UHGV virus genome: UHGV-0123226 | DNA length: 64,000 nucleotides | DNA from: a virus | Reading direction: 5' to 3' (one strand) | Shown here: positions 1 to 64,000 of the stretch, piece after piece | Numbering within the stretch: position 1 is the stretch's first letter | Layout of the letters: every line of letters begins with the position of its first letter | Program-made: the position numbers and the translations under genes | Notes under the pieces: model-generated | The model's input: only the letters and a program-made list of their open reading frames with translations | Database searches by the model: none | What the model was told of the DNA's origin: nothing

Positions 1-135
1 CAGTCTGCGTATTCTAAGGCGCCAGTGAGACAAGAGCAGTTACCAAATTGGACTGGAATGCAAGAAGATGTGCCTTTATCAGCTGAAGAATTAGCTGAAT
101 TAGAACGACAAAAACAAGAATTATTAGGAGAGTGA
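1..135 (+). CDS. C-terminal end of an upstream phage early gene (partial; possibly a recombination protein preceding ssb)
   Basis: Open frame from the window edge to a TGA at 133-135, directly upstream of ssb; too short to assign. Confidence 0.35.
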
Positions 136-139
136 CAAT

Positions 140-667
140 ATGATAAACCAAGTTGTGTTAGTTGGACGTTTAACGAAAGATATAGATTTACGCTACACCG
201 CAAGTGGTTCTGCAGTTGGAAGCTTTACTCTTGCTGTGAACCGTAACTTTACAAACCAAAACGGCGAACGAGAAGCGGATTTTATCAACTGTGTAATTTG
301 GCGTAAGCCTGCTGAAACAATGGCTAATTATGCTCGTAAAGGAACATTATTAGGAGTTGTTGGAAGAATTCAAACTCGTAATTATGACAACCAGCAAGGC
401 CAACGTGTCTATCTGACTGAAGTTGTTTGCGAGAGTTTCCAATTATTGGAATCAAAAAGCGCCAACGAGAATAGAAATAGCATTCAGACTTCACAGAATA
501 GCGGTACAAGCGTTCAAAACAATTTCGAGAGTAATTATACCACAAATCAAAACAAAGGCTTAAATCAGCAAAATAACAGCCAACAAATGTCGTTTGGTGG
601 AGATGCGGATCCGTTTGCAGGTGCAGGTAATTCAATCGACATTAGCGATGATGATCTGCCGTTCTAG
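140..667 (+). CDS. ssb: single-stranded DNA-binding protein
   Basis: OB-fold SSB N-terminal motifs ([10 protein letters not shown]...[10 protein letters not shown]), a Gln/Asn-rich linker and the canonical acidic C-terminal tail DDDLPF. Confidence 0.9.
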
Positions 668-679
668 GAGGTTAAAGAA

Positions 680-874
680 ATGAACAGTGTAATTTTTGAA
701 GATATAGCACGTATTCAAGCTGAAAAAAAGCAAAAGCGAAAAGAAATGCTTAAGTTAATGAATGAAAACCCAGACTGGTATAAACATCCCAAAAGCATGG
801 TCTATCGTCAAATTAAATTATTTGGTAAGGATATTGGTGAGCAAACAATGGATAAATCTAAACCAATCAACTAA
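680..874 (+). CDS. hypothetical phage early protein
   Basis: RBS ggagg upstream; basic 64-aa ORF in the early operon. Confidence 0.4.
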   Translation: MNSVIFEDIARIQAEKKQKRKEMLKLMNENPDWYKHPKSMVYRQIKLFGKDIGEQTMDKSKPIN

Positions 875-1028
875 ATTGATAAAGACAAGTTCACCATTCA
901 AGAATATTTGTATTTGCAATGGATTGGTTATTCAGTGAATGCAATCATAGAAGCGTTAGGAATGCCTAGAAGCAAATTCTGGGAATATAAAGCTGAACAT
1001 TTAAATTAGATTTATGAAATGAAAGTGA

Positions 1029-1235
1029 GTGTTCATTTTGCTGGAGATTTATTACACGCCAACATCCGCAATAATTGCGGATGTATTGGCTAAAACATAT
1101 GAAGTCGTTTCTTTAGACAAAGCTAGAAATATTGCGAAGAAATTTAAGGCTAGTTTAAAGCAGAAAACAGACCTTTATGTAATTGAAAGTATTTTGATTG
1201 ATGCTGGTTATAAAAAAGAGCCAGTGAATTTATAA
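1029..1235 (+). CDS. hypothetical phage protein
   Basis: 68-aa ORF; weak evidence. Confidence 0.3.
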   Translation: MFILLEIYYTPTSAIIADVLAKTYEVVSLDKARNIAKKFKASLKQKTDLYVIESILIDAGYKKEPVNL

Positions 1236-1288
1236 GAAAGGAGCGGAGATTTGCGGCCGCATTAAAAAGCTTTTTCTCCTTTGAAATT

Positions 1289-1753
1289 ATGAAAAGAATA
1301 CTTGATGCTTGCTGTGGTAGCAGAATGTTTTGGTTTGATAAGCAAAACGAACAAGTTTTGTTTATGGACAACAGAGAACATTACGAAAAATTAGACAGTG
1401 GGCATGTTATCGATGTTAATCCTAATCTAGTTGCAGATTTTAGAAAGATGCCTTTTGAAGATAACTCGTTTTATCATGTTGTATTTGATCCTCCGCATTT
1501 ATTGAGGTGTGGTAATAACAGCTGGTTGGCTAAAAAATATGGCAAGCTAAACGAGAAAACTTGGAAAGAAGATATACAAAAAGGTTTTCATGAGTGTATG
1601 AGGGTTTCGAAGCCCAATGGGACGTTAGTTTTTAAATGGAACGAGGAACAAATCAAGTTATCTGAAATATTAAGCACAATTGATTGTGAGCCATTGTACG
1701 GCAATAAAAGAGCAAAAACACATTGGTTAGTATTTATGAAAGCGGGTGAATAA
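1289..1753 (+). CDS. putative small SAM-dependent DNA methyltransferase (DPPH motif IV variant)
   Basis: ILDACCGSR, a motif-I-like Gly-rich SAM site, followed by FDPPH, which resembles the (D/N/S)PP(Y/F/H) catalytic motif of N6A/N4C methyltransferases. Small orphan methyltransferases are typical of phage early regions. Confidence 0.4.
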   Translation: MKRILDACCGSRMFWFDKQNEQVLFMDNREHYEKLDSGHVIDVNPNLVADFRKMPFEDNSFYHVVFDPPHLLRCGNNSWLAKKYGKLNEKTWKEDIQKGFHECMRVSKPNGTLVFKWNEEQIKLSEILSTIDCEPLYGNKRAKTHWLVFMKAGE

Positions 1754-2075
1754 GATGAATGAGCAAATAAATTTGCTTGAGTTAGATAATGATAAACTTT
1801 GGCAATTTTATGGGCATTATTGTAATGACGATTGGTCCGCTAAGACAGAGACCGTGAATGGTGATGCTGATATAGTGCTAGGTTTTAGAGTTAAACTATC
1901 GAAAAATGAGCTGAGAAAAATATGCAGAGATGCCATTGAAATAAGCAGAATTAAGTATGGATATTCTGTCAGGTTTTTAACAAATAATGTAAAGAAAGAG
2001 CTGTTCGTTCGTTTTGACAACTACACGACTAGTAAAAAAAGAGATGTCTTTGAACATATAAATTTATATTTTTAA
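1746..2075 (+). CDS. hypothetical phage protein
   Basis: 109-aa ORF, translationally coupled to the upstream gene. Confidence 0.4.
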   Translation: MNKMNEQINLLELDNDKLWQFYGHYCNDDWSAKTETVNGDADIVLGFRVKLSKNELRKICRDAIEISRIKYGYSVRFLTNNVKKELFVRFDNYTTSKKRDVFEHINLYF

Positions 2076-2086
2076 GCGGAAAGCGA

Positions 2087-2503
2087 GTGAAGAAGATGAT
2101 TCCAAAGTTTAGAGCGTGGGATAAGAAATATAAAAAAATGATGAAAGTTAATCAAATTGACTTTGAGAAAAAAACAGTTTGGCTTGAGGCTGATAATGGA
2201 GATCATGAGAATAGGCATACGTTGACACGAGAATTTAAAGATGTGATCCTCATGCAATCAACAGGCTTGAAAGACAAGAACGGCGTTGAAATTTTTGAGG
2301 GTGATATTGTTCAGTATCGAGATGGAGAATATAGCTACCTAGGTATCGTTAAAAGAGACTGTTATCAATTTTTTATCGATGGAATAGAACCAGATGACAA
2401 CTATGATTTTATTGATGTTTCTAATACTTTTGATGGAACTAGTTCTTTAGAAATACTCGGAAATATTCACGAGAACCCGGAGCTATTGGAGGTCGCAGAA
2501 TGA
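2087..2503 (+). CDS. YopX family phage protein
   Basis: N-terminal IPKFRAWDKKYKKM and C-terminal LEILGNIHENPELLE are hallmarks of YopX. Confidence 0.7.
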   Translation: MKKMIPKFRAWDKKYKKMMKVNQIDFEKKTVWLEADNGDHENRHTLTREFKDVILMQSTGLKDKNGVEIFEGDIVQYRDGEYSYLGIVKRDCYQFFIDGIEPDDNYDFIDVSNTFDGTSSLEILGNIHENPELLEVAE

Positions 2504-2657
2504 GCTTTAAAGAAGCTTTCAAAGATGAATATATTGAAATTGACATAAGTAATAACGAAGAAGCAAAAGCTTTCTTTGAAGAAAATGTATATAAAAGGGA
2601 AAGAGAAATATTAAAGAAGTCAGAGGGCTTGTTTAAATGTATTGAGGAGGAAGCGGA

Positions 2658-2918
2658 ATGAGTTATGAAAATTACAAAAATTGTGTTGAAGAGGTAAAAG
2701 ACAAGAACGGTAAAGTAATTAAATATCATGACGTTGTTCGAACGTTACGAGGTGAAATTTTATTAGTCGGTTTTGGAGTAAATCACCATCATAAAACAAA
2801 AGGTTTGAATGCCTTTAATAATTTTATTGGTGCTCATGATTGGTTAGATGTTTACCCAGATGGAGAATTAGAAATCCTAGGAAATGTTGACTTTTTTGGG
2901 AGGGGCAGCGATGAATAA
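2658..2918 (+). CDS. hypothetical protein with a YopX-like C-terminus
   Basis: 86 aa; ELEILGNVDFFG resembles the YopX C-terminal motif. Confidence 0.35.
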   Translation: MSYENYKNCVEEVKDKNGKVIKYHDVVRTLRGEILLVGFGVNHHHKTKGLNAFNNFIGAHDWLDVYPDGELEILGNVDFFGRGSDE

Positions 2919-3483
2919 ACAAGAAAAAGAAGATTTAATTCAAGCGCTCTATGATATCGGAGGCTGCGATGCAGAAGATGAATGGTCAAGAGGTTATGAC
3001 GATGGAGTAAATGCAGCAATTGAGGTCATAAAAGAACTCAAAGTACAGGGAAAAGTCATATTTTCACATGAAGAGAAATTTGTGGCAGATTGGCTTGATG
3101 GTTTAAGAGGCCAAATCAGTAATGTTAAGTTAAATTCTGGTGCTGTTTTCATGACGTTCATCGGCAGACAGTTAGAGCGGTACTATGATGAAGAATACTC
3201 GTTTTTAACTGAAAAAATAGAGAGCTGGCTTACAGTTCCAAAAAATAAAGTAAAACTAATGAGCGCCATTGATAACGGCTACGAAGTCGAGAAAGAACAG
3301 TTGTATAAAGTAGTTATTGACCATAAATATTTAGTGCAACTTTTTAGTGGTAGAACTGATGCTAGACTTGTTGAGTATGAAGAACTAACAAATTGGCACG
3401 ATTCAGCATATAAACTTACTGAATCAGTAATCAAAGCAATTGATGAGCGCTATTGGGTGTTTGCTGTGAAGGTGGAGGGATAA
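2884..3483 (+). CDS. hypothetical phage protein
   Basis: 199-aa ORF with RBS; no recognisable motif. Confidence 0.5.
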   Translation: MLTFLGGAAMNKQEKEDLIQALYDIGGCDAEDEWSRGYDDGVNAAIEVIKELKVQGKVIFSHEEKFVADWLDGLRGQISNVKLNSGAVFMTFIGRQLERYYDEEYSFLTEKIESWLTVPKNKVKLMSAIDNGYEVEKEQLYKVVIDHKYLVQLFSGRTDARLVEYEELTNWHDSAYKLTESVIKAIDERYWVFAVKVEG

Positions 3484-3486
3484 TAA

Positions 3487-3687
3487 ATGGAAAAATCAAA
3501 AAGTTTGATCATATGGCTACCGACTGGTGAAACAATGAAGTTTGAAGATGTTAGGCATGTTGAAACAGTTACAACTGATTTAGAATGGGATGTTTTAAAA
3601 TTTAATTATCTAGGTATTTCAACTGGAGTAAGACGAAATGTAGTATTTGAAATGAGTAAATTAATGGGATGGGCATTGGAAGAATAA
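3487..3687 (+). CDS. hypothetical phage protein
   Basis: 66-aa ORF directly after the preceding gene. Confidence 0.4.
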   Translation: MEKSKSLIIWLPTGETMKFEDVRHVETVTTDLEWDVLKFNYLGISTGVRRNVVFEMSKLMGWALEE

Positions 3688-3705
3688 TAAATGATAGTAT
3701 AAAAA

Positions 3706-3731
3706 AACTACCTAGTTTCCGCTAGGTAGTT
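3706..3731 (+). repeat. stem-loop 1 with TTTCCGC loop (AACTACCTAG-tttccg-CTAGGTAGTT, perfect 10-bp stem)
   Basis: Perfect inverted repeat read directly from the sequence. Confidence 0.7.
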
Positions 3732-3867
3732 CTGTAAGAAATAATATTAAGTTTATTTTTTATAGTATTTTTATACCAAACCCATTATAAAAAATCAAGT
3801 ATAAAAAAGCCAACCGACCACTGGTTGACTAAAACCATATTAGTGATGAATATTCTACCAGATAAAT

Positions 3868-3893
3868 AGCCAGTCGTTTTCCGCCGACTGGCT
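3868..3893 (+). repeat. stem-loop 2 with TTTTCCGC loop (AGCCAGTCG-ttttccgc-CGACTGGCT, 9-bp stem)
   Basis: Perfect inverted repeat; same loop core as stem-loops 1 and 3 with an unrelated stem. Confidence 0.7.
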
Positions 3894-3998
3894 GAGAAGT
3901 GAATAACTATTGGAATATTATTCTTAATATAATTAATATCATAAGTAATGGTTAAATAGCAAAGAATAAGCTTTCATTTGTATATTTGCATAAATTAA

Positions 3999-4030
3999 AG
4001 GAGTTACTCAGTTTCCGCTAAGTAACTCCT
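3999..4030 (+). repeat. stem-loop 3 with TTTCCGC loop (AGGAGTTAC..tttccgc..GTAACTCCT)
   Basis: 9-bp stem plus partial extension; shares the loop core with stem-loops 1 and 2. Confidence 0.65.
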
Positions 4031-4083
4031 AATGATGGTATGTTTCACATAAAATATTATACCATATAGGAGGAGTCAAGGCT

Positions 4084-4575
4084 ATGACGTTGGTACCAGA
4101 AATAGATTACAAAAAAACAAAAGATAAAGTTCGTAGATTATTAAAAAATTGTCGAAGCCTACAACGAATGAGTGGTGTAAAAGTACATTTGCAATCTCCT
4201 ATATTATCTGATATGCCGCGACACCATAGTAACAGAAATAATGCTGAGGAAAGTATGGTTCATTTATTTAGATACACGTCTAAGTTATCAATAGAGGCAG
4301 CTAGACAACGTAGAGAGCAAGTCAGAGCGATAGAGCATACGTTAAAATCGTTGCCTGATGTCTCGAGAGAAATATTATACTATTCATATTGTGTACCGAA
4401 TCCATACAGCATGGCTAAGTTGAGTAGAACAATAAAAGTATATCGTGAAAACGAGTTTGGCCAAGTGGAAGAAATAAGCTATAGCATTAAAAATATTGAA
4501 AAGCTGAAAGACAATGCGTTAATTGAATTTGCGGAAGCCTACCATTACGAAAATTTGATAGTTCAAAAAAATTAG
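4084..4575 (+). CDS. arpU: ArpU-family phage late-gene transcriptional regulator
   Basis: 163 aa. Lies between the early genes and the packaging genes, the usual position of ArpU or RinA. Sequence features typical of ArpU-family proteins (LLKNCRSLQRM, REILYYSYC). Confidence 0.65.
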   Translation: MTLVPEIDYKKTKDKVRRLLKNCRSLQRMSGVKVHLQSPILSDMPRHHSNRNNAEESMVHLFRYTSKLSIEAARQRREQVRAIEHTLKSLPDVSREILYYSYCVPNPYSMAKLSRTIKVYRENEFGQVEEISYSIKNIEKLKDNALIEFAEAYHYENLIVQKN

Positions 4576-4736
4576 GGTTTTTTTAGGGATTATTTAGGGT
4601 TTTTAACTCGAAATCCGTTGTATTATGGTAGTATCAAAAGTCAAAGAAATGGACACAGTACACACTTTCTCGTTTAGTCACCGTTCACTTTGTCTTTCGA
4701 TGGTCACTTGCAGACTTACGTTCTCAATAAAATGAA

Positions 4737-4762
4737 GTGAGGTGAATAACCTCCTCTTTTTT
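4737..4762 (+). terminator. weak rho-independent terminator downstream of arpU
   Basis: GAGG..CCTCCTC followed by TTTTTT. Confidence 0.35.
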
Positions 4763-5167
4763 CTACAGGTTTGCAAGGGACACAAATAGTTGCTAGGGAT
4801 GCAGTAGTAACTACCTGATTCATACTAGTCGAGGTTAGGTATATTGCTCTATCCCATCATATGACGATAAGAACATTAACCAGATCTCTGCGGCAGCTGC
4901 TTACGCACGAGAGCAATTCCTAAACTCATAGAGTAGCAGCTAGGTACGTTTAGGATAAACTTAATCAATTGTTTTTGCTGGTGTTTGATTGATTGGTCAC
5001 TGTGGTGGAATATAGACCTTACAAGGTGCAAATCCTTGCCAGTGACATAATCATTTTAGCCGTGAAAGTCTGCGAAAGCTACATCCTGAAGGGAAAACAT
5101 TCTGACGAGAGTGTGTAAAGGTTAATTTGATTTATTAGCAATTGCTAGAAGGTCGCTCCTTCTGGTT

Positions 5168-5240
5168 TGGCGTGTAGCATTGTGGTAATGCAACTGATTA
5201 CGTGTGAGATAAGATGCGGGTTCGAATCCTGTCACGCCAA
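5168..5240 (+). ncRNA. tRNA-like element (acceptor stem, D-arm and canonical T-arm GGTTCGAATCC; no anticodon stem foldable by hand)
   Basis: GGCGTG/CACGCC acceptor pairing, T8, D-stem GCAT/ATGC with a GG loop, and a T-arm GCGGG-TTCGAAT-CCTGT. No 5-bp anticodon stem and no encoded CCA. Followed by a GTAGC-ata-GCTAC hairpin and a T-run. Confidence 0.3.
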
Positions 5241-5360
5241 TAGGTAGCATAGCTACTTAAATAAATTAGGAAACGTCAATAGATGTTTCTATCCTTCACG
5301 AGAGGCATCCACTTGCTGGGTGTCTCTTTTTATACATAAAATTACATAGGAGGTGAGGTC

Positions 5361-6134
5361 ATGGCAAAGTACACAGAGTGGCTGACTGACGAAGGGTTAA
5401 TTAAAATCGAAGGGTGGGCGCGAGATGGCCTCATCGATAAGCAGATAGCCCAAAATATCGGGGTAGCTTATTCAACTTTCAGAGAATGGGTAAAAAAATT
5501 TCCAGCACTTTCGGCATCCTTAAAAAGAGGAAAAGAAGTTGTTGATAGACAAGTTGAAAATGCTTTGTTTAAAAGTGCTATAGGATACGAATACACTGAA
5601 ATTACTAAAGAAAGAATGGCAGATAACGGGCAAAAGAAACGACATAATGGTGAATCATCTTTGACAGAAGAAGAGTGGGAAACAGCACTTGCTTATTTTA
5701 ATTACAGTTGTGCATATTGTGGTAATTCAGATGAGATGACTAAAGACCATCTTGACCCATTAAAAAATGGCGGCGAGTTGACTTTTTCAAATGTAGTTCC
5801 TGCATGTCGTTCTTGTAATTCAAGCAAAAAGGATCATCAATGGCTTTCGTGGTATCAAAACCAAGACTTTTACGACAGATACAAAGCAAATAAAATCACT
5901 GATTATATATCATTCGTGTTAAGCTTTCCGAAAAAAGAAGAAAACACAGAGCTAGTTGTTACAAAAGAAATAACTAAATTGGTAGCCCCTAATCCAACTG
6001 CGGCTATTTTCTGGTTAAAAAACAGAAAACCAGACAAATGGAGAGATCGAAGAGAAACCGAGGTTTCAGGATTGCTTAATATTTCCGATGCAGCAGTCGA
6101 AATCGAGCAATTTTTCGAGGATGATTCTACATGA
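5361..6134 (+). CDS. terS: terminase small subunit with an embedded HNH endonuclease domain
   Basis: N-terminal HTH region (MAKYTEWLTDEGLIKIEGWARDGL...STFREWVKK) and C-terminal AIFWLKNRKPDKWRDRRE are typical of TerS. A roughly 100-aa insert carries CAYCGN..DHLDPLKNGG..PACRSCNSSK, an HNH zinc-finger nuclease motif. Overlaps the terL start. Confidence 0.7.
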   Translation: MAKYTEWLTDEGLIKIEGWARDGLIDKQIAQNIGVAYSTFREWVKKFPALSASLKRGKEVVDRQVENALFKSAIGYEYTEITKERMADNGQKKRHNGESSLTEEEWETALAYFNYSCAYCGNSDEMTKDHLDPLKNGGELTFSNVVPACRSCNSSKKDHQWLSWYQNQDFYDRYKANKITDYISFVLSFPKKEENTELVVTKEITKLVAPNPTAAIFWLKNRKPDKWRDRRETEVSGLLNISDAAVEIEQFFEDDST

Positions 6135-7423
6135 GCCCTAAAAAGCGAAAATATTTGAACTTAATCAAAACGAACCCGGTAATTTTTGGAAATTTAGTTG
6201 GGTTTACCGACTTAGCAGAACTGCACAATGATTGGTTAAAGTCTTTTTTGTTCGAGAAAGACGATCAAACACTATTGGCTCATCGTGGCTCATTTAAAAC
6301 AACTACATTGGCGATTGCTATTGCATTGTTGATGGTTCTTTTTCCCAATAAAAATATTATCTTCTTACGTAAGACCGATACAGACGTCGTAGAGATTATT
6401 TTACAAGTGGCTAAGGTTTTATCTAGCAAATACTTTAAAACGCTTGTATTTGCATTATATGGTGTTGAATTGGTGCTTTTGAAAGAGACTACAACAGAAA
6501 TAGATACCAACTTAAAAACATCTACCCGGGGAACATCTCAATTACTTGGTATGGGGATTTATGCTTCATTAACAGGTAAACACGCGGATATCGTTATCAC
6601 TGATGATATTGTTAACATTAAAGACCGAGTAAGTCGTGCTGAACGAGAGAGGACGAAACTTCAGTATCAAGAATTGCAGAATGTTAAAAATCGCGGTGGT
6701 CGTTTTATTAACACAGGTACACCATGGCACAAAGAAGACGCTATATCTAAAATGCCTAACGTTAAGAAATTCGATTGTTACGAAACAGGATTAATTGACA
6801 AAGAACAACGTCAAGCATTGCAACAAGCGATGACACCATCATTATTTGCGGCAAACTATGAGCTAAAACATATCGCTGACAGTGAATCGCTATTTACTGC
6901 GCCAACCTATACCGACAGCATTAATCTTATTTATAACGGTGTAGCACACGTCGATGCGGCTTATGGTGGCGATGACAGCACAGCCTTTACCATCTTCAAA
7001 GAACAAAAGGATGGAACAATTATTGGATATGGTAGAAAGTGGCAGAAACATGTGGATGATTGCTTGCCTGAAATTTTGCGACTGCATCAACACTACCAGG
7101 CAGGAACTTTCCACACAGAAACGAACGGAGACAAAGGGTACTTAGCTAAGAATTTACGTGAGTGCGGTCAGTTTGTTACTGAATATCATGAATCTATGAA
7201 TAAATTTATTAAAATATCTACTTATTTGCGTAAGTACTGGCACTTGATTATTTGGTTAGAAGATACAGATAAAGAGTACATTGCCGAAATTTTGGACTAT
7301 ACAGAAAATGCAGAACATGACGATGCACCAGACAGCGCGGCCAGTCTCCTTAGGACCTTAAGCTTGAAGAATCCACAATCATTAGAGGAACGTATGGACG
7401 CTGCCAAGTTCTTCTTTGGATAA
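6131..7423 (+). CDS. terL: terminase large subunit
   Basis: 430 aa. Walker-A-like region (AHRGSFKTT), an ATPase plus RNaseH-like nuclease arrangement, and a position between terS and portal. Confidence 0.85.
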   Translation: MSPKKRKYLNLIKTNPVIFGNLVGFTDLAELHNDWLKSFLFEKDDQTLLAHRGSFKTTTLAIAIALLMVLFPNKNIIFLRKTDTDVVEIILQVAKVLSSKYFKTLVFALYGVELVLLKETTTEIDTNLKTSTRGTSQLLGMGIYASLTGKHADIVITDDIVNIKDRVSRAERERTKLQYQELQNVKNRGGRFINTGTPWHKEDAISKMPNVKKFDCYETGLIDKEQRQALQQAMTPSLFAANYELKHIADSESLFTAPTYTDSINLIYNGVAHVDAAYGGDDSTAFTIFKEQKDGTIIGYGRKWQKHVDDCLPEILRLHQHYQAGTFHTETNGDKGYLAKNLRECGQFVTEYHESMNKFIKISTYLRKYWHLIIWLEDTDKEYIAEILDYTENAEHDDAPDSAASLLRTLSLKNPQSLEERMDAAKFFFG

Positions 7424-8999
7424 AGAAAGGGATGAAAAAGTGAATAAAAAGAATGAAGTAACGTTTTTAAGAAATCACAGGTATCATAAAAATGCGAATG
7501 CGGTTTTTAGAATGGCACAGGAAGATTTTGAAAGCCTAGAATTTGATAGTGAAACATGGATTACTCAACTAAAAAGATTTGTTAATCGACATCTTGCTGA
7601 ACAAGTGCCACGTTTAAAAGAGCTTAAACGCTATTACTTAGCAGATAATAACATCAAATATCGTCCTCCAAAAACTGATGAATACGCTGCCGACAATAGA
7701 ATAGCAAGTGATTTTGCTAGATATATCACTATTTTTGAGCAAGGCTATATGTTGGGACAGCCGGTCCAGTACAAAAATGAAAATGATGAACTGCAAGAAA
7801 AAATCGATGACTTCAATAAGCAAAACAACGAAGCCTATCACAACGTACTTATCAAAACCGATTTGTCAATCTATGGCAGAGCCTACGAGTTGGAAACAAT
7901 TGCTTTACAAGATGAACAAGCGTTTGTAAAACTAGTTAAATTAAACCCAGAGCAGACATTCATTGTATATGATGATACGACTGACAGTAATTCTTTATTT
8001 GGTGTTTATTATTATTCAATAGATTATGGCGATGGGGTGCGTAAGGATTTTATAAACGTTTATACATCTGACATGTTATACATCTATGTCAATGACAACC
8101 AGAATAAAAAGGGATTGACATTATTAGACTTTGAAGATTATGCGTTTAATGGCGTACCTATTAATGAATTCGCAAATAATGAAGACCGTACAGGTGCATA
8201 CGAACCTGTTTTAGATTCAATTGATGCTTATGATTTGTCTCAATCTGAGTTAGCTAATTATCAGCAGGACACAATGGACGCTATTTTGCTTATCAAAGGA
8301 AATCCATACACAGGGACTGCTCAAAATGACTTAGATGAAGATGGTAATATTGTTCCTAATTCACGGTTAGCTGTTTCTTTAGCTTTCAAAAAAGCACGAA
8401 TAATGATTTTAGATGATAATCCAAATCCAAACGGATCAGAACCTGATGCAAAATATCTCATAAAAGAATATGACTCAGAAGGTGCAGAGACTTATAAGAA
8501 AAGATTGGTTAATGATATTTTACGATTTACTTTTACACCAGATACATTGGATGCCAATTTCAGTGGTACACAATCAGGTGAGAGTATGAAATACAAGTTA
8601 ATGGCTGCGGATAATCGGCGGGTTATGCAACAGCGCTTATTTGAAAAAGGTTTGATGAGACGATTGCGCCTAGCTATTAATATTTGGCAAATAAAAGGGA
8701 ACGATTCAACAGCTTACAATGATATTAATAATACGAATATTATATTTACTGCGAATGTTCCTAAATCAGATAACGAGATTGTTTCATTAGCTAGTCAATT
8801 AGTTGGACAAGTTTCAGATGAAACACTATTTGAAATATTGTCTACAGTAACGGGTGTCAATCCCGATGTCGAACTAAAACGTATTAAGGAAGAAACAAAT
8901 GATAAGCCAGAACCACGAAGGCCTGAAGTGAATAAGAATGAAATGGGGAATGAAGACGATGAACGAGAAGCAGCTAAAAGAATTAATGAAGATGAATGA
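7416..8999 (+). CDS. portal protein (SPP1 gp6-like)
   Basis: 527 aa, immediately after terL, with an acidic C-terminus; the size and position fit a portal. Confidence 0.8.
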   Translation: MDKERDEKVNKKNEVTFLRNHRYHKNANAVFRMAQEDFESLEFDSETWITQLKRFVNRHLAEQVPRLKELKRYYLADNNIKYRPPKTDEYAADNRIASDFARYITIFEQGYMLGQPVQYKNENDELQEKIDDFNKQNNEAYHNVLIKTDLSIYGRAYELETIALQDEQAFVKLVKLNPEQTFIVYDDTTDSNSLFGVYYYSIDYGDGVRKDFINVYTSDMLYIYVNDNQNKKGLTLLDFEDYAFNGVPINEFANNEDRTGAYEPVLDSIDAYDLSQSELANYQQDTMDAILLIKGNPYTGTAQNDLDEDGNIVPNSRLAVSLAFKKARIMILDDNPNPNGSEPDAKYLIKEYDSEGAETYKKRLVNDILRFTFTPDTLDANFSGTQSGESMKYKLMAADNRRVMQQRLFEKGLMRRLRLAINIWQIKGNDSTAYNDINNTNIIFTANVPKSDNEIVSLASQLVGQVSDETLFEILSTVTGVNPDVELKRIKEETNDKPEPRRPEVNKNEMGNEDDEREAAKRINEDE

Positions 9000-9162
9000 G
9001 AATAATCAAACACTTGAAGCTACATTTTTCGAAACGCAAAGAAGTTTAGAATTTATTGCTAAGCAAGGGAAATATCTTTTTGATAAATGTTTAGATGAGG
9101 GGTTTAATGAAAATCAGGCTTTAAGATTCACTATTGGCATTCTGACTGGCGTTTCAAATTAA
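8938..9162 (+). CDS. hypothetical small protein
   Basis: 74-aa ORF between portal and the morphogenesis gene. Confidence 0.3.
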   Translation: MKWGMKTMNEKQLKELMKMNENNQTLEATFFETQRSLEFIAKQGKYLFDKCLDEGFNENQALRFTIGILTGVSN

Positions 9163-9174
9163 GGGGCTGATTGA

Positions 9175-10077
9175 ATGACTTCACAGCAATATTGGATAAA
9201 GCGTATGGATGAAATCATGGCTTACGTTGATAAAACGGATTTAGATTTCTTCGATGAATTACAATCTATATACACAGAAAATCGCCAGAGCATCCAGAAA
9301 GAGATTTATAAATTTTATGCTCAGTATGCTAAAGAAAATAAAATCTCTATGCAAGAAGCAAAAAAACGGCTCATGAGGGAGGACTTAAGTGATTATCGAG
9401 AGAATGCTAAAAAATATTTCAAAGCGGCTAAAAAAGACCCGGAATTATTGAAACGCTTAAATGAACAATATAGAGCCGGAAAAGTCACTCGATTAGAGGC
9501 ATTACAGCTAGACTTGCTTTATCAATTAGGTGTGATGCGCGGTGATCTTGAACAATCATTTAATGACTATTTGAAAGAAGTCGCGAAGTACGCATATAGA
9601 AAAATATCTGGTGGAAATTCTGCGAGTACTTTAAATCTACCTGCCTTAGAACAATTAGTGAATACTCCATTCAATGGAAAAAACTATTCGCAAAGCATTT
9701 GGGGAAATGTAGATGATTTAGCTAATGACTTGAGGAATACTTTAGTTAAAGGATTTGTTAGAGGATTGGGTCCTGCTGAAATGGCAAGGGAGTTAAGGAA
9801 AAAATACAATGTAGCGCGTTCAAGAGCTGAAGCGATCATTCGTACAGACGGAACGAATATTATCAATAATGCTACGGCAAAACGCTATATAGATGCTGGT
9901 TTCACTGAATATGAATACCTTGCTCATATTGACAATCGCACTACTGAAATATGCAAAGGTCTAAACGGTGACGTCTTTAAATTAGCAGATTTTCAACCTG
10001 GTCTAAATGCACCACCGATGCACGTGAATTGTCGAAGTACGATCGTTCCAAGTAAAAAAGAATTGAGGGATGTTTAA
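9175..10077 (+). CDS. head morphogenesis / minor capsid protein (SPP1 gp7 family)
   Basis: C-terminal FQPGLNAPPMHVNCRSTIVP matches the conserved gp7/Mu-F-like motif; it follows the portal. Confidence 0.75.
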   Translation: MTSQQYWIKRMDEIMAYVDKTDLDFFDELQSIYTENRQSIQKEIYKFYAQYAKENKISMQEAKKRLMREDLSDYRENAKKYFKAAKKDPELLKRLNEQYRAGKVTRLEALQLDLLYQLGVMRGDLEQSFNDYLKEVAKYAYRKISGGNSASTLNLPALEQLVNTPFNGKNYSQSIWGNVDDLANDLRNTLVKGFVRGLGPAEMARELRKKYNVARSRAEAIIRTDGTNIINNATAKRYIDAGFTEYEYLAHIDNRTTEICKGLNGDVFKLADFQPGLNAPPMHVNCRSTIVPSKKELRDV

Positions 10078-10276
10078 AATGTTGCTAAGATTTATTGCTT
10101 TAATTATTGGCATGCCTTTCTTAGGGTTTTCACTAGCAATAACGATTATGCTGATTAAGACAGGAATTCATTACGAACAAAAAGAAGTACCACCAGATCC
10201 ATATGATTACCTTGACTCTGATTATGAAGAGCATTTGAGAAAGGAAAATAGTAATGAAAGAAAAAGCAAAAGTTAA
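10070..10276 (+). CDS. small membrane protein
   Basis: One hydrophobic helix (FIALIIGMPFLGFSLAITIMLI) and an acidic C-terminus. Confidence 0.35.
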   Translation: MFKMLLRFIALIIGMPFLGFSLAITIMLIKTGIHYEQKEVPPDPYDYLDSDYEEHLRKENSNERKSKS

Positions 10277-10601
10277 TGTGTTAGGCGTAGAATACACCAT
10301 TTATACAGAAGTAACTGAAGAAGATAAATCTTATATGAAAGGGAACGACGGTATTGCTGATTTTACGACAAAAGAAATATTTATTGCACCATTATACGAA
10401 GATGATCCGTATTGTATGAAGGACATGAAAGTCTATGAAAATCGTACGATTCGCCATGAAATTATCCATGCTATTTTATTTGAATCGGGATTAGACAATA
10501 ACGCAGAATGGCCAAGAAATGAAGAAATCGTTGATTGGATTGCTATTCAGTTTCCTAAATTATTAAACATTTACAAAGAATTAGAAGTTGAGTCGTTTTA
10601 A
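10254..10601 (+). CDS. small HExxH-motif protein (possible metallopeptidase)
   Basis: HEIIHAILFESG contains a zincin-like HExxH motif; unusual within a head module. Confidence 0.4.
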   Translation: MKEKAKVNVLGVEYTIYTEVTEEDKSYMKGNDGIADFTTKEIFIAPLYEDDPYCMKDMKVYENRTIRHEIIHAILFESGLDNNAEWPRNEEIVDWIAIQFPKLLNIYKELEVESF

Positions 10602-10679
10602 ACGGCTTTTTATTTTGTCCAGGCGTGGATGACAAAAAAAGCTACGGAAATGAGCAAGCATTGATTCTCAATAAAAGCT

Positions 10680-11339
10680 ATGGAAGGAGAAAGTCAAATG
10701 AAAACATGTAATTTATTACCAATGCAATTACAATTTTTTGCTGCAGATAATGGAAATGGTTCAGGTGGAGGAGATAATCATCAGCAACAAAATGAAGACG
10801 AACAAAAATCATTGAATCTCGATGAACTAGATGAAGAACAGCTGACTTCAATTAAAGAAAAGTTCGGATTAAAAGACGATAAAGATGTTGATGAGATTAT
10901 CAAAAGTAAAAAATCACGTTGGCAAAAAGATTTAGAAGAACAAAAGAATGAAGCCGCTCGTTTAGCGAAACTTTCAGAAAAAGAGCGACAACAAGCTATT
11001 CTTGATAAAGAAAAAGAAGAGTTTGAAAAACAAAAGGCTGAGTTCCAAAAACAGCAACTGTTCGTTGAAAAAGGAAATCAGTTAAAATCAGAAGGTATGC
11101 CTTCTGATTTTGCCCATAGAATTACCGGAGAAACAGCTGAAGAAATTCTAGAAGATGTAAAGGCATTTCGTGATGAATGGGATAAAGCTGTAGAAGCAAA
11201 GGTGAACGAGCGCCTTGCTAGCAAAAATAAGACACGAGTAGGCAATAATGGTGGTCAAATGACTAAAGCAGAAATTATGCAAATTAAAGACTCTAAAGAG
11301 CGTCAAAGAATGATTGCTCAAAATAGAGATTTATTCTAG
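10680..11339 (+). CDS. scaffolding protein
   Basis: Highly charged coiled-coil E/K-rich protein immediately upstream of the major capsid gene, with an N-terminal LQFFAA leader. Confidence 0.65.
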   Translation: MEGESQMKTCNLLPMQLQFFAADNGNGSGGGDNHQQQNEDEQKSLNLDELDEEQLTSIKEKFGLKDDKDVDEIIKSKKSRWQKDLEEQKNEAARLAKLSEKERQQAILDKEKEEFEKQKAEFQKQQLFVEKGNQLKSEGMPSDFAHRITGETAEEILEDVKAFRDEWDKAVEAKVNERLASKNKTRVGNNGGQMTKAEIMQIKDSKERQRMIAQNRDLF

Positions 11340-11351
11340 GAGGAATAACTT

Positions 11352-12329
11352 ATGAAAAATATGTCAAAAACTAATAAAGAACGTTTATTAAAAATGGATT
11401 TGCAACTATTCGCGGCAGAACCAGACCTTACAAAAATGGATGATTTAGGGGAAATTAAATCAATTGATTTTGTGAATCGTTTTGAGAAAGGCATCAAAGA
11501 ATTATTAGAGTTATTAGGTGTAACACGGTTAGAACCTTTATCTAAAGATATGAAAATTCAAATGTACAAATGGACAACGTCATTAAAAGATGGAAATGTT
11601 GCGGAAGGCGATGATATTCCTTTATCCAAAGTAACTCGAGCTAAAGGAAAATCATTTACAGTAACATTTAATAAATGGCGCCGTGCAGTAACTGCTGAAG
11701 CAATTGCTCGTCATGGAGCATCTATTGCGATTGATCAATCTGACGAAAAATTATTGCGCCAAATTCAAGGTGGAATTAAAACGCAATTTGTTAATTTTTT
11801 AGGGACAGCTCCTACTAAAATTCCAGCTGAAGGGTTACAAAAAGCGTTAGCACAATCATGGGGGAAACTAAGTACATTCGAAGAGTTTGATGGTGCTCAA
11901 TTTGTTTCCTTTGTAAATCCTATGGATGTAGCAACCTACTTAGGGGATACAAAAGTCTTAGCAGATGCATCTAATGTATTTGGTATGACCTTATTGAAAA
12001 ACTTTCTAGGTGCAACAAACGTTATTGTATTAAACGCAATTCCAGAAGGAAAGGTTTATTCTACCGCCGTTGACAATATCGTATTAGCATACTTGGATAT
12101 GAAGGCATCAGATTTAGGTGATATTTTTGTGGACTTCGTTGATGAAACTGGTTTTATTTCAGCGACTCGTGGACGTACTCTACGAAATGCAACATTTGAA
12201 TCATTGTTTATGAATGCTTTAACATTATTCCCTGAAATTCCAGAAGGTGTAGTAGAAGCAACAATTAGTGGTGAAACAACAACGACAACGACAAAACCAA
12301 CAACAACGACTACTACGACACAAGGGTAA
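11352..12329 (+). CDS. major capsid protein (with Thr-rich C-terminal tail TTTTTTKPTTTTTTTQG)
   Basis: 325 aa, follows the scaffold, carries an N-terminal LQLFAA leader; size and position fit a non-HK97-protease capsid module. Confidence 0.75.
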   Translation: MKNMSKTNKERLLKMDLQLFAAEPDLTKMDDLGEIKSIDFVNRFEKGIKELLELLGVTRLEPLSKDMKIQMYKWTTSLKDGNVAEGDDIPLSKVTRAKGKSFTVTFNKWRRAVTAEAIARHGASIAIDQSDEKLLRQIQGGIKTQFVNFLGTAPTKIPAEGLQKALAQSWGKLSTFEEFDGAQFVSFVNPMDVATYLGDTKVLADASNVFGMTLLKNFLGATNVIVLNAIPEGKVYSTAVDNIVLAYLDMKASDLGDIFVDFVDETGFISATRGRTLRNATFESLFMNALTLFPEIPEGVVEATISGETTTTTTKPTTTTTTTQG

Positions 12330-12343
12330 AGTAGGTTTCTAAT

Positions 12344-12727
12344 ATGGAAAATATAGAAAATGAATATGGTAATCGTCTGAAGGAAATCAAAGTTTTGTTA
12401 GGCATTTCTGACGAGCTCCAAGATGAATTGTTAACGTTAGTGATTCAAGACAGTGAAGAACGTATTTTATCTGTCTTGAATCAATATGCTCAAAAAAATG
12501 GAACAGATAAGTACGATGCTGTACCTGATAGTTTGAACTATATATTGAGAGATGTATCAATTAAACGTTTCAACAAAAGAAATAGTGAAGGGACAAGTTC
12601 TGACAGCGAAGAAGGTCGTTCTTTTACTTGGGAAAAGAGTTATTTGGATGAATATTTGAACATTTTAGACGAGTATACCAAGCCTGAAATTAGAGCTGGT
12701 AAAGGAATTGCGAGGTTTTTACCATGA
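12344..12727 (+). CDS. head-tail connector protein (gp6-like)
   Basis: 127-aa acidic protein directly after the capsid gene. Confidence 0.5.
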   Translation: MENIENEYGNRLKEIKVLLGISDELQDELLTLVIQDSEERILSVLNQYAQKNGTDKYDAVPDSLNYILRDVSIKRFNKRNSEGTSSDSEEGRSFTWEKSYLDEYLNILDEYTKPEIRAGKGIARFLP

Positions 12728-13002
12728 TTTATAACCATCGTTGTAAAATAGTCAAGAATATTACTACTGAAGGGTATTTAGGAGAAGAAGCCATTTCAAA
12801 AGAAGTTAGAACAGTACCTTGTAGTATCCATAATATTTCTTTTGATGAACAAATATCTTTCTTTGGAAAATACAATAAGAACGCACTTAAAGTTCATTTA
12901 CAGGGATATTTCTTCTTTGATGAAATTAATATAGACGGTATTTCTAAAAATATTTTTGATGTTAAGTTTCATCGCAATTCAACAGTTGTGATATTAACAT
13001 GA
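12724..13002 (+). CDS. head closure / head-tail adaptor protein
   Basis: 92 aa, overlapping start, position in the connector cluster. Confidence 0.45.
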   Translation: MIYNHRCKIVKNITTEGYLGEEAISKEVRTVPCSIHNISFDEQISFFGKYNKNALKVHLQGYFFFDEINIDGISKNIFDVKFHRNSTVVILT

Positions 13003-13346
13003 GCAAAGTTATTCAAATTGTTGGACTGAAGGCATTTGTTCGGGGTGTTAAGAAGCAAACAGAAAAAACAGAACAGTCTATTCATAAAGAGCTACAAAAA
13101 TCAGGATTTAGAGTTGAGAAAAGGGCTAAACAATTAGCACCGGTAGATACTGGATGGTTAAGAAGCAATATATATTCATATATGATGAGCAGAATGTGTG
13201 TAAGTATAGACTCGCCTGCTAACTATTCAATTTTCATCGAAGAAGGAACACGTTTCATGGCTGCTCAACCTTTCTTGTATCCTGCTGTAAAAGAAGAATA
13301 TCCAACATTAATGAAGAATTTACAAAAGATAGTTGGAGGTAAATGA
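12999..13346 (+). CDS. HK97 gp10-like tail completion protein
   Basis: LAPVDTGWLRSNI motif is characteristic of the gp10 family. Confidence 0.6.
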   Translation: MSKVIQIVGLKAFVRGVKKQTEKTEQSIHKELQKSGFRVEKRAKQLAPVDTGWLRSNIYSYMMSRMCVSIDSPANYSIFIEEGTRFMAAQPFLYPAVKEEYPTLMKNLQKIVGGK

Positions 13347-13704
13347 AGTGGAACATGCCCCAAATACTAAATTTTTAAAAGAGATTTCTGAAAAATTAAA
13401 TAAAACGGGAATCCCTATTTACTATAAACTTCCAGGGCCAGAAATTATTGAGCCTTTTTATGTTATTGGCAATCACTTTGACGATGATACAAAAAGTGCA
13501 AAATTTGGTGCTGCAATAGTGAACACTGATTTACAAATAGATTTATTTTATCCAGTAAATAGTAGAGCAAAAGTCGAAGATGTAATATATCAAACCAAAT
13601 CTGCTCTACGTACAAAGAAAATTAGTACAAATATTAGACCTGATAACACTATTGGCAGAGAAGTTTATCATGTCGTATTTAAAATATCTGATTATATTTT
13701 TTAG
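13333..13704 (+). CDS. tail terminator-like structural protein
   Basis: 123 aa, positioned immediately before the major tail protein. Confidence 0.4.
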   Translation: MEVNEVEHAPNTKFLKEISEKLNKTGIPIYYKLPGPEIIEPFYVIGNHFDDDTKSAKFGAAIVNTDLQIDLFYPVNSRAKVEDVIYQTKSALRTKKISTNIRPDNTIGREVYHVVFKISDYIF

Positions 13705-13715
13705 GAGGAATTCAT

Positions 13716-14345
13716 ATGCCAGAAACAGTAAATAACGGAATTAAAAAATTCCAAGGAACACCTATTAGAGGAAACCGTGTTTGGTACTTTATTCAAAGCA
13801 CACAAGTACCAATTGGATCTCCAGCTCTCTTGCCTGCGTTTCAAACAGATGGTACTACAACTATCGGCGGTGACAACATCGATGAACAAACAAAAATGGG
13901 GCGTATCATTTTAAAGTCAACTGATGAACATAGTATTGAATTGACACAATACTTTGCTCCCGATGATGAATCAATTGATGTTATTGAAGAAGCCAAAAAG
14001 AATGGACATTCTGTTAAAGTATGGCGAGTTGTTGTTGACGATACTCTTGCAACAGAAGAAGGCGCCGGAACTAAAGCTTATCCAGCTAAATTTGGTTATG
14101 GTATCCCTGACGAATTAGAATATGCTGAAGGAGAAGATTTAGTTGAAATTAGCTACACACTAAATATTGTAGGGAAATTGCAAGACGGAACATTTCCTTT
14201 ATCAGACGAAGACGTTGCAATGGTCGAAAGTTTGTATCAATTCCAACGCCCAGGAGAAACTACTGGTGATTATAGCAATATTGATAATGGAACAACAACC
14301 ACCACTACAAGACCTACAACAACCACAACGACAACTCAAGGGTAA
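13716..14345 (+). CDS. major tail (tube) protein (with Thr-rich C-terminal tail TTTTTTRPTTTTTTTQG)
   Basis: 209 aa with a strong RBS; precedes the chaperone and tape measure genes. Confidence 0.65.
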   Translation: MPETVNNGIKKFQGTPIRGNRVWYFIQSTQVPIGSPALLPAFQTDGTTTIGGDNIDEQTKMGRIILKSTDEHSIELTQYFAPDDESIDVIEEAKKNGHSVKVWRVVVDDTLATEEGAGTKAYPAKFGYGIPDELEYAEGEDLVEISYTLNIVGKLQDGTFPLSDEDVAMVESLYQFQRPGETTGDYSNIDNGTTTTTTRPTTTTTTTQG

Positions 14346-14350
14346 TTAAA

Positions 14351-15259
14351 ATGAAATACCTATTATGTCAGCCTGCGATTCAAAGATTTAAATGGGAATT
14401 AGAAGTGTGTCTTACTAACTTAAAAAAAGTAGGAATTGAAGACATCGTATTGCTCTTTTCGAAACATGATCCATCAATTCCTGTGTATTTTAAAGAAGAG
14501 TATGGTGTAACAGTGCATACTTATGAGGATAATCGAAGGGATAAAAGCTATATCCCTTCGATTAAACCTTATTTGTGGTGGCAATATTTAAAAGAAGACC
14601 CTAGTAGGGAAAAAGAAACATACTTCTATATGGACTCAGATGTGATTTTTAGAGAACTGATTAATTTCAACAAGTTTAATTTGAAAGAGGATGTTTGGTA
14701 CTGTTCAGATTGTAATGGCTACTTAAATATTGATTATATACGTAGCTGCAAAAATGGAGACAAAATATTGCAGGAGATGTCCGGTATAGTTGGTGTCAAT
14801 CTTGAATCACTTGAAACAATTAATAGTAATTCAGGTGGGGCTCAATGGGTTATAACCAATCCGAAAAAAGAATATTGGGAAAAGGTTTATTGTGATTCAA
14901 TACGTTTATTCAAGTATTTAAATTACCAAGACAGTAATATTCAAATTTGGACTGCGGAAATGTGGGCTCAATTATGGAATATGTTAGTTTTTAACATAGG
15001 CCCGAAAATCGATGAAGAATTAAATTTTTGCTGGCCAACTGATCCAGTCAATAAATGGTACGAAACAAAAATATTACACAATGCAGGTGTAACTGAAAAA
15101 GATAAAGATTTATTTTTTAAAGGAAAATATGTTAATACTAGTCCTTTTGAAGATAGGTTAGATAATATGGCTAAAGATAAAGCAACTATAAAATATATAG
15201 AAGCTATAAAAATGGCTAAAACAGGAGGAAATAATATATGTCATTTGCAGTTAAATTAA
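14351..15259 (+). CDS. putative GT-A-type glycosyltransferase (DxD motif) inserted in the tail module
   Basis: 302 aa. ETYFYMDSDVIF at about residue 95 (a DXD motif) is preceded by a hydrophobic beta-strand-like IVLLFSKHD. Inserted between the major tail protein and the chaperone, where no gene normally sits. Confidence 0.4.
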   Translation: MKYLLCQPAIQRFKWELEVCLTNLKKVGIEDIVLLFSKHDPSIPVYFKEEYGVTVHTYEDNRRDKSYIPSIKPYLWWQYLKEDPSREKETYFYMDSDVIFRELINFNKFNLKEDVWYCSDCNGYLNIDYIRSCKNGDKILQEMSGIVGVNLESLETINSNSGGAQWVITNPKKEYWEKVYCDSIRLFKYLNYQDSNIQIWTAEMWAQLWNMLVFNIGPKIDEELNFCWPTDPVNKWYETKILHNAGVTEKDKDLFFKGKYVNTSPFEDRLDNMAKDKATIKYIEAIKMAKTGGNNICHLQLN

Positions 15260-15714
15260 AAGAGAAACAATTAGAAATTAAGTTTAATTATGGAATGTTA
15301 TTTAAAGCTAATAAAAAGCTAGGTACAAAAGATGCTCAAGGTAACTCACAAAATGATGGCGCAGGTGTTCTTTTTGTAAAAGTTCTAGAAGAAGATGATG
15401 ATGCGCTTTTTGATATTATCAAGCTGGCTTCAAAAGATAAAGTAACAGATGAAGACATTGCGAAGTCTGTTCAGGATTTTGTGGAAACTTTTGAAGATGA
15501 AGAAGAAGGATACAGCATGGTATTTGAAACACTTAAACAAGAAATGTTGGATTCTGGTTTTTTCGTGAAGAAATTGAAGAAATATATCAACAATCTAGAG
15601 AAAGCAGCAGATTACTTGAAGAGCCAACAACCGACCGAAGAGATTCAAAATCCAGAGCAACAAGCAAAAGCGGTCAAAGATTTAGCAGATCGAATCAAGA
15701 AAGAAATCTCATAG
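15238..15714 (+). CDS. tail assembly chaperone (gpG-like)
   Basis: 158 aa, acidic, immediately upstream of the tape measure gene. Confidence 0.55.
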   Translation: MSFAVKLKEKQLEIKFNYGMLFKANKKLGTKDAQGNSQNDGAGVLFVKVLEEDDDALFDIIKLASKDKVTDEDIAKSVQDFVETFEDEEEGYSMVFETLKQEMLDSGFFVKKLKKYINNLEKAADYLKSQQPTEEIQNPEQQAKAVKDLADRIKKEIS

Positions 15715-16028
15715 TGAATTGTGCTAGGCAAGGATTAGTGGATATTCCATTAATTATGTCTTGTTATAAGTGGGAGTTAGAAGCGATTTTAGAAGGATTA
15801 GCTTTGAAAAGTGTAGATGAACAAGAACAAAAAGCCCATTATGCGTTTACTTTAAGATATGTTTTGAATGCAAAGAAGCCAAAAATAAAAAAAGTATTTG
15901 ATAAAGAAAAAATTGAACGCAAAATAAAATCTATTTTTGCTACGACAAACGAAAAGGAAGAAACATACAATCGTGTGGAAAAGGCAAAAGAAGTGATGAA
16001 CTATTTCAAAAATAAAAAGTGGAGGTGA
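15714..16028 (+). CDS. probable gpT-like extension of the chaperone (-1 frame relative to 15238..15714)
   Basis: ORF in the -1 frame that abuts the chaperone stop and ends just before the tape measure gene; no canonical slippery site identified. Confidence 0.35.
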   Translation: MNCARQGLVDIPLIMSCYKWELEAILEGLALKSVDEQEQKAHYAFTLRYVLNAKKPKIKKVFDKEKIERKIKSIFATTNEKEETYNRVEKAKEVMNYFKNKKWR

Positions 16029-16032
16029 GTAA

Positions 16033-19000
16033 ATGGCTTTTGAAGGTGCTATTAACGCTGTTATCGGTGCTGATTTGTCGCAATATAATGCTGCAATGAA
16101 TAAAGTTTCATCTATAGCGAATAAAACTATGAATGATGTTGCTAACATATTACAAAGCGGATCTATGAGTACTACTCAAAAAGTCGGTCAAATTATGAGT
16201 AAGTTAGCTGATCCGATGCTAAATAGCGTTTCTAAAGTTTTACCACAAACTGTTGCATTATTTGAAAAAGCTGGCGGCGGTATTCAACGTGTAATTGCTG
16301 GAATCGGTGAAAAAATACCACAACCAATTAAAAAAGGGATGTCTGCTGCCAAGAATGCGGTTGTAAGTTCAGCTAAAGAAATGGGAGCTGGACTATCACA
16401 ACAAACATCAATAATTGGTAAAGCATTTTCGACAGTTGCTTCTAAAATACCACAGCCTTTTAAAAGTGCATTTAAAGCTGTTGGATCAAGTGCTAGTGAA
16501 ATAAGTTCAAAAATTACTACTTTAGGAACTAATATAGGTTCGAAGTTAACTAGTGCGTTTAATAGCGCTGGGTCAAAAGCGTCTAACGCACTAAATAAGA
16601 TGGTTTCAGGAACCAATAAAGCAGGATCAGCAACAGATGATTTAGTAAAAAAAATCATAGGTATTGGTGCAGCATACGCGGTAGCTCAAAAAGGTATATC
16701 AGCACTCTCTGGTGGATTTAAAGAAATTATAGGTGACTTGAACCAAGGCTCAGCTACATGGAAAACTTTCAATGCTAATATGGAAAATATTGGTAAAGGA
16801 AAAGATGAAATAGCATCTGTAAAAAAAGAGCTACAAGACTTTGCCACTAAAACAATTTATTCTGCTTCTGAAATGGCTACTACATATAGTCAATTAGCAG
16901 CTGTAGGAATAAAAAATACTGACAAATTGGTTATGGGGTTTGGTGGATTAGCTGCGGCAGCTGAAAATCCGACACAAGCGATGACAACGCTAAGCCAACA
17001 AGCTACACAAATGGCTGCAAAACCGATGGTTCAATGGCAAGATTTTAAATTGATGTTAGAACAAACTCCTGCAGGTATTGCAGCTGTTGCTAAAACTATG
17101 GGTATGTCAACCTCTGAAATGGTGACTGCGGTTCAAGATGGAAAAATTGCTACTCAAGATTTCTTTGATGCAATAACTAAAACTGGTACAAATGAAACGT
17201 TTTCAAAAATGGCTACCGAATATAAAACTGTCGGTCAAGCAATGGATGGCTTAAAGGAAACAATCACCAATAAATTACAGCCTGCTTTTGATCAGCTATC
17301 TCAAGTAGGGATAGAAGCAGTCAGCAAATTAACAGATAAAATTGGTGATTTTAATATGGATAAAATATCTGCAGCAGTAGATGTTGCTACAAATGTTTTA
17401 AGCCATTTTATCAATGGTACTGATTTGTCTAAAAAAAGTATTGATGCTTTAAAAGGTGCTATCCAAGGACTATTACCTATAGCTGCAGTACTGGGAAGCG
17501 CGTTAGTAGTCAGTAAAGCAGCTCCTGCAATTGCATCTCTTTCAAGCGGATTTTCAGCATTTTCAGGAGTATTAGGAGGTATGGTAAGCGGACCGTTCAA
17601 AATGTTTAGTTCTGGATTAACAGGTTTGATAGGTTTAATTCCTAAAATAGGAAGTAGCTTATCCATGGCAAGTTCTGTTGGGATGGGAGCCTTAGGTGGC
17701 ATGACTTCTGCAATGGGAACTATCATGCAAGTGGCTTTATCAGCTATAGGACCTGCAGCTATATTAGGGTTAGTTATAGCTGGATTGGGATTAATAAATA
17801 ATCAATTTGGAGCACAAATTGACCAATTATTAAACACAGTAACTACAAAAGGACCAGAAATTATCACTAATCTTGTTAATGGTATTACCTCACAATTGCC
17901 ACAACTTATGCAAAGTGGCACTGAATTAATTGCTAAACTAGCTAGTGCTATATCTACAATGATTCCAATAATCATAGATTCAGGTATGAAAATTATTGGA
18001 AGTCTTGTACAAGGTGTGGGGCAAAATGCACCGTCTCTTATAAATTCAGCGTTAGAAGTTATTACTTCATTTTTGAGCTCCATAGCAAGTGCATTGCCTG
18101 AATTATTAAAAATGGGAATGGAACTTTTGCTGAATATAGTTAAAGGAATCATTCAAAATATACCAAAAATAGTTGAATCAGTGAAAAAAATCTTGGATTC
18201 GTTTGTTAATTCTGTAATGGAAAATCTACCTCAAATTATAGATACGGGTATTCAGATTCTTCAGAATTTAATTGATGGTCTTACTCAATTATTGCCACAA
18301 ATTTTACCTGTCGCATTAAACGCGATTCTAACATTAATCCAAGGTTTAATGGATAATATACCTAAGCTTTTAGATGGAGCAGTCCAAATTATAAATTCAT
18401 TATGTAATTTTATTGTAGAAAACTTACCTATGATTCTAGACGCAGCAATGCAAATTATTATGGCCTTGGTTAATGGTATTGTTGAGAATTTGCCAAACAT
18501 CGTTTCTTCGGGAATACAAATCATTATGACGTTGATTGGCACGGTAATCCAGATGCTACCACAAATTATTGCTGCTGGGTGGGATATTATTAAAGCTCTT
18601 GCTGGTGCTATTTTAGAGGCTATTCCTAATGTTTTAAAAGGAGCTTGGGATGGTATTAAAAATGGGTTTTCAAATTTATGGAACACAATAACGGGTAAGT
18701 CATCTGAAACAAGCTCAAAAGTATCAAATGATGCTACTACTACTGCTACAAATTTGAGTTCATCTTATGGACAAGCAAGTTCAAATGTTGCTAATTCAAT
18801 GAACAACATGAATTTAAATGTAGGTAATTTGAGTACACAAGCCTCAAACAATGCAATTAATGCTTCTAATGCAGCTAAAGATGGTACGTCTTCAAACTAT
18901 AATCTACTAGCTACAAATGTATCAGGAACGATGAATAACCTTAATAGTGTAGTAAGTTCAAATTCAACTAAAGCAGCAAATGCTGCAACAAAAGAGTCTA

Positions 19001-19947
19001 ATAGTGCACTAAATGGTGTCTCTAGTGACTATAATAGTATTTTATCTAATGTTAATCAGGCTACCTCTGGTACTGCGAATGCTGTTGGCACTAATATGAA
19101 TCAAGCTACCCAACAAGCTTCTAGTGCCTCTAACCAAATGTTTCAAAATGTATCAAATAATACACAAAATATTAATAATAAATCTTCGCAAGACATTTCA
19201 CAGATGTCAAACAATGTAACGAAGTCCATGAACTCAATGAAGTCAAATGTGACAGGTACAATGAATAGTGTTGTTAGTACTATTAACGGGGGATTCAGTA
19301 GGATAAATTCTGCAAATACTCAAGCATTCAATTCAATGGCAAATAATGTTCAAAATGGTATGAATAGAATGAATAGTGCCGTTATGAATAGCATGAATTC
19401 AATGACAAGCATAATGATTTCTTCCACGAGTCGAATAAACTCCATTTTTAGTGGATTGACTTCAACGCTTTCTAATATCGGTTATAATGCAGGTATAGGT
19501 TTGAGAAATGGTTTAGCAAATTCTGCGGGTTCTATTTACGCAACTGCTAGTAATATAGCTAGTAACGTAGCCCGTACTATGAGGAAAGCACTGGATATTC
19601 ATTCGCCATCACGTGTTACCGATAAAATTGGGGGATTTGTTGGGATGGGTTTAGTTAACGGCATGTCAAGAATGCAAAAGCAAGTTGATAGACAAGCGTT
19701 AGCATATGCAACATCAATAAAATCACAAGAATATGAAGCAAATTCTGTTTTAACGGCGGATACTAGAAATGTCTCTAATAAGCTTTCTTCATCTATGAAT
19801 GAATTAAGCGAAGAAGTTAAAACTAGTCAATTACAAGAACCAGTATTTGAAGTTCATACCGAACTTGTTGGAGATAAAATATACACAATTGTTAAACAAA
19901 AAGAAGCAAGAAATCAAAATAAAGTTAATTTGGTTAACAAGAAATAG
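16033..19947 (+). CDS. tail tape measure protein
   Basis: 1304 aa, Ala/Gly-rich with hydrophobic segments and a long Asn/Ser-rich C-terminal region, in the canonical position. Confidence 0.9.
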   Translation: MAFEGAINAVIGADLSQYNAAMNKVSSIANKTMNDVANILQSGSMSTTQKVGQIMSKLADPMLNSVSKVLPQTVALFEKAGGGIQRVIAGIGEKIPQPIKKGMSAAKNAVVSSAKEMGAGLSQQTSIIGKAFSTVASKIPQPFKSAFKAVGSSASEISSKITTLGTNIGSKLTSAFNSAGSKASNALNKMVSGTNKAGSATDDLVKKIIGIGAAYAVAQKGISALSGGFKEIIGDLNQGSATWKTFNANMENIGKGKDEIASVKKELQDFATKTIYSASEMATTYSQLAAVGIKNTDKLVMGFGGLAAAAENPTQAMTTLSQQATQMAAKPMVQWQDFKLMLEQTPAGIAAVAKTMGMSTSEMVTAVQDGKIATQDFFDAITKTGTNETFSKMATEYKTVGQAMDGLKETITNKLQPAFDQLSQVGIEAVSKLTDKIGDFNMDKISAAVDVATNVLSHFINGTDLSKKSIDALKGAIQGLLPIAAVLGSALVVSKAAPAIASLSSGFSAFSGVLGGMVSGPFKMFSSGLTGLIGLIPKIGSSLSMASSVGMGALGGMTSAMGTIMQVALSAIGPAAILGLVIAGLGLINNQFGAQIDQLLNTVTTKGPEIITNLVNGITSQLPQLMQSGTELIAKLASAISTMIPIIIDSGMKIIGSLVQGVGQNAPSLINSALEVITSFLSSIASALPELLKMGMELLLNIVKGIIQNIPKIVESVKKILDSFVNSVMENLPQIIDTGIQILQNLIDGLTQLLPQILPVALNAILTLIQGLMDNIPKLLDGAVQIINSLCNFIVENLPMILDAAMQIIMALVNGIVENLPNIVSSGIQIIMTLIGTVIQMLPQIIAAGWDIIKALAGAILEAIPNVLKGAWDGIKNGFSNLWNTITGKSSETSSKVSNDATTTATNLSSSYGQASSNVANSMNNMNLNVGNLSTQASNNAINASNAAKDGTSSNYNLLATNVSGTMNNLNSVVSSNSTKAANAATKESNSALNGVSSDYNSILSNVNQATSGTANAVGTNMNQATQQASSASNQMFQNVSNNTQNINNKSSQDISQMSNNVTKSMNSMKSNVTGTMNSVVSTINGGFSRINSANTQAFNSMANNVQNGMNRMNSAVMNSMNSMTSIMISSTSRINSIFSGLTSTLSNIGYNAGIGLRNGLANSAGSIYATASNIASNVARTMRKALDIHSPSRVTDKIGGFVGMGLVNGMSRMQKQVDRQALAYATSIKSQEYEANSVLTADTRNVSNKLSSSMNELSEEVKTSQLQEPVFEVHTELVGDKIYTIVKQKEARNQNKVNLVNKK

Positions 19948-19958
19948 AGGAGGACACT

Positions 19959-20813
19959 ATGGACTTAAAAATAGAAAAGGAAAACTTATCTACAAGGATG
20001 TCCTCCCTAGGTGTCCTTGTGATAGATATTAATTCCACTAATTCTATTGTTGAAATTAATACTAAAAAAATAGACGGAACTAACCGAAGTCTATTTTTGG
20101 GAGCCACTCATAGTGAGAAAAAAATCACTGTGAGTGGTTATTATTATGTAGAAAATGAACTTCAAGATGAGTACATGAAAGATAAATTGAATGGTACTTT
20201 TGCAGACACAGAACCATTTTATATAACTAAAATGTATACTAATCAAAGCTTATATGGTTATGAGCGACCTGGAGAAAAGCAAGGTTTCGATATGTTGAGA
20301 GTTGATAAGCAACGTCAATATCATTATAGATATAAAGTGTTATTAGACGGAGAAATCAATTATGATTTTCAAGGCTTTAGTGATGTAGGCCTTCTATACG
20401 AAGTATCACTAACATTTAAGACGGTAGATTTACCATTTGGAATTACCATCCCTGATGATATAGAAATAACAAATTCTAAAATGATTGAATATCGCGGTAC
20501 TGTTCCTTGCAGTCAATTAGAATGGCCATGGAAAGTGCAAATTATTGCAAAAAAAAATTTAGGGGCTGAATTTAAATTATCTATTGATGAACGAGAGTTT
20601 AAGTATGTTGGTAAAAGAAATATTTTATCCGGCGATAAATTTTTGTTAGAAGGAACATCTTTCACTCTTAATGGTTTAAATATTAATGATCAGACAAATA
20701 TTGAATATTTTATTTTAAAGCCAAATGAGGTTGGTTTTATACCGTTTTCTACATCTTTTAACATTGGTGAAGTAGAAATAAATATATTGAATAAAGTTGA
20801 CTTATATAGATAA
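19959..20813 (+). CDS. distal tail protein (Dit)
   Basis: 284 aa directly after the tape measure gene. Confidence 0.65.
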   Translation: MDLKIEKENLSTRMSSLGVLVIDINSTNSIVEINTKKIDGTNRSLFLGATHSEKKITVSGYYYVENELQDEYMKDKLNGTFADTEPFYITKMYTNQSLYGYERPGEKQGFDMLRVDKQRQYHYRYKVLLDGEINYDFQGFSDVGLLYEVSLTFKTVDLPFGITIPDDIEITNSKMIEYRGTVPCSQLEWPWKVQIIAKKNLGAEFKLSIDEREFKYVGKRNILSGDKFLLEGTSFTLNGLNINDQTNIEYFILKPNEVGFIPFSTSFNIGEVEINILNKVDLYR

Positions 20814-20823
20814 GGAGTAAGTA

Positions 20824-22947
20824 GTGATGGTTCAATTCATAGATACAGATGGAAATACTTTTATTGCATTGGCAGATATATCTTTCGTTAGAAGCCTAAA
20901 TGGTGAAAAATCAATTAGCGGTACTATATATACTAATAATGATGTCCTTCACAGAATAGACAGAGGTTGGCAAGTAGAATTTGAAAATGAAAAATACTAT
21001 TTAACTTATGCCATGCCAACTGATTATGGAAATAATATTACTGTTGAATTTGATGCCATACATGAATTTTTCTTTAGAATGGGTAAATCATGCGTGTATG
21101 ATACTTTAAACGGTTCAAATACTGCAAAAGCTTATCTAGATTTTATTTTTAAAAACAGTGGTTTTACTTATTCACTAGCTGCTACTATACCAGCATTCGA
21201 AAAAGAAAATTTTGGAATGAAAAATAGATTAGCGTTATTTAATGACTTTATAAATAGTACTAACACTGAGTTTCAAATTATTGGTAATAACCTTTACATC
21301 GTTGACAAGATAGGCAGTGATTTATCAACGATTGTTCGTAAAGGTTTTAATATGCAAGAGTTAGGGTTAGAGCACAATATAAGTGATTTTGTTACGTATG
21401 CGAAAGGATTTGGGGCGTACAAAGACCCAAATGATGTTACTAAAGGAAGATTAATAGTTGAATATACCAGCCCATTAGCGGAAATTTATGGGAAGCTTGA
21501 GGCGGACCCAATTGTTGACGAACGCTATACTAAAGAAGATAGTTTTCTTGAACATTTAAAGGAAATTGTTGAATCTTCTTATAGTATCTCTGTTAATTTA
21601 ACCGTAGAAGATTTGAGAAAAGTCGGGTATCAATATGGGTTGCCTGAACCAGGAGATTACATTATGGCTGTTAATGAACAGTTAGGTTTTCAACAAAAAA
21701 TAAGAATTGTTGGAGTAACTGAGAATTTTAATGTTACTGGGGATTTAATTGAAAATAATATAACATGTAATTCACTAAACTTAGTTGATAAGAAGAACCA
21801 AGCTGATGCTAGTAACGCTCAATCATGGTCAGATATATCTAACGGAATAAAGCCTATTCCAAATGAATGGTTAACAGCAGCAATCCAGCAAGCAACTTCC
21901 GATTTAATCAATTCACAAACGGAAGTGAAATATGCCAAGACAGGTATTCTTGCCATTGATAAGAATGACTCAAATAAAATAGTTATATTAAACTCTGCGG
22001 GTATCGGAATTTCAACGGATGGGGGGAAAAGCTTCGAGAATGCAATAACTGCTAACGGAATAAACGCCTCTGCTATAAATACTGGAATTTTAAAAGCGAT
22101 AGCTATTGAAGGTGTAACAATTTCAGGTTCAGTTATTACATCCATCGGAAAAGACTTTTCTTTAAAAGAGGACAATGGGGCAATAACTTGGACGCGAAAT
22201 AGTGATGGAAAAGAAATATTTAAATTTTACACTACTTTAATTAATCAAAAAGAAGGAAATGTTAGATTAGATGTTTCAGACGAAGGTTCTTTTACGATAT
22301 TTAATAAAAAGCTTAATAAGGCATTTCTAACATTTTTTGGCGCAACAAATAATATGTCAGGATCTGCAAACTTAGATAACTTTTATGTTGTTGGTAATGG
22401 TCATAGTTTGAATTTTGCACCTGGGAGCTTTGGTTATTCTTCTACAGCTAGTAATAGTCCTAGTTTAAATGTGAGTAGCAATGGTTTTAGTATAGGGAAT
22501 AATGATACTAAAGTATTAGGATCATCTGGAGGAAGGATTAGTATATCCGCTACTTCTACAAGCTTCACAGGAAATCTTAGTGTTACTGGTTCCAAAAACT
22601 CTCTTGTGGATACACTGTCATACGGTCATCGACTGTTAAACGCCTACGAAACGCCAGAATATTATTTTGCTGACTATGGTAAAGCAATTACAGATTCTGA
22701 TGGTGAAATAAAAATAGATATTGAACCTATTTTTTTAGAAACGGTGAATACTGAAAGTGAAAATTATCATGTTATGTTAACTCCTTATAGTAAAGGAAAT
22801 ATATGGGTAGAAGAAACTAAAGAAAAATATTTTGTAGTCAAAAGCGACCCAGCGCTAATAGAATTTAGTTGGAACCTTGTTGCGTATCGAAAAGGTTATG
22901 AAGAGGTTAGACTGACACAACAAAAAGAGGAGGGTTATGAAACATGA
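20824..22947 (+). CDS. tail-associated protein (Tal-like)
   Basis: 707 aa following Dit. Confidence 0.65.
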   Translation: MMVQFIDTDGNTFIALADISFVRSLNGEKSISGTIYTNNDVLHRIDRGWQVEFENEKYYLTYAMPTDYGNNITVEFDAIHEFFFRMGKSCVYDTLNGSNTAKAYLDFIFKNSGFTYSLAATIPAFEKENFGMKNRLALFNDFINSTNTEFQIIGNNLYIVDKIGSDLSTIVRKGFNMQELGLEHNISDFVTYAKGFGAYKDPNDVTKGRLIVEYTSPLAEIYGKLEADPIVDERYTKEDSFLEHLKEIVESSYSISVNLTVEDLRKVGYQYGLPEPGDYIMAVNEQLGFQQKIRIVGVTENFNVTGDLIENNITCNSLNLVDKKNQADASNAQSWSDISNGIKPIPNEWLTAAIQQATSDLINSQTEVKYAKTGILAIDKNDSNKIVILNSAGIGISTDGGKSFENAITANGINASAINTGILKAIAIEGVTISGSVITSIGKDFSLKEDNGAITWTRNSDGKEIFKFYTTLINQKEGNVRLDVSDEGSFTIFNKKLNKAFLTFFGATNNMSGSANLDNFYVVGNGHSLNFAPGSFGYSSTASNSPSLNVSSNGFSIGNNDTKVLGSSGGRISISATSTSFTGNLSVTGSKNSLVDTLSYGHRLLNAYETPEYYFADYGKAITDSDGEIKIDIEPIFLETVNTESENYHVMLTPYSKGNIWVEETKEKYFVVKSDPALIEFSWNLVAYRKGYEEVRLTQQKEEGYET

Positions 22948-24416
22948 GCGATTTATTAAGATTTGATCTTTCAAAAAATTCTATCGGGCGACCAATTGTT
23001 TATGGTCGAGTCGGAGACGGAGAAAGTTTTTCAATGAGGGTTCAAATATTTAAAGATGGAGCTCCCTTTGACTTGACTGACTGGGTAGCTACTTTTGAAG
23101 GCGTAACTCATGAAGAAAGAACAAAAGTTTTTGATTCTGATGGAATAGAGATCACAAATGGAAAAAACGGGGAATTTACCTATACTTTCCCCAATATGGC
23201 ATTTGCTGTAGCTGGTTCATATGAACTAGCATATTTTTCTTTCATGAAGGATGACAAGAGAGAATCTACTGATGATTTTGAGATTACGGTTTATGGAAAT
23301 GCTGACATTGATGCAGAAGAAGCAAAAACTATAATTACTGAATACAACAAATTAGTTAAAGCTTTAAATGAAACTTATCAATCTGCATTAGAAAAAATAG
23401 ATACTGATTATGATGCAGTTGTTAAGCGAATTGAAACAATAAAAACAGAAATGAATACATTACAAACGCAAGTTGATAAAATAGTAAGTGATGCAGAAGG
23501 CCGTATTTCAAAGGTGGCTACAGATAGTGAAAACAAGATTAATCAGGCAGGAAAAACTGTAGAGACAAATATTACAGCAATTGGAAAAACAGTTACTGAT
23601 GCTATGAATGCAGCATTAGAAGAATTGCGAGCAGCAGACTTTTATACACGAACAGAATCAGATTCTCGTTATGTAAGTAAAACAGAGATGGAGAACGGAT
23701 CATTAGTTGCTAAAAAAACTGTGATTAAGGCGCAGGACTGGGATGAAATTTTAGACAAAGGAATTTACACCGTCTTCGGTGCTTCTGGCGCAAACCGGCC
23801 TTATTCGGGTGCAGTTTATGGTGCTTTAGTTGTATATGCAGATAATACATTCATCAATCAAACTTATATTTATAAAGGCGAAACGTATATTAGGAGTAGA
23901 CAAGGTAGTCCTGCTACTTGGACAACTTGGAACAAAATGATTGTTGATAATGGACAGTTTGACAAATTTGTATATAAACAATCAGGTTCTCCAGATACAA
24001 ATGTGGTAAGTCAACTTGAAGTAACGTGTATAAGGATTGGAAATGTTGTTACATGTCATATGCGTGTGAATGTGACAAAAGTTGATGTTGAACCGAAAAA
24101 TAATGTCTTGTTACAAATTCCAGAAGGATTCAGGGCTACTTATAACACTGGTGGTGAAGATATAGGGGCAATCTGGAATATCCCATTTACCGTTAACTCA
24201 ACTGCCCAACCTAGTGGCCAAAAAATAGTGAAAATGCATCTTGAACCAGGCAACGGGCTTTACCCAAATCGAGTGACCTTGATGTCAGGACAAACAGGGA
24301 ATCAATATGCAACTTGTACATGGACGACGGATGATCCATATCCAAAAATAGGAAAAGTTGGACTTGGTACTGTAGTTAAACTAACTGCTAAGAGTGATGG
24401 TTCATTTAGTTTGTAA
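22944..24416 (+). CDS. receptor-binding / tail fiber protein
   Basis: 490 aa with a central coiled-coil segment and a beta-rich C-terminus; last structural gene before lysis. Confidence 0.5.
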   Translation: MSDLLRFDLSKNSIGRPIVYGRVGDGESFSMRVQIFKDGAPFDLTDWVATFEGVTHEERTKVFDSDGIEITNGKNGEFTYTFPNMAFAVAGSYELAYFSFMKDDKRESTDDFEITVYGNADIDAEEAKTIITEYNKLVKALNETYQSALEKIDTDYDAVVKRIETIKTEMNTLQTQVDKIVSDAEGRISKVATDSENKINQAGKTVETNITAIGKTVTDAMNAALEELRAADFYTRTESDSRYVSKTEMENGSLVAKKTVIKAQDWDEILDKGIYTVFGASGANRPYSGAVYGALVVYADNTFINQTYIYKGETYIRSRQGSPATWTTWNKMIVDNGQFDKFVYKQSGSPDTNVVSQLEVTCIRIGNVVTCHMRVNVTKVDVEPKNNVLLQIPEGFRATYNTGGEDIGAIWNIPFTVNSTAQPSGQKIVKMHLEPGNGLYPNRVTLMSGQTGNQYATCTWTTDDPYPKIGKVGLGTVVKLTAKSDGSFSL

Positions 24417-24483
24417 CATATAAATTAATTTTATAAAAATCGTTTAGCAATAGCTAAGCATTTTTTATTTTGGGGGAATAATT

Positions 24484-24705
24484 TTGTCTAATGAAATAGT
24501 TGTTGCTGTAATAGGATTAGTAGGCAGTACAGTTGGTGCATTTATTGGAGTTGTAGCTAGTGCCAATTTGACAGCTTACAGGATTGAACAGCTAGAAAAG
24601 AAAGTAGAAAAACATAATGGGGTAATTGAAAGAACCTTTAAATTAGAAGGTCGAATGCAAGAAGCGGAACATGACATAATAGAATTGAAAGGAGCAAAAA
24701 AATGA
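24484..24705 (+). CDS. small membrane coiled-coil protein (holin-associated)
   Basis: N-terminal TM helix (VVAVIGLVGSTVGAFIGVVA) followed by a coiled coil; adjacent to the holin. Confidence 0.4.
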   Translation: MSNEIVVAVIGLVGSTVGAFIGVVASANLTAYRIEQLEKKVEKHNGVIERTFKLEGRMQEAEHDIIELKGAKK

Positions 24706-24905
24706 TTCTACCAGATAAGTATTATAAAATCATCAAATGGGGAGTACTAACCGTGCTTCCTGCTAGTTCTGTTTTAGTAGCAACTTTAGGCAAAGCCTAC
24801 GGTTGGCAACAAACAGATATGGTTGTTTTAACTATCAATGCTATTGCAACTTTTTTAGGAGTAGTAACAGGCGTGTCAGCATACAATTTAAAAGACAAGG
24901 AGTAA
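24702..24905 (+). CDS. holin
   Basis: 67 aa with two TM segments and a charged C-terminus; immediately precedes the endolysin. Confidence 0.7.
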
Positions 24906-24909
24906 ACGA

Positions 24910-26211
24910 ATGAAAAAGAAAATTTTAGTAGGAGCGCTTGTCGCTCTATTTTTTATGCCTTTAAATGTATTAGCTGCAAGAGGCGATCAAGGTGTGGATT
25001 GGGCGATTTATCAAGGTGAACAAGGTCGCTTTGGCTATGCACATGATAAATTTACTATCGCTCAAATTGGCGGCTACAATGCTAGCGGTATTTATGAACA
25101 ATACACATATAAAACGCAAGTGGCAAGTGCTATTGCCCAAGGTAAACGTGCGCATACCTATATTTGGTATGACACTTGGGGAAACATGGACATTGCGAAA
25201 ACAACAATGGATTACTTTTTGCCACGTATTCAAACGCCTAAAAATTCCATCGTTGCATTAGATTTTGAACATGGAGCGTTGGCTAGTGTTCCAGATGGAT
25301 ATGGAGGATATGTAAGTTCAGATGCCGAAAAAGCAGCAAATACAGAGACAATTTTGTACGGTATGCGCAGAATCAAACAGGCTGGCTATACTCCAATGTA
25401 TTACAGCTATAAGCCATTTACACTAAATCATGTAAACTATCAACAAATCATCAAAGAGTTTCCTAACTCTTTATGGATTGCTGCGTATCCTATTGATGGT
25501 GTGTCACCAAATCCATTGTATGCTTATTTCCCAAGCATGGATGGTATTGGCATTTGGCAATTCACATCCGCTTATATTGCAGGTGGTTTAGATGGTAACG
25601 TAGATTTAACAGGAATTACGGATAGTGGTTATACAGATACAAATAAACCAGAAACGGATACGCCAGCAACAGATGCAGGCGAAGAAATTGAAAAAATACC
25701 TAATTCTGATGTTAAAGTTGGCGATACCGTCAAAGTGAAATTTAGTGTTGATGCTTGGGCAACTGGCGAAGCTATTCCAGATTGGGTTAAAGGAAACAGT
25801 TATAAAGTGCAAGAAGCAACTGGAAGCAGAGTATTGCTAGAAGGCATTTTGTCATGGATTAGCAAAGGTGATATTGAACTATTACCAGATGCAACAGTTG
25901 TCCCTGATAAGCAACCAGAAACAACACATATAGTTCAACATGGCGAAACATTATCAAGCATTGCTTACCAATACGGTACCGATTATCAAACTTTAGCTTC
26001 GTTAAATGGATTGGCTAATCCAAACCTTATTTACCCTGGACAAGTTTTGAAAGTAAATGGATCAGCAACAAGTAATGTTTACACAGTCCAGTTGGGTGAT
26101 AATTTATCAAGTATAGCGGCTAAACTTGGCACGACTTATCAAACATTGGCAGCTTTAAACGAATTAGCAAATCCTAACTTGATTTATCCGGGTCAAACGT
26201 TGAACTATTAA
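24910..26211 (+). CDS. endolysin: signal peptide + GH25 muramidase + 2x LysM
   Basis: N-terminal Sec-like signal ([22 protein letters not shown]), a GH25 core ([16 protein letters not shown]) and two C-terminal LysM repeats ([13 protein letters not shown]..., [13 protein letters not shown]...). Confidence 0.9.
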
Positions 26212-26226
26212 GAAATAAGTAAAAGG

Positions 26227-26259
26227 CCTACTTCTCTTTGTGAGAGGTAGGTCTTTTTT
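26227..26259 (+). terminator. rho-independent terminator after the endolysin
   Basis: 10-bp stem CCTACTTCTC/GAGAGGTAGG followed by TCTTTTTTC. Confidence 0.75.
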
Positions 26260-26306
26260 CATTTATACTAATATATACATATCATTGAATGCTAAAAAAT
26301 TAAAAT

Positions 26307-26340
26307 TTGTCTTAAGTAAATTTTCAAGTTATGGTATACT
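26307..26340 (+). promoter_or_regulatory. promoter with extended -10 (TGgTATACT) for the membrane-protein gene
   Basis: TGGTATACT at 26332-26340, about 30 nt upstream of the RBS gggaaggag and a TTG start. Confidence 0.4.
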
Positions 26341-26371
26341 TTGCTGGTGAATATGGGAAGGAGCATAAAAT

Positions 26372-27742
26372 TTGAAGAAACATTCTAGGAAAATAAAAAA
26401 TAATAAAGAACTAACTTTACTGATTATAGGAATTTGGATTGTTTTTTTTCTTTTTAATATGTATATGCCGACAGTGAGAGCTGATGACTTAGTTTACGTA
26501 AATAGATTAGATAAATTAGGATATTTGGGTGCTTCAATAGAACATTATAAAACATGGAGTTCAAGAGTTATTATTGAATTATTCTTGATGTTTTTTTCTA
26601 AACACCTTATGTTATGGAAATTATTAAATTCAACGATAATGACAGGTTCTATAGTATTGCTTTGCAAATATGTTTTCAACAAGTTATATTCTAAAAATTT
26701 GCTACTAGTTTTTTCTATATTTTGTCTAATTCCTTTAACAATAATGGGGGAAACTGGTTGGATCGCTACTACGTTAAATTACCAATGGCCAGTAGCTTTT
26801 GGTTTGCTAGCTTTTTACCCTTTTTTTCAAGTGTTAAGCGGTAAAGAAATAAGCAAAAAAATATATTGTATAAGTATTCCTTTATTAATATTCTCTGCTA
26901 ACCAAGAGCAAGTTAACGTATGCTTTTTTGTTTTAACTAGTCTAGTAAGTTTGTATTTATTATTTAGAAGAAATTATAATTATAAGTTATCGGCGCTTTC
27001 CATAATAAGTTTAGTGGAATTATTTTTTTCTTTGACGGCCCCAGGGAACACATTGCGGGCTGCTCATGAAATTAATAAATGGTTTCCTGAATACAAAAAA
27101 TTTAACTTTGTGAATAAATTAGACCTTGGTATATCATCATTTGGAAAACCGTTTTTTTTAGACACGAATATTTTATTTTTATTACTCTTTTTTATATTAT
27201 TCTTTCTATCTTATAAGAAATGTCAGAACTATTATATACGTATATTAACCGCATTGCCGCTTTTTCTAAATTTGATTACTTTTTTCGGAAACACAATGGG
27301 ACAAAGTTTTACTTATGTCAATGGAAATAAAAGATCAATGATTTGGAATAGCAACAATCTGGGGAATATCTTTACAAGATTTGGAACTAAACTATCAATT
27401 TATCACCCTGGAACTTGGGTAGCTACTTTTATAGTTTTGGGATTATTATTATGTTTAATTATAGGAATTTATATAAGTTTTGATGATAAAAAATCTGCTG
27501 TTTTTTTAGTAGTGTTAATGATGATGGGTTTTTGTTCAAGATTAATTATGGGTTTTTCTCCTACTGTTTGGGCTTCAGGTATGCGAACGTACTATATACT
27601 TTTTATTGTCGTCGCTATAATAGTGTTAAAGGGAATTAACGAGATGAAGAAAAACATGAGCTTGCAAAAGAAAGAACTATTATCATTTAGTTTAACTTTA
27701 TTAGGTATCTGCACCTTAGTGTTAACGGTGCTGAATAGATAA
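26372..27742 (+). CDS. polytopic integral membrane protein (10 or more TM helices), AT-rich moron
   Basis: 456 aa, strongly hydrophobic throughout, lower GC than the flanking phage genes, own promoter and terminator. Lies between the prophage 1 lysis genes and the prophage 2 integrase. Confidence 0.6.
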   Translation: MKKHSRKIKNNKELTLLIIGIWIVFFLFNMYMPTVRADDLVYVNRLDKLGYLGASIEHYKTWSSRVIIELFLMFFSKHLMLWKLLNSTIMTGSIVLLCKYVFNKLYSKNLLLVFSIFCLIPLTIMGETGWIATTLNYQWPVAFGLLAFYPFFQVLSGKEISKKIYCISIPLLIFSANQEQVNVCFFVLTSLVSLYLLFRRNYNYKLSALSIISLVELFFSLTAPGNTLRAAHEINKWFPEYKKFNFVNKLDLGISSFGKPFFLDTNILFLLLFFILFFLSYKKCQNYYIRILTALPLFLNLITFFGNTMGQSFTYVNGNKRSMIWNSNNLGNIFTRFGTKLSIYHPGTWVATFIVLGLLLCLIIGIYISFDDKKSAVFLVVLMMMGFCSRLIMGFSPTVWASGMRTYYILFIVVAIIVLKGINEMKKNMSLQKKELLSFSLTLLGICTLVLTVLNR

Positions 27743-27748
27743 ATTAAA

Positions 27749-27788
27749 AGCTCTACTTCTCAATCACGGGAAGTAGAGCTTTTTTTTG
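27749..27788 (+). terminator. rho-independent terminator
   Basis: AGCTCTACTTC...GAAGTAGAGCT stem followed by a T8 run. Confidence 0.8.
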
Positions 27789-27982
27789 TTTATTCGGTAT
27801 GATTTATATATCTATTCGCTTGCCTTTTTTAATTTTTTGATGTAGATTTTATCTTGTTGTTATAGTCTATTTTGCTAATTTGAATTAAAATAATATTACG
27901 CAAACCCTTGTGAGTTCTAGTCTGTCTAAATATGGTGTTGCAGAAAAATTACACCGTGAAACTAAATAATTTATTTGAATAT

Positions 27983-28025
27983 AGCCTAGAATCCTTGCTT
28001 TATAAGGGTTCTAGGCTCTTTTTTT
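27983..28025 (+). terminator. orphan rho-independent terminator in the inter-prophage junction
   Basis: AGCCTAGAA..TTCTAGGCT stem followed by a T7 run; no upstream ORF. Confidence 0.5.
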
Positions 28026-28071
28026 GTTGTTAGGAATTTACTGATTTAGTTATTGATGTAGATTTGCTATT

Positions 28072-29253
28072 TTAAAAATTTACATAGCTACTGAAAGCAT
28101 CTGTTGCTTCTTTAGTAACTTCATCAGAAACATGAGTGTAAGTATCCATAGTTATTTGTAAAGAAGAATGTCCTAAACGTTCTTGGATTATTTTAGACCT
28201 AACATTATCTGATTCGAATAATAATGTTGCGTGGGTATGCCGAAAACCATGACAACCAATAGAATGTAAGTTAGCCTTTTCTGCCAATCTTTTGGAACGT
28301 TGGTAAATGTCTTGACTTCGGAACATGGTACCATCAATTTTTGTAAAAATGAGTTGTGTTTTAAACCCACCTTTTTTCATTAAAGCTTCACGCTGTCTAA
28401 GTTTCCATTTTTTTAAGATATAAGCAGTCTTGTCATCAAAAGAAATTTTACGAATAGAATTGGGAGTTTTAGGATCGTTTATAGTCAATCCATTTGTACT
28501 GATAGCAGTAGTTTTATTTATATTAACTACCTGCTTTTTTAAATCAATATCATTCCAATTCAATGCTAAAGCTTCACCAACACGTATACCAGTAAAAGAA
28601 AGTAAGCGAAAAATAGCACAGTCTAAGTCAGCATAGTATTTTAGAACTAAACTTTCTTCTTTGGCTTGATTGGCAATACTATCAGCTGTATTTAAGAAAT
28701 GTTCCAGTTCGTCTTTTGTATAGAACTTTCTTTTTGTATTCTTTTCTATTTTCTTTAGCGAACTAGGCTTAGTTATTTTCTTAAATGGGTTTGAATCTAT
28801 TATTTCTAAACCAACAGCATAGTCACAAACACGAGAAGCATAACTCAAAAGTACTTTTCCCATTTCATTCTTTTTATACCATTCATTAACAGATTTTTGC
28901 ACGATCTTGACTGTTAAACGCTCAAGTCGCATTTTCCCAAATGTGGGTAAAATGTGTTTTTTCATACGTCGTTCAGTAGCTATGAATGTGGATTCCCTAA
29001 CTGTTTTTTTGTATTCGTCCAACCACATATAATAAACTTCTTCAAAAGTGGTTAAACGAGTATGCTCGTTAGCTAGGTTTCCATTATCAAAATCTAATTT
29101 TTTTTGATTAAGCTTGAGCTGTGCTTCTTTTTTTGTATTACAGTTTCTGATAGTGACATTAATTTGTTTTCCAGTTAAATAATCTACGCCTAAATAGGCA
29201 GTTACTTTCCAGTATTTTTTTCCTTTTTTTGTATATTGTTTAAAAGTTGCCAT
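28072..29253 (-). CDS. int: tyrosine recombinase (phage integrase)
   Basis: 393 aa; C-terminal catalytic region with HGFRHTHATLL and the LGHSSLQITMDTYTH motif containing the catalytic Tyr. Confidence 0.9.
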   Translation of the reverse strand: MATFKQYTKKGKKYWKVTAYLGVDYLTGKQINVTIRNCNTKKEAQLKLNQKKLDFDNGNLANEHTRLTTFEEVYYMWLDEYKKTVRESTFIATERRMKKHILPTFGKMRLERLTVKIVQKSVNEWYKKNEMGKVLLSYASRVCDYAVGLEIIDSNPFKKITKPSSLKKIEKNTKRKFYTKDELEHFLNTADSIANQAKEESLVLKYYADLDCAIFRLLSFTGIRVGEALALNWNDIDLKKQVVNINKTTAISTNGLTINDPKTPNSIRKISFDDKTAYILKKWKLRQREALMKKGGFKTQLIFTKIDGTMFRSQDIYQRSKRLAEKANLHSIGCHGFRHTHATLLFESDNVRSKIIQERLGHSSLQITMDTYTHVSDEVTKEATDAFSSYVNF

Positions 29254-29374
29254 TGTTTATCCTTTCCACTTGGGCAAGCGAATAGAAGGAATGACAAATT
29301 TCTAGCACCTCCTTATTAGATTTTAAAGCCCCTAGCATGAATCGAACACGCTAGAACTCACCAGAGAGGGGGAT

Positions 29375-30247
29375 TTATACTTCAATTAAATGGCTACCAT
29401 CTGTTGGAGTTAACAATGCTTTTATCCCTTCATACAAACTCAAACAAAATGGAATTGCTGTCCAATAAAAAATAAAATATAGTAATCCTCTTTTAAATTT
29501 TTTAGCATAAAACCAATGAATTCCAAACATACCCAAGAATATTGCTAGTATCGAAAATATAAATTTATTTACTATAACTTTATTAGTAAATGAGTTAGCT
29601 TCATTGTTCAAATTACTTATATTTTCTTCTTTCTCTAAGAATTGACTAATTTCAACTTTAATATAAAATTTTCCAAATCCTTCTTTTATTATTGTTTCAA
29701 CTTCAGTCGGTTCATTTAAAATAATTCCTGAATTTTTTGGTATATATCCTATCTTTCCACTTCTATTAATTTTTGCATTTTTTGGAGTAGGATGATTAGA
29801 ATATACAGCTATAGCATTGGGATCATACTTATTATCAGGCTCTGGAACTAATGTTAAATTAAGATTGTGATAATGGTAACCGTACGTATTCCAAGTTTCT
29901 CCATTATCTTTTAAAACGTTTCTTAAAATTCGTTCAGCATCTGTATATTGAGTTCCTACTACTTCTACAATATAAGAGTTATTTGATTCATAGTTTTTGT
30001 TATTAACGTCATAATTAGTTTTATAATTCTCTTTATTTGAATTATTTATAGATGATAAAGGATTAACTCCGAAAGTAGTTTTATTGTAAATTTTGTTATA
30101 TGCTGCTTTTTTTGGATCTTTAATCCAACCAGTTCCTTTTTTACCATAACCAGGTATCGTTGCTTTTTTAATAGATCTTTTGGCTTTACCTGTTGTTCTA
30201 GCTTTGATAGATTTTTTTATGCTTGGTTTTCTTGGTCCTATTTTCAT
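29375..30247 (-). CDS. HIRAN-domain protein with Lys-rich N-terminus and C-terminal TM2-domain membrane anchor
   Basis: VVGTQY...LTLVPEPDNKYDPNAIAVY...GKIGYIP matches the HIRAN signature. C-terminal LAIFLGMFGIHWFYAKKFKRGLLYFIFYW matches the TM2 domain (GxxGxHxFY). N-terminal PRKPSIKKSIKARTTGKAKRSIKK is basic and low-complexity. Confidence 0.6.
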   Translation of the reverse strand: MKIGPRKPSIKKSIKARTTGKAKRSIKKATIPGYGKKGTGWIKDPKKAAYNKIYNKTTFGVNPLSSINNSNKENYKTNYDVNNKNYESNNSYIVEVVGTQYTDAERILRNVLKDNGETWNTYGYHYHNLNLTLVPEPDNKYDPNAIAVYSNHPTPKNAKINRSGKIGYIPKNSGIILNEPTEVETIIKEGFGKFYIKVEISQFLEKEENISNLNNEANSFTNKVIVNKFIFSILAIFLGMFGIHWFYAKKFKRGLLYFIFYWTAIPFCLSLYEGIKALLTPTDGSHLIEV

Positions 30248-30262
30248 TTTTATCCCTTCCTT

Positions 30263-30910
30263 CTATAAGCCCATTTTTACATAACTAATTAATTTTGTTG
30301 AATCATAGTTATATCTATATTGATTAATAGCTGATCTAGCTAAGCATGGATTTAATAAAAATATTTTTGTTAAAAAATCATATAGCCTTACGTATAGTGC
30401 TGCAGCACTCATTTCAAATTCTTCGCAAATTTGACGGAAAGACATTCGTTTTCTTAAACATTCTTTCAATGCTTCATTGTTTATTAAAGCAAGGGATGCA
30501 AATATATTAGCTCTTATTTCTTTTGGTTCATCTTCGCTAGTGTATCCTTTTCCAGTAATTAAATCTGAAAAACTTTGAGACTTGCATTCCTTATTCATAT
30601 CAAAAAAATAATGTGCAGATTCATGAAGTATTGAGAAATTTTGCCTTCCTTTAACCATTGTTGAATTGTAGGAAATTCCGCATTTATCGTGAAATCTTAT
30701 TATGTTTCCTGAAAATATTTTTCTTGAAACATCACCGAAACTATAGGGAATTATGTCAACATTTTCTACGTCAATCATATAATCTTTGTAGTGTTTCCAT
30801 CTTAACTCTTTTAATTCAATTCCATAGTAATTGGCAACTTTTTCAATAATAATATATGTCTGGTCATGATATTCAAAATAAGTATCGTAGTCTAAATACA
30901 TAGGGGTCAT
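30263..30910 (-). CDS. ImmA/IrrE-family zinc metallopeptidase
   Basis: HESAHYFFD (HExxH) and a gene order paired with the XRE repressor. Confidence 0.8.
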   Translation of the reverse strand: MTPMYLDYDTYFEYHDQTYIIIEKVANYYGIELKELRWKHYKDYMIDVENVDIIPYSFGDVSRKIFSGNIIRFHDKCGISYNSTMVKGRQNFSILHESAHYFFDMNKECKSQSFSDLITGKGYTSEDEPKEIRANIFASLALINNEALKECLRKRMSFRQICEEFEMSAAALYVRLYDFLTKIFLLNPCLARSAINQYRYNYDSTKLISYVKMGL

Positions 30911-30914
30911 CCAA

Positions 30915-31256
30915 TCATTTGTTTTTAAGTCTTGATTTCATGAATTCCAAGTACTCTTTTAATTCTTCCCTGAGCTGATCTTTTTCGGATTCGGTTAAAT
31001 CTTCTGTATTTACACGGAAGAAAGTTGTAATTTCATCTTCCTCTAAGCTGTCAGAATTTGGATTTTCAGTACGACCTAGTAGATAATCGGTAGTTACATC
31101 AAAATATTCAGCAACTTTTTCTAAGGTTTCTGCTTTAGGACTACTTTTTTTCCATGAATATATTGAGTTACGACTTAAATTCAATTTTTCTGCTAAATCA
31201 AATACGGACAATCCTTGTTTTTTTGCTAGATACGAAATCCTTTCAAATAAGGTCAT
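30915..31256 (-). CDS. XRE-family HTH repressor (CI-like)
   Basis: N-terminal HTH (QGLSVFDLAEKLNLSRNSIYSWKK); transcribed divergently from a cro-like gene. Confidence 0.85.
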   Translation of the reverse strand: MTLFERISYLAKKQGLSVFDLAEKLNLSRNSIYSWKKSSPKAETLEKVAEYFDVTTDYLLGRTENPNSDSLEEDEITTFFRVNTEDLTESEKDQLREELKEYLEFMKSRLKNK

Positions 31257-31290
31257 TTTAGCATATTCTCCTTTGTTGAACAGTTATTTA

Positions 31291-31496
31291 ATACAAAACT
31301 TTTAACTTTTTTGTTTACAAATTAAAAGTTTTGTATTATCCTGTTCTTGTAAGTTATTTAGATAGAAAAAAGCAAATTAAAAACACTACCTTTAAAGCAT
31401 TAAGTTTGGCGACCGAGTGCAAAATAAAGGCTTTACTATGTTTTTTTCTATACACCGATAGTACAAAACTTTTAACTTTGTGTCAATAGTTTTGTA
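31291..31496. promoter_or_regulatory. genetic-switch operator region: four copies of TACAAAACTTTTAA (two direct, two inverted)
   Basis: Sites at 31292-31305, 31322-31335 (inverted), 31462-31475 and 31488-31496 (inverted, partial), between the divergent repressor and cro-like genes. Confidence 0.6.
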
Positions 31497-31549
31497 GTTT
31501 ATTTTCTATCTAATTGACTTACTAAATACTAAAGAAAGGAGCATCGAAA

Positions 31550-31741
31550 ATGCCAGATACATCAGTAAGCCGCCAAAAAATTCGTGATTACTTTGAAAGT
31601 AAGGGGATTTCTTTAGTCACTGTAGCAACATATTTTAACATTCCAAAACAGGACTTAAACGATTATCTTTCTGGAAAAAATCAAAGTAAAAAGGCTCACG
31701 AAACACTAACGGCTATTATTGAATACTACAAAATCAGATAG
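31550..31741 (+). CDS. Cro-like small DNA-binding protein
   Basis: 63-aa first gene of the rightward early operon, opposite the repressor. Confidence 0.5.
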   Translation: MPDTSVSRQKIRDYFESKGISLVTVATYFNIPKQDLNDYLSGKNQSKKAHETLTAIIEYYKIR

Positions 31742-31744
31742 GAG

Positions 31745-32023
31745 GTGATAGTAATGGAAGTGATTTTAACTCCAGAAAATGAAGCTTCTCTAAGAGATTT
31801 TGTACACGGAATTATTGTTGATGAAATAGAAAAAGCACGAAGAGATACCGCAGTTGATAAGCGAGTCTTAAATCAAACAGAGATTGCAAAATATTTCAAT
31901 GTTTCCACAACAACAATAAGGGAATGGGAGAAGCTAGGGCTTCCGCATGGATCAGTAAGTAAACAAGGGAAGTTCTACGACAAAGAAGAGTGTCGCAGAT
32001 GGCTTCTATCACAAAAAAGATAA
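31745..32023 (+). CDS. excisionase-like HTH protein
   Basis: LNQTEIAKYFNVSTTTIREWEKLGLPHG, a MerR/Xis-type helix-turn-helix. Confidence 0.45.
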   Translation: MIVMEVILTPENEASLRDFVHGIIVDEIEKARRDTAVDKRVLNQTEIAKYFNVSTTTIREWEKLGLPHGSVSKQGKFYDKEECRRWLLSQKR

Positions 32024-32026
32024 ATC

Positions 32027-32260
32027 TTGGGCAAGCGAAATTTAAGGAGGTTTTACAAAATGATTATTTGCTACAAAGGCGAAGATTTAAAAGTGCAAGA
32101 GACTTGTAGCACCTATGACAACATTTCAGTTGTGTTGTTTAAAGGGCAAAAACGAGTGTATAACCATCGAACGAATGAAATTGTTGGCGGCGATGAACGC
32201 TTGCCAGAAGCAAAAGCAATTCGAAATTTTAACGGTTCTGTGATGGTATTAGGGAGGTGA
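32027..32260 (+). CDS. hypothetical phage protein
   Basis: 77-aa ORF with RBS aaggagg. Confidence 0.4.
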   Translation: MGKRNLRRFYKMIICYKGEDLKVQETCSTYDNISVVLFKGQKRVYNHRTNEIVGGDERLPEAKAIRNFNGSVMVLGR

Positions 32261-32472
32261 AAGCAATGAAAAAAGTTTATCAATCTCGTTTACTCGGAGC
32301 GTTCCTCGTTTTGGCTATATTTGGCGCTGTATTAGCGTTAAGCACTAATATAGGTTGGTTAGTGGCTATAGCAGGCAGTGCCAGTCTTACGTGGTTTGCG
32401 TATGACACAGAGGTCAAGTGGGATTTATACGAAAAATCTATAGGAAGGAGAAAAAACTATGTTAACAGCTAA
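32257..32472 (+). CDS. small two-TM membrane protein
   Basis: Two hydrophobic helices (LLGAFLVLAIFGAVLAL, GWLVAIAGSASLTWFAY). Confidence 0.4.
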   Translation: MKAMKKVYQSRLLGAFLVLAIFGAVLALSTNIGWLVAIAGSASLTWFAYDTEVKWDLYEKSIGRRKNYVNS

Positions 32473-32653
32473 TGAAGCTTTTTTAGTACGTGAAGCAGTA
32501 CGAGAAAAGATTGAAACGTTAAGAGATGCAGTACGTCACGAAAGTGCAAAGCATCCGACAATGCAAGACCTCCGCACGCTAAAGCATTTTCAAGCAGAAC
32601 TAGAACGTTACGAAGTTGCTTATCAAAAAATGCTCAATGAAGTGGGGTGCTAG
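32459..32653 (+). CDS. hypothetical phage protein
   Basis: 64-aa ORF, overlapping start. Confidence 0.35.
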   Translation: MLTANEAFLVREAVREKIETLRDAVRHESAKHPTMQDLRTLKHFQAELERYEVAYQKMLNEVGC

Positions 32654-32763
32654 TTGATGATTGCTGTATTGAAACAAAAAGAGCCTACCTCGTCCGCCAA
32701 CGAAGTAAGCTGCTAAACAAAAAATATACAAGTAAATAATAACACGGAAAGTAGGAATTTAAA

Positions 32764-33456
32764 ATGAAAAACTATTATCACGTAAAAACACAAGAAGCAT
32801 ACGATAGCTTAATGACTATTTTGGAAACGCTAGGGTATAGCTGGATTACTGGCAATAAGCCAACAAAAATTGATATTTTTCATATGCTTGGAGCGGCAAC
32901 AGTTATAGAGGTAGACGGAAAGAAAAAGAAATTAAAGTATATGGAAACTCATACCTTTAAACAAATTATCGAAATTGACGGTGTAAGCTTGATTGAATGG
33001 CCAGCAGTTGCTTCAAAAGAGAAAATTGAAGTCTCAAAAGAATTTGATGAATGGGTTCAGAAAAGTAAAGAAGCACATATTGATTATAAAAGTTGGTGTA
33101 TTTGGCAAATTAATAAGATGGGATGGGGTCACTGGTTGGAAGATCCTATTACAGATGAAATGTTGTTTGCTTCGGAAGGCTCCAAGTGGACGAAAGAAGT
33201 AGAAGAAAACAAAGAACTGCATACACGTGCGATTCTTGATGGTTACACAGTAAAAAAAGAACCAATGTATGAAATTCCCTTACCGTACACGGTAAATGCT
33301 ACGGAAAAACAGCAATATTTATCTTACGACACTGAAAAGAATCATTTTGTTTGTGCAGCAAAATCAGACAAGCTAAAACATCACTTCACAGAAAAAGAAC
33401 TAAAAGAAAAAGTACCTGAATTTTATCGGGAATTGGCGGTGAAAGTTGATGAGTAA
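32764..33456 (+). CDS. hypothetical phage protein
   Basis: 230-aa ORF with RBS. Confidence 0.5.
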   Translation: MKNYYHVKTQEAYDSLMTILETLGYSWITGNKPTKIDIFHMLGAATVIEVDGKKKKLKYMETHTFKQIIEIDGVSLIEWPAVASKEKIEVSKEFDEWVQKSKEAHIDYKSWCIWQINKMGWGHWLEDPITDEMLFASEGSKWTKEVEENKELHTRAILDGYTVKKEPMYEIPLPYTVNATEKQQYLSYDTEKNHFVCAAKSDKLKHHFTEKELKEKVPEFYRELAVKVDE

Positions 33457-33664
33457 TAAAAAGATAATACTTCCTGACTTTTTAACATTGAAGCAAAAAG
33501 AGCAGATATTAAAAGCATATAAACAGGGAAACCCAATCATTGTGAAAGGTGCGCAAGGGCCTACGGGAAAAACAACACTTATTAATTGCCTTAGAAAACA
33601 GGGAATTCAAGCATTTGAAGCGTGGGAATGTTTAACCATAACGTTAAATGATTTTATTGAATGA
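33446..33664 (+). CDS. small P-loop-motif protein
   Basis: GAQGPTGKTT is Walker-A-like, in a 72-aa ORF. Confidence 0.35.
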   Translation: MMSNKKIILPDFLTLKQKEQILKAYKQGNPIIVKGAQGPTGKTTLINCLRKQGIQAFEAWECLTITLNDFIE

Positions 33665-33954
33665 GTGGACCAGAAAAGAAAGTTGAAAACCAGATAAAAA
33701 AATATCTCGATTCTTTAGGTGCCTATTATTTAAAAGTGCATGGTTCTATGTATCAACCAGCAGGAACACCTGATGTTTTGGCTTGTGTTAATGGCCATTT
33801 TGTTGCTATTGAAGTAAAGCGGCCAAGTGGTGGGGTTGTCAGTGCATTACAAAAAAGCAAGCTGAAAAGAATCGAACAAGCAGGAGGGATAAGTATTGTC
33901 GCAAGAAGTGTGGACGATGTATCCACAATGCTCAAGCAAAGCAATGTTATATAA
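33661..33954 (+). CDS. VRR-NUC domain nuclease
   Basis: DVLACVNGHFVAIEVKRP is the PD-(D/E)xK motif arrangement of the VRR-NUC family. Confidence 0.75.
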   Translation: MSGPEKKVENQIKKYLDSLGAYYLKVHGSMYQPAGTPDVLACVNGHFVAIEVKRPSGGVVSALQKSKLKRIEQAGGISIVARSVDDVSTMLKQSNVI

Positions 33955-35158
33955 CTTTCAAAAGAAAATAATTGATTCAATCGATGCCAATTATCTATTA
34001 GCAATGGATACAGGAACAGGAAAAACAATCACTGCAATTCATCAATATTTGAAATATAGCAGAGGAGAACCAATTTTAATTGTTGCTCCACCGCAGAAAA
34101 TCAAAGAAGGCGGATGGCGAAGAGATATACAGGCCGTGTGTGATTTCTACAAAATTGAAATTTCATTTACTGAACTAAGTTATGGAAAATTAACAGATAG
34201 TTACAAACTGTATAAAGGGTGGTTTGTCATTTTTGACGAAGCACATTATATCAAAAATCCAACTTCACAACGTGGTAAAGCAGCTGCAAAACTAACAAAA
34301 CAATCCAGTCATTTTCTTCTTTTAACAGCAACGCCAGCTAGTAACGGCTGGGAAGATACGTACAACTATTTCATCATGTTTGGTTATTTCAAATCAAAAA
34401 AAGAAATGAATGACCAGCATGCAAAATGGGGAACAATGTATCTTGGTACACGACGAGTACCTAAAATTGAAGGCTGGATTCATGAAGAAAAATTGTATTC
34501 AAAATATGATTCTTTCACTATTTCAATATCGAAAGATGAAGCATTAGATTTGCCGCCATTGATTTTTGAAGATGTGAAATTCAAAAAGAGTAAAGAGTAT
34601 ATGACTGTGGCCAAAGATAGGGTACTAGGTGATGAAGAATATGATACACCATCTAAATTGGCTCATGGGTTGAGATACTATGCGAACCAAAAAGACAAAT
34701 TAGACTATGCCCAAATGCTTTGTGAAGGTACAGAAAACAACATCATTATCTTCTATTACTATCAAAAAGAAATTGAAGCATTGAAAGAAAAAATTAAAAA
34801 TAAAACATTTTTTGAAGTAAACGGCAAGCACTCTAATTTACCACCAAAGCAGTCTTGGAAATCATTGAAGAATAGTGTCACTTTTGTTCAATATATGGCT
34901 GGTAGCGCAGGAATTGAACTTCAATACGCGAATACAGTTATTTTCTATACACCAACTTATTCTTATCAAGATTATAGTCAAGCGCTGGGCCGAGCTTATC
35001 GTAATGGCCAAACTAAGAAAGTAACGGTTTATCGTTTTATAACACAACAGACAATTGAACAAGCCGTTTACCAAGCCTTAGAAAACAAAGAAGATTTTTC
35101 AGAAGAATTGTATATGACTACAAGAGTGGGAAGTGAAGGAAGAATAGATGGAAGATAA
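33896..35158 (+). CDS. SNF2-family helicase / DNA-dependent ATPase
   Basis: Motif I (DTGTGKT), motif II (FDEAHYIKN), LLLTATP, and C-terminal helicase motifs (QALGRAYRNGQ). The true start is probably an internal Met near 33947. Confidence 0.85.
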   Translation: MSQEVWTMYPQCSSKAMLYNFQKKIIDSIDANYLLAMDTGTGKTITAIHQYLKYSRGEPILIVAPPQKIKEGGWRRDIQAVCDFYKIEISFTELSYGKLTDSYKLYKGWFVIFDEAHYIKNPTSQRGKAAAKLTKQSSHFLLLTATPASNGWEDTYNYFIMFGYFKSKKEMNDQHAKWGTMYLGTRRVPKIEGWIHEEKLYSKYDSFTISISKDEALDLPPLIFEDVKFKKSKEYMTVAKDRVLGDEEYDTPSKLAHGLRYYANQKDKLDYAQMLCEGTENNIIIFYYYQKEIEALKEKIKNKTFFEVNGKHSNLPPKQSWKSLKNSVTFVQYMAGSAGIELQYANTVIFYTPTYSYQDYSQALGRAYRNGQTKKVTVYRFITQQTIEQAVYQALENKEDFSEELYMTTRVGSEGRIDGR

Positions 35159-35390
35159 AACAAATTGGTTAGAAATCAAATTAACTTTTTTTAAGTCTAC
35201 AGGAAAATTTTATTCGGAAGAATTAGTGCTTATTCCAAATAAATTATCTCTGTATGATCGAAGAAAGTTTTTAGAAGAATATATAGAAAGCATTGATGGT
35301 AATGAAGTGTTCACATATGTTTCATTAGATTCAAGCGTAATTGGATATCCCTATATGCGTTGTGCAAAAAAAGATTGGTATGAAGATTAA
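35148..35390 (+). CDS. hypothetical phage protein
   Basis: 80-aa ORF. Confidence 0.4.
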   Translation: MEDKTNWLEIKLTFFKSTGKFYSEELVLIPNKLSLYDRRKFLEEYIESIDGNEVFTYVSLDSSVIGYPYMRCAKKDWYED

Positions 35391-35401
35391 ATTGTGAGGG
35401 G

Positions 35402-35596
35402 ATGGTAAAAATGATGGATTTAAAAGAAGTATCAACAGAAGAGTTATTAAAAGAACTAAAAAAAAGGAAAGAAATTCAATCTTATCAATGTGGTATTTAT
35501 CAAGAGTACATGATTACTTTGATGAAAAAATATGACCACAAGTTGATTGAACTTCCATCCCAATTTGAAACTTTAATTTTTATTTCTCCAAACTAA
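35402..35596 (+). CDS. hypothetical phage protein
   Basis: 64-aa ORF. Confidence 0.35.
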   Translation: MVKMMDLKEVSTEELLKELKKRKEIQSYQCGIYQEYMITLMKKYDHKLIELPSQFETLIFISPN

Positions 35597-35839
35597 TTCG
35601 TTGTTAACATAAGTAACTAAATTTTCATCAAGAGAATAGTATAAATATGCATTTTCAGCAGTAGAAATTGCAGCAGTTGATGCTCTCTTACTACTTAAAT
35701 ACTCTGTAATATCTTCAACACTATTAATCTTGTTGGGAAAATCTTTATCAGATAGAACATCTCTGGCTAAATCTCCAATTGGATGATCTACACTTTCAAA
35801 AGTTTTTAACCATTTTTTGAATGTCAAAATAATCACCAC
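35573..35839 (-). CDS. YozE-like (SAM-like fold) small protein, opposite orientation to surrounding genes
   Basis: FKKWLKTFESVDHPIGDLARDVLSDKDFPNKINSVEDITEYL resembles YozE family proteins. Confidence 0.4.
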   Translation of the reverse strand: MVIILTFKKWLKTFESVDHPIGDLARDVLSDKDFPNKINSVEDITEYLSSKRASTAAISTAENAYLYYSLDENLVTYVNNELVWRNKN

Positions 35840-35882
35840 CTTTTAAATTAAATAATAACACAATAAAGACAGGAGGAATAAC

Positions 35883-36794
35883 ATGTTTGGTGTGCAAAAG
35901 CAAGATAAAAATGTAACTGAAAAACGTACACAATATGTTGGTGGCTCAGATGTACCAGTTATTCTTGGCCTTTCGAAATATAAAACACAATTTGAATTGG
36001 CCAAAGAAAAAGCCGGCATTGTAGTACCAGAACAAATTAGCAATCCGTATATAAATTTTGGTAACAAAATGGAGCCTGCTATACGTGAGTACATTAATAC
36101 CATGAATAGCTTAAATTTTCATCCAGAAACATTTATAGATAAGGATGACTATATTCGTTCAAATGTTGATGGTATTGATAACGAAAATAAAATTTTATTG
36201 GAAATTAAAACACATGGAACAAAACCAACAATTGCTGTTTATGAAGCTCAAATGCAACTTTATTTCTACCAAACAGGGTGCGATTATGGCTGGTTGGCCA
36301 TGTATCAAAGACCAACAGATTTTGATTTAGAATTTGATTCTTCACTATTGAAAATAAAAGAAGTTGAACGCGACGAAGGACAAATTGAAAAGATTCTGGA
36401 TTCAATCGAAACTTTTTGGATTCGTGTGGAATACTTAAAAGAAAAACCTGATATGACTGAAACTGAATATTATTCTATCGGGAATGATGTAAATAAATTA
36501 GTTGCACGTGTAGAACGCTTTGAACTTGAAATGTTGGACTTTAACAAGAAAATTAAACAATTAAAAGAACAACAAAAAGAGTTCCGTGAGCTTCTTTACC
36601 AAAAAATGGAAGAACAAGATATTAAAAGTATTGATACTGGCGACATTGTGATTACTCGTATTTTACCAACTATTCGTGAATCAGTTGATAGTACAACATT
36701 AAAAAAAGAAAAGCCTGATATTTACAACAAGTATTTAAAAAAATCACCAGTTAAAGGTTTTATAAAAATTACAGAAAGTAAAGGGGAAAAATAA
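35883..36794 (+). CDS. YqaJ-like viral recombinase exonuclease
   Basis: YVGGSDVPVILGLSKY N-terminal motif of the YqaJ / lambda-Exo-like PD-(D/E)xK exonucleases, with a C-terminal coiled coil. Confidence 0.7.
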   Translation: MFGVQKQDKNVTEKRTQYVGGSDVPVILGLSKYKTQFELAKEKAGIVVPEQISNPYINFGNKMEPAIREYINTMNSLNFHPETFIDKDDYIRSNVDGIDNENKILLEIKTHGTKPTIAVYEAQMQLYFYQTGCDYGWLAMYQRPTDFDLEFDSSLLKIKEVERDEGQIEKILDSIETFWIRVEYLKEKPDMTETEYYSIGNDVNKLVARVERFELEMLDFNKKIKQLKEQQKEFRELLYQKMEEQDIKSIDTGDIVITRILPTIRESVDSTTLKKEKPDIYNKYLKKSPVKGFIKITESKGEK

Positions 36795-36795
36795 C

Positions 36796-37014
36796 ATGAT
36801 TAGAAAATTACAAAATACACGAAAATTTTATGCTACTACACGGAAAGAAGCCGAAGAAGAAATTCAAAAAATTATTGATGAAACCGAAGGATCAGTGATT
36901 AAACAAAACATTGTTTCTAAAAACCATAAAGATTTTGGTGATTACTATGAAGCACAAGTGACCGAAGAATTTGCACGTAGCAAAGAAATTGTTGAAGGAG
37001 GATTTTTAGCATGA
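36796..37014 (+). CDS. hypothetical phage protein
   Basis: 72-aa ORF. Confidence 0.35.
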   Translation: MIRKLQNTRKFYATTRKEAEEEIQKIIDETEGSVIKQNIVSKNHKDFGDYYEAQVTEEFARSKEIVEGGFLA

Positions 37015-37928
37015 GTATTTTACCACCAAACAAACCACAAACTCCAAAAGATACACCACGTAATTATTTTATCTGGGGGCCTACTATGGGTGGGAAATCT
37101 TTTCTAGCTTCACAATTTCCAAACCCAGTTATTTTTAACACTGATGGAAATGCAGAAGCAAACACTGTGCCATCCGTTCAGCTTAGAAATATTAAAGATT
37201 CAAACGGAAAGATTAAACGTTCAGTGATTGATCAGCTAGATAAATTAATTACTGCGTTACAGACTGAAAAACACACTTACGAAACAGTGGTTCTTGATGT
37301 AATTGACGATATTGTAGTAATGATAGAGCAATATATCTGTGACAAAGAAGATGTTGAAACTTTAGGTGATATTCCATACGGAAAAGGGTACGCAGCATTT
37401 ACTAACATTTTTCAACAGCTGGTCATTGAATTGAAATCATTACCAATGAATGTTATCTACATTTCAAGAAATGCGACAAAACTTGAAGGGACTACAGAAA
37501 TTGAGATTCCCTCATTGAAAGAAAAACATCAAAATATTGTAAATGGTAATTGTGACTTATCTATTCAATGTAAAAAAGTTGGAAAGAATTATATTCGAGT
37601 AGCAAAAGCACGTCGCAAAGACTATATGCGTGATCAAGTTGATGATGACACCATTCTAGGAATTTTAGATACTATCACTGGAGTTTTTGGACGAACAGCA
37701 AAAACAACGAAGAAAAAGCAAGATGAAATCGTTAAGCAATTAGAGCAAAACGAAGATGTCTTGAAATCAGCAGAAGATACACCCAGTGAAAAAGCAACTG
37801 ATGAAGTTAGTGAAACTAAGCCAACTAAACAAAAGGCAAAAGCGACAGCACCAGTTAATCAAGCGGCATCTAAAGTGGAACCAGCAAAAACAGCGAGTGT
37901 TCAACGCCGTATCAAACCAAAAATTTAA
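37011..37928 (+). CDS. RecA-like/AAA ATPase (Sak4-like recombination partner of the exonuclease)
   Basis: Walker A (YFIWGPTMGGKSFLA) and Walker-B-like (VVLDVIDD) motifs. Confidence 0.5.
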   Translation: MSILPPNKPQTPKDTPRNYFIWGPTMGGKSFLASQFPNPVIFNTDGNAEANTVPSVQLRNIKDSNGKIKRSVIDQLDKLITALQTEKHTYETVVLDVIDDIVVMIEQYICDKEDVETLGDIPYGKGYAAFTNIFQQLVIELKSLPMNVIYISRNATKLEGTTEIEIPSLKEKHQNIVNGNCDLSIQCKKVGKNYIRVAKARRKDYMRDQVDDDTILGILDTITGVFGRTAKTTKKKQDEIVKQLEQNEDVLKSAEDTPSEKATDEVSETKPTKQKAKATAPVNQAASKVEPAKTASVQRRIKPKI

Positions 37929-37978
37929 AAGACAACAAAAAAATAAAACTAAAAATATATTGAAAAGAGGAATTTAAC

Positions 37979-38491
37979 ATGGGATTAAAAGATTTAGCAA
38001 GTGAAGTATTAGCAGGATTCGATCCAAAAACAGACAATCCAAATGCAGGAGATTTTGATGGACTTCCTGATGGTGAATATGATGTAACGTTGGGAAATGT
38101 AGAGCATAAAATTTTCAATAGTGGCTGGGAAGCTTTGTCTTTCACAAATGAAGTCACTATTGGTGAAGCTGCAGGACGAAAGGAATTTATTAACTTAGGT
38201 TTTGATGAAAATGCAGTAAAACCATTTATTTTAAATAAAAACATCAAATTAGTAGGGAAACTGGCAAGCGTTGTTGGTTTGCAATTGACTGATGATGATT
38301 GGGAAGATGAAGAAACACTTGCCGCAGCTTTTCAAGATGTAATCGGTAGTCAATATATTTTAGTGATTACCTCATCACCAAATAAAAAAGACCCATCAAA
38401 ACCATATAAAAATTATGATTTTGTTGCGTATGAAGATGAATCAGAAGCCGATGATGTGTCTGTTATTTCTGATGAAGAAATTCCATTTTAA
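37979..38491 (+). CDS. acidic protein with SSB-like C-terminal tip (…SDEEIPF)
   Basis: 170 aa, very acidic; the C-terminus mimics the SSB DDDIPF protein-interaction tail; follows the exonuclease/ATPase pair. Confidence 0.35.
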   Translation: MGLKDLASEVLAGFDPKTDNPNAGDFDGLPDGEYDVTLGNVEHKIFNSGWEALSFTNEVTIGEAAGRKEFINLGFDENAVKPFILNKNIKLVGKLASVVGLQLTDDDWEDEETLAAAFQDVIGSQYILVITSSPNKKDPSKPYKNYDFVAYEDESEADDVSVISDEEIPF

Positions 38492-38515
38492 AAATTAGGA
38501 AAGAAGGATTTTATT

Positions 38516-39326
38516 ATGAGCGAAAACAAATTAGTTGGTTTAGGAATTGGTGCAGTAGTTGTATTAGGTTTAGGGACAGTAGGAGCGTTTAAATTCTTTG
38601 AAAAAATTGATAATGGCTATGTAGGTGTCCGCTACTCAATGAATGGCGGTGTCCGTGATGAAGTACTTACGCAAGGGGTAAAATTTGTAGGACTTGATAA
38701 AGTTACTCAATATCCAATTCGTTTACAAACGATCCAAGCAAAAGATGTTTCAGTTTCAACATCTGATGGTAAAAAAAACAACGGTAAATATTAAATATGA
38801 TTACAAAATCGATGCAACAAAAGCTGCAAAAATGTACAAAGAATTTGGCAATATTACCAGTGAAGATATTGAAAAAGGCTGGCTAAAATCAAAGCTACAG
38901 AAAGAAGCTCGTGAAGTTTATTCAAAATATAGCTTGCTTAGTGTCTTATCAGGCGATTCTTCAAAAGTGGAAGCTGCTTTATTGGAAAACTTTTCTAAAG
39001 CTGTAGAAAGCAAAGGTTTTGAAGTAGAAGATGTCACAGTGGGTGTACCAGAAGTAGATACTGACACACAAAAATCGATTGATGCGATTATCCGAGCTGG
39101 TCAAGAAAATGAAAAAGCAAAATTAGATGCTGAGACAGCAAAAACGCAAGCAGACAGTGAAGCATATAAGAAAACTAAAGCAGCCGAAGCAGAGGCAGAA
39201 GCGAACAAAAAAGTAGCTGAATCAGTAACAGATGAATTGATTCGCTATACAGAAGCGCAAGCACGACAAAAACATGGCTGGGTTACAACAAATGGAGCCA
39301 ATACAGTAGTTAAAGAAGGAAACTAA
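38516..39326 (+). pseudogene. SPFH/band-7 (prohibitin-like) membrane protein gene interrupted by a frameshift in an A8 tract (38771-38778)
   Basis: The N-terminal ORF (TM helix plus the start of the SPFH domain) ends right after AAAAAAAA. The downstream frame continues the SPFH domain (KKTTVNIKYDYKIDATKAAKMY...). An A7 tract would give a single ORF of about 270 aa. Confidence 0.6.
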
Positions 39327-39471
39327 AATGGCGTTTTTTCTAATTAAGATATTTATTGCTTTAGGAATAGTAGTCACGTTAGGGATAACGTGGCTGCTCT
39401 TAAAGCCATTTATAAGTGATAAAAAAGACGATGAGGATCGTTGGGATAATTTTTAGAAAGGGGCTTGGCCA

Positions 39472-41034
39472 ATGTTTACTTTTTACTGGTTATACCAAAA
39501 TAAAAATGATTGGCTGGCAGTTTTCAAAACAGATAACATGTATACTATCGCAAATGACAGAGAGAGCCTAACACAGGCTCTTTCATCTGTCACTTATCTT
39601 GTTAGCTATGGTAATCATCGTGGAACAGATAAATTTTTGGCCAAAATTTTAACTGATGGAAAAAGTTCATTTTTACAAAAACAGCTTTGTATTGATTTAA
39701 GCCAAGAAGCCAGAAATTGCACTATTGAAGAAATAGCGTTTAATTTACGTATGGATATTTCAGCGCAAACGTTAGAGGAATTTTGCAAGAAGCGAATTGA
39801 CGTATGCGAAAAGATTTTTGAAGAACGTGAAGAATATTTAGAAACAAAATTCGAGATAGTGAAAGAATTTGATTTATCGCCACGATCTGTGACAAAAACA
39901 CGTGCAAATTTAGCTGCAGAAATTTTACAAGCTAAGAAAATGCCGAAGCGCCCAAATATTTTATTTTTTGATATTGATAAAAATGTACCTAAGCATGAAC
40001 TACCTGACCGCGTGTTAAATTTCTATGAATCAATAAAAAATAATTATAAGAATACGCTAGAGGAAAAACTCAAAACGGAAAAGTTCAAAATGACATTAGC
40101 AGGGTTAACGCATATATATGGTTTTGGTGGGTTGCATGCAGCAAAAGAAAAATACAAAGGAAAAGGACATTTTTTACTTATAGATGTGAAGCAGTTCTTT
40201 CCAACTATTATTTTGAATAATAATTTTCTAAGTAGAAGTATAAAAAATCCTAGTGCTTTTTCTGATTTGTACGATAAAAAGGTTCAGACAGAAAAACTAA
40301 CTTACAAGACGTTAATTAACGCAGTGAATGGTTCAATGAATAATCCTTATTCAGCTATGTATGATCCACAAAAGTTTTTTTCAGTAACAGTTAGTGGTCA
40401 ATTAATCATTACGCATTTGATTTTGGTTTTGGAACACTTTGTTGAAGAATTAATTCAAACTAACACTGACGGCATTCTTGTAAAGATAAATCCAATCATG
40501 GAGCCGCTGATTCGGGATTTATTAAATCGTTGGTGTGAACAATTACATGTGACTGTGTCTGTCACATCAATAAAACAAGTATGGCAAAAAGCAGTTAATG
40601 ATTATGTGTTCCAAACAACTGATGGTGATTTTATTCGTAAAGGAATATTTGCACCACCTACTTATTTATCTAATAATATGCCAATTGTCAGTGCTGGTGT
40701 GTTTGCAAATGTAGTTGCTAACATCAAACCACAAGATTTTGTTATCCAGCAATTCAAAAATGGCGACATTGAAGATTTTTATTATATTGGTAAATTACAA
40801 GGCGATTTTGAACACATCGAACAAAGAGTAAATCAAACGTACAAACGAATGAATAATACTGTGTGTGGAATTGCAACCACGAACAAAAAATACGGTGGTG
40901 TTTTTCAAGTAAAAAAAGACTTACATTCAAAACTACCAGGTTCGCCAGATAAATTTTTATCTTCAAGTATAGCTACAAAAAAAGATATTGATGTTCAGTG
41001 GTATATTAACCAAATTGAAAAAAATATTTTCTAA
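39472..41034 (+). CDS. compact family-B-like DNA polymerase (motif A/B/C-like elements, no obvious exonuclease domain)
   Basis: LIDVKQFFPTII resembles PolB motif A (DxxSLYPSI), KTLINAVNGS resembles motif B (KxxxNSxYG), and QTNTDGILV resembles motif C (YGDTDS). Directly upstream of the primase-helicase. Confidence 0.35.
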   Translation: MFTFYWLYQNKNDWLAVFKTDNMYTIANDRESLTQALSSVTYLVSYGNHRGTDKFLAKILTDGKSSFLQKQLCIDLSQEARNCTIEEIAFNLRMDISAQTLEEFCKKRIDVCEKIFEEREEYLETKFEIVKEFDLSPRSVTKTRANLAAEILQAKKMPKRPNILFFDIDKNVPKHELPDRVLNFYESIKNNYKNTLEEKLKTEKFKMTLAGLTHIYGFGGLHAAKEKYKGKGHFLLIDVKQFFPTIILNNNFLSRSIKNPSAFSDLYDKKVQTEKLTYKTLINAVNGSMNNPYSAMYDPQKFFSVTVSGQLIITHLILVLEHFVEELIQTNTDGILVKINPIMEPLIRDLLNRWCEQLHVTVSVTSIKQVWQKAVNDYVFQTTDGDFIRKGIFAPPTYLSNNMPIVSAGVFANVVANIKPQDFVIQQFKNGDIEDFYYIGKLQGDFEHIEQRVNQTYKRMNNTVCGIATTNKKYGGVFQVKKDLHSKLPGSPDKFLSSSIATKKDIDVQWYINQIEKNIF

Positions 41035-41052
41035 GGCAGGTGAAAAAATAGT

Positions 41053-42906
41053 GTGTTAAATTTTATAAAATTAAGCCCAGGCGAGAAAAAGCCAGACCAA
41101 AAAAGTTTGGATGATTTCTATACTGATTTATCAAAATTAGATAACGCAGCTATTTTGTTAAACAAAGAAACAGTTGTTGTTGATTTTGATGAGTTCCCAG
41201 AAATTGGCCGTAAAATATTAGAAAAATATCCAACTATGGCTTTTGAAACCAAACGTGGTATTCACCTTTACTATAAACGACCTGTCCAAATCAATGGCCA
41301 TAAAATTTTATTAAAAAACTGGACCAAGAAATTAACGGTTTCAGGTGCGCTAGTTGATTACAAAACAGGCAATAAATCAACAGCAACAATTAAACAAAAT
41401 GGCCAACTTAGAAAAATGCATGGCACATTTGAAATGTTTGATGATCTGCCTACTTTGCCACTCGAATTATTGCCAGTGAAAGTTAAAAATGTACTTGCTG
41501 GCATGAAAGAAGGAGCAAGAAACAGTTCGCTCTATTCTCATTTGATGACAGTTCGTGAAATGTACGAACTTGATTACGATACATTAATGAAAATAGCTGA
41601 ATTTATTAATAATGATGTCTATGCAGAATCACTGCCAGCTACTGATATTCATGCATTGGTTAATTCGGTGAATGAGAAAGAAATTCGCGAACAGTTATAT
41701 CTTGATCCAAAAGACATGATTATAACGAGTGAAGCGTTGGCTAAAGAATTTCAGGTGAAGTTTTTCAATGGTTCTATTTTTCATAAAGAAGATAATTATT
41801 GGATTAACGACCAAAACAAGCTACTACGAAAAATTGATAAGCGCATAAAACTACTGCCAGCAAAATGGAAACAAATTTTAGACTTGTTAAAAATTAAAGG
41901 TGAATTGATCGAAGCTACAGATTTTCCCATTCAGTTTAGAAATAATTTCATGTTAGACGGTGCTGAAATTATTCCAATGTCAACTAAGGAATTTACGCCT
42001 TTCTTTTTAGATGTTGATTACGATCCAGATGCATATGATAAAACTGTTGATGAATTTCTGAACTTTCTCGTTTCAGATAAGAAAGATTTACGCATAATCG
42101 TTGAAGAGTTGCTTGGTCATATTTTAATGACTGCAGGTTTTCCGCATAAAGTATTTTTCTTGGTTGGCTCATCTGGGGCAAATGGAAAATCCACTTTTTT
42201 AGAAATGCTTAATTCATTTATTGGGGATTTAGGTTTAAACCTAGCATTAGAGCAATTCAATGACCAAACGTCTGTGATGGAATTAGAAGGTAAGCTTGTA
42301 AACATCGGAGATGATATTGATGCTGGCTATATGGAAAAATCGATGAATTTTAAAACATTGGCATCAGGAAACACTATTATGGTTCGTCCGATTTATTCCA
42401 AGCCATATAAATTAAAGAATAAAGCAACGTTAATTTTCACAGCAAACGAAATGCCAACGTTTAAAGATAAATCAGGTGGGATTGCTCGTCGTGTGGTGAT
42501 TATTCCATGTGAAAACAAAGTCAAAAAAGCAGACCCAAAAATTGACGAAAAATTATCGTCTGATAACGCGAAGTCTTACTTATTAAATCTTGCTTTAAAA
42601 GCTATGGAACGGATTATTAACAATGGCGGCCAACTTTCCTCTTCTGAAACTGTCGCGAAAGTCACAGAAGAATATTTTGTTGAAAGTGATTCTATTTTAA
42701 CGTTTATTCATCAATGTGGGATTGACGAGAATATGACAACAAAAGGTGTTTATGACGAATACTTGAAAACTTGTGAGGAATCTGGAAGTAAGCCATATAC
42801 ACAAACAAAATTTACGCAACGTCTTAAATCTTTGGGATATGAGAAAGCACAACGAAGAATGATGGGAAAAAAATATTACTATTATAAATTTAATGAAATA
42901 GAGTAA
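41053..42906 (+). CDS. primase-helicase: N-terminal Prim-Pol domain plus D5/P4-type SF3 helicase
   Basis: N-terminal bifunctional primase/polymerase-like region and a C-terminal Walker A (LVGSSGANGKSTF) P4/D5-type NTPase. Confidence 0.8.
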   Translation: MLNFIKLSPGEKKPDQKSLDDFYTDLSKLDNAAILLNKETVVVDFDEFPEIGRKILEKYPTMAFETKRGIHLYYKRPVQINGHKILLKNWTKKLTVSGALVDYKTGNKSTATIKQNGQLRKMHGTFEMFDDLPTLPLELLPVKVKNVLAGMKEGARNSSLYSHLMTVREMYELDYDTLMKIAEFINNDVYAESLPATDIHALVNSVNEKEIREQLYLDPKDMIITSEALAKEFQVKFFNGSIFHKEDNYWINDQNKLLRKIDKRIKLLPAKWKQILDLLKIKGELIEATDFPIQFRNNFMLDGAEIIPMSTKEFTPFFLDVDYDPDAYDKTVDEFLNFLVSDKKDLRIIVEELLGHILMTAGFPHKVFFLVGSSGANGKSTFLEMLNSFIGDLGLNLALEQFNDQTSVMELEGKLVNIGDDIDAGYMEKSMNFKTLASGNTIMVRPIYSKPYKLKNKATLIFTANEMPTFKDKSGGIARRVVIIPCENKVKKADPKIDEKLSSDNAKSYLLNLALKAMERIINNGGQLSSSETVAKVTEEYFVESDSILTFIHQCGIDENMTTKGVYDEYLKTCEESGSKPYTQTKFTQRLKSLGYEKAQRRMMGKKYYYYKFNEIE

Positions 42907-42907
42907 A

Positions 42908-43184
42908 AGCCCTACTTTTCGTAAAAAGCCCCACTTTGTCCCTACTTTTTTTACAAAAGTAGGGCTCGTGAAAACCATTGGTGTTATTGGTTTTATATAC
43001 TATTGTCCCTACTATCCCTACTTTTTTTATTACTTAAAGAAAAAAAAGAAGAATAATAGTATATATATTATATATAAGATAATCAAAAAAGTGAGGCTTC
43101 TGGGGCTTACAAGCTAAAACCATTGAGAGAGTAAGGTTTTGTATGTCCCTACTTTTAAAATAAAAGTGGGGACAAAGTAGGGAC
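42908..43184. repeat. cluster of 7 or more direct and inverted copies of (G/T)CCCTACTTT / AAAGTAGGG(A/C) (iteron-like; candidate origin or regulator binding array)
   Basis: Copies at 42908-42919, 42928-42937 (variant CCCCACTTT), 42938-42952, 42955-42968 (inverted), 43004-43026 (two tandem), 43145-43156 and 43161-43184 (two inverted). Confidence 0.7.
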
Positions 43185-43215
43185 AGCCACACTTTTTAGA
43201 ATAAGGGGTGAGAAG

Positions 43216-43635
43216 TTGAAAGACGAAACAAAAAAGAAAAAATATTTTCTTAAACGTTATCGAAACTATCTTACAAGGATCAATCGATTAGAAGAGCAGC
43301 TTGTTTCTGTAAATGAACGTTTGGTAGGTTTACAGTCAAAAGTAATGTCTGATATGCCTAGTGGAGGTTTACCAATAACAAAAGATGATTTATTGGAAAA
43401 GAAAGAAGAGCTACAGCATAGAATTGATACTTTAACAAACACATCTAAAAAAGTCAGACGAGAAATTTTAGATTGTATTGATACGCTTGATGATTTTCGC
43501 TTTGCTGAAATACTTGAAGCATATTTTATTGAAATAAAAACACTAGAAGAAATTGCGGAAGAGAAGCATTATTCAATAAGACATTGTGGTTTTCTATATG
43601 CTAAAGCTTTAGAAACAATCAATGTTAATGAGTAA
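43216..43635 (+). CDS. putative late-gene transcriptional activator (ArpU/RinA/DUF1492-like position and size)
   Basis: 139 aa between the replication and packaging modules, with a C-terminal HTH-like segment; assigned mainly by position. Confidence 0.35.
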   Translation: MKDETKKKKYFLKRYRNYLTRINRLEEQLVSVNERLVGLQSKVMSDMPSGGLPITKDDLLEKKEELQHRIDTLTNTSKKVRREILDCIDTLDDFRFAEILEAYFIEIKTLEEIAEEKHYSIRHCGFLYAKALETINVNE

Positions 43636-43792
43636 AATACTTCATTTTTATAGCATTTTTAGTTCATTTTTATAACACTTTTATCTCATGTTTATATCTA
43701 TAAAAATGAGGTACTATGATATTGTCAAAAAATATCAAAGACGGCAGCTATTCATTTAGTTGTCGTCTTTTCATTTTGAAAGGAGATAAACA

Positions 43793-44194
43793 ATGCGTGT
43801 ATTAATTAGAAGTTCAGCATCTGGTACAGAGTATTGGGATACCGAAGAAAAAAGAAATGTGTTTGTACCTAAAGGTCAAGAACCTGATTTTGAAGTTACT
43901 GAAAATCCTGAATCAATGCTAAGTAAAGAAGCTGATTTACATATTGGTGGTTTACCAATTACTGTAGGAAATGTAACGGTTGATACTGATGGAATTAAAG
44001 GTGAACGATTATTAACAACTGCAAGTGCTGATGATGAAGAACAAGATGAACTTGTTCCGTCTGATGAATCTGTTGTATTAGAAGAAATGAATGTAAAAGA
44101 ATTGCGTGAATATGCAAAACGAAAAGGTATTGAGATTCCAAGTGCTGCACGTGCAAAAGGTGACATTCTCAATATTATTAAAGAATCTGAATAA
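43793..44194 (+). CDS. hypothetical protein with C-terminal Rho-N/SAP-like motif
   Basis: MNVKELREYAKRKGIEIPSAARAKGDILNII resembles the Rho N-terminal helix-extended-helix fold. Confidence 0.3.
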   Translation: MRVLIRSSASGTEYWDTEEKRNVFVPKGQEPDFEVTENPESMLSKEADLHIGGLPITVGNVTVDTDGIKGERLLTTASADDEEQDELVPSDESVVLEEMNVKELREYAKRKGIEIPSAARAKGDILNIIKESE

Positions 44195-44568
44195 TGCGCT
44201 ATTGTCAGTTTGAAGGTTGCTCTAATACAACAGAAAAAGGGGCTTATTGTTCCGAACATGCTAGGAAGTCTAGAAAAAAGAAAAAACCAAGCAATGTTTA
44301 TCATCATGACAACAAATCATTTTATCGAACAAAAGCATGGCAAGATGTCGCTGACTTTGTCTATGAAAGAGAAAACGGCTGTTGTCAAAGGTGTGGTCGT
44401 TTTGTGTTTGGAAGGCAAGCACATCGGCATCATATAATACCAATCAAGAAGAACGAAATGCTCAAACTTGATCCAAACAATATTCGTTTATTGTGTCCAA
44501 AGTGTCATGTGATTGAGGAAAATGAAGCGGATGAGAAAAAAGTTTTTCCATCTTATTTTAAAAAATGA
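44194..44568 (+). CDS. HNH endonuclease (packaging-associated)
   Basis: CxxC...HHIIP...N...CxxCH zinc-finger HNH motif, immediately upstream of terS. Confidence 0.85.
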   Translation: MRYCQFEGCSNTTEKGAYCSEHARKSRKKKKPSNVYHHDNKSFYRTKAWQDVADFVYERENGCCQRCGRFVFGRQAHRHHIIPIKKNEMLKLDPNNIRLLCPKCHVIEENEADEKKVFPSYFKK

Positions 44569-44625
44569 AGCCCCCCTATCAAATTTGATTCAAAATTTTT
44601 GTCGGGGGATAGGGTAGGGGGCAGT
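44569..44625. promoter_or_regulatory. candidate cos site: GC-rich imperfect inverted repeat CCCCCCTATC ... GGGGGATAGGGTAGGGGGC
   Basis: Abrupt G/C runs in otherwise AT-rich DNA, located between HNH and terS as in cos-type Firmicute siphoviruses. Confidence 0.4.
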
Positions 44626-44678
44626 CACGCGTGTCGTTAGGTCAAAAATTTTAAAAATAAAAGGGGGGTGTATAAAAA

Positions 44679-45131
44679 ATGACCACAAAAGCGCAACGCA
44701 AAGCGATTATTGATGAAAAAGTTAATCACGAAAAAACGCGAATTTTAGAAATTATGCGCAAGTCTGATTTATACACTATTACTCTTGATCCATTGATTGA
44801 ATCATACTTGGATATTTTTGAAGTTTACCAATACAAATACATGCTGTGGAAAGAAAAAGGATTTCCCGAAACCCAAAAAACAACAAACAAGGCTGGAGCT
44901 ACTAACAATAGCAAGCATCCACTAGCGCAACAAGTCGAAGTTTGGGCCGATAAAAAAATGAAAGCATTGGATTTATTAGGATTGACCAATAAGTCAAAAA
45001 CAGGCAGACAAATTACTGGTGGTTCAACAGCTAGAGCAGATGAAGAAATGAAACGGCCAGAAGAAAAGCCTGTAGATGAATTGGCAGAACATCGGAAAAA
45101 ATGGCGTAAAAAGGCAGGGAATGAAACATGA
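44679..45131 (+). CDS. terS: terminase small subunit (P27 family-like)
   Basis: 150 aa, basic, overlapping the terL start, preceded by HNH. Confidence 0.7.
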   Translation: MTTKAQRKAIIDEKVNHEKTRILEIMRKSDLYTITLDPLIESYLDIFEVYQYKYMLWKEKGFPETQKTTNKAGATNNSKHPLAQQVEVWADKKMKALDLLGLTNKSKTGRQITGGSTARADEEMKRPEEKPVDELAEHRKKWRKKAGNET

Positions 45132-46855
45132 TTGAACCTGGTGTAAATTATGCTGATTTATTTGCGAAAGAAGTTCGAAAGCATTCTAAGAAATATCCAA
45201 AAACGGTTCGTTTAGCAATAGATCGTTGGTATCGATGGAAGAAACGAAAAGATATTTGGTTTGATGTTGATCGTGCAAATGAAATGATGGACTGGGTAGA
45301 ATCTTTTATTGTTCATACAAAAGGCGATATGGTAGGTAAACCATTTATTTTAGAGCCATGGGAAAAATTCATTTATTCTTGGATTTATGGCTGGGTAAAA
45401 GAAAATGAAAAAGGGCAAGTAGTCCGTGTTACTCGTGAGGCATACGTACAAATACCAAAGAAAAATGGGAAAACATTAATAGCCGTAGGGGCGTTGGGGT
45501 ATGCTATGTATGGCGAAGGTGCCTTATCTGTCGATTGCTATGCATGTGCTTCTGATTTTGCGCAAGCTCAGTATGCTGCTAAGCCTTTTGCCGCTACTAT
45601 ACTAAATAATCCAGTGCTATTAGATGGGACTAAAATATTTAAAGGTCCAAAAGGCACCGTTTCAAGTATTACGTATGACTATTTACATGGAGATATGGCT
45701 TATACAAATAAGTTTATTGTTCAGACAAAAAACATTGATAACATAGAAGGTTCCAATCCATATTTTGTTTTAAATGATGAGCTGCATAAACAAGAGAAAA
45801 TGGAGCAGTACGATAACTTTAAATCTGCACAAATTTCATTGCCACAGCCGTTAATGTTTAATATTTCTACAGCTGGTAAAGGAAGTAGTTCGGTTGGTAT
45901 TCGTGTTTATAAAGAAGCAAAAGAAGTCTTGAAGCGTGATGATAATGATTCAAACTTTGTTTTGATTTATGAACCAAATAAAGGATACGATTGGACAGAT
46001 AAAAAAGTTTGGGAAATGTGCAATCCTAACTGGGGAATATCTGTTGATTTGTCTGCTTTAGAATCAGCCTTTAAAACTGCGCAACGTTCCGCTCACTCGA
46101 AAGCTGAATTTTTAACGAAGCATTTAGATGTGTTTGTGAATGGTGCAGATAATTTCTTTGAACAAGATCAAGTGGAACCGTGTTTGGTTCCCACAAATGA
46201 ATTAGGAAACTTAAGTGGGGAGCCTTGTTGGATTGGTTTGGACTTATCTAAAAGCCGAGATTTAACTTGCGTATCATTAAATTTTCCTACATGGGATGCC
46301 GAAGGAAGAGCGATACTCAAAGTAAAACAATTATATTTTATTCCTAGTGAAAATATTGATTTTCGAGAAAAGGAAGATAATGTGCCGTATTCTGAATTAG
46401 CAGAACAAGGATTTGTTGAATTTTGTGATGGTAAGTTAATTGACCAAGAACAAATATTTCATTTTATTGAAGATTGCATGGATTTTTATGATGTTCAACA
46501 AGTCAATTATGATCCAGCAATGAGTGACCGATTAGTTGAAAAATTGGAAAATTTAGGCTTGGAATGTGTGCAAGTTGATCAGTACGCAAGAGTATTGAAC
46601 TCGCCGCTTGAAGATGCCGAGCGATTATTTTATGAGCAAAGGATTATGTTTGATAATCCTTTATTTTTGTATTGCGCTTTAAATGTGGTTGTCAAAATGG
46701 ATTTTCAAGGTCGTAAAGTACCAAGTAAAAACCAGTCAAAGAAAAAGATCGATGGATTTGTTGCTTTTCTTTGTGCGCATAAGGAAACAATGGATCAAAT
46801 GATTGATGTAAACGAAGATGATATGGATGAATATTTAGATTCTATCTATCGATAA
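45128..46855 (+). CDS. terL: terminase large subunit
   Basis: 575 aa, with ATPase and nuclease domains, in the canonical position. Confidence 0.9.
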   Translation: MIEPGVNYADLFAKEVRKHSKKYPKTVRLAIDRWYRWKKRKDIWFDVDRANEMMDWVESFIVHTKGDMVGKPFILEPWEKFIYSWIYGWVKENEKGQVVRVTREAYVQIPKKNGKTLIAVGALGYAMYGEGALSVDCYACASDFAQAQYAAKPFAATILNNPVLLDGTKIFKGPKGTVSSITYDYLHGDMAYTNKFIVQTKNIDNIEGSNPYFVLNDELHKQEKMEQYDNFKSAQISLPQPLMFNISTAGKGSSSVGIRVYKEAKEVLKRDDNDSNFVLIYEPNKGYDWTDKKVWEMCNPNWGISVDLSALESAFKTAQRSAHSKAEFLTKHLDVFVNGADNFFEQDQVEPCLVPTNELGNLSGEPCWIGLDLSKSRDLTCVSLNFPTWDAEGRAILKVKQLYFIPSENIDFREKEDNVPYSELAEQGFVEFCDGKLIDQEQIFHFIEDCMDFYDVQQVNYDPAMSDRLVEKLENLGLECVQVDQYARVLNSPLEDAERLFYEQRIMFDNPLFLYCALNVVVKMDFQGRKVPSKNQSKKKIDGFVAFLCAHKETMDQMIDVNEDDMDEYLDSIYR

Positions 46856-46873
46856 TAGAAAGGCGGTGAGATT

Positions 46874-48100
46874 TTGAAGCTAAGAGATAGACTTTCAAAT
46901 GCAGTATATGGATTTTTGGAAAAGCGTGGCTGGATTGAAGATATTTATGGCAATGTAACAAGATATTCACAACGTTTTGTTAACGATTCTTCTATTATGG
47001 AATCGTCTGATGTTTATGAATTGGTACAAGATATTTCTAATCAAGTTGCACTAGCAGAGCCAGTAGTAATTGGCCCTGATGGCGAAGAAGTCAAAAACCA
47101 TTTCTTGCTAAACATATTGAAAAATCCTAATGATTATTTAACTGGTTTTGAATTTGCAAAGCTTGAAACAAATACATTGTTAATCAATGGAGAAGCTTTT
47201 CCTATTACAGATAATGACCAGTTACATTTAGGATATGGTGTTCAAACGAAATTAGATGATCGTTTGATTGAAAAATTTTCAATGAATGGCCAACCAATAC
47301 CAGGGAGTATGATTCGTCATATAAAAAATATTGGTGTGGATTCCTTAAAAGGTGCTGGAATTATTGATCTTGCAAAAAGCACGCTAGAAGGTGTTTTAAG
47401 TGCTGAAAAGGTTTTGACAGAAAAATATAAGAAAGGCGGCTTGCTCGCTTTCTTGTTAAAGCTGGATGCGCATATCAATCCAAATAACAGCGCTCAACAA
47501 AAGATAGTAAAAGCTATTTTAAATCAGTTGGAAGAAACGCAAGATAATGATAGTCATTCAGTTAAAATGATTCCTTTGGGTAAAGGATACTCAATTGATA
47601 CTTTAAAAAGCCCAATTGATGATGCAGCTATTCTTAATTATTTGGGTGTTTACAAAAAAGACCTAGGAAAATTTTTAGGAATAGATGTAAATACTTATCA
47701 AGCATTAATGAGAACAGATATTGAAAAAGCAATGATGTATCTGCACAACAAAGCAATTAAACCAATATTAAAAAATAAGAGCGAGCATTACTCGGCTCTT
47801 TTTTTTGTGCCTAATTCTGGTTATCGAGTGGAATGGAAAATTAATATTTTGGACTTTGTACCTTATTCCACCAAAACAAATATTGGGTACAACATTGTTC
47901 GAACTGGTATTACCAGTCCTGATAATGTGGCAGAAATGCTTGGTTTTCCTAGACAAAATACTAAAGCAACACAAGCCGTCTATATTTCAAATGATTTAAC
48001 GGAAATCGGCAAAAAGAATGCTACCGATAATTCATTGACAACAGAGGATGACTTGAAGGGAGGTGGTAAGAATGAAGAAACAGGAAATTCGGACATTTGA
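46874..48100 (+). CDS. portal protein (HK97 family)
   Basis: 408 aa, following terL. Confidence 0.8.
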   Translation: MKLRDRLSNAVYGFLEKRGWIEDIYGNVTRYSQRFVNDSSIMESSDVYELVQDISNQVALAEPVVIGPDGEEVKNHFLLNILKNPNDYLTGFEFAKLETNTLLINGEAFPITDNDQLHLGYGVQTKLDDRLIEKFSMNGQPIPGSMIRHIKNIGVDSLKGAGIIDLAKSTLEGVLSAEKVLTEKYKKGGLLAFLLKLDAHINPNNSAQQKIVKAILNQLEETQDNDSHSVKMIPLGKGYSIDTLKSPIDDAAILNYLGVYKKDLGKFLGIDVNTYQALMRTDIEKAMMYLHNKAIKPILKNKSEHYSALFFVPNSGYRVEWKINILDFVPYSTKTNIGYNIVRTGITSPDNVAEMLGFPRQNTKATQAVYISNDLTEIGKKNATDNSLTTEDDLKGGGKNEETGNSDI

Positions 48101-48644
48101 CATCACAAACCTTAAAACAAGAAGCGAAGAAGATAGTCAAACACAGATTGTTACTGGCTATGCGGCGGTGTTTAATAGTCCAACAGAATTATGGGAAGGC
48201 CTAAATGAAGTGATTAAGCCTGGAGCTTTCAGTCGTGCTTTGTCAAATTCTGATGTTCGTTGTTTATTCGATCATGACTGGGGCAAAGTATTAGGGCGCA
48301 CAAGAAGTGGAACTTTGAAACTTGAAGAAGATGATAAGGGACTACGATTTGAAGTTGAGTTGCCCAATACAACTGTTGCCAATGACTTGATTCAATCAAT
48401 GTCACGTGGGGACATTAATCAGTGTAGCTTTGGTTTTTATCCAACGGAAGAAACTTGGGATTATAGTTCAGACCCAGTTTTAAGAACTATCCATGAAGTC
48501 GAATTGTATGAAGTTTCTATTGTTTCTTTGCCTGCTTACGAAGATACAGAAGCAGCACTAGCAAGAAACAAACAAGAAATGAAGCAAGATATTAAAACTA
48601 GAAAAAAATTAATTGAAAAAATTAAAACAGCGCTTGAAGCGTAG
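48063..48644 (+). CDS. prohead protease (HK97 family)
   Basis: 193 aa between portal and capsid. Confidence 0.75.
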   Translation: MVRMKKQEIRTFDITNLKTRSEEDSQTQIVTGYAAVFNSPTELWEGLNEVIKPGAFSRALSNSDVRCLFDHDWGKVLGRTRSGTLKLEEDDKGLRFEVELPNTTVANDLIQSMSRGDINQCSFGFYPTEETWDYSSDPVLRTIHEVELYEVSIVSLPAYEDTEAALARNKQEMKQDIKTRKKLIEKIKTALEA

Positions 48645-48656
48645 GAGGAATTTATT

Positions 48657-50021
48657 ATGAACAAAGAATTATTGCGTCAATTACAAGCTCGTCACGAGAA
48701 ACGATTAAGTGATTTACAAGGCAAAATTGAATCTGGAGAAGTGCGTGAAGCAGATTTAGATTCAGTTAATGAAGAAATTGATGGTTTAATCGATGAATTA
48801 AAAGCCATTAAAGCTGAATTAGGGGATGATAATTCAGAATCTGGTGACGGTAAAGGCGATGATGGAACCGCTAAATCCGATAATAATGATGATGAAAATA
48901 AAGAAGATCGTGAAAAAGATACGAACGAAAATAACAATGATAAAAACGAAGAAAATCGTGGCGGCATGATTAGTCAAGAACAGCGTGATGGCTTGTTACG
49001 CACAATTCATGAAGGAATGGAGGCTAGAAATGCGATGTCTAATGAACAACGTGAAAAACAAATTCGTAAAGCATTTGCTGATTTTGTTATTGGTAATATT
49101 TCAGAAAGTGAAGCACGTTCATTAGGTATTGAAACAGGCAATGGTTCAGTGACAGTACCAGAAGTGATTGCATCCGAAGTGATTTCTTATGCTCAAGAAG
49201 AAAACTTATTGCGTAAATACGGAACGGTGATTCGCACGGCTGGCGATGTGAAGTATCCAATTCTTGTGAAAAAAGCAGAGGCTAATGTAAACAAAAAAGA
49301 ACGTACGACAGATATTGCTGAAACAGCGATTCAATTTGACGAAATTTTACTTGATCCAGCAGAATTTGATGCATTGGCAACTGTAACGAAAAAACTATTA
49401 AAAATGTCTGGTGTGCCAGTAGAAGATATTGTTGTAGAAGAATTGAAAAAAGCATATGTTCGCAAAGAAATTAATTATATGTTTAATGGCGACGATGCAG
49501 GAAATGAAAACCCAGGAGCTTTAGCTAAAAAAGCTGTTGCATTTGAAAAACCTGTAGATTTAACAGCTGCAGGTGCTGGTCAAAAATTATATGATGCATT
49601 GATTGAATTTAAAAATACACCAGTAACAGAAGTAATGAAAAAAGGTCGTTTTATTATTAATCGTGCAGCTTTAACTGCTATTGAAAAAATGAAAACAGAT
49701 GATGGATTCCCATTGTTACGACCATTCACGCAAGCAGAAGGTGGTATTGGTTATCAATTAGTTGGTTATCCAGTTGATTGGACCGATGCAGCAGATAAAA
49801 AAGGTGAACCAGATACACCAGTATTATATTTTGGTGATTTTTCTGCTTTCAAAATTCAAGAAGTTATTGGAGCGTTAGAAATTCAAAAATTGGTTGAAAA
49901 ATTCTCTGGAAAAAATCAAGTTGGGTTCCAAATTTACAACTTGTTAGATGGCCAATTAGTTTACTCACCATTCGAGCCAGCTGTTTATCGTTATGAAATT
50001 ACAAAACCAGTAGGTGGTTAA
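48657..50021 (+). CDS. major capsid protein (HK97 fold) with N-terminal delta/scaffold domain
   Basis: 454 aa, N-terminal coiled-coil and acidic region followed by the capsid domain. Confidence 0.85.
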   Translation: MNKELLRQLQARHEKRLSDLQGKIESGEVREADLDSVNEEIDGLIDELKAIKAELGDDNSESGDGKGDDGTAKSDNNDDENKEDREKDTNENNNDKNEENRGGMISQEQRDGLLRTIHEGMEARNAMSNEQREKQIRKAFADFVIGNISESEARSLGIETGNGSVTVPEVIASEVISYAQEENLLRKYGTVIRTAGDVKYPILVKKAEANVNKKERTTDIAETAIQFDEILLDPAEFDALATVTKKLLKMSGVPVEDIVVEELKKAYVRKEINYMFNGDDAGNENPGALAKKAVAFEKPVDLTAAGAGQKLYDALIEFKNTPVTEVMKKGRFIINRAALTAIEKMKTDDGFPLLRPFTQAEGGIGYQLVGYPVDWTDAADKKGEPDTPVLYFGDFSAFKIQEVIGALEIQKLVEKFSGKNQVGFQIYNLLDGQLVYSPFEPAVYRYEITKPVGG

Positions 50022-50304
50022 TGTGAATAACGAAGCTGAAACATTATCTTTAGAAGAAAAATTCAAAGCACATATTCATTTTGAAGAGGGGATGGATGAT
50101 TCCATGCTCTCTTTTTATTTAAATATGGCAAAAAATTATGTAAAAACTGCAACTGGAGGGCAAGAAGAATATTTAATTTTGATGGTTGCTGGTATTGCTT
50201 ATGAATATCGTGTTTCAGAAGATGAATTAGATAAGGCGTTGAATGCGATCACGCCATTTATCATCCAAGGAGTGATTCAACATGCCGAAGAGGCAGACGA
50301 ATAG
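50014..50304 (+). CDS. head-tail connector (gp6-like)
   Basis: 96 aa; assigned by position. Confidence 0.55.
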   Translation: MVNVNNEAETLSLEEKFKAHIHFEEGMDDSMLSFYLNMAKNYVKTATGGQEEYLILMVAGIAYEYRVSEDELDKALNAITPFIIQGVIQHAEEADE

Positions 50305-50608
50305 GTTTCGTTGGAAAGCAGACTTACTAAATGTAAAAGAAGAAACAGATTCGAACGATAAAGTAGTTACAACCTATAAACTTAACAGGCTTTTATGGTA
50401 CGAAGATATTGGAGTAACTGCACAAGAAAAATATCTTTCACAGCAAGCCAAAACAGACGTTGTCAGACGGATTAAAGTGAGATTGGATAAATCTATCACA
50501 GAAAAGTTTAGCGCTGTTAGAATCGATTCTGTGACCTATAAAATCACTCGTATTTACACAAATATGGATAAACGAGAAATGGAGTTGAGTTTGGCTTATG
50601 TTGACTGA
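50282..50608 (+). CDS. head closure protein
   Basis: 108 aa; assigned by position. Confidence 0.5.
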   Translation: MPKRQTNRFRWKADLLNVKEETDSNDKVVTTYKLNRLLWYEDIGVTAQEKYLSQQAKTDVVRRIKVRLDKSITEKFSAVRIDSVTYKITRIYTNMDKREMELSLAYVD

Positions 50609-50930
50609 TTTTGAAACATTCAGAAAATCATTAATTGATTCAGGTTATAAATTCTTTCGTGATAAAGCACCGAGTGAAACAGCTTATCCATACCTAGTTT
50701 ATTCCTATTTTGCTGAGAATCAAAAGTGGGCTTCTAATACGTTTATCGCTACTAAAGCATTGTATCAAGTGTCGCTTTTTACCGATGGTACCGAAAAAGA
50801 TTTGAAACCATTAAAAAACAGTTTTAAGTTAAACGGTGTTCATTTCAATGGATTTAGTTCAATTCAAGGTGATGAGAATGACGATACCATTACTAATTTT
50901 TACACTGAGGTGTCGGTGTATGGAGAATAA
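50598..50930 (+). CDS. tail/neck structural protein
   Basis: 110 aa; assigned by position. Confidence 0.4.
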   Translation: MLTDFETFRKSLIDSGYKFFRDKAPSETAYPYLVYSYFAENQKWASNTFIATKALYQVSLFTDGTEKDLKPLKNSFKLNGVHFNGFSSIQGDENDDTITNFYTEVSVYGE

Positions 50931-51276
50931 CGGTTTTTCGGATATGAGTGATTATTTAGGAAATATAGCCAAAGTGACAGAAGAAGTAACACAACAATCA
51001 TTAGAAGAAGCTGCAACGTTTTATTTAAATAAACTTCTACCAAAAGTTCCCAAATCACTTTTAAAGAAAGAACATATGCGGGACCACATAAAAATCGAAA
51101 TGACAACCGAAGGCGTGGAAGTTTTCTTTGAAAACACAAAATTTTATTGGCGCTTTGCAGAAAACGGAACGACAAAACAACGAGCGCAAAATTTTGCAAG
51201 TGGTACTTTTGAACAATACAAAAATCAAATTGAGTCAATCATGACTAAAAAAATTATGAATGAATTGAAAGGGTGA
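50921..51276 (+). CDS. HK97 gp10-like / tail completion protein
   Basis: Start chosen at the internal Met after the upstream stop; the listed ORF 50836..51276 overlaps the previous gene. Confidence 0.4.
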
Positions 51277-51926
51277 ATAGTGTGGCAACTATTGAAAACA
51301 AAGATAAACAATTATTGTATCCAATCGGCGTAGATGACTTATTCATTGCGATGTGGACACAGCCAGAAACTGTAACATCAGCACCAGTATTTGATACTGA
51401 AATTTGGCGGTTACCAAATATTGTAAAACTAGGAATTAAAGGGAACGGAACCACTAAGGAAAAATGGGCATCAAACAAATTGTTCACTCGCGTGAGTCGT
51501 GAAACGCAACATGAATTGTCGTTGACACACGTGTCATTCCCAGTTGCTCTGTGGGATCAAATGAAAGGCATGGCCAGCAAAAATGGTGTTGCCTTTTCAA
51601 AATCGACACCGAAAGAGATGCCCTACTTTGCATTAGGTGCGATTGGCCCATTATCCAATGGTGAAAAGAGCGCCTTTTGGTATCCGAAGGTGCAAATTTC
51701 AATTGCAACAGAACATGAGCTAGAGACGACAACGGAAGATATTGACGTGAAAGATATCTCATTAACAATGACTGCAACTGGTCTTTTAATGAATGATGTT
51801 ATTAAATCTGATTATAATTCTGTTCGTTCTACAGTTACCGATATGACGGTTGAAAAATTCATGAGTGAAGTCATCTATGACGAAGCACAACTTGAAACGG
51901 CACCACCAACAGGAGGAACTGAATAA
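51273..51926 (+). CDS. major tail protein
   Basis: 217 aa preceding the chaperone and tape measure genes. Confidence 0.7.
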   Translation: MNSVATIENKDKQLLYPIGVDDLFIAMWTQPETVTSAPVFDTEIWRLPNIVKLGIKGNGTTKEKWASNKLFTRVSRETQHELSLTHVSFPVALWDQMKGMASKNGVAFSKSTPKEMPYFALGAIGPLSNGEKSAFWYPKVQISIATEHELETTTEDIDVKDISLTMTATGLLMNDVIKSDYNSVRSTVTDMTVEKFMSEVIYDEAQLETAPPTGGTE

Positions 51927-52354
51927 TGGCGAAGTTACGTGATTTAGTAAATGTTGATGTTAATGTTGATTATATTGATATTCAAGGCGAAAAAATCCCA
52001 ATCATGTTTTCAATGAGTGCGCTGGATTTTATTCAGGAAGCTTATGGAAAACCATACCCTGTTTTTGAACGTGATCTAAACAATATGTTGAAGCAAGGAA
52101 AAGTGCTGTTAACAGGTAATGAACTAAAACTTATTCGTTCGTTAATGTATGGAATGGTAAGAGCAGGAGGTACTGAATGCACGATTAAAGAATTGGAAGG
52201 GGCCATTGCAATCAATGAAATTGTCAGTGCTTATGAAACAGTAATGGGTGTTTTCATGAATGGAAACTTTCAGCAAAAAGATTTAGAAACGGTAAAAAAG
52301 CAACCGAAAAATCGAAACAACCACAACCGAAATCACAAGAAACGGAAGAATTAG
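51926..52354 (+). CDS. tail assembly chaperone (gpG)
   Basis: 142 aa, acidic N-terminus and basic C-terminus. Confidence 0.7.
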   Translation: MAKLRDLVNVDVNVDYIDIQGEKIPIMFSMSALDFIQEAYGKPYPVFERDLNNMLKQGKVLLTGNELKLIRSLMYGMVRAGGTECTIKELEGAIAINEIVSAYETVMGVFMNGNFQQKDLETVKKQPKNRNNHNRNHKKRKN

Positions 52355-52548
52355 AAGTACCTTGGGATTTTTATTTAAATGTAGCAATGGACTTGTTTGG
52401 TTGGGATGTAAATTTTTTTATGAACTGTACGCCAAATTTTTGGTTAAAGCAGTTCATTTTTTATTTGCGTAGAAATAATCCTGATGCGTTCGAGTTTGAA
52501 CAGAATGATAGGATTTATACGATGGATCAAACACCATTTTTTAATTAG
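51926..52548 (+). CDS. tail assembly chaperone G-T fusion by -1 programmed ribosomal frameshift at A AAA AAG (52294-52300)
   Basis: The canonical slippery heptamer lies in-frame as gtA AAA AAG. The -1 frame is open to 52548 and encodes the gpT-like ...LEVPWDFYLNVAMDLFGWDVNFF... Confidence 0.6.
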
Positions 52549-52563
52549 AAAGTAGGTGAGAAT

Positions 52564-54918
52564 TTGGCAAAGCATGAATCAGATGTTGTTTTACGATTTA
52601 AAATGGATGGACAGGTACAATATGCACAAACTATAAAAGAAATTAATCAAGTGATGAATACCGCAGCAAAAGAGTACAAGGCTCATATTTCAGCATTAGG
52701 GAATGATGCTACTGCAACCCAAAAATTAGTAGCTCAACAAAAAAAGCTACAAGTGCAAACAGAAGCAGCTGAAAAACGTACAAAAATGTTACGAAAAGAG
52801 TATGAGGAATCGGTAAAAGCAACTGGTGAAAATTCAAAAGAAAGTAAAAAATTATATGATCGTTTGCTACAAGCCGAAACTGCCGAAAATAATTTAAAAA
52901 ATGCGTTGGACAAAACCAATAAGGAACTTAAAGAGCAAGAAAAAGCTTCAAAATTTGCTGCAGATAATATAAAAAAAATAGGCGAAGCTGGCGAAAAAAT
53001 TAAAGGAGTAGGTACTAAAATAACTGCAGGTGTGACAGTACCTATCATGGCAATAGGTGGTTTTGCTACTAAGCAAGCAATAGAAGTAGAAACACAATTT
53101 GCTAAAGTTTCTACTCTTTTAGATTCAAGTCAAGTTGATTTTCAAAAATATAAAAATGAAATTGCAAAAACTGCAACAGAAATGGGTGTGTCCTTTGAAG
53201 AATATTCTGAATCAGTTTATTCAGCTATATCAGCATCAGTTGATCAAGCTGATGCTGTTAATTTTGTGGGTGATGCAGTTAAATTGGCTAAGGGTGGTTT
53301 TACTGAAACTGCAACTGCGGTAGATTTATTAACAACAACGATTAATGCATATAATTTAAAAGCTACTGATGCAGGAAAAATTTCGGATTATTTAATTTCT
53401 ACTCAAAATTTAGGTAAAACAACTGTAAATGAGTTAGCTTCATCTATGGGGAAAGTAATTCCAATAGCTAATGCTAATAATGTAGGGATGAATGAATTAT
53501 CAACTGCTTATGCTGTTATGACAAAAAATGGTATTGCTACAGCAGAAACTGGAACTATGGTAAAAGCCATGTTAAATGAGTTAGGAAAAACTGGTAGTCA
53601 AGCTGATAAAGCTTTGAAAGAGATTGCAGGAAAATCATTTAAACAATTAATGGATGAAGGGAATAATTTATCTGATGTTCTTAATTTGATGAATGAACAT
53701 GCTCATAAGAATGGTTTAGCATTAAATGATATGTTTGGATCTGTTGAAGCAGGAACTGCAGCACTAACACTTTCAAAAGGTGAGGGTTCTGAATACAATG
53801 AAATTTTAAAACAAATTAATGATTCAGCAGGTGCTACTCAAGAAGCTTTTGATAAAATGGATGATACACCAGCACGAAAAATGGAAAAGGCGCAACTAAG
53901 AATTGCTGATGCAATGCGACAAGTTGGGGAAGTTGTGATACCTATAGTAGCTGATATTGCAGAAAAAGTTTCTCAATTTGTAACTGCATTTTCAAATTGG
54001 TTTGGTTCATTAGATGAAGGTTCAAAACAAACAATATTAATGATAGCTGGTGTTGTTGCTGCTATCGGTCCAGTATTAGTAGTTTTAGGAACACTTGCTA
54101 GTTCCATTAGTAGTTTGATTCCAGTTATTGCTTTTATTGCGTCGCCAATTGGTTTAGTAATTGCGGCGGTTGCCGCTTGGGTAGCTGCAATCGTAGTTGC
54201 ATATAATAAAATCGGTTGGTTTAGGGATTTTATCAATACCTCCTTTAAAGTAATTAAAGATATTGTGGTTGGGGTATTCAATGTTTTGAAAGATACGACA
54301 AAATCTACTTTTGATTTCATCACAGGCTTTATTGGTGGCGCCATGGATGGGGCTGCAAAAATTATTGGCGATTACGTAAATGCAATTAAGCGTATTTTTG
54401 GCGGTATCGTTGATTTTGTAACGGGAGTATTTACTGGAGACTGGTCAAGAGCGTGGCAAGGTGTTGTTGATATTTTTGGTGGTATTTTTGAAGGTATCGC
54501 TGCAGTAGCTAAAGCTCCAATCAATGCCATGATTACGTTAATCAATGGATTTATTGGTGGATTAAACAATATAAAAATACCTAAATGGGTGCCAGGAATT
54601 GGCGGTAAAGGATTTCATATTGGAAAAATTCCTTATTTAGCAGAAGGTGGAACGATTCTAAATGGTCAAGCCATTGTTGGTGAAGCTGGTCCTGAACTAT
54701 TAACCGCTAAAAACGGCAAGACAACAGTAACTCCATTGTCACCAGAAGAAAAAGCTCGTGGAATTGGTGGTGCTTTGAAAGGTGGCAACACTATTGAGCA
54801 ACATGTTCATATTGGCCAAGTAGATGCAAATAATCCGAGTGAGTTAGATCGAATGAATCGCAAGCTTTATAAAGCAAGTGCGCAAGCTTTCTATGACTTA
54901 GGAGGTGTTCCAACGTGA
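52564..54918 (+). CDS. tail tape measure protein
   Basis: 784 aa, coiled-coil N-terminus and a hydrophobic Gly/Ala/Ile-rich C-terminal half. Confidence 0.9.
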   Translation: MAKHESDVVLRFKMDGQVQYAQTIKEINQVMNTAAKEYKAHISALGNDATATQKLVAQQKKLQVQTEAAEKRTKMLRKEYEESVKATGENSKESKKLYDRLLQAETAENNLKNALDKTNKELKEQEKASKFAADNIKKIGEAGEKIKGVGTKITAGVTVPIMAIGGFATKQAIEVETQFAKVSTLLDSSQVDFQKYKNEIAKTATEMGVSFEEYSESVYSAISASVDQADAVNFVGDAVKLAKGGFTETATAVDLLTTTINAYNLKATDAGKISDYLISTQNLGKTTVNELASSMGKVIPIANANNVGMNELSTAYAVMTKNGIATAETGTMVKAMLNELGKTGSQADKALKEIAGKSFKQLMDEGNNLSDVLNLMNEHAHKNGLALNDMFGSVEAGTAALTLSKGEGSEYNEILKQINDSAGATQEAFDKMDDTPARKMEKAQLRIADAMRQVGEVVIPIVADIAEKVSQFVTAFSNWFGSLDEGSKQTILMIAGVVAAIGPVLVVLGTLASSISSLIPVIAFIASPIGLVIAAVAAWVAAIVVAYNKIGWFRDFINTSFKVIKDIVVGVFNVLKDTTKSTFDFITGFIGGAMDGAAKIIGDYVNAIKRIFGGIVDFVTGVFTGDWSRAWQGVVDIFGGIFEGIAAVAKAPINAMITLINGFIGGLNNIKIPKWVPGIGGKGFHIGKIPYLAEGGTILNGQAIVGEAGPELLTAKNGKTTVTPLSPEEKARGIGGALKGGNTIEQHVHIGQVDANNPSELDRMNRKLYKASAQAFYDLGGVPT

Positions 54919-55628
54919 TTTTTATGAATCCTGATGAACCCAATTTCATTTGGAAAGATTTGAATGCAGTTCGTGATATGGGGTGTATTATCGAAAATGA
55001 GCTGTCAGAGGTTTTACCAAATAAACGATATGAAACGTATTCGATTATCGGAAGAAGTGGTGAATTTAATGAAACGTTCAATGATTATGAATCCTTTGAT
55101 TATGAAATTGAAGATGTAACTATTCCATATGAAAATTTAGCGGCAGCCAAAAGATGGTTAACTGGTAAAAGTAAACTTATTACTCACAATGATGAAGATA
55201 AATATTTAGATGCTATTTGTACAATGAGTAAACCAAGTTCATTCAAAAATGAATGGGGTGTTTTTTATACCTTTAACATTGAATTTAGATGTCAACCGTT
55301 TAAAAGAAAAGTAAACGAACAACCAAAAGTGATTAAAACAAAATCAATTGAAATTACTGATCACGGTGATGAAAATGCTTTTCCTTATATCGAAATTAAT
55401 TCAAAAGGTGGCGATATTACGTTAAATATTGGTAGTAACTCACTAACGATTTTGCGTACACAATCAGGAATCGTCACTATTGATAACGAAAAAGGAAAAG
55501 TAATACAAGAAGGGCTACCATTGTTTACTCGTGGTAGTTGGATAAAAACGAATCCTGGTCAAAATACATTAAATATATCAGGAAATTTCACAGAAGCTAA
55601 GTTTTGGAATAGGAGCGCGTATTTATGA
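54915..55628 (+). CDS. distal tail protein (Dit)
   Basis: 237 aa after the tape measure gene. Confidence 0.65.
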   Translation: MIFMNPDEPNFIWKDLNAVRDMGCIIENELSEVLPNKRYETYSIIGRSGEFNETFNDYESFDYEIEDVTIPYENLAAAKRWLTGKSKLITHNDEDKYLDAICTMSKPSSFKNEWGVFYTFNIEFRCQPFKRKVNEQPKVIKTKSIEITDHGDENAFPYIEINSKGGDITLNIGSNSLTILRTQSGIVTIDNEKGKVIQEGLPLFTRGSWIKTNPGQNTLNISGNFTEAKFWNRSAYL

Positions 55629-58423
55629 CACAAAATTTTATTTATGCATATACGGCTATTCCTGAAAATTTAAATGATAACGGAATGGCTTTGCCAGATT
55701 GGCAAGATTTACCAGAAATTAACCGTGTGTTAAATGGTGCGTATCGATTCTATGGTAACTATGCAAGAGATGGCCAATATCGCTCGTACTTAAAAAAGGG
55801 AAACTTTTTAAAGGCACAAGTTGAAGATGGGTCATATCAATATTTTGAGATTTACAATATTAAAAAAAATCTGCAGTCAGTTTCAGTGACAGCAAGACAC
55901 ATTGGTTTTATGGCAAATAAGAATTTCATTATTAATTCATTTACTGCCAACGGAAATGGCACGCAAATCATGAACAATTTAAAAGCTGCATTAACGTTTA
56001 AGCAACGGTTTAGTTATTTGTCGAATGTCGGTACTACACATCAATTTACAGCAAAACAAGTAGGTCCAATCGATGCAATTATTGGTTCTAACAATGGCAA
56101 CCAAAATTTAACAGGTGTTACTGGTGGAGAATTAGAGATGGATAACTTTAATTTGAAACTGGTTAAACAAATTGGATCGGACAATGGCTTTAGAATTGAT
56201 TTTGGGGTTAATTTGGAAGCTATAGATGAGGACTTTGACGACGAATCAATTATAAATAGTCTCTTTCTTATCGGTGGCGTGCCAGACAATGATTATGACC
56301 AAGATAAAGAGCCAATCACGTATGGATTTTTAGAAATTGCTGGTGTAAATGATAGTAACCGAAGAATTGGAAAACGTGAAAATTCGGAATGTAAAACAGT
56401 TGATGAGCTTAAAAAATGGGGCCAGTCATTGTTTGATAAAGACCGTATTCATGAACCGAAAGTAACGCACACTATTAGCATGGTAGCATTAGAACACACC
56501 TTGGAATATGAAGACATGTACGAAGAGCTTTCTTCTTTGCATTTTGGTGATGTAGTACACGTGCGAGCAAAAGAAGTCGATATTGAAGTAACGGAGCGCA
56601 TGGTGGAATATACTTGGTTTCCGACTTTAGGTAAATTTAAAAATATTGTTTTGGGGAATGATTTATCACTTTACACCTCAACAGTAAATAATCAAACTCA
56701 AGAGCTAAAACAAAAAATTGATAATCGGACAGAAACATTAGTACAAAATGTTTTAAATGCAACGGCATGGATTACTGGAAACAGTGGTGGACATGTCGTT
56801 TTTCGTCCAGAAAAAGCCCCGTCTGAAATTCTTATCATGGACAAAAACAAAGTAGCTACTGCAAAACGTGTGTGGCGCTGGAACTTAAATGGTTTGGGTT
56901 ATTCCTCCAACGGCGTGAATGGTCCGTTCGAACTTGCTATGACTTCTAAGGGAGAAATCGTTGCTGATTTTATTAAAGTGGGCATTATTAACGCGAATGT
57001 TTTACAAACAAGCTTTAATAATGCAACAGGCGATGTACTAAAATTAGTAGCTGGTGCTTTGCAAATTTGGAACAATAAGAAAAAAATCATGGAATTGACT
57101 AAAAAAGGGATGGAATTTTGGAATGGCTCTAGTCATATTGGGACAATTGGTACGAAAGGAAATCCTTTTCCTGATTTAAGAGATGAAAACGGAAATCCAG
57201 TTATAAAAGATGGTAACTCACTTCTCATAACTGGTGATGATCCAAAGACCAACGTTATTGGTTTTTCTAATAAAAAAGGTACTGGAATAGCTATTGCAGG
57301 GGGACAGCAATTTCATTTGGGAAATGATTTTTATTTTATTGGAATAGATGGTCAGGATAGTACGATTCACGCTAAAAAGTTATTTTTAAATGGCAAAGAA
57401 GTTATACCTGGTCAAAATGGTGGTGGCGGTTCTGGAGCTGGTACAGGTGGTTATCCATCCGAAGTTACAAGCGATGCAGATAAATTTGCTTGGGACTTAT
57501 GGAGTTACCTATTAGCTAACGGATACAGCAAAGCAGCTGCTGCAGGTATCCTTGGAAATGTACAAGGAGAAGTTGGTCCAAGTATGAACCCAGATACCGA
57601 GCAAATAGGCGGTCCAGCTTACGGATGGGTTCAATGGGATGGTTCAGCGTATCCATTGGTAGGCGCCCCAACTTGGAATGGTCGAGAATATGTACAACGC
57701 TTAATCGCAGCTGCAGGTATCAAACAAGACTATAGGACGTCATTAGCTCAAGCTCAATTAATTAATTGGTGTATGTTCAATGGGCAATGGTTAGGACAAG
57801 TAAGTCCATTAACAGTTGATGAATTTAAAGTTGTTAGCTCGCCTAAAACCGCTGCTTATGCGTTTGAATTAAACTTTGAACGTCCAGCTGCAGCGCACCC
57901 AGAAAGACAAACCTATGCACAAGCATGGTATGACAAATTCAAAGATTTGAAAGCTTCTACTGCAACAGGAAAAGCTGGGATAGAACATTTGGAGACCTTA
58001 ATGGGCAAATGGCTTGGTAATGGGCAATGTTATGCCGTTCCAGCCGAATATTCTGGTTTTATGGGCGGCTGTGGTTTAGGCGCAGGAACAATTTATGGCT
58101 TTTCGCATGTAATTGGTGATACATCATCTGCTGCAGATATTGGTGAATCATATGATTGGAATGCGGTAGGTTGGCGAGTAATCCAAAATCCAACGTATCA
58201 AGATTTAGTTGTAGGAGCGATTGTCAATATTAAACGAGGTGGCCAATGGGGAACAGGTTGGACAGTAGACCCAACATATGGACACACGGGCGTGATTTAC
58301 GGATTAAGTAACGGACGTATCCAAACCATAGAACAGAACGCCGAGCAAGGGCAAATTGTTGCAAAATATGATCGATTATATTTTGCTAATTCTATTCAAT
58401 CGATTGTTATTCCACCAAAATAA
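55625..58423 (+). CDS. tail-associated lysin (Tal) with lysozyme-like and CHAP peptidoglycan hydrolase domains
   Basis: Structural N-terminus, a GGGGSGAGTGG linker, a phage-lysozyme-like region (AAAGILGNVQGE), then a CHAP-like Cys/His region (GQCYAV...GHTGVIYG). Confidence 0.7.
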   Translation: MTQNFIYAYTAIPENLNDNGMALPDWQDLPEINRVLNGAYRFYGNYARDGQYRSYLKKGNFLKAQVEDGSYQYFEIYNIKKNLQSVSVTARHIGFMANKNFIINSFTANGNGTQIMNNLKAALTFKQRFSYLSNVGTTHQFTAKQVGPIDAIIGSNNGNQNLTGVTGGELEMDNFNLKLVKQIGSDNGFRIDFGVNLEAIDEDFDDESIINSLFLIGGVPDNDYDQDKEPITYGFLEIAGVNDSNRRIGKRENSECKTVDELKKWGQSLFDKDRIHEPKVTHTISMVALEHTLEYEDMYEELSSLHFGDVVHVRAKEVDIEVTERMVEYTWFPTLGKFKNIVLGNDLSLYTSTVNNQTQELKQKIDNRTETLVQNVLNATAWITGNSGGHVVFRPEKAPSEILIMDKNKVATAKRVWRWNLNGLGYSSNGVNGPFELAMTSKGEIVADFIKVGIINANVLQTSFNNATGDVLKLVAGALQIWNNKKKIMELTKKGMEFWNGSSHIGTIGTKGNPFPDLRDENGNPVIKDGNSLLITGDDPKTNVIGFSNKKGTGIAIAGGQQFHLGNDFYFIGIDGQDSTIHAKKLFLNGKEVIPGQNGGGGSGAGTGGYPSEVTSDADKFAWDLWSYLLANGYSKAAAAGILGNVQGEVGPSMNPDTEQIGGPAYGWVQWDGSAYPLVGAPTWNGREYVQRLIAAAGIKQDYRTSLAQAQLINWCMFNGQWLGQVSPLTVDEFKVVSSPKTAAYAFELNFERPAAAHPERQTYAQAWYDKFKDLKASTATGKAGIEHLETLMGKWLGNGQCYAVPAEYSGFMGGCGLGAGTIYGFSHVIGDTSSAADIGESYDWNAVGWRVIQNPTYQDLVVGAIVNIKRGGQWGTGWTVDPTYGHTGVIYGLSNGRIQTIEQNAEQGQIVAKYDRLYFANSIQSIVIPPK

Positions 58424-58441
58424 CGAAAGGAGGATTTTTCA

Positions 58442-59350
58442 ATGGTTAAATGGCAAGCAACGCTAAGTACAACCGAACCATACAATTACATTGGGATTCA
58501 GAATGTACGACAAGGAAATCGAAACACAGAAGTTTTAGAAGCCATACTAGTTGAAAATGCTTTGCCACTTGATTTAACAGGTTGCGAAGTTTTTTTTGAA
58601 TCGGTTATTGATAATAAATATCCGATTCAACGTTCAGCAAAAATTGTGAATGCCAAAAAAGGGATTATTCAGTATACCTTTGATGAATATTCTATGCAGT
58701 CGTTACACAGACAAGAAGCATATTTCAGTATTCATAAAGGTGATAACCTGATTGGTGCAACGCAAAACTTTTCTTACTTTGTAGTGAATGCTGCTTCTAA
58801 AACAGAAGGTGAAATGGGGTCATATTGGCAGTCAATCGAGGATTTGATAGCTGATATGACTGCTTTTATTAATGAAAACAAGGGCGATTTCACAGCGTGG
58901 ATGAACGCTAGAAAAGAAGAGTTTGAAAAATGGCGTAAAAATCAACAAGATACTTTTGAAGCTTGGCGAAACGGCCAAGAATCAGATTATCTAATGTGGT
59001 TTGAATCAATTAAGGATATTTTAAAAACTGTTGATCCAGGTGGCACAATGTTAGCTGAATTAATGGATGCACGTGTAGATATTCAAGGAGTACGTCATAA
59101 TTCACTTTCTGAGCGTTTATTGGCTGATATGAACTATTTGTATCATCGGTTAGAGGAACGGCTATACACTATCAAATACGGTAATGTAAACACGTTAGAA
59201 ATTTTAGAGGATGATTCATTTTCTAAGAATCATGAAGTTGAAGTATTGGGAACAGTTAATCATCCAATTGAAGAAGGGGCGTTAATTATAGCGACAGTTG
59301 ATGATTCAAAACAAAATGTTTTTACGATTGAAGGTGTAGACAATGGTTGA
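58442..59350 (+). CDS. baseplate / receptor-binding-module protein
   Basis: 302 aa; assigned by position. Confidence 0.4.
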   Translation: MVKWQATLSTTEPYNYIGIQNVRQGNRNTEVLEAILVENALPLDLTGCEVFFESVIDNKYPIQRSAKIVNAKKGIIQYTFDEYSMQSLHRQEAYFSIHKGDNLIGATQNFSYFVVNAASKTEGEMGSYWQSIEDLIADMTAFINENKGDFTAWMNARKEEFEKWRKNQQDTFEAWRNGQESDYLMWFESIKDILKTVDPGGTMLAELMDARVDIQGVRHNSLSERLLADMNYLYHRLEERLYTIKYGNVNTLEILEDDSFSKNHEVEVLGTVNHPIEEGALIIATVDDSKQNVFTIEGVDNG

Positions 59351-59660
59351 TGCTAAAAGAATGATGGAAACTGATGAAAATGGGATTAAACGTCAGTTTT
59401 TTCCTATTACACATTTTTCAGCAATCGTTGGTTTATCAGAGATAATGAGCGGACAGACAAAAGTTTTATCTGTTAACGGAAAAAATGGAGCAGTGATTAT
59501 TACGCGTGCAGACTTAGATTTACCTAGCGATGGGATTATGATTTCTCAAGAAGAATATGAAAAGTTCAAAATAATTTTAACTGATTATGAAACTGGAAAA
59601 TTAGGTGGTTCTGGTGTTGAGTTTGAAAAAGTAAAAGGAGATGAAGAAATAAATGCCTGA
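59343..59660 (+). CDS. tail fiber-associated protein
   Basis: 105 aa. Confidence 0.35.
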   Translation: MVDAKRMMETDENGIKRQFFPITHFSAIVGLSEIMSGQTKVLSVNGKNGAVIITRADLDLPSDGIMISQEEYEKFKIILTDYETGKLGGSGVEFEKVKGDEEINA

Positions 59661-59970
59661 TTTATATGTAGTGAAAAAAGACGGCGTAGCTATTGATGTA
59701 CAAACTAGTACAGCTGGCGTTGTTGGATTAAATGAATTTGTTGATGGAAAAATTAGTGGTGCTGAAGCAGGCACTGTGTCGTCTGTAAATGGTCATACAG
59801 GTGAAGTTATTTTAACTGCTTCTGATGTAAAAGCACTGCCAGACACAACTGTTATTCCAACGCTTCCTAGCAATGCAACTTCTGAAAAAGACGGTTTAAT
59901 GTCTAAAACGGATAAAGCAAAATTGGATGCATTACCTGTTTTTACATTTGAAAAGGTAGGTGAAGCGTAA
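59653..59970 (+). CDS. tail fiber-associated protein with GLMSKTDKAKLD fiber-repeat motif
   Basis: 105 aa. Confidence 0.35.
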   Translation: MPDLYVVKKDGVAIDVQTSTAGVVGLNEFVDGKISGAEAGTVSSVNGHTGEVILTASDVKALPDTTVIPTLPSNATSEKDGLMSKTDKAKLDALPVFTFEKVGEA

Positions 59971-60521
59971 TGGCAGATATCGTTCAGCTAAAAGAAAATG
60001 GTGTTGTAAAGTATATGAAAACACATGCAGATGCTATTGACGGCGTGGAAGGAAAATTAGTAAAGGCCTTTGGAAATGAGACTGTTTTAGGGACAAAGAA
60101 TTTTCAAGATGGGATTCAAATCGGCGGTAAATCTGTATCGGTTAATGCAAAACCGACCTATGAGGTGGTGAAAGACTACTGGGATGGCACTGGAGCTTAT
60201 TTGACAGAATCTCAATCAGTAACAATTTCAAATAGCAGCAATGTGGATGAAATTGTTTTGATTTTCTCGCGTTACAACGATAACGGTGGCGGTATTGTTC
60301 ACTCAATACCAGTTACTCCGAATATTACGAAATTAAAATACGAACTACCAGCAGTTGCATGGGTAGGTTCTGCTTCAGCAGACCCAACAATAGCGTATAA
60401 AAAAATATCTATTTCTAAATCTGGTACATCTTTAGTGATTACAGGAGATACTGCAAACACATTAAATGAAGCAAATAAAAAAATTGTTTTTAGAGAAATC
60501 GGCGTTATGCGTCGTAAATAG
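59970..60521 (+). CDS. putative receptor-binding / fiber tip protein
   Basis: 183 aa, beta-rich. Confidence 0.35.
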   Translation: MADIVQLKENGVVKYMKTHADAIDGVEGKLVKAFGNETVLGTKNFQDGIQIGGKSVSVNAKPTYEVVKDYWDGTGAYLTESQSVTISNSSNVDEIVLIFSRYNDNGGGIVHSIPVTPNITKLKYELPAVAWVGSASADPTIAYKKISISKSGTSLVITGDTANTLNEANKKIVFREIGVMRRK

Positions 60522-60523
60522 GA

Positions 60524-60910
60524 GTGGATAATAAAATGAAAAAAATATATAAAGTAATCTACCCAGTAGGATTTCAAATTTTCGAAGTTCAAGATGATTA
60601 TGTTGTAGCATTACCATTTGTAGAGGAGAAACCACTAGAAAATTTAGTGAATGAACAATCTCAATTTTATAACTTTTCAGAACAGAAATGGGAAGAAGCA
60701 GTGACACAGGATTATACAAAAAAATTGAATTTGTTAGAAAATCTTGCGAGTGCCTTAGAAGATTCAAACAGTGAGTTAAAACAAGCAAATGAAAAGCTAA
60801 CTGCTAAAGCAGAATCACTTGCACAAATCAATTCTAAGACGATGCTTACTTCGCTTCAAAATACAAAAGAAATTGATGCGATAAAAGAACAAATCGGAGG
60901 TGCAAAATAA
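60524..60910 (+). CDS. hypothetical coiled-coil protein
   Basis: 128 aa. Confidence 0.35.
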   Translation: MDNKMKKIYKVIYPVGFQIFEVQDDYVVALPFVEEKPLENLVNEQSQFYNFSEQKWEEAVTQDYTKKLNLLENLASALEDSNSELKQANEKLTAKAESLAQINSKTMLTSLQNTKEIDAIKEQIGGAK

Positions 60911-61081
60911 TGTATTCATATGATGACATTAAACTGATGTATGATTGGGGGCTATTTACTCCAGAGCAGGTTGCAGAATTTGTGCCTAGTTGTATTACAG
61001 AAGATGAATTTACTAAAATGACAGGAGAACCGTTTAGCGAAAGCTAGACGGTTTTATTGTAAGAGGGATGGAGACGATAAC

Positions 61082-61315
61082 TTGAAAGATGAGCCTTTAA
61101 TTGAAATCGTCGATCGTTTGGCACGGATTGAAACAAAGTTGGATAATCATGAACAATTAAGAGAGAAAGCAGACATAGCACTCTCAATGGCCAAAAACAA
61201 TGAAGGCGATATTGCGGAAATAAAAGAGAATCAAAAGTGGACGTGGCGGACAATTGCAGGAATTGGTGTTTCTGTTGCTGTTTATTTAATCACGAAATAC
61301 TTAGGAGGAATTTAG
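61082..61315 (+). CDS. XhlA-family membrane protein (lysis-associated)
   Basis: Coiled coil followed by a C-terminal TM helix (TIAGIGVSVAVYLITKYL). Confidence 0.5.
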   Translation: MKDEPLIEIVDRLARIETKLDNHEQLREKADIALSMAKNNEGDIAEIKENQKWTWRTIAGIGVSVAVYLITKYLGGI

Positions 61316-61317
61316 AA

Positions 61318-61521
61318 ATGATACTACCAGACAAGTATTACAAAATAATTAAATGGGGAGTACTTACTGTACTTCCAGCTAGTTCTGTTTTAGTTTCTGC
61401 TCTTGGCGACCTATATGGGTGGATCGGCGCAGATAAAGCAGTGTTAACTATTAATGCTGTGTCAGCATTTTTAGGAGTAGTAACAGGTGTATCAGCATAT
61501 AATTTAAAAGACAAGGAGTAA
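61318..61521 (+). CDS. holin (near-identical to 24702..24905)
   Basis: Start at the Met following RBS ggaggaa; the listed 61237 start is an upstream extension without an RBS. Confidence 0.7.
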
Positions 61522-61525
61522 ACGA

Positions 61526-62827
61526 ATGAAAAACAAAATTTTAGTAGGAGCGATAGTCGCTCTATTTTTTATGCCTTTGAATGTATTTGCTGAAAAAGGT
61601 GACCAAGGCGTTGACTGGGCTATTTATCAGGGGGAACAAGGTCGTTTTGGCTACGCACATGATAAATTCGCTATTGCCCAGATTGGTGGCTACAATGCTA
61701 GCGGTATTTATGAACAATACACATATAAAACGCAAGTAGCAAGTGCTATTGCCCAAGGTAAACGTGCGCATACCTATATTTGGTATGACACTTGGGGAAA
61801 CATGGACATTGCGAAAACAACAATGGATTACTTTTTGCCACGTATTCAAACGCCTAAAAATTCCATCGTTGCATTAGATTTTGAACATGGAGCGTTGGCT
61901 AGTGTTCCAGATGGATATGGAGGATATGTAAGTTCAGATGCCGAAAAAGCAGCAAATACAGAGACAATTTTGTACGGTATGCGCAGAATCAAACAGGCTG
62001 GCTATACTCCAATGTATTACAGCTATAAGCCATTTACACTAAATCATGTAAACTATCAACAAATCATCAAAGAGTTTCCTAACTCTTTATGGATTGCTGC
62101 GTATCCTATTGATGGTGTGTCACCAAATCCATTGTATGCTTATTTCCCAAGCATGGATGGTATTGGCATTTGGCAATTCACATCCGCTTATATTACTGGT
62201 GGGTTAGATGGTAACGTAGACTTAACAGGTATTACTGATAATGGCTACACAGATACCAATAAGCCAGAAACGGACACGCCAGCAACAGATGCAGGTGAAG
62301 AAATCGAAAAAACACCGAATTCTGATGTTAAAGTTGGCGATACGGTCAAAGTGAAATTTAACGTAGATGCTTGGGCAACAGGCGAAGCTATTCCAGATTG
62401 GGTAAAAGGAAACAGCTATAAAGTACAAGAAGTAACTGGAAGCAGAGTATTGTTAGAAGGTATCCTGTCATGGATTAGCAAAGGCGATATTGAATTATTG
62501 CCAGATGCAACAGCTGTTCCTGATAAACAACCAGAATCTACTCACGTAGTTCAATATGGTGAAACATTATCCAGCATTGCGTATCAATATGGAACAGACT
62601 ATCAAATCTTAGCTTCGCTAAATGGATTGTCTAATCCTAATTTGATTTACCCTGGCCAAGTTTTAAAAGTCAATGGATCAGCAGTAAGCAACGCTTATAC
62701 AGTCCAATATGGTGATAATTTATCAAGTATTGCGGCTAAACTTGGCACGACTTATCAAGCTTTAGCACAACGGAACGGATTAGCTAATCCTAACTTAATT
62801 TATCCTGGTCAAACATTGAACTATTGA
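61526..62827 (+). CDS. endolysin: signal peptide + GH25 + 2x LysM (near-identical to 24910..26211)
   Basis: Same architecture as the prophage 1 lysin, with long stretches of identical nucleotides. Confidence 0.9.
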
Positions 62828-62867
62828 TAGTTCTAATGTTAAAATAAGAATACACTTATTAAGTTTC

Positions 62868-62899
62868 TCTTAAGCCACCTCCCCCAAGGTGGCTCTTTT
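62868..62899 (+). terminator. rho-independent terminator after endolysin 2
   Basis: GCCACC-tcccccaa-GGTGGC stem followed by a T6 run. Confidence 0.7.
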
Positions 62900-63083
62900 T
62901 TGTTATTTAATTAAAATTAACAAATATGATAACCAGCTTATGATTAGGCATATTTACGTGTTTGTAAGTGAAAAAAACTTCTTAAACTTGTTTTAATGCC
63001 GTTTTCCAAAGGGGTGTATGCTATATTTTTATTGCATATAATGTAGCTAAATGTTATATTATAAGTGTTAAGGAGGGGCTAGT

Positions 63084-63539
63084 ATGAATAAAAAATATAG
63101 TATTTTTGAAATAGCTGATTGGTTTTTGAATAAAGAGTCAATGACTCCTAAAAAGTTACAAAAACTTTGTTACTATGCACAAGCGTGGAACAATGCACTT
63201 TTAGATGACAGCATAATAGATGATTCTGAATTTCAGGCTTGGGCGCATGGACCTGTTTCTCCAGAATTGTATAATAAATATAGAGAATATAGATGGAATT
63301 CTATTCCTAAATGTACTTCACCTGCTGCAATAGATAATCAAACTGTGGATGTTCTAGAATCAGTTTGGATTACTTATGGTGATAAGTCAGCAAATGAGCT
63401 TGAAGCATTGACTCATACAGAATTACCTTGGAAACAAGCAAGATTAAGAGCTGGGGTTTCAGAAGGAGATAGTTGTAGGGAAAAAATATCTACAGAAGAC
63501 ATGGCTAATTATTATAAAAGTGTATATGTAGGTGACTAA
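63084..63539 (+). CDS. Panacea-domain (DUF4065) antitoxin-like protein
   Basis: PKKLQKLCYYAQAWNNALL and GPVSPELY match Panacea/SocA-like antitoxin domains. Confidence 0.55.
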   Translation: MNKKYSIFEIADWFLNKESMTPKKLQKLCYYAQAWNNALLDDSIIDDSEFQAWAHGPVSPELYNKYREYRWNSIPKCTSPAAIDNQTVDVLESVWITYGDKSANELEALTHTELPWKQARLRAGVSEGDSCREKISTEDMANYYKSVYVGD

Positions 63540-63542
63540 TAG

Positions 63543-63932
63543 TTGGCGAAGAAATTAACAAGAGATGTAGTTGTAGAAAATGGCTCTTTTTTAGATAGAA
63601 AATCAATGAAATTTCGATTTTGTATTCAAGAGTGTTTGGACAATAAATACTGCTTCAAAAAAATGGATAAAGGTTCTTTGAAAGAATTAGATAAATTTAT
63701 AGCTGAAACAGCAGGAAAAAATTTATCAATTACAGAGGTCGATAAATTATTTTTGCGGACCAAAGGCCGAGGAAGTAATTATGAAGAAGTTGAAATTAAT
63801 GGGATCAAAAGAGAAGTTTATCATTATGGCAAAGACCAAAATCCATTTAGGGTATTTGGTTATTATAATGAAGACGGGTATTTAGTGATATACAGGATTG
63901 ATCCAAAACATAAGTCTCATAAATGCAAATAG
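63543..63932 (+). CDS. putative toxin partner (RelE/HigB-like C-terminal signature)
   Basis: FRVFGYYNEDGYLVIYRIDPKHKSHK resembles the RelE/ParE-fold C-terminus; TTG start 4 nt after the upstream stop. Confidence 0.3.
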   Translation: MAKKLTRDVVVENGSFLDRKSMKFRFCIQECLDNKYCFKKMDKGSLKELDKFIAETAGKNLSITEVDKLFLRTKGRGSNYEEVEINGIKREVYHYGKDQNPFRVFGYYNEDGYLVIYRIDPKHKSHKCK

Positions 63933-63936
63933 TAAT

Positions 63937-63970
63937 TTATTAATACCTCTTATTATTTAAGAGGTATTTT
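63937..63970 (+). terminator. rho-independent terminator
   Basis: TACCTCTTA-ttattt-AAGAGGTA stem followed by TTTTTTC. Confidence 0.7.
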
Positions 63971-63974
63971 TTCA

Positions 63975-64000
63975 GGACCATTAGCTCAGTTGGTTAGAGC
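63975..64000 (+). tRNA. 5' part of a tRNA gene (truncated by the window end; isotype not determinable)
   Basis: GGACCATTAGCTCAGTTGGTTAGAGC is a canonical tRNA 5' acceptor strand with D-arm (TAGCTCAGTTGGTTAGAGC). Confidence 0.6.

Follow-up and report, generated by a model that had tools for sequence, protein, structure and literature searches.

Ref1C (Enterococcus sRNA 1C; Rfam RF02845) is a small RNA of Enterococcus faecalis that was mapped as a primary transcript, gave a northern blot signal and was found in every E. faecalis isolate examined (Fouquier d'Herouel et al., 2011; PMC3074167). Primary-transcript status was demonstrated for the chromosomal Ref1C gene of V583 only, and no function has been reported (PMC3074167). 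A genuine chromosomal Ref1C among the sequences compared here (contig L009) scores 149.8 bits with the Rfam model and has the promoter TTGCAG-17-TGTTATAAA, which ends 5 nt ahead of the first base of the model. This gene has a tandem paralogue (73% identity over 100 nt), whose hairpin has another stem, GAUCAGCUGG, and the same loop; the extended -10 of the neighbour of chromosomal Ref1C reads TGGTATAAA. The locus has no phage context, and a TagH-like ABC transporter and a Dph6-like gene lie on its flanks.

Cis-antisense RNAs and convergent promoters are found in several temperate phages, including lambda (OOP and PaQ), P22 (sar), P1/P7 (c4) and coliphage 186 (pR/pL). In the E. faecalis plasmid pCF10, convergent promoters and a small antisense RNA (prgQ/Anti-Q) gate downstream read-through, and pIP501 and pT181 use countertranscript attenuation.

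In many Gram-positive temperate phages, packaging and lysis genes are under a single switch, an activator of the ArpU/RinA type, which also switches the mobilisation of islands dependent on those phages. The ArpU of phiFL2A activates the terS late promoter via three 7-nt repeats just downstream of arpU, and rinA and ltrC are transcribed at the tail end of an early, cI/cro-controlled transcript (Quiles-Puchalt et al., PMC3753634). Beyond "tail of the early operon", the timing of activator expression is poorly understood. The literature searched linked neither Ref1C nor any other sRNA to arpU. The Ref1C family and cis-antisense control are known in kind; of prophage members of Ref1C, their arrangement as tandem units, a loop signature common to all of them and a conserved antisense unit abutting arpU, no description was found in the papers searched.

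The window, i.e., the whole stretch of 64 kb that was analysed (UHGV virus genome UHGV-0123226), derives from an E. faecalis temperate phage of the phiFL1 type, with 98.6% identity to phage 1_EfsPF36 and partial matches to phiFL1A/B/C, and its terminase and portal genes identify a dsDNA siphovirus. The gene arpU (4084-4575, plus strand; RBS GGAGGAG at 4070-4076) is the late-gene activator that the earlier note on this DNA had placed there: its product matches TIGR01637 with 70.2 bits (cutoff 43.1) and is 33-36% identical to annotated ArpU proteins. The antisense arrangement described here is presumed to act on it. Upstream of it lies a spacer of 396 bp (3688-4083) that has no ORF of at least 20 amino acids on either strand, as the same note had observed for a stretch of about 400 bp; a small peptide or type I toxin was rejected on this ground.

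Three hairpins had been reported in this spacer, and they do occur at 3706-3731 (H1), 3868-3893 (H2) and 3999-4030 (H3). The stems of H1 (10 bp) and H2 (9 bp) are perfect, as claimed; that of H3 (13 positions) is not, having a single C.A mismatch on the plus strand that reads U.G on the minus strand. The stems differ and the loop core is common, also as claimed, with plus-strand loops TTTCCG in H1 and H3 and TTTTCCGC in H2, corresponding on the minus strand to CGGAAA in H1 and H3 and GCGGAAAA in H2. The invariant core amounts to 7 nt, TTTCCGC on the plus and GCGGAAA on the minus strand. Loop-to-loop distances are 162 and 134 bp, in line with the spacing of about 135-160 bp given before, and all three loops fall within 330 bp. 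Such a trio is far beyond chance, since TTTCCG has seven copies on the plus strand of the window, three of which are the loops of H1, H2 and H3, and since the chance of a perfect 9-bp stem at any random site is about 1e-5. A fourth hairpin of the same system had been missed, i.e., H4 (3808-3830, minus strand), with 8 bp including one G.U pair (A.C on the plus strand), the loop AGUGGUC and a T6 run behind it.

The earlier note had read the hairpins on the plus strand and, seeing no T-run after them, had concluded that they were not simple terminators. The lack of a T-run holds for the plus strand, on which no hairpin passed a terminator scan and no terminator was found between the early genes and arpU. 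For the minus strand the conclusion is wrong: each of H1, H2, H3 and H4 is a stem-loop followed by a U-rich tract, and the scan recorded all four as terminator-like; six such sites were recorded over the scanned stretch, where shuffles gave an expectation of 0.9. As intrinsic terminators on this strand, H1 and H4 are canonical, with a G+C-containing stem and a run of 6-7 U, and the tails of H3 (UUUAAUUUAU) and H2 (AUUUAUCU) are U-rich yet interrupted.

The minus strand also carries, upstream of each of H1, H2 and H3, an extended -10 of the form TGnTATAAW. The pattern TGNTAT[AT]A[AT] occurs 24 times in the 128,000 strand-positions of the window, and three of these occurrences, all of them on the minus strand, fall within this 400 bp, each 30-35 nt from the hairpin downstream. 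With a U-rich tract and an extended -10 for each of these three hairpins on the minus strand, the spacer holds three back-to-back units, here designated A, B, and C from arpU outwards. The promoter of unit A (4056-4064, minus strand) is a perfect extended -10, TGGTATAAT, located 20 nt upstream of the arpU ATG and abutting the arpU RBS; an alternative for the same unit is TTGACT (4079-4074) at 17-nt spacing from a -10 TATTTT. Unit B has its promoter at 3933-3962 (minus strand), consisting of a -35 TTGCTA (3962 to 3957), an 18-nt spacer and the extended -10 TGATATTAA (3941 to 3933). That of unit C (3770-3798, minus strand) has a -35-like TTGATT (3798 to 3793), a 17-nt spacer and an extended -10 (3778 to 3770) that reads TGGTATAAA, and the scan offered TTGGCT-18-TATAAT (3813 to 3784) as an alternative. 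When the window is aligned with phiFL1B, the -35 and -10 elements show no change while the promoter spacers and the arpU RBS region have diverged, which is the footprint expected of real promoters.

The predicted RNAs of units A and C are short. The RNA of unit A (about 60 nt; 3989-4049, minus strand) would consist of a leader, H3 as its terminator hairpin (4031 to 3999) and the U-rich tail UUUAAUUUAU, and it folds with a dG of -19.4 and a z of -4.45. In the orthologue of H3 in phiFL1B and SEsuP-1, pairing is kept via three G.U pairs and one compensatory change. The RNA of unit C (about 65 nt; 3697-3763, minus strand) would have an A/U-rich leader, H1 as terminator hairpin (3733 to 3704) and a U7 tail. 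Its fold has a z of -4.23, and its predicted end is about 10 nt from the stop codon (3685-3687) of the upstream plus-strand gene. The orthologue of H1 (AACUAGCUAG/CUAGUUAGUU) has a C:G replaced by G.U, a pair that can form only on the minus strand. An Rfam search of unit C at a permissive threshold returned weak generic matches to sRNAs with a terminator, nearly all on the minus strand.

Unit B is predicted to give a longer RNA (about 125 nt; 3800-3926, minus strand) that resembles Ref1C, composed of a 5' segment with the motif UUAUUCACUUC, H2 as central and thus internal hairpin, a linker, and H4 with U6 as terminator. Rfam RF02845 matches 3798-3943 on the minus strand with 55 bits (E 1.4e-7), below the gathering score of 90 bits; units A and C score 21.3 and 18.6 bits. 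In the alignment with the model, H2 corresponds to the Ref1C central hairpin (consensus loop GGCGGAAAAC) and H4 to the Ref1C terminator (loop AGUGGUC), so that unit B has both hairpins with both loops, GGCGGAAAAC and AGUGGUC, while the first type is the only one of these loops in units A and C. Identity to chromosomal Ref1C (BLAST) is 87% over 46 nt of the central hairpin. Unit B thus resembles Ref1C in its strand logic, its two loops, its extended -10 promoter and the 5' motif UUAUUCACUUC, and its 5' domain differs. The 5' hairpin of Ref1C (model positions 3-30) falls, in the alignment, on the stretch predicted to be the promoter of the window copy and has non-canonical pairs there, and the motif is the only part of the 5' region that is conserved. 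Unit B also differs in being part of a prophage, antisense to the junction between early genes and arpU, and in being flanked by two shorter units that have the loop as sole common feature. The orphan Ref1C hereby gains its first genomic context and paralogues, and prophages are seen to carry copies of a core-genome sRNA family.

Conservation of the hairpins was followed by collecting every GCGGAAA, pairing not being required, from about 190 arpU loci; with those from the chromosome, this gave 15 distinct hairpin variants. The earlier note had suggested selection on structure together with loop identity, and had named a search of related prophages followed by covariation analysis as a check. 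The variants bear it out: eight of the ten stem pairs have changed on both sides, the loop GCGGAAA is invariant, and the covariation score was reached by none of 500 shuffles. All GCGGAAA hairpins (at least 146) are on the strand opposite arpU. In the minus-strand reading, 94.7% of the cells are paired and 14 are G.U; on the plus strand these values are 87.3% and three, and the H3 orthologue of phiFL1B, for example, would hold three A.C mismatches. This asymmetry of wobble pairs counts as evidence for a minus-strand RNA, since the variants were selected symmetrically for strand. Folding energies did not discriminate between the strands. The plus strand assumed in the earlier note finds no support: the promoters, the U-tails, the orientation of the Ref1C match and the asymmetry between G.U and A.C all indicate minus-strand RNAs. 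It is very probable that the hairpins belong to minus-strand sRNA genes; the RNA ends given here are predictions.

The three units have different distributions. GCGGAAA hairpins are found upstream of arpU in phiFL1A/B, phiFL2A, SEsuP-1 and many IMG/VR prophages, with one to three per locus; phiFL3A, phiEf11, IME197, EG-TP1 and the E. faecium phages have none. Many related phages, among them phiFL3A, phiEf11, IME197 and E. faecium phages, do without units B and C; these two cannot, therefore, be essential for arpU control and are accessory. The products phiFL1A gp33 and phiFL2A gp32 are probable mis-annotated ORFs over sRNA genes.

The arrangement of unit A is far more widespread than its hairpin sequence. 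In each of the 13 GenBank Enterococcus phages examined, a perfect TGNTATAAT abuts the RBS on the minus strand, 19-24 nt ahead of the arpU start codon, and a hairpin and U-run come 20-45 nt beyond it. Among the IMG/VR loci, TGNTATAAT occupies this position in all 97 evaluable cases and subsequently in 72 of 73, the exception reading TGATATACT. Of 170 evaluable Enterococcus arpU loci, 169 have the layout as a whole, and their hairpins are of at least six different sequences, including the CGGAAA type, AGCCGGA-GCAA-UCUGGCU, AGUCGGA-GCGA-UCCGGCU, GGUCGGA-GCGAU-UCCGACU, the Ref1C-type AGUGGUC terminator, and others, and within each type compensatory or wobble changes occur. Outside Enterococcus, three of five Streptococcus and Lactobacillaceae phages have the arrangement (S. 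pneumoniae IPP24, Lactobacillus A2, Latilactobacillus TMW 1.591 P1); Javan226 and Oenococcus phiS13 are without it. The distance from the promoter to the arpU start is 16-24 nt across genera, and 7 nt in phage A2. From the conserved TGNTATAAT and the varied hairpins at arpU, H3 appears to be this phage's version of a conserved antisense mini-gene. Such a gene at the arpU RBS in phages of Enterococcus, Streptococcus, and Lactobacillaceae is a concrete and testable candidate for the control of ArpU.

The explanation that we prefer for the locus as a whole, with a probability of roughly 0.6, is that three tandem minus-strand small-RNA genes fill the spacer; their most likely function would be an antisense or convergent-transcription brake on read-through into arpU. 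The units point against transcription from early to late genes, and an RNA polymerase at the promoter of unit A would cover the RBS and start region of arpU and face incoming polymerases. Interference could arise by promoter occlusion or collision, or by an RNA duplex just upstream of the RBS, and its outcome would be a threshold or delay for ArpU, and hence for late-gene activation. Polymerase and antisense RNAs would oppose read-through into arpU because ltr-type genes are reported as the tail of an early transcript; the basis for read-through is rinA and ltrC, and it is carried over to arpU by analogy. Complementarity of the unit RNAs to the read-through transcript ends about 15-20 nt short of the SD, and the RNAs overlap neither the SD nor the arpU coding sequence. 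Regulation of arpU in cis by unit A is a tentative proposal to which we give somewhat less than even odds.

As a cis-antisense RNA, the arrangement has its own promoter and terminator opposite the target, as judged from sequence and conservation, and we infer transcription of the target strand from that of rinA and ltrC (PMC3753634). It shares with the antisense systems of lambda, P22, P1/P7, and 186 a short antisense transcript, with its own constitutive promoter and its own terminator, that opposes a key regulator at a developmental switch, and it differs in having up to three tandem units with a loop signature common to a chromosomal sRNA. The prgQ/Anti-Q system is similar in host and in its convergent layout. 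However, there is no plus-strand attenuator terminator before arpU and no sequence homology to prgQ/Anti-Q or to pIP501/pT181, and the matches to Rfam ctRNA models at this locus are insignificant.

An alternative that we regard as unlikely is that the units are accessory ("moron") sRNAs acting in trans, i.e., prophage copies of the Ref1C family that the lysogen would express from the promoters of the units and that address targets of the host or of competing phages through the loop and the UUAUUCACUUC leader, and that their position at arpU is incidental. The presence of a promoter and terminator in each unit, and the orientation against the flanking genes, would be expected for such genes. 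Their presence and copy number vary between zero and three among close relatives, the family also occupies a core chromosomal locus without phage context, and chromosomal and phage copies have conserved loop and leader motifs in common. Another Rfam-validated sRNA, Ref55, is encoded on the minus strand elsewhere in the same prophage, in keeping with such a cargo. On the other side, the distance between the promoter of unit A and arpU is fixed across genera even where the hairpins are unrelated, which argues for a link in cis, at least for H3, and the window is not enriched in complements of the leader motif and loop (22 matches against 16.6 expected).

It is improbable that the antisense RNAs are functionless by-products, the minus-strand -10 being the mirror image of a plus-strand promoter of arpU and the hairpins an insulator that stops spurious antisense transcription before it enters the early genes. 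The TATAAT box is nearly symmetric, so that a plus-strand arpU promoter could use the same bases, and over the -10 of unit A the plus strand does read TATTAT in most phages. In IPP24, moreover, arpU and the genes upstream of it are on different strands, and arpU must therefore have its own promoter in the short spacer. However, the TG of the extended -10 near arpU is conserved on the minus strand only, and the -35 regions on the plus strand are poor. A mirror-image promoter also leaves unexplained units B and C, whose own promoters lie at a distance from arpU, as well as the invariant loop and the chromosomal homologue Ref1C.

Even less probability attaches to RNA hairpins acting on the plus strand, as sites for an antiterminator, a processing enzyme or an RNA-binding protein on the transcript from the early genes to arpU, for example by mimicry of 16S rRNA. 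A read-through transcript must include the hairpins, there is no plus-strand terminator between the early genes and arpU, and the loop with its G-C closing pair is identical to that of an E. faecalis 16S rRNA hairpin. Similarity to lambda nut/boxB can be seen in the variable stems and the conserved purine-rich loop, in which the GGAA of CGGAAA fits GNRA. These hairpins, however, are on the wrong strand for the early transcript and are followed by U-tracts, and no boxA, N-like protein or evident antiterminator gene was identified. Mismatches are A.C on the plus and G.U on the minus strand (three versus 14 wobble cells), pairing is better kept in the antisense than in the sense reading (94.7 versus 87.3%), and the chromosomal family members are mapped as minus-sense RNAs in the Rfam orientation. 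The antiterminator site proposed in the earlier note accordingly found no support.

Nor did its other suggestion, a DNA cruciform, single-strand origin or primosome site, which together with a dispersed palindromic repeat is the least probable explanation. The single-strand origin ssoA has CS-6 (TAGCGT) in a terminal loop, and RSB, and EFAR elements are modular palindromic repeats of enterococci. The hairpins are indeed perfect palindromes, TAGCGG in H1 and H3 loosely recalls CS-6, and the modules (hairpin with the first loop, AGCACUUU hairpin and AGUGGUC terminator) are shuffled between phages much as in EFAR, but H2 reads CGGCGG and lacks TAGCG, the phage, with its terminase and portal genes, is a dsDNA siphovirus, and the G.U-type asymmetry, promoters and U-tails indicate RNA. 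EFAR elements are mentioned in PMC3733652. A high-copy repeat was rejected for the sampled 188 kb of E. faecalis chromosome and for the window: GCGGAAA/AGUGGUC loops were found only at the single Ref1C locus in the former and nowhere else in the 64 kb of the latter.

Antisense control of arpU in cis would not, by itself, account for the loop. A mutation in the loop alters both strands together, and for this reason cis-antisense pairing alone fails to explain its invariance. The GCGGAAA loop is also that of the chromosomal Ref1C pair, and this invariance beyond cis pairing implies a shared trans partner, or a special fold of the loop, for the whole family including the chromosomal genes. Most likely, the conserved loop contacts a putative trans partner, protein or RNA, shared by the Ref1C-type family. 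CGGAAA as a general terminator loop of E. faecalis was rejected, as it is found only in family members among 177 terminator-like hairpins in 252 kb; by this hexaloop, and by the internal position of H2, the hairpins differ from ordinary intrinsic terminators. Of the ANTAR, CsrA and YUNR loop motifs, none is known to fit the loop. Mimicry of the ArpU box was considered, as the box TTGGCGG of phiFL2A resembles YTRGCGG at the hairpin, and was rejected: the same loops occur with two ArpU types that have different boxes (TTAGGG here), so that box and loop do not co-vary. A search of genome contigs with the pattern TTTCCGCN{9,39}GAAGTGAATAA gave, among the matches listed, only chance ones in unrelated taxa.

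One candidate partner is the ribosome. The E. faecalis 16S rRNA (contig L304; 1628 bits to the SSU model) contains the hairpin GGAGGG-UUUCCG-CCCUUC, which we take to be helix 26, and the sRNA loop 5'-GCGGAAAC-3' is the exact in-register complement of its UUUCCG hexaloop and closing pair. The second loop, AGUGGUC, is complementary to GACCACU in the V6/helix 33 region of the same rRNA. Both 16S motifs are missing from the rest of the 7-kb rRNA-containing contig L305, which presumably includes the 23S gene, and 0.5% of dinucleotide shuffles of the 16S sequence contain the two together, a comparison that was chosen post hoc among many possible ones. It is a long shot, resting on this complementarity, that Ref1C-type RNAs of host and prophage form a ribosome-directed family that docks on the 30S subunit or on pre-16S rRNA by loop-loop kissing. 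If so, a temperate phage would carry up to three copies of a ribosome-directed sRNA beside its late-gene switch.

The terminator of unit A, the predicted minus-strand sRNA gene containing the GCGGAAA-loop hairpin H3, is exchanged in the E. faecium-type prophages L237, L269, and L273 for a Ref1C-type hairpin (GGCAGUC-AGUGGUC-GGCUGUC), and the AGUGGUC loop module is therefore also mobile between units and species. In the E. faecalis chromosome, the Ref1C locus (OR846590.1, 2829-3240, minus strand) is a tandem duplication of two units, which are convergent with a plus-strand match to Rfam BsrC (65.6 bits, over the gathering score of 38) and are flanked by a TagH-like ABC transporter operon on one side and a Dph6-like ATP pyrophosphatase gene on the other. 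Several of the phage-labelled records (OR846587-OR846704, PQ520109, KT319615, and others) are mislabelled bacterial chromosomal contigs, some with 16S rRNA genes, and such records served as the source of E. faecalis sequence.

Both conserved sRNA loops have complements in E. faecalis 16S rRNA (L304). The 16S hairpin GGAGGG-UUUCCG-CCCUUC (868-885) has a hexaloop and closing pair identical to those of H1 and H3 read on the plus strand, and its UUUCCG loop is thus exactly complementary to the sRNA loop. The second conserved loop, AGUGGUC, finds its complement in the V6 region, where the 16S rRNA reads GACCACU (1037-1043). The two 16S motifs occurred together in 0.5% of shuffled 16S sequences.

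In phiFL1A, a 63-aa ORF, gp33 (2105-2296, minus strand; the same ORF as phiFL2A gp32 and phiFL1B gp33), has been annotated. It starts, without an SD sequence, exactly at a GCGGAAAA-loop hairpin, its reading frame crosses a Ref1C-type terminator (GTCAGCCATTGGTCGGCTGGC, with a T-run behind it), and it has no match in Pfam or NCBIfam. The annotation is probably spurious and covers what would be an sRNA gene of about 190 nt with the predicted promoter TGATATAAT. Elsewhere in the prophage, positions 32675-32728 (minus strand) match Ref55 (RF02838, Enterococcus sRNA 55) at 77.6 bits, exceeding the gathering score of 43. The match has an extended -10 element, TGTTATTAT, starting at 32744, and its terminator loop, UUGGCGGA, has GCGGA in common with the H1-H3 loop.

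Directly past the stop codon of arpU, the gene of the late activator, TTAGGG is present three times with 11-nt periodicity (4573-4606), as the positional counterpart of the three TTGGCGG repeats of phiFL2A (2917-2948), which are ArpU-binding repeats (PMC3753634). The ArpU of the window is divergent (about 35% identical), and the TTAGGG repeats are probably its cognate boxes. Downstream of them, a block of about 90 nt (4635-4720; ATCAAAAGTCAAAGAAATGGACAC...GATGGTCACTTGCAGACTTACGT) is conserved with phiFL2A despite the differing ArpU proteins and boxes; it is a candidate for the late promoter or leader, or alternatively for a structured RNA. Between arpU on one side and the genes for the HNH endonuclease and terminase on the other, there is a tRNA-Arg gene with anticodon ACG (5167-5241, plus strand). 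Related phages have a tRNA at the equivalent site, in SEsuP-1 a tRNA-Asn.

Follow-up and report, generated by a model that had tools for sequence, protein, structure and literature searches.

A degenerate tRNA between arpU and terS of a phiFL2A-like Enterococcus faecalis prophage, a probable processing signal for the packaging-gene mRNA

Introduction

A described late-promoter region close to the locus presented here is that of phiFL2A, whose ArpU protein is an experimentally studied regulator (PMC3753634). In this phage, three TTGGCGG repeats bind ArpU and are needed for activation of terS; the sole 5' end found for terS is a G located 118 bp upstream of the ATG, which the authors read as the transcription start, and they also inferred a terminator in the interval from arpU to the terS promoter (PMC3753634). 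Moreover, phiFL2A intergenic DNA fused to staphylococcal repeat regions still drove a reporter. In the staphylococcal phage 80alpha, the RinA boxes and a terS 5' end resistant to Terminator exonuclease are more than 155 bp apart (PMC3152322). A tRNA, a conserved RNA-like leader of ~600 nt and a start abutting a tRNA all go unmentioned in Ferrer 2011 and Quiles-Puchalt 2013.

Phage tRNAs are usually ascribed to codon supply or, recently, to escape from anticodon nucleases. Punctuation of transcripts by tRNAs is known from the mitochondrial model, from bacterial tRNA-mRNA co-transcripts such as the E. coli tRNA-tufB operon and from the mascRNA of MALAT1, and our literature search found no described punctuation role for a tRNA in the leader of a phage late operon. 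Large non-coding RNAs, namely GOLLD and ROOL, occur in prophages of Lactobacillales, often beside tRNAs.

Here, we analyzed a stretch of 64,000 nucleotides of the virus genome UHGV-0123226 (hereafter the window), which is a phiFL2A-like Enterococcus faecalis prophage, with emphasis on the block that separates arpU from terS.

Results

ArpU, its presumed operator boxes and the candidate late promoter

The features of this part of the window are:

4084-4575, + strand: arpU, late transcriptional regulator (Ltr family I), from TIGR01637 phage_arpU and BLASTP
4572-4604, + strand: three direct TTAGGG boxes (4572-4577, 4583-4588 and 4594-4599) in an 11-nt phase, presumed ArpU operator
4621-4626, + strand: -10-like hexamer TATTAT, followed by GGTAGTATC, candidate ArpU-dependent late promoter, from comparative position

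The arpU gene scored 70.2 bits against TIGR01637 (cut-off 43.1) and its product is 37% identical to phiFL2A ArpU (BLASTP, E=5e-32). The first TTAGGG box overlaps the arpU stop codon, and the regulatory block therefore begins at 4572. The boxes have the same position and phase as the phiFL2A TTGGCGG repeats, the box sequence varying with the regulator allele. An ArpU-family gene followed directly by three phased repeats, with terS downstream, is the Ltr/ArpU late-promoter layout, and we consider that 4572-5360 is probably the untranslated leader of an ArpU-controlled late operon for packaging, morphogenesis and lysis.

The -10-like hexamer was called on comparative position alone: a TAWWAT hexamer is found ~20 nt past the last box in four box classes and, with the same spacing, in a second ArpU lineage that is only 37% identical. 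A simple sigma-70 scan of the block returned no promoter and fewer hits than in shuffled sequences. The activity of the staphylococcal repeat fusions mentioned above fits a promoter adjoining the boxes, and comparison among the lineages suggests that transcription may start near 4633.

The leader core and the conserved spacer

As the earlier note had claimed, the block is free of long ORFs, the largest one overlapping 4576-5360 on either strand having 51 aa. Small ORFs of 41-51 aa within it were discarded; they lack a ribosome-binding site, and one of them is antisense to the tRNA described below. The following elements were delimited instead:

4703-4781, + strand: leader core, a long-range stem (4703-4715/4769-4781) around a hairpin (4736-4756) and a U-run (4757-4762)
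4782-5167, + strand: highly conserved non-coding spacer of ~390 nt, from comparison with relatives and folding

The leader core contains an invariant 20-mer at 4758-4777 (TTTTTCTACAGGTTTGCAAG). Over 44 distinct leaders, 86.7% of the cells of its long-range stem are paired, compared with 38-49% when the partner strand is slid, and two pairs switch on both sides between allele classes (AU/UA 19:14 and CG/UA 21:18). A scan of genome contigs for the 20-nt leader motif gave seven matches in unrelated MAGs, which is the chance level.

The first part of the spacer (4782-4995) shows 95-100% identity in most relatives. The + strand of the spacer folds better than expected (z=-2.99, with none of 100 shuffles as good), compared with z=-0.99 for the - strand. 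In the Rfam search over 4300-5600 at E<=10, tRNA was the sole family above threshold, and the spacer itself matched neither GOLLD, ROOL nor any other curated RNA family. Sub-threshold matches to RT-3 (24.4 vs 40.5), TLS-PK5, FMN, STnc50 and SpF41 were taken as chance. Covariation analysis of the spacer was uninformative, as the 20 usable sequences are too alike and their changes are single-sided and mostly G.U-compatible.

Mosaic recombinants occur in the leader. The identity of the block may partly reflect recent exchange among E. faecalis phages rather than constraint.

A degenerate tRNA and the remnant of a second one

Two tRNA-related elements were recognized downstream of the leader core:

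5168-5240, + strand: degenerate tRNA gene, tRNA-Arg(ACG)-like, with no encoded CCA, from ARAGORN and Rfam RF00005
4996-5046, + strand: remnant of a second tRNA, class II and Leu-like, from inverted repeats, the homologue in L129 and ARAGORN at 80%

ARAGORN calls a tRNA-Arg(ACG) at 5167-5241, and the Rfam tRNA model (RF00005) matches with 42.8 bits and E=2e-7 (gathering score 29), well beyond chance. Both searches had been proposed in the earlier note, which had read an acceptor stem, a T8, a D arm and a T arm by eye, and all four lie where it had placed them. The acceptor stem has 7 bp (5168-5174/5233-5239) and is followed by U8 at 5175; the D arm, GCAT-TGTGGTA-ATGC (5177-5191), has a 4-bp stem and G18 G19 in its loop; the T arm, GCGGG-TTCGAAT-CCTGT (5216-5232), has a 5-bp stem and the T-loop UUCGAAU. 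The element is a genuine, although degenerate, member of the tRNA family.

The anticodon stem that could not be found by eye is indeed defective. Only three of the five positions of ACUGA/UGAGA are paired (A.A, C-G, U-A, G.G, A-U), the mismatches being A27.A43 and G30.G40, and Infernal handled the whole 18-nt arm as a local-end skip. The anticodon loop, UUACGUG, has U33 but carries U37 in place of a purine, so that the arm is not a normal one. All form-A copies have U at position 14 (5181) and therefore lack the U8-A14 contact, whereas form B has A14; U14 and U37 stand where near-universal purines belong. In addition, the minimum free energy fold of 5168-5240 is not a cloverleaf. What has been retained is the acceptor stem, the T arm, the D stem and the G18 G19 elbow, that is, an intact acceptor/T-arm minihelix with its elbow, followed after the discriminator base A5240 by the trailer UAGG, without CCA. 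Given the abnormal anticodon arm, a role in decoding is doubtful.

The Leu-like remnant has a 7-bp acceptor stem, GTCACTG/CAGTGAC, at 4996-5002/5040-5046. This inverted repeat had been reported at about 5008-5060 as a hint of structured RNA and/or of a cos or pac site; the repeat exists, but those coordinates were wrong and it corresponds to the acceptor stem of a former tRNA. A D-arm-like segment (UGGUGGAAUAUAGACC) and a T-arm-like one (CAAGG-UGCAAAU-CCUUG) are also present, while the anticodon and variable arms are missing owing to internal deletion. At the homologous place, L129 carries GTCACTGTGGCGGAATAGGTAGACGC. The Rfam tRNA model did not detect the remnant. ARAGORN run with lowered thresholds or introns made many implausible calls, one of which (4976-5046, at 80%) overlaps the remnant and was treated as weak.

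The tRNA slot across related phages

A tRNA of the Trp, Asn, Arg, Glu or Lys class occupies the same slot in ~70 of 90 distinct leaders sharing the invariant 20-mer. The remaining leaders include 19 devoid of a tRNA, and in the second ArpU lineage 73 of 80 loci have none, indicating that the tRNA is not required for late expression. Sister tRNAs in the slot score 56-70 bits, against 42.8 for the window copy. The earlier description of a decayed phage tRNA is therefore borne out: the element is homologous to tRNAs, its slot is filled by canonical tRNAs in sister phages, and no other form scores as low or departs as far from the norm. No tRNA in the slot encodes CCA. Each has a helix 2-7 nt upstream and the same 8-bp hairpin from the first base of its trailer. 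Trp- and Asn-class tRNAs begin only 6-11 nt after the leader core, too close for a promoter to fit in between, and must therefore be transcribed through the leader.

Among 18 distinct variants of the window tRNA family, pairing reaches 99% in the acceptor, D and T stems and drops to 33-59% when the strands are slid; the D stem includes two compensatory pairs, and every stem substitution keeps pairing. The anticodon, on the other hand, varies: copies of one form have ACG, TCG or TTG, those of the other have TTC, TTT or an 8-nt loop, and the slot also holds a Trp body with the anticodon CGA. The combination of stems kept at 99% pairing with a drifting anticodon points to selection acting on the tRNA shape and not on the anticodon.

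These data weigh against a decaying, functionless pseudogene, the passenger of a module freely recombining between E. faecalis phages, which we consider improbable. Such decay has clearly affected the second tRNA 120 nt upstream, and drifting anticodons, the 19 of 90 leaders without a tRNA and the mosaic leader recombinants would all be expected from it. However, it does not agree with the pairing-preserving substitutions just described, nor with the flanking hairpins kept in all tRNA classes, nor with the comparison with phiFL3, in which the tRNA is 97% identical while the preceding spacer (5047-5167) has fallen to 61% and the sequence beyond 5290 to 45%.

A working decoding tRNA, supplementing Arg (CGN) for late proteins or replacing host tRNAs cleaved by anticodon nucleases, with the odd arm conferring resistance to cleavage, is rather unlikely. 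The window copy combines G30.G40, A27.A43, a pyrimidine at 37 and U14 for A14 with a non-cloverleaf optimal fold, although it passes ARAGORN and Rfam detection and in the commonest form-A variant U30 re-forms a U.G pair, bringing the anticodon stem to four of five pairs. The VEsP-1 homologue is annotated as tRNA-Arg (tRNA-Arg-TCG in GenBank). The synthetases for Lys, Glu, Gln, Arg and Asn read mainly the anticodon, so that an anticodon change could cleanly switch identity, and the identities found in the slot (Lys UUU, Glu UUC, Gln UUG, Arg and Asn) are classic targets of anticodon nucleases. Phage tRNAs with anticodon-loop changes have in fact been proposed to evade these enzymes (PMC10264068). 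Nevertheless, shifts of anticodon identity among near-identical bodies, such as the 8-nt loop and the Trp body with CGA, are unexpected under codon-specific selection, and compensation of codon bias cannot explain the Trp class, since Trp has a single codon.

Flanking hairpins and terS

The tRNA is bracketed by hairpins and followed by terS:

5145-5165, + strand: 8-bp hairpin ending 2 nt before tRNA position 1 (-10.4 kcal/mol, z=-3.9)
5241-5259, + strand: 8-bp hairpin UAGGUAGC-AUA-GCUACUUA, from the first base past the discriminator (-7.9 kcal/mol, z=-4.5)
5274-5281, + strand: conserved motif CGTCAATA, kept ~33 nt past the tRNA in all tRNA classes
5300-5331, + strand: strong intrinsic-terminator-like hairpin of 12 bp plus U-run, within the terS 5' UTR (-16.9 kcal/mol, z=-4.8)
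5348-5356, + strand: terS ribosome-binding site AGGAGGTGA, read from the sequence
5361-6134, + strand: terS, small terminase with an inserted HNH domain, from identity to phiFL2A gp34 and Pfam

The stem of the upstream hairpin is invariant in eight aligned phages, and the downstream one is the same after every tRNA class in the slot, with pair-preserving changes. A small hairpin followed by a T-run had been noted directly after the tRNA; the 8-bp hairpin is there, but an A/T-rich UUAAAUAAAUU takes the place of the T-run, and the true combination of hairpin and U-run is the one at 5300-5331. In most relatives a comparable hairpin with T-run follows the tRNA cassette. The terS product is 81-90% identical to phiFL2A gp34 across aa 1-84 and 200-257, and its aa 117-158 correspond to the Pfam HNH match.

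The block had also been suggested to contain a cos or pac site or a remnant attP-like core. It lies just upstream of terS, the usual location of cos in many Gram-positive phages, and an HNH domain in terS is a feature tied to cos packaging. Even so, a DNA site of this kind is highly improbable: 4621-~5265 is conserved (83-100% identity) across unrelated packaging modules (phiFL2 terS, phiFL3 ParB-methyltransferase and other ORFs in IME197) and absent from other phages with the same arpU, indicating that it is inherited alongside the late regulator rather than the terminase, and co-variation with terS is confined to 5291-5360. No attachment-site repeat was seen, which leaves the attP proposal without support. 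Genome-terminus data were not found, and the IME197 sequence is opened arbitrarily.

The published phiFL2A terS 5' end

The phiFL2A block is 97% identical to that of the window, allowing the published 5' end to be placed on our sequence. The G detected by RACE is the equivalent of G5243, the third base of the downstream hairpin, 3 nt past the discriminator base of the tRNA. A 5' end would fall this close to the tRNA 3' end (within 3 nt) by chance in ~1% of cases over 785 nt. The 5' RACE kit used for phiFL2A did not distinguish primary from processed ends, and neither sequence inspection nor a promoter scan revealed a sigma-A -10 upstream of the position equivalent to G5243, which is ~640 bp from the ArpU boxes. 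Our literature search returned no E. faecalis transcriptome paper reporting ends in this region.

We therefore lean toward the view that the tRNA is a cutting signal setting the start of the packaging-gene mRNA and not a working tRNA. In this model, ArpU would bind the three TTAGGG boxes just past its own gene, and transcription from beside them, at the -10-like hexamer 4621-4626, would proceed through the entire leader. RNase P would cut at the tRNA 5' end, leaving an upstream leader RNA with a terminal hairpin, and RNase Z would cleave just 3' of the discriminator base A5240. The terS mRNA would then start with the hairpin 5241-5259, which may act like a cap, shielding it from 5' exonucleases. 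The parts of the tRNA that were retained (acceptor stem, T arm, D stem and elbow) are those recognized by RNase P, RNase Z and the CCA-adding enzyme. The earlier proposal of an RNase P or Z target gains support of an inferential kind from the phiFL2A 5' end, the CCA-less tRNAs of the slot and the flanking hairpins.

Some observations do not sit easily with processing. The phiFL2A end is 3 nt, and not 1 nt, past the discriminator, which calls for trimming or an imprecise cut; alternatively, reverse transcriptase could have stopped at the folded tRNA. A hairpin beginning at trailer position 1 might hinder RNase Z, and transcripts from ~4633 would need to pass two terminator-like hairpins. Moreover, the 80alpha end indicates that regulators of this kind may act at a distance and that the phiFL2A G could be a real start.

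This last alternative, in which the G would be a true ArpU-dependent start activated from ~640 bp, with the tRNA either silent or forming the 3' end of the early (arpU) transcript and the adjacency coincidental, seems to us unlikely. It is the reading of the phiFL2A authors themselves, it finds a parallel, by analogy with RinA, in the exonuclease-resistant 80alpha end more than 155 bp from the boxes, and the terminator inferred between arpU and terS matches the hairpin 4736-4762. On the other hand, no -10/-35 precedes G5243, the corresponding region being the tRNA itself, which differs among the Trp, Asn and Arg classes. A start at this point would fall within a conserved hairpin stem and need a coincidence of ~1%, the terminator-like hairpin 5300-5331 would still lie downstream, and it is ~20 nt past the boxes that a -10-like hexamer is conserved in all lineages.

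The processing model can be extended to a broader proposal, which we consider unlikely. In it, the conserved hairpin-tRNA-hairpin cassette would serve temperate phages of E. faecalis as an RNA-processing insulator heading the late operon and the phiFL2A "start" an RNase Z cut; ArpU-dependent initiation would occur ~610 nt upstream, with Q-like read-through of the two terminator-like hairpins, and the excised leader of ~530 nt (including 4782-5167) would be a new structured phage ncRNA.

Discussion

A tRNA whose shape is kept and whose anticodon is not, at one fixed site in a late leader, points to a third use of phage tRNAs besides codon supply and anticodon-nuclease escape, namely that of a processing signal setting and protecting mRNA ends. 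The accepted late start of phiFL2A, the model phage for ArpU, coincides with the 3' end of a tRNA, and that published result is thereby called into question. If the phiFL2A end is a cleavage product, the real promoter would lie beside the ArpU boxes and the puzzle of long-distance activation would be gone, while it would have to be asked how late transcription gets past the terminators.

The several hundred nucleotides of conserved, ORF-free and apparently structured sequence beside a tRNA, in a prophage of a lactic acid bacterium, resemble GOLLD and ROOL, but the spacer matches neither Rfam family at E<=10 and is not a member on present evidence.

As a tRNA gene, the element is homologous to tRNAs and detected by ARAGORN and Rfam, just like those of T4, T5, the mycobacteriophages, VEsP-1 (tRNA-Arg) and IME197 ("2 tRNAs"). 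It is a single tRNA of a temperate siphovirus, and a homologue is already annotated in at least one GenBank record. It differs from the usual phage tRNA genes in its defective anticodon stem and aberrant positions 14 and 37, in the anticodon that varies among near-identical copies and in its fixed late-leader site between conserved flanking hairpins.

The locus also recalls the lambda pR'-tR' region with Q, in which a regulator site at the promoter is likewise followed by a short, structured leader containing a hairpin plus U-run and by late genes past the terminator(s); this likeness is an analogy only. As in tRNA punctuation, a tRNA shape embedded in a longer RNA would attract RNase P and RNase Z, whose cuts would define the ends of its neighbors, although processing is here inferred from one published 5' end. 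Finally, with the Ltr (RinA/ArpU/LtrC) late-promoter regions (Ferrer 2011; Quiles-Puchalt 2013) the locus shares three phased repeats past the regulator gene, an intergenic terminator and terS as the first gene, differing from the published phiFL2A region in that its boxes read TTAGGG and not TTGGCGG.

A tRNA homologue with a defective anticodon arm

The stretch between arpU and terS (4576-5360) had been described as free of ORFs, and in fact the longest ORF on either strand has 51 aa. Upstream lies a 163-aa ORF (4084-4575) whose product belongs to the ArpU family of late regulators (TIGR01637, 70.2 bits; cut-off 43.1) and shares 37% identity (E=5e-32) with the ArpU that was studied experimentally in phage phiFL2A. 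The 257-aa ORF downstream (5361-6134) is the phiFL2A small terminase with an inserted HNH domain: it matches phiFL2A gp34 with 81-90% identity over aa 1-84 and 200-257, and the in-frame insertion of about 115 aa carries an HNH endonuclease domain (Pfam HNH, aa 117-158) with weak NCBIfam similarity to IscB and Cas9d in their HNH regions. An Rfam candidate overlapping the arpU 3' end and the first ArpU box, RT-3 RNA at 4455-4580 (+), is sub-threshold (24.4 bits against 40.5) and probably a chance match. Elsewhere in the window, Ref55 (Enterococcus sRNA 55) at 32675-32728 (-) scored 77.6 bits, far over its gathering score of 43.

The earlier note had folded a tRNA-like element by eye at 5168-5240, and all the parts it named were confirmed from the sequence. 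ARAGORN reports tRNA-Arg(ACG) at 5167-5241, the Rfam tRNA model scores 42.8 bits on 5168-5240 (gathering score 29, E=2e-7), and this is the sole tRNA within the 64-kb window. The note was also right in finding no anticodon stem: positions 27-31/39-43 read ACUGA/UGAGA, giving A.A, C-G, U-A, G.G and A-U, and Infernal reached its score by skipping the entire 18-nt anticodon arm as a local end. Moreover, position 14 is U where A is near-universal, position 37 is U instead of a purine, and the unconstrained MFE fold contains no cloverleaf. The element is a tRNA homologue in which the acceptor, D and T arms are intact and the anticodon arm is defective; decoding by this copy is unlikely.

Organization of the leader

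Features of the leader, in window coordinates
4572, 4583, 4594: three TTAGGG boxes phased at 11 nt; the first overlaps the stop codon of arpU
4621-4626: -10-like hexamer TATTAT, followed by GGTAGTRTC
4703-4781: leader core, a 13-bp long-range stem around a small hairpin and U-run, containing an invariant 20-mer
4782-5167: spacer of 386 nt, nearly invariant
4996-5046: second-tRNA remnant inside the spacer; acceptor stem of 7 bp, D-arm-like segment, T-arm-like hairpin
5145-5165: 8-bp hairpin ending 2 nt before the tRNA
5168-5240: tRNA
5241-5259: 8-bp hairpin beginning at the first trailer base
5274-5281: motif CGTCAATA, conserved about 33 nt past the tRNA in all tRNA classes
5300-5331: terminator-like hairpin (12 bp at 5300-5328) and U-run, -16.9 kcal/mol, z=-4.8

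The box sequence varies with the regulator allele: phiFL2A has three copies of TTGGCGG at the same positions, and there the three 7-nt repeats bind ArpU and are needed for terS activation (Quiles-Puchalt et al. 2013, PMC3753634). The -10-like hexamer lies about 20 nt past the last box in all lineages (TAATAT in phiFL2A), a position kept even in a second ArpU lineage that is only 37% identical. This lineage (L156-L229, sequences downstream of arpU, the identity being to the window protein) shares TGGCGG x3 boxes and a TATTAT-GGTAGTGTCGAAAG element; its leader is different: inverted repeats are nested in it (ATAGACAGCAGC...GTTGCTGTCTAT), and a tRNA is usually absent.

Across 44 distinct leaders, 86.7% of the cells of the leader-core stem are paired, against 38-49% when the stem partner is shifted. 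Two pairs are changed in both partners from one allele class to another, and the pairing is broken in some recombinants. The spacer had no match in an Rfam search and varies too little for covariation analysis; its + strand folds more stably than shuffled sequence (z=-3.0, against z=-1.0 for the - strand). The inverted repeat GTCACTG/CAGTGAC pointed out earlier does exist, at 4996-5002/5040-5046 and not where it had been placed, and it delimits the second-tRNA remnant. The homologue of this remnant in the related sequence L129, GTCACTGTGGCGGAATAGGTAGACGC, resembles the 5' half of a tRNA-Leu and lies about 25 nt past the leader motif. Such an internally deleted second tRNA, with its Leu-like D arm, suggests that tRNA cassettes have repeatedly been gained and have decayed in the leader. 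Behind the tRNA, the small hairpin reported earlier was found (8 bp, 5241-5259), followed by an A/T-rich run instead of the T-run.

A tRNA slot in related phages

An IMG/VR scan with the invariant 20-mer returned at least 117 loci with 90 distinct downstream sequences, about 70 of which carry a tRNA after the leader core.

tRNAs of the slot: distance past the leader core, Rfam score
tRNA-Trp(CCA): 6 nt; 61-68 bits; canonical, one copy with anticodon CGA
tRNA-Asn(GTT): 11 nt; 70.2 bits; canonical, phiFL1 and phiEf11 type
Window's tRNA family: 229-590 nt; form A 42.7-46 bits, form B 56.6-65.1 bits

CCA is encoded by none of the slot tRNAs, and in each case the same hairpin, UARGURGC-loop-GCURCUUA, begins at the first trailer base and is followed by AAAUAA...CGUCAAUA, with a strong hairpin and U-run usually downstream. 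In the Trp and Asn classes the gap between leader core and tRNA is too short for a promoter, so transcription of these tRNAs has to come through the leader. Not every leader has the tRNA: it is absent from 19 of the 90 distinct leaders and from 73 of 80 loci of the second ArpU lineage. Some tRNA-less leaders have a consensus promoter and a small ORF instead; in L057, L066 and L090, the place of the tRNA directly after the leader core is taken by a consensus sigma-A promoter (TTGACC, 17 nt, TATAAT) with a small ORF and a terminator, in what looks like a moron-type insertion. At L072 and L078, two leader-core copies lie about 670 nt apart on a single phage contig.

Conservation of shape and drift of the anticodon

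A pattern search of IMG/VR for the acceptor and T arms found 47 further loci of the window's family, in two forms with common acceptor and T arms and different D and anticodon arms. Form A, the window type, has anticodon ACG, TCG or TTG, and its position 30 is either a G, mismatched as G.G, or a U, paired as U.G. Form B, the type of IME197, combines a canonical D arm with anticodon TTC, TTT or an 8-nt loop, TTTTTTAA, the last in the tRNA variants of L012, L081 and L093. In the Trp class, the copy in L076 has CGA in place of CCA on a tRNA-Trp body.

Pairing in the acceptor, D and T stems reaches 99% over 18 distinct variants, where shifting the stem partner gives 33-59%; two pairs of the D stem are fully compensatory between the forms, and all other stem changes keep pairing. 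The window copy has one of the lowest Rfam scores of the slot tRNAs. The L-shape is thus constrained and the anticodon is not. A functionless pseudogene is contradicted by the stem substitutions, which preserve pairing, and by a tRNA that is 97% identical where the adjacent spacer drops to 61%. A working tRNA, supplying codons or replacing tRNAs lost to anti-phage nucleases (PMC10264068), is possible for the canonical slot members and the U30 variant but fits the window copy poorly.

Mosaic inheritance of the block

Every match to the block is an Enterococcus phage. 'Enterococcus phage 1_EfsPF36' matches it at 100% identity and phiFL2A at 97%; from 4621 to about 5265 it shares 83-95% identity with phiFL2B, VEsP-1, IME197 and phiFL3A/B, and 4621-4783 is also common to phiFL1A-C and phiEf11. 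What follows the block differs between phages: phiFL2 has terS there, phiFL3 a small ORF plus a ParB-methyltransferase, and IME197 other ORFs. Segment identities are mosaic, with 27-63% for arpU, 21-38% for terS and 95-100% for 4782-4995 in most relatives; the last is a 214-nt ORF-free segment. Inheritance of the block thus follows the early/late boundary and not the packaging module, which argues against the cos or pac site proposed earlier; the idea of a DNA site for packaging or attachment finds no support.

The terS 5' end and a possible processing route

In phiFL2A, 5' RACE with a Roche kit, which does not distinguish triphosphate from monophosphate ends, gave terS a single 5' end, at a G that lies 118 bp ahead of the ATG and that the authors regarded as the ArpU-dependent start (PMC3753634). 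With the ATG at position 2243 of the phiFL2A sequence (L001), this G is L001:2125. The acceptor 3' strand of the phiFL2A tRNA, which that paper nowhere mentions, is L001:2115-2121 and its discriminator base A2122, so the reported start is 3 nt past the tRNA. Counted within the conserved hairpin it is the third base (window G5243); the ArpU boxes are about 640 bp away, and no -10 element stands ahead of it. A random block position would fall within 3 nt of the tRNA 3' end with a chance of about 1%. The only mapped terS 5' end thus abuts the tRNA.

The same study placed a terminator between arpU and terS because read-through from Pcad was absent without ArpU, and fusions of staphylococcal repeat regions with phiFL2A intergenic DNA still activated the reporter (PMC3753634). 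The hairpin at 5300-5331 lies in the terS 5' UTR, 27 nt ahead of the ATG. All candidate late starts are upstream of it, and still the late genes are expressed, which implies read-through or antitermination. ArpU-dependent transcripts seem to pass a terminator that presumably blocks others.

The tRNA occupies a conserved slot of an ArpU-controlled leader, with conserved hairpins on both sides, and the homologous boxes bind ArpU. We suggest that ArpU-dependent transcription would begin beside the boxes, near 4633, giving a single transcript of leader, tRNA and terS from which RNase P and RNase Z may excise the tRNA. The upstream RNA would keep its 3' hairpin, and the terS mRNA would start with a protective 5' hairpin, its end set either by loss of two weakly paired bases to trimming or by a cut slightly out of place. 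To the whole of this reading, a tRNA processed out of an ArpU-started late transcript to leave a hairpin-headed terS mRNA, the copy itself not decoding, we lean slightly. That G5243 is a true start, activated at a distance, has a precedent in 80alpha, whose terS end resisted Terminator exonuclease (PMC3152322), and it is chiefly this precedent that calls for caution.

Phage tRNA genes as such are familiar, and one at this site was already known from annotation, since the VEsP-1 homologue is annotated in GenBank as tRNA-Arg-TCG and the IME197 genome note counts two tRNAs. What is new is an anticodon arm that has degenerated while the L-shape is preserved, the drift of the anticodon over dozens of phages, the fixed late-leader slot with its flanking hairpins, and the coincidence of the tRNA end with a published start site.

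Follow-up and report, generated by a model that had tools for sequence, protein, structure and literature searches.

A predicted HNH nuclease module nested in-frame in the small terminase subunit of a pac-type Enterococcus faecalis prophage

In the textbook view of the packaging motor, the small terminase subunit (TerS) has no enzymatic role. HNH nucleases encoded close to it include the HK97 gp74 type, small proteins (about 100-125 aa, beta-beta-alpha-metal fold) that are encoded by free-standing genes in the packaging module of cos phages, beside a P27/Terminase_4 TerS, a Terminase_1-type large terminase (TerL) and an HK97 portal, and are needed for cos cleavage according to Kala et al. 2014, as cited in PMC9611059. 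Other phage HNH proteins are homing endonucleases, either free-standing or intron-encoded, whose genes cluster at terminase genes and recombination boundaries (PMC10448857). A non-splicing homing HNH insertion within a phage gene also has a precedent, the ShiLan domain of a phage methylase gene (PMC11855218), in which the HNH reading frame differs from that of the host gene, whose own frame yields a loop. Finally, in IscB and Cas9 an HNH domain lies inside another fold, RuvC. A TerS with an embedded HNH was not described in the full-text literature that we searched.

We analyzed a 64,000-nt stretch of viral DNA (referred to as the window). Prophage 1 of the window is a phiFL2-like, pac-type prophage of E. 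faecalis, whose sole TerS is encoded by one open reading frame (terS-HNH; 5361..6134, + strand, 257 aa) that contains all motifs quoted in an earlier, sequence-only reading of this DNA. The PHROG TerS family phrog_309 matched aa 1-255 (E 1.3e-64) with just 154 profile positions (135-288), and about 100 residues are therefore an insertion relative to this family. Both ends of the protein were covered by the profile and most TerS relatives have 149-153 aa and lack the HNH segment, in agreement with the sequence-only reading, which had seen in these ends a normal TerS of about 150 aa. The N-terminal part (aa 1-84, 5361..5612, +) starts with a predicted HTH DNA-binding region and a long helix, after which comes the first beta-hairpin strand (AF2 helices 3-54 and 60-74, strand 76-84), with weak, sub-threshold Pfam HTH_Tnp_1/HTH_23 matches at aa 21-72, and this N-terminal core is 81-99% identical to the annotated TerS of phiFL2A and phiFL4A. 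The C-terminal part (aa 200-257, 5958..6134, +) is composed of the returning beta-strand, a helix with the IFWLKNRKP motif and an acidic C-terminal helix (AF2 strand 199-208, helices 212-227 and 241-254) and is conserved with insert-less TerS proteins. This order of elements (N-terminal HTH, long helix, beta-hairpin, C-terminal helix) is the general layout of the phrog_309 family, which distantly resembles Sf6 gp1. Sf6 gp1-like TerS proteins (PF16677, GP3_package; 3hef, 4dzj) and a Bacillus cereus prophage protein (2ao9) share with the window protein the N-terminal layout (an HTH, predicted for the window protein, and a long helix), a gene position directly upstream of terL and an origin in pac-type phages, but the likeness is weak (Foldseek E ~1, probability 0.66-0.75 over 66 columns). 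Precomputed PF16677 matches were also faint or weak, and a PDB sequence-profile search for TerS returned generic HTH matches only, with no solved structure matched by sequence.

The gene neighborhood points in the same direction. The terS stop and terL start overlap (ATGA, 6131-6134), and the 430-aa TerL (6131..7423, +; phrog_38, E 3.7e-84; sub-threshold Terminase_6N) is of the pac type and not of the HK97 type. It is followed by an SPP1-type portal gene (7416..8999, +; PF05133, E 8.4e-97). Upstream of terS-HNH, the module contains only a tRNA and an ArpU-like late-gene transcriptional activator (4084..4575, +; phrog_248, E 1.2e-27), at a position equivalent to that of phiFL2A gp33, annotated as a member of the ArpU superfamily; there is no second TerS. 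The arrangement in which terS-HNH directly precedes terL was repeated in nine other HNH-bearing loci with a typed downstream gene. The product of the ORF at 5361-6134 is thus a genuine member of the phrog_309 TerS family.

The inserted segment is a 115-aa cassette (345 nt; aa 85-199, RMADNGQKKRH...NTELV; 5613..5957, +), delimited by alignments, that takes the place of the 7-aa beta-hairpin turn LTEAGME found in short alleles. Alignment with the insert-less phiFL2A gp34 (149 aa) and Tuc2009 TerS (153 aa) placed its left boundary between ...GYEYTEITKE and RMADN and its right boundary between NTELV and VTKEITKLVAPNPTAAIFWLKNRKP. An HNH-less AF2 model has a plain hairpin at this site, with strands 76-86 and 89-100, and a single insertion point is common to the Enterococcus, Streptococcus, Clostridia and Paenibacillus alleles. 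Pfam HNH (PF01844) matched aa 117-158 (E 1.8e-11; 44.4 bits, cut-off 21.4) and HNH_5 also scored above its threshold (38.1 bits versus 27.5), which bears out the sequence-only reading of an HNH insert of about 100 aa within TerS. The catalytic core (aa 117-158, 5709..5834, +) is formed by C117-x2-C120, D129-H130, N153 and K156, and a second CxxC pair (C149, C152) and N144 are present in the window sequence; H130 corresponds to the catalytic His, N153 to the Asn of the CN motif and the cysteines to the zinc ligands. In the AF2 model the cassette is an independently folded domain, with 10-residue blocks at pLDDT 88-98 across aa 101-190, and the beta-beta-alpha-metal elements are represented by strands 126-130 and 145-149 followed by helix 150-156. 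The best solved relative was the Gme HNH nicking endonuclease (4h9d; phmmer E 1.2e-9; Foldseek prob 1.0), and Cas9 chains were at the top of the Foldseek list obtained with the cassette. Similarly, the best NCBIfam matches to the insert were IscB (E 1.1e-9) and Cas9d (E 2.6e-7), far under their cut-offs (37.8 bits versus 175); NCBIfam contains no model for TerS with or without HNH. However, TerS-HNH has neither RuvC nor a guide RNA, and its likeness to IscB/Cas9 is limited to the HNH fold and the nested topology. The cassette consists of the catalytic module alone and has no DNA-recognition domain of its own. A foreign base composition was not evident in the insert (GC 0.359 versus 0.38-0.39 in the flanks). 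Judged by these profile matches and models, the TerS hairpin carries at its tip, in the same reading frame, a complete small HNH nuclease module that is predicted to be translated within TerS.

The TerS-HNH architecture was found in at least 120 protein clusters, with hosts that include Enterococcus, Streptococcus suis, Lactococcus, Carnobacterium, Clostridia and Paenibacillus. This recurrence as a continuous ORF, over hundreds of contigs, argues against a sequencing artefact, for which the oddly split terminase annotation of Tuc2009 might be quoted, and against two genes separated by a frameshift, a concern raised in the sequence-only reading. The same reading had considered that the HNH-like cysteines could belong to a zinc ribbon native to this TerS family, but the whole segment is absent from most family members. 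Since phage terminase genes often hold inteins and introns, a self-splicing element would have a general precedent here. However, the Pfam search gave HNH and HTH matches only, with no Hint/intein domain; the junctions (KE/RM and LV/VT) have neither a Cys/Ser start nor a His-Asn plus Cys/Ser/Thr end; and 115 aa are too short for a Hint domain and an HNH together. An Rfam scan of positions 4500-7000 (E up to 1) detected a tRNA only, and 345 nt are too short for a nuclease ORF plus a ribozyme core. We therefore consider a self-splicing element, an artefact or a native zinc ribbon, taken together, extremely improbable.

Selection on the module was assessed in insert-bearing homologs. C117, C120, D129, H130, G138, N153 and K156 were each invariant in 130 of 130 sequences, a count that excludes C149, C152 and N144, for which conservation is given by position marks over 121 sequences only. 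The dN/dS values of the insert (0.03-0.07) were as low as those of the TerS core, and no degenerate HNH copies were seen at the checked catalytic residues of the 130 sequences. Purifying selection, as estimated from these alignments, keeps the catalytic residues of the module intact, and the HNH is predicted to be an active nuclease under selection. Homing endonucleases classically pass through a cycle of gain, decay and loss, which predicts some decayed copies; the uniform conservation of the HNH, with no decayed copies, could instead reflect a benefit to the phage.

Such a benefit might lie in DNA packaging. The HNH may have been co-opted as an accessory nuclease that, tethered to the TerS oligomer as a ring of 8-10 copies, would nick or cleave the DNA at pac or close to it and so help TerL to begin headful packaging, in a role like that of the free-standing HNH of HK97-like cos phages, and its patchiness would then reflect module shuffling only. 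TerS-HNH shares with the gp74 type the small HNH fold, its size, its place in the packaging module and the motif layout (CxxC, (D/H)H, N, a second CxxC and then N or H). The best solved relative, 4h9d, is a prophage HNH nicking enzyme, and free-standing relatives of the cassette are encoded directly beside terS or other packaging genes. The closest whole-cassette relatives outside TerS are SAP3_17 of Staphylococcus phage SAP3 (182 aa, encoded just upstream of terS; 47% identity) and gp27 of Lactococcus phage 63301 (246 aa, encoded among packaging genes) with phi31 ORF4 (39% identity); the SAP3_17 and 63301 gp27 identities span 80-83% of the insert. SAP3_17 and 63301 gp27 share the flanking helices KRRH...SLTxxEW and WYxxQxYYDR with the cassette; each is encoded by a gene of its own, outside TerS, and has an extra N-terminal region (about 85-140 aa). 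A free-standing HNH also occurs in prophage 2 of the window, as the sequence-only reading had pointed out: its HNH gene (44194-44568; PF01844, E 1.2e-13) is followed by genes for TerS (44679-45131; Terminase_4/P27), TerL (45128-46855; TerL_ATPase/TerL_nuclease) and a portal (46874-48100; Phage_portal), which makes prophage 2 an example of the HK97 gp74-type arrangement. That reading was also correct in that prophage 1 has no separate HNH gene near its terminase, where a search with an insert profile found no other HNH-like ORF. Additional points consistent with a packaging role are the invariance of the catalytic residues and the low dN/dS described above, the abundance of the allele in E. faecalis, in which three 257-aa variants were present in 115, 380 and 107 contigs, and the view of the authors of PMC10448857 that a role in homing does not preclude one in packaging.

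Several observations speak against this role. Unlike the gp74 type, the HNH of TerS-HNH is nested in a different TerS family within a pac-type module (Terminase_6-like TerL, SPP1 portal) and is absent from near-identical viable phages. Over 8 kb, the packaging and head module has 96.5-97.4% DNA identity to those of the HNH-less phiFL2A and 1_EfsPF36, in alignments broken into two or three pieces, and TerL is 99.1% identical at the amino acid level to phiFL2A gp35. We take phiFL2A to be an isolated, viable phage, its viability and packaging type being taken from the GenBank record, and its packaging module is equivalent to that of prophage 1 except for the insert. Because near-identical phages without the HNH exist, we infer that the nuclease is not required for packaging itself. 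At least three PHROG types of TerL follow HNH-bearing terS genes, all of them pac-like and none of the HNH-requiring Terminase_1/HK97 type, and among the matches listed in species-representative genomes the insert was present in just 8 of 500 confirmed family loci. The best 150 matches to an HNH-less query in a search of 1.84 billion representatives were all 93-230 aa long, a range from which no insert fraction is derivable and which is probably biased by the lower scores of split matches. The proposal of the sequence-only reading that a TerS-HNH chimera would put the nicking activity on the DNA-recognition subunit, taken as an activity needed for packaging, is thus weakened by the insert-less phiFL2A module and the pac-type TerL, and a packaging-accessory nuclease, though possible, seems doubtful to us. 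Since it is exchangeable and missing from near-identical phages, the cassette resembles a selfish or accessory passenger more than a component that packaging needs.

Exchange of the cassette was evident from identity profiles in 30-nt bins and from junction alignments, which delimited a recombinant patch of about 430 nt (5613..6040, +) containing the HNH cassette and ~80 nt of downstream terS. Outside this patch, including the sequence up to nt 5612, the backbone has ~99% DNA identity to an HNH-less allele (P0122). The left junction lies directly after AAAGAA (5612/5613) and the right crossover lies within TGGAGAGAT, at ~6040. From 5613 to ~6040, the 30-nt bins of the window match the cassettes of two other alleles (P0002 and P0003) at about 87-97% identity, and the nearest relatives of the patch are phages with different TerS N-terminal domains and different TerL. 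The closest donor found was only ~93-95% identical in DNA to the window cassette, and the transfer was therefore not very recent. A second, independent patch event was detected between P0001 and P0138, on a backbone with a different, 462-aa TerL, and the right-hand tracts of two patch events were about 60-90 nt long. Protein comparisons gave a similar picture. The N-core of the window is 100% identical to those of the HNH-less P0122 and P0140, yet P0003 shares 97-98% identity with the window in the HNH and just 74% in the N-core. Over 8385 pairs, HNH identity and N-core identity were poorly correlated (Spearman rho 0.21); the HNH was at least 90% identical in 31 pairs, 13 of which had N-cores no more than 80% identical. 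In matched pairs, dS was 0.27-0.31 for the insert versus 0.79-1.23 for the N-core. These comparisons show that the module is a cassette swapped horizontally between terS alleles, and the sequence does not tell gain from replacement or loss.

Exchange of this kind does not by itself imply a nuclease-driven process. A single N-core backbone occurs in three loop states, short in P0122, intermediate in P0140/phiFL4A and HNH-bearing in the window, and the intermediate state is a helical, 42-aa nuclease-free cassette (phiFL4A, IPP27, Listeria and Bacillaceae alleles) which also forms a clean presence/absence patch on the same backbone. We considered whether this 42-aa cassette is a decayed HNH and rejected the idea, as hhalign gave a probability of 2% with an alignment over the returning strand only. 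Because the nuclease-free cassette is patchy too, ordinary recombination between conserved flanks suffices to move cassettes, and the presence/absence pattern alone is not diagnostic of homing. The HNH could then be a passenger with some other role or none, swapped by recombination alone at a hairpin tip that is simply a permissive hot spot; the HNH might act against competing DNA, such as that of satellites, co-resident prophages or the host, or be tolerated as baggage. Consistent with such a passenger, the loops of TerS family members are about 20 to 139 residues long, and terS is mosaic in general (N-core versus C-core, Spearman rho 0.39). On the other hand, baggage would gather catalytic-residue substitutions, which were not found among the 130 sequences, and PADLOC gave generic HNH similarity only (E 1e-7 or weaker), with no link to a defence system; membership of the HNH in such a system was rejected on this basis. 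A passenger of this type is, in our view, quite unlikely.

Our best reading, to which we give about an even chance, is a homing-like, selfish nuclease domain that rides on TerS. The nuclease domain would be expressed, and probably also targeted to DNA, by way of its host protein. Targeting via TerS is proposed because the cassette has no recognition domain of its own and TerS binds the pac region; in headful phages, terS or its vicinity is the usual location of the pac site (PMC12403621). Upon co-infection or co-induction, the HNH-less terS alleles of related phages would be nicked or cut by TerS-HNH, and recombinational repair from the HNH-bearing copy would convert the cut allele, including a short downstream stretch of terS. 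TerS function would be retained because the hairpin tip is a permissive site. Features of the homing class that were observed are sporadic presence among near-identical genomes, one conserved site, an essential host gene, a phylogeny incongruent with that gene and short co-converted flanks, and those that were not observed are an own DNA-recognition module and decayed copies. TerS-HNH accordingly resembles the phage HNH homing endonucleases of PMC10448857 in its sporadic presence, its location in an essential packaging gene at a boundary of genetic exchange and its incongruence with the flanks; it differs from them in that it has no separate gene, intron or own recognition domain and in that decayed copies were not seen in 130 sequences. 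With the ShiLan domain it shares an HNH, an open host frame, a sporadic occurrence and the lack of an intein or intron, but its HNH shares the reading frame of the host gene and thereby belongs to mature TerS. Two further searches gave null results: HNH-bearing and HNH-less alleles had no consistent 'immunity' substitutions downstream of the insertion site, and repeats or pac-like motifs within terS were short, chance-level matches only. The domain-level homing insertion that the sequence-only reading had offered as its second option fits the patchy, incongruent distribution better, and it is unproven because the nuclease-free cassette is equally polymorphic.

A bolder version of the homing reading sees in TerS-HNH a mobile element of a new class: a nested homing domain, in-frame and free of splicing, that is guided by its host protein and has shed its own DNA-recognition module. 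Because the pac site that TerS binds would lie within terS or close by, the fusion would be auto-targeted to the terS of related phages, with conversion as the outcome. We regard this version as speculative and somewhat unlikely. If true, the specificity of this homing endonuclease would be determined by the very protein, an essential one, that it parasitises, and a ring of nucleases on the TerS oligomer could also affect pac cutting or the exclusion of competitor phages.

These proteins are systematically mis-annotated. The source names for TerS-HNH proteins are almost always "HNH endonuclease" and rarely terminase; for example, the exact window protein is labelled 'HNH endonuclease [Enterococcus faecalis]' in the 115 public contigs that contain it. 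Hundreds of TerS genes carry the label "HNH endonuclease" or "McrA", and relatives without the HNH go by the names "HNH endonuclease", "transposase" or "helix-turn-helix protein". We also asked whether the 172-aa 'HNH endonuclease' cluster members are natural truncations or are expressed separately. In the genomes of these members the frame is open over all 257 aa, and their start at Met86 is therefore a gene-calling artefact; in one case the scaffold was joined by Ns. Met86 is not conserved, and phiSS12 reads ERILDT at this position. As a consequence of the mislabelling, the small terminase is missed in prophage and pac-type predictions for Enterococcus, Lactococcus and Streptococcus genomes.

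A widespread natural TerS with an intact nuclease challenges the picture of TerS as a non-enzymatic subunit. The insert-less phiFL2A and the common insert-bearing E. faecalis prophages form a ready experimental pair, which could be used to ask whether a nuclease can spread without splicing while it sits in-frame in an essential protein, and whether the DNA specificity of that protein is borrowed. In addition, the hairpin tip accepts a folded 115-aa domain, and it is a useful site for the engineering of TerS fusions.

The ORF at 5361-6134 (+ strand) encodes a 257-aa protein with all of the motifs quoted in the sequence-only reading, which had placed an HNH endonuclease domain inside the small terminase subunit (TerS) of prophage 1. 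The TerS family phrog_309 matched this protein over aa 1-255 (E 1.3e-64), yet with 154 profile positions only, and Pfam HNH matched aa 117-158 (E 1.8e-11, 44.4 bits, cut-off 21.4). Based on these two matches, the occurrence of HNH within TerS is confirmed as real and far beyond chance. The stop codon of the gene overlaps the start codon of terL, which encodes a large terminase of 430 aa (TerL; phrog_38, E 3.7e-84; Terminase_6N below threshold), and an SPP1-type portal (PF05133, E 8.4e-97) comes next. Upstream, a tRNA-Arg (ACG, 5167-5241) separates terS from an ArpU-like late activator (4084-4575, phrog_248); a tRNA-Ser is present at the equivalent position in Streptococcus phage IPP27 (L005 2112-2202).

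Alignment with insert-less relatives (phiFL2A gp34, 149 aa; Tuc2009 TerS, 153 aa; and many 149-153-aa enterococcal proteins) gave the boundaries of the proposed insertion into a normal TerS: a 7-aa turn, LTEAGME, flanked by ...GYEYTEITKE and VTKxVTKQVAPNPTAAIFWLKNRKP, is replaced by aa 85-199 (nt 5613-5957). This placement agrees with AlphaFold models. In the model of the HNH-less protein, an HTH and a long helix are followed by a plain beta-hairpin (strands 76-86 and 89-100), with a helix at the C-terminus. All of these were kept in the window protein, with an extra, confidently folded domain between strands 76-84 and 199-208 (pLDDT 88-98 in 10-residue blocks, aa 101-190). Among solved structures, this domain was closest to the Gme HNH nicking endonuclease (4h9d), which is Mn-dependent, and to HNH domains from Cas9. 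For the TerS part, sequence searches found no solved relative, and its fold resembled Sf6 gp1 and the prophage TerS 2ao9 only weakly. In NCBIfam, the insert (window 5613-5957; aa 64-176) matched best to the HNH regions of IscB (E 1.1e-9) and of Cas9d (E 2.6e-7), scoring far under the family cut-off in each case. An intein was ruled out, as neither an intein domain nor intein junction residues were found in the protein, and so was an intron, none being found at the terS-HNH locus.

Across 130 insert-bearing sequences, C117, C120, D129, H130, G138, N153 and K156 were invariant, as were R94, L101, W106 and W164, in a count that left out N144 and the second cysteine pair (C149, C152). Among enterococcal alleles, dN/dS of the insert was 0.03-0.07 (dS up to 1.26), equal to or lower than that of the TerS core. 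The window protein looks like a functional TerS in which an intact HNH domain is nested.

Over 8 kb, the packaging and head module of the window shares 96.5-97.4% identity with those of the HNH-less phages phiFL2A and 1_EfsPF36, with 99.1% identity between its TerL and phiFL2A gp35, and the HNH domain is not required by the packaging machine of prophage 1. Compared with the locus of P0122, an HNH-less short allele, DNA identity was ~99% on both sides of a patch (5613 to ~6040): from the terS start up to nt 5612, and from ~6041 onward into terL. In 30-nt bins, the patch shared about 87-97% identity with the cassettes of P0002 and P0003, HNH-bearing alleles whose N-domains are just 74-76% identical to that of the window and which adjoin a different, 462-aa TerL. 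Its left junction is exactly the insertion point, and its right crossover lies ~80 nt past the insert, in TGGAGAGAT. A second, independent case (P0001 versus HNH-less P0138) gave the same picture in a different backbone. Identities of HNH and N-domain were barely correlated (Spearman rho 0.21, 8385 pairs): N-domains were at most 80% identical in 13 of 31 pairs with HNH identity of at least 90%, and HNH domains were at most 80% identical in 15 of 30 pairs with N-domain identity of at least 90%. By a rough parsimony count on the N-domain tree, there were 59 state changes among 320 sequences, versus ~101 for random labels. These data show that the HNH domain has been horizontally exchanged between terS alleles. 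In one metagenome scaffold (L099, about 2085-3019), an HNH-less terS allele was joined to an HNH-bearing one via a run of Ns, which suggests that the sample contained both alleles and that they confused the assembly.

The TerS hairpin tip is a general hot spot, with loop lengths from about 20 to 139 residues across the family. A second cassette at the same tip (about 42 aa, helical, with a conserved HPEAT motif and no cysteines) was found at loci L001 (phiFL4A gp30, 3001-3567), L005 (IPP27, 2462-3082), L017, L020, L034, L040, L053, L073, L077, L082 and L086, and Listeria and Bacillaceae alleles are among those that have it. Its sporadic distribution spans Enterococcus, Streptococcus, Listeria, Lysinibacillus and Clostridiales. 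It is unrelated to HNH, and its origin as a decayed HNH was rejected. Since this cassette, like the HNH cassette, forms a clean patch in the P0122 backbone, cassettes at this site can be moved by recombination between the conserved flanks, with no need for a nuclease of their own.

The nearest relatives that the whole HNH cassette has outside TerS were free-standing HNH proteins, the match taking in the flanking helices KRRH..SLTxxEW and WYxxQxYYDR. They include an HNH protein from Staphylococcus phage SAP3 (47% identity), whose gene immediately precedes terS, and 63301 gp27 of Lactococcus P335 phages (39%), whose gene lies among packaging genes; both have extra N-terminal regions which the cassette lacks. 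Tuc2009 has a 195-nt ORF annotated as terminase small subunit followed by a 5'-incomplete terL (orf31/orf33, L004 2613-4016), as if the large-terminase gene had been split or interrupted, possibly by an intron. Prophage 2 (about 28000-64000; integrase-like ORF on the minus strand, 28072-29253) has, as first read, a free-standing HNH (44194-44568) and a TerS (44679-45131, P27/Terminase_4), followed by a Terminase_1-type TerL (45128-46855) and an HK97-type portal (46874-48100), and is of the HK97-like cos type with a classical free-standing HNH. It appears to adjoin prophage 1 directly in a tandem arrangement. The packaging modules of the two prophages are unrelated, although each prophage has near its end a 433-aa ORF (24910-26211 and 61526-62827; 94.5% protein identity between the two), probably a shared lysis gene.

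The 250-290-aa TerS-HNH architecture comprised at least 120 clusters at 90% identity, with named members from several Enterococcus species, Streptococcus suis, Lactococcus lactis and Carnobacterium. Lachnospiraceae, Acetobacterium, Peptoanaerobacter, other Clostridia and Paenibacillus came from a scan of species-representative genomes, in which the insert was present in 8 of 500 confirmed family loci among the matches listed. Public contigs with the exact window protein numbered 115, against 380 and 107 for sister variants of the same length (257 aa), and only two of 50,697 phage records had the architecture (S. suis phiSS12 and phiLP081102). All named members of the window protein's cluster were labeled "HNH endonuclease" or "McrA", terminase labels among listed homologs were limited to P0027 and P0030, and NCBIfam had no model for phrog_309-type TerS, with or without HNH. 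TerS with an embedded HNH, not described in the full-text literature searched, is abundant in databases under a wrong name. Other annotation errors have propagated from the HNH label (L005; L097 and L098, 2501-3019; cluster members P0394, P0395 and P0401): the IPP27 TerS (IPP27_00029, L005 2462-3082) is a 'putative HNH endonuclease' without an HNH domain, some E. faecalis genomes start the gene at Met86 (172 aa), leaving the TerS N-terminal domain unannotated, and HNH-less members are misnamed 'transposase' or 'helix-turn-helix domain-containing protein'.

The window protein is a variation on established kinds, namely TerS and the phage HNH and homing nucleases. The initial interpretation is supported in part: the insertion holds, but a necessary packaging role is unlikely. 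TerL directly followed the gene in nine other HNH-bearing loci, those with a typed downstream gene, and these TerL proteins belonged to at least three PHROG types, none HK97-like. Viable HNH-less twins and these varied pac-type TerL partners weigh against a co-opted packaging helper, the main rival, which is favored by the complete absence of decayed HNH copies among the 130 sequences and by how common the allele is in E. faecalis, and which we regard as possible, although rather doubtful. We give about an even chance to a homing-like selfish nuclease that is produced within TerS and whose targeting probably comes from the DNA binding of TerS itself; neither reading excludes the other. Headful phages usually have their pac site in or near terS (PMC12403621). 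The homing-like reading fits published observations that terminase genes are places where homing nucleases gather and that these nucleases lie at boundaries of recombination (PMC10448857), and that an HNH insertion without splicing is able to home within a phage gene (PMC11855218); here, TerS would direct the nested nuclease to its DNA target.

Follow-up and report, generated by a model that had tools for sequence, protein, structure and literature searches.

Prophage A, a Phifelvirus-like prophage of E. faecalis, probably encodes a one-enzyme virion glycosylation module, a reading to which we would give a probability of about 0.75. The predicted enzyme is a glycosyltransferase (GT) encoded within the tail module, and its predicted acceptors are threonine-rich C-terminal tails carried by both the major capsid protein and the tail tube protein. 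The window, meaning the whole 64-kb stretch of DNA that was analyzed, also holds a second prophage, prophage B, which has neither the GT nor the tails. The features of the module and its operon context are as follows.

11352..12329, plus strand: major capsid protein gene, predicted acceptor, 325 aa, phrog_544 major head protein (E = 6.4e-70)
12270..12326, plus strand: capsid C-terminal Thr tag GETTTTTTKPTTTTTTTQG, predicted O-glycosylation acceptor, 13 Thr
13716..14345, plus strand: major tail (tube) protein gene, predicted acceptor, 209 aa, TIGR02126 TP901-1 family (E = 1.1e-33)
14286..14342, plus strand: tube C-terminal Thr tag NGTTTTTTRPTTTTTTTQG, predicted acceptor, 13 Thr
14351..15259, plus strand: predicted soluble retaining GT-A (GT8-like) glycosyltransferase, 302 aa, phrog_4417
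14633..14641, plus strand: D95-S96-D97, DxD metal/nucleotide-sugar binding motif
15077..15088, plus strand: H243-N-A-G, candidate third metal ligand
15238..15714 and 15714..16028, plus strand: tail assembly chaperone pair, phrog_183 and phrog_2567

A sequence-only reading of this DNA had singled out the capsid, tube and 302-aa ORFs, and all of its coordinates and sequences for them are correct on re-check. The capsid gene is 93-99% identical in nucleotides to those of phiFL1A-C, phiFL2A/B and phage 1_EfsPF36, and profile searches also match the tube protein to PF06199 and phrog_238. The two tails agree at 16 of their final 19 residues, with 13 Thr in each; within the core, T6-[K/R]-P-T7-Q-G, 16 of 17 residues are identical and the K/R mismatch is conservative. 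At the DNA level, 44 of 57 nucleotides are identical but just 7 of 19 codons. The Thr codon usage of the phage would by itself give about 6 of 19 matching codons, and the synonymous sites in the tails therefore look randomized. This bears out the earlier description of near-identical peptides written in differing codons. The accompanying claim that they did not arise by recent duplication of DNA holds for the window; elsewhere the tail ends are identical at 24-26 of 27 nucleotides in some genomes, which indicates that gene conversion between tails occurs. The window has 197 ORFs of 50 aa or longer, and among these only the capsid and tube ORFs contain a run of at least 4 Thr; the pair of tails is not due to chance.

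The GT ORF starts 5 nt past the tube stop, and its 3' end overlaps the start of the chaperone gene at 15238, the product of which matches PF12363 (E = 2.6e-10). In prophage A the GT gene is an insertion between the tube and chaperone genes; GT-less relatives have the order tube to chaperone with no intervening gene, as had been supposed for most siphoviruses. The family to which the protein belongs, phrog_4417, is annotated to date as "unknown function" and is without a Pfam entry. The predicted model has a pLDDT of 94.5 and consists of one Rossmann-like alpha/beta/alpha nucleotide-binding domain with a central mixed beta sheet. Classical retaining GT8, GT6 and GT24 enzymes with DxD lead its fold matches by about 5 Z units. 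The segment YFYMDSDVIF, in which a DxD near residue 95 had been pointed out, is present, the DxD following a beta strand at 90-93 (DSSP of the model), and in 38 homologs down to 50% identity both D95 and D97 are invariant and S96 nearly so. Likewise invariant in these sequences are Y93, H243, A245, G246, K257 and the GGAQW and WTAEMW blocks; the role of H243 as a metal ligand is suggested by likeness to the GT8 motif HxxGxxKPW. A chaperone or Dit accessory fold, which the sequence-only reading had named as the outcome that would speak against a GT, is not matched, and the true chaperone is the next gene. The model is confidently that of a GT-A nucleotide-sugar transferase, predicted to be soluble, and the assignment of the 302-aa product to this class is supported as a prediction from fold and motifs only.

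Sequence methods tie the phrog_4417 family to no known GT family. Searches with the GT ORF against Pfam, NCBIfam and, by phmmer, PDB, and a profile hmmsearch against PDB sequences, gave nothing meaningful, and a per-member Pfam scan of the 38 members at E ≤ 10 gave no consistent match, with PF01501 or any other GT absent. Because there is no sequence match to the GT8 profile or to PDB sequences, phrog_4417 is best regarded as a new sequence family, GT8-like in fold only. Two side issues were set aside. A 14-bp hairpin within the GT ORF was rejected as a regulatory element, as it is not conserved in homologs. Phages phiFL2A and phiFL1C are uninformative as natural GT knock-outs; the phiFL2A tape measure and adaptor genes are fragmented too, and the GT disruption there is thus probably a sequencing error.

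The GT gene lies inside the structural operon in prophage A and in 77 phage records, and the family comprises 868 protein clusters, across which the DxD, the His and other pocket-type residues are conserved. At 81 loci with a GT homolog, 128 of 2330 ORFs end in poly-Thr, although the loci are phylogenetically clustered and these counts overstate the number of independent events. All 128 are capsid- or tube-sized, on the same strand as the GT and adjoining it, and they fall into at least 12 clusters unrelated by BLAST. Depending on the phage, the GT gene follows either the capsid or the tube gene, and the tails are kept either way. Approached from the other direction, T7-Q-[GA]-stop is encoded on 39 IMG/VR contigs, at least 34 of which carry the GT; 4 of the loci are truncated and 1 is without a GT. 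The end after the Thr run is common to capsid and tube in 13 of 28 distinct genomes, where shuffling gives an expectation of 2.9.

Named phages with the pairing include VPE25, Lactococcus 1706, Bacchae, Clostridium phiCTP1, PT1-4, Staphylococcus Sextaecvirus and Lactobacillus myoviruses, so that siphoviruses and myoviruses, temperate and strictly lytic phages, are all represented, on hosts from Enterococcus, Lactococcus, Lactobacillus, Staphylococcus, Clostridium, Listeria and Bacillaceae. In phage 1706, capsid and tube alike end in T9-10-HHD. VPE25 has tails only on the tube and on a prohead protease-like protein, its capsid protein having none. LP65 was considered as a counter-example and rejected: it has no poly-Thr run, yet 2 ORFs upstream of its divergent GT carry Thr-alternating tails of the TETQTQ type, so that LP65 counts as a variant and not as an exception. 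A protein that bears these divergent repeats is annotated as structural, with confirmation by MS. Among 10 diverse representatives of the clusters, 6 show the pairing and 4 have no adjoining Thr tract, the latter being short contigs or cellular contexts (L143 and L145, for example); the family is neither exclusively phage-borne nor always tail-associated.

Relatives without the GT serve as controls. Coetzeevirus R3.3 has the GT and the tails, whereas Silenus, phiJL-1 and cIP1 have neither, and their proteins end exactly at the point where the R3.3 tails start. Javan47, Javan513, Javan570 and SPP1 likewise have neither. Tube homologs lacking a Thr tail thus come from Javan47/513/570, Silenus, phiJL-1, cIP1 and SPP1 (gp17.1), all GT-less, and the capsid homologs of the GT-less Streptococcus Javan prophages end in EGVVEATIEA plus a short PG motif, with the Thr tract absent. 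Across many unrelated families of capsid and tube proteins, tails are present where the GT gene is and missing in GT-less relatives. All the computational checks that the sequence-only reading had put forward turned out in its favor.

The nearest structural relatives of the model include GlyE and LgtC, which are glycan-extending and not protein-initiating enzymes. It is conceivable, though unlikely, that the GT is real but does not initiate on Thr: the host would prime the tails and the phage GT extend them, or the GT would modify a non-protein acceptor such as cell-wall polysaccharide, teichoic acid or DNA, the tails being handled by the host. The span of the pairing across hosts from Enterococcus to Bacillaceae speaks against a host-specific primer. 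The gene has its place in the late structural operon, and it is found in strictly lytic phages too, for which there would be no point in a lysogenic conversion of the envelope. As to DNA, the known T4 DNA glucosyltransferases have the GT-B fold, unlike the GT-A fold here. If host enzymes used the tails, their loss in GT-less relatives would be unexpected.

More improbable still is that the tails act unmodified, perhaps forming a hydrophilic brush or serving as a flexible spacer or assembly signal, with the GT-fold protein unrelated or non-catalytic, for example a tail-binding assembly factor. Poly-Thr is by nature hydrophilic and disordered, its modification is so far predicted only, and the slot of the gene near the chaperones would suit an assembly factor. 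Against this, the invariance of the DxD, His and pocket-type residues in the 38 sequences and the 868 clusters indicates a conserved active site, and the fusion of family members to GT2, Glyco_transf_7C, methyltransferase and radical-SAM domains, in particular to a second GT and to methyltransferases, points to sugar chemistry. The strict gain and loss of tails with the gene implies a functional coupling, of which enzyme and substrate is the simplest form. That the tails receive from the enzyme not a simple sugar but, for example, sugar-1-phosphate or another nucleotide-activated group, we regard as only faintly plausible, given that the best fold matches, by the margin above, are classical retaining enzymes with DxD.

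The preferred reading is then that of a GT acting directly on the Thr tails. On fold and motifs, the 302-aa product would be a soluble, cytoplasmic, metal-dependent retaining GT-A, and the 5-nt gap and chaperone overlap suggest that it is co-produced with its substrates from the late structural operon. The donor would be a host nucleotide sugar, probably UDP-hexose or UDP-HexNAc, and the co-occurrence of gene and tails suggests that an alpha-linked sugar is put on the hydroxyls of the 13 Thr in each disordered tag. The acceptors would be the two most abundant surface subunits, with about 415 capsid subunits in the head if T=7 is assumed and a few hundred tube subunits as implied by a 1304-aa tape measure. 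The O-linked sugars of a virion would then number roughly 10^3 to 10^4 and form a glycan brush. The weakest step is the benefit, which is likely to be shielding of the particle's surface from antibodies, proteases or non-productive adsorption, by analogy with mycobacteriophages, or else attachment to glycans of mucus or the cell wall.

The AT-rich membrane protein gene at 26372..27742 had been suggested to belong either to the same glycan pathway or to an unrelated one. The gene occupies the moron slot behind the endolysin gene, and its product is a DUF6056 protein with about 10 TM segments. Just 10 phage records have homologs, the best match being annotated "O-antigen conversion protein C", and they are missing from phiFL1A-C and 1_EfsPF36, which have the GT-tail module. 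Membership of the pathway is rejected because the gene does not travel with the module; it is an unrelated lysogenic-conversion gene.

To our knowledge, phage-encoded virion glycosylation has been demonstrated only in mycobacteriophages. There it reduces antibody recognition. For Firmicute phages, a full-text literature search found no report of virion glycosylation or of poly-Thr tails, in agreement with the first impression that such a system is undescribed. We consider it rather likely that single-enzyme virion O-glycosylation is widespread but unrecognized in Bacillota phages, with a new orphan GT-A family that recognizes a portable poly-Thr tag, itself grafted independently onto 12 or more structural proteins unrelated to one another, convergently with mycobacteriophages. 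If so, a glycan coat would be a common feature of phages that infect gut, dairy and pathogenic Gram-positive bacteria, among them VPE25 (used as a model and in therapy), dairy phage 1706 and Staphylococcus Sextaecvirus. This would affect phage-therapy pharmacology through immune clearance of Enterococcus and Staphylococcus phages, and would bear on phage-mucus interactions in the gut and on dairy phage biology. The large hypothetical protein family phrog_4417 would gain a function, a simple sequence rule would predict modified virion proteins, and a cytoplasmic pair of one enzyme and a short tag could serve as a tool for site-directed protein glycosylation and glycan phage display.

Among known systems, GT8-type enzymes (LgtC 1g9r, glycogenin, Skp1 alpha-galactosyltransferase, WbbM and the UGGT catalytic domain) have no detectable sequence similarity to the prophage A GT, which has its own C-terminal half with the invariant WTAEMW and a predicted poly-Thr peptide acceptor. 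In SRRP glycosylation of streptococci and staphylococci, exported adhesins are modified by the GT-B pair GtfA/B, which initiates, followed by GlyD, GlyE and others; here, the substrates are virion subunits and the phage has no GtfA/B-like gene. Mucin-type ppGalNAc-transferases are retaining GT-A enzymes with DxD that place an alpha-linked sugar on Thr/Pro-rich repeats, and dense Thr clusters broken by Pro resemble the T6-K/R-P-T7 of the prophage A tails, but these enzymes are Golgi-lumenal, eukaryotic GT27 members that also have a lectin domain, and they are not linked by evolution to the prophage A enzyme. The chlorovirus PBCV-1 (PMC5408694 and PMC9614988) uses several enzymes including virus-encoded GTs (A64R) to put atypical N-linked oligosaccharides on its major capsid protein; it differs as a eukaryotic giant virus without a Thr tag.

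The closest parallel is with mycobacteriophages Che8 (gp108-110), Corndog (gp38) and Myrna, in which, according to PMC12363180, citing Freeman et al. 2023 (Cell Host Microbe), phage-encoded cytoplasmic GTs glycosylate capsid and tail tube, the two most abundant virion subunits, so that the particle is coated with glycans. By Pfam, Che8 gp108 combines GT2 with a TylF-type methyltransferase, while gp109 resembles GT2 and gp110 GT25; a methyltransferase partner is thus shared by gp108 and some phrog_4417-family members (P0234). The hosts differ in phylum, Actinomycetota there and Bacillota here. Che8 has three enzymes about 48 kb from the structural genes, unlike the single enzyme within the tail module of prophage A, and neither its capsid, which ends in FNKTGS, nor its tube, which ends in QYSDGS, has a homopolymeric Thr tag. 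No mycobacteriophage proteins are among the best 50 BFVD fold matches of the GT, and hhalign against the phrog_4417 family gives probabilities of 0.04% for gp110 and 0.5% for gp109. Hence the mycobacteriophage parallel drawn from the sequence stands in its logic but not as homology, and the GT-tail module is analogous, not homologous, to the Che8 system.

The window holds two tandem prophages, A (1..~27800) and B (28072..64000). The structural module of prophage A has 93-99% DNA identity with the E. faecalis phages phiFL1A-C, phiFL2A/B and 1_EfsPF36, and the genes at issue here are as an earlier sequence-only reading had described them.

10680..11339, prophage A scaffold
11352..12329, prophage A major capsid protein, followed by connector and neck genes
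13716..14345, prophage A major tail (tube) protein, TP901-1 family
14351..15259, prophage A extra ORF of 302 aa
15238..16028, prophage A tail assembly chaperone pair
16033..19947, prophage A tape measure gene
24910..26211, prophage A endolysin, end of the late genes
26372..27742 (+), polytopic membrane protein (DUF6056, ~10 TM segments), located past the endolysin in the moron slot, before prophage A ends
28072..29253 (-), prophage B integrase
~45-63 kb, prophage B late genes
48657..50021, prophage B HK97-type capsid protein
51273..51926, prophage B tube protein
61526..62827, prophage B endolysin, 433 aa

The starts of the two endolysins are almost identical. The N-termini of the prophage A scaffold (…PMQLQFFAADNG…, 10680..10740, +) and capsid protein (…KMDLQLFAAEPD…, 11352..11420, +) have in common an LQ[LF]FA-A motif, which we take to resemble the ribosomal protein L27/Prp protease cleavage site; a site of that type is used in scaffold and capsid processing by S. 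aureus phage 80alpha.

The prophage A capsid protein ends in GETTTTTTKPTTTTTTTQG and the tube protein in NGTTTTTTRPTTTTTTTQG, Thr-rich tails (tag peptide TTTTTTKPTTTTTTTQG) with 13 Thr each. A Thr run of 4 or more is found in these two proteins only, among 197 ORFs of at least 50 aa in the window, and the shared tails are real and far beyond chance. Their DNA agrees at 7 of 19 codons and 44 of 57 nucleotides, about the level predicted for unrelated DNA encoding the same peptide with the phage's own Thr codon usage. Near-identical peptides in different codons, not a recent DNA duplication, is what had been claimed, and it holds for this window, where synonymous sites are randomised, unlike in some other genomes. 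In five of the compared loci (L058, L064, L065, L067, L122) the capsid and tube genes agree at 24-26 of their final 27 nt, which suggests gene conversion between the two tails of a genome.

The 302-aa ORF belongs to phrog_4417 ("unknown function", E = 4e-146). No match to it turns up in Pfam, NCBIfam or PDB sequences, also when a 38-sequence profile is used or the cutoff is relaxed to E = 10. Its AlphaFold2 model from a 38-homolog alignment is very confident (mean pLDDT 94.5, pTM 0.91), and the top Foldseek matches in the PDB are all retaining GT-A glycosyltransferases (E = 7e-9 to 1e-6), namely WbbM, the UGGT catalytic domain, alpha-1,3-GalT, blood-group GTA/GTB and glycogenin. By its modeled fold the protein is thus a predicted GT8-like retaining GT-A enzyme, and by sequence a new family; this confident fold bears out the suspected GT-A assignment and rules out a tail chaperone or Dit accessory. 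The DXD motif that had been placed at about residue 95 is D95-S-D97, right behind beta strand 90-93, and is invariant, as are Y93, H243 (in H-N-A-G), a GGAQW block and a WTAEMW block, motifs that fit an active enzyme. The protein is expected to be cytoplasmic because it has no hydrophobic segment (maximum KD19 1.15).

Inside the same ORF, a perfect 14-bp inverted repeat with a 7-nt loop is followed by a T-rich stretch (14530..14564, +), with a predicted RNA folding energy of -25.3 kcal/mol (z -7.2). phiFL1A and other homologs do not conserve its 5' arm, which makes the hairpin allele-specific; it could be an attenuator of enzyme expression, or fortuitous. The phiFL2A record (L150, NC_013643.1 19915..27821) has the enzyme region unannotated or fragmented. 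We do not take it for a natural knock-out, since its adaptor and tape-measure genes are split as well and sequencing frameshifts in the 2010 assembly are probably the better explanation.

The core of the case is the comparative genomics linking this putative enzyme to the tails. In the forward direction, using the best 80 of 549 IMG/VR relatives plus phiFL1A, 1-2 ORFs with a poly-Thr C-terminal tail are found in 81/81 loci. These ORFs (128 of 2330) are all on the strand of the enzyme gene and of capsid or tube size, with none elsewhere in the loci. With the tails removed they fall into at least 12 BLAST-unrelated clusters, among them capsid proteins and tube proteins of several families each, and some small proteins. 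In phages of the E. faecium and Coetzeevirus types the enzyme gene follows the capsid gene, in those of the phiFL type the tube gene. In the reverse direction, scanning IMG/VR for DNA encoding T7-Q-[G/A]-stop, a pattern tuned to the window's tail and a sample biased towards relatives, gives 39 contigs, at least 34 with the enzyme, 4 whose stored loci end before the expected position, and 1 without it. The last, L083, is from a high-GC phage and has the pattern and no enzyme homolog within its 9.5-kb locus; either the tag is served there by a different enzyme or the gene is on another part of the 25.7-kb contig. The tagged gene there (4359..5393) encodes a 344-aa protein ending ...SPTTTTTTTQG. 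The residues after the Thr run also agree between capsid and tube (QG/QG, QA/QA, KKA/KKA, KKV/KKV, SHA/SHA, HHD/HHD), and the two match within a genome in 13 of 28 distinct genomes, where shuffling predicts 2.9.

The pairing holds down to ~28% identity. In Lactococcus phage 1706, capsid/protease ORF10 ends ...T9HHD, tube ORF13 ends ...T10HHD and the enzyme is ORF14; the VPE25 tube protein ends ...T3DT10AGK; Clostridium phage phiCTP1 has tails on ORF4, ORF11 and ORF18, with the enzyme as ORF19; and Staphylococcus phage PT1-4 has three T-rich proteins just upstream of it. In the myoviruses Bacchae and LP65 the gene is flanked by small T-rich or TETQTQ-repeat proteins, and the annotation of one of those in LP65 calls it an MS-confirmed structural protein. 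The whole family comprises 868 clusters in a profile search of 1.84 billion representative proteins. Among 10 diverse representatives, 6 have poly-Thr or T/S tracts in adjacent genes and the other 4 are short contigs or cellular loci. In phage contexts the association is strong without being universal. Long members (P0166, P0172, P0178, P0234) are fused to GT2, Glyco_transf_7C, radical-SAM/SPASM or methyltransferase domains.

Thr tracts also occur beyond capsid and tube, at 964..1368 of L122 (1706 ORF3), 6119..7297 of L121 (VPE25), 7990..9087 of L134 (PT1-4) and 2356..3945 of L133 (phiCTP1 ORF4), in proteins that are holin-family, prohead protease/scaffold-like or portal-sized, so there may be more acceptors than the two major subunits. 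Locus L144 has two proteins with T10-T15 runs before the family member and an APS-kinase gene after it. The bacterial locus L145 has a family member together with C39-peptidase ABC exporter, LanC-like, LicD and GT2 genes.

Phages lacking the enzyme serve as matched controls. Tube homologs 50-59% identical exist among them. In Coetzeevirus R3.3, which has the enzyme, the capsid protein ends ...TTTTTTKAPTTTTTSSHA and the tube protein ...TTTTTTSHA; in Silenus, phiJL-1 and cIP1, which do not, the capsid protein stops at ...AIFTASPKA, exactly where R3.3 goes on. Streptococcus phages Javan47, Javan513 and Javan570 have the window's capsid C-terminus (...EIPEGVVEATIEA) with no enzyme and no Thr tract, and neither feature is found in SPP1 or in prophage B of the same window. 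These four enzyme-less phages (L124-L127) have a different short Pro/Gly motif at the C-termini of capsid and tube proteins (...AAAPGVGG and ...SSPGVGG in Javan570, ...EVPGAVPGG and ...SLPGAVPGISSERH in Javan47, ...APGTVPAP in SPP1 gp17.1), which may be a second kind of shared tag.

The DUF6056 protein had been suggested to belong to the same glycan pathway or to an unrelated one. Homologs are in only 10 phage records, the closest (95% identity) in VEsP-1, annotated "O-antigen conversion protein C", with none in the phiFL phages that have the same module. A polytopic membrane enzyme of this kind would act outside the cytoplasm, and virions assemble inside it. On these two grounds we reject the shared pathway and keep the unrelated one; the gene probably serves lysogenic conversion, acting on the host envelope, and is unlinked to the module.

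The modeling shows a predicted soluble, conserved GT-A enzyme whose DxD/His site is intact and whose gene is part of the late operon, and the genome comparisons show its gain and loss together with the Thr-rich tags of abundant virion proteins. We put at about 0.75 the probability, computed evidence being its basis, that this enzyme glycosylates the tags. It would O-glycosylate the 13 Thr of each tag from a host nucleotide sugar, in the cytoplasm, before or during assembly; an alpha linkage is expected, since its closest structural relatives are retaining enzymes. The tags would be disordered and exposed. Exposure of the tube tag is supported by SPP1, whose tube homolog is 39% identical and whose frameshift product gp17.1* extends the same C-terminus (17.1/17.1* annotation); that extension is reportedly a surface-exposed domain. 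With 13 sites per subunit, the sugars on a virion would number in the thousands. They may shield it from antibody or protease, as reported for mycobacteriophages, keep it from aggregating or adsorbing to debris, or help it adhere to mucus or wall glycans; least certain are which sugar is donated and what the benefit is.

An enzyme that only extends a host-primed glycan, or that acts on envelope polymers or DNA, is an unlikely reading given the breadth of hosts, its presence in lytic phages and the loss of the tails in relatives lacking it. That the tails function unmodified next to a non-catalytic protein of GT fold is harder still to credit, with the active-site residues invariant and family members fused to glyco-enzyme domains. 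We give the smallest share to transfer of a group other than a plain sugar.

As far as the account of Freeman et al. 2023 carried in PMC12363180 goes, the mycobacteriophages Che8, Corndog and Myrna have the one phage system described so far, and we found no publication describing a module such as this one, in keeping with the earlier reading, which was aware of no description for Firmicute phages. The likeness to mycobacteriophages that had been drawn stands for how the systems would work and fails for homology. The Che8 glycosyltransferases are gp108 (GT2 plus TylF-like methyltransferase), gp109 (GT2-like) and gp110 (GT25-like); gp109 and gp110 have no profile similarity to our family (hhalign probability <1%), and a poly-Thr tag is absent from both the capsid and the tube protein of Che8. 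The Che8 enzyme genes lie at 56-58.7 kb, a long way from the structural genes (5-8.4 kb), whereas the window's enzyme is encoded in the tail module. Enzyme family and number, the position of the genes, the architecture of the acceptors and the phylum of the host thus all set the two apart. SRRP glycosylation in streptococci, the glycosylation of chlorovirus capsids and mucin-type O-glycosylation are further analogues in function. The module would be a form of phage virion glycosylation that arose convergently in another phylum, is based on a tag and needs a single enzyme, from a large unannotated protein family.
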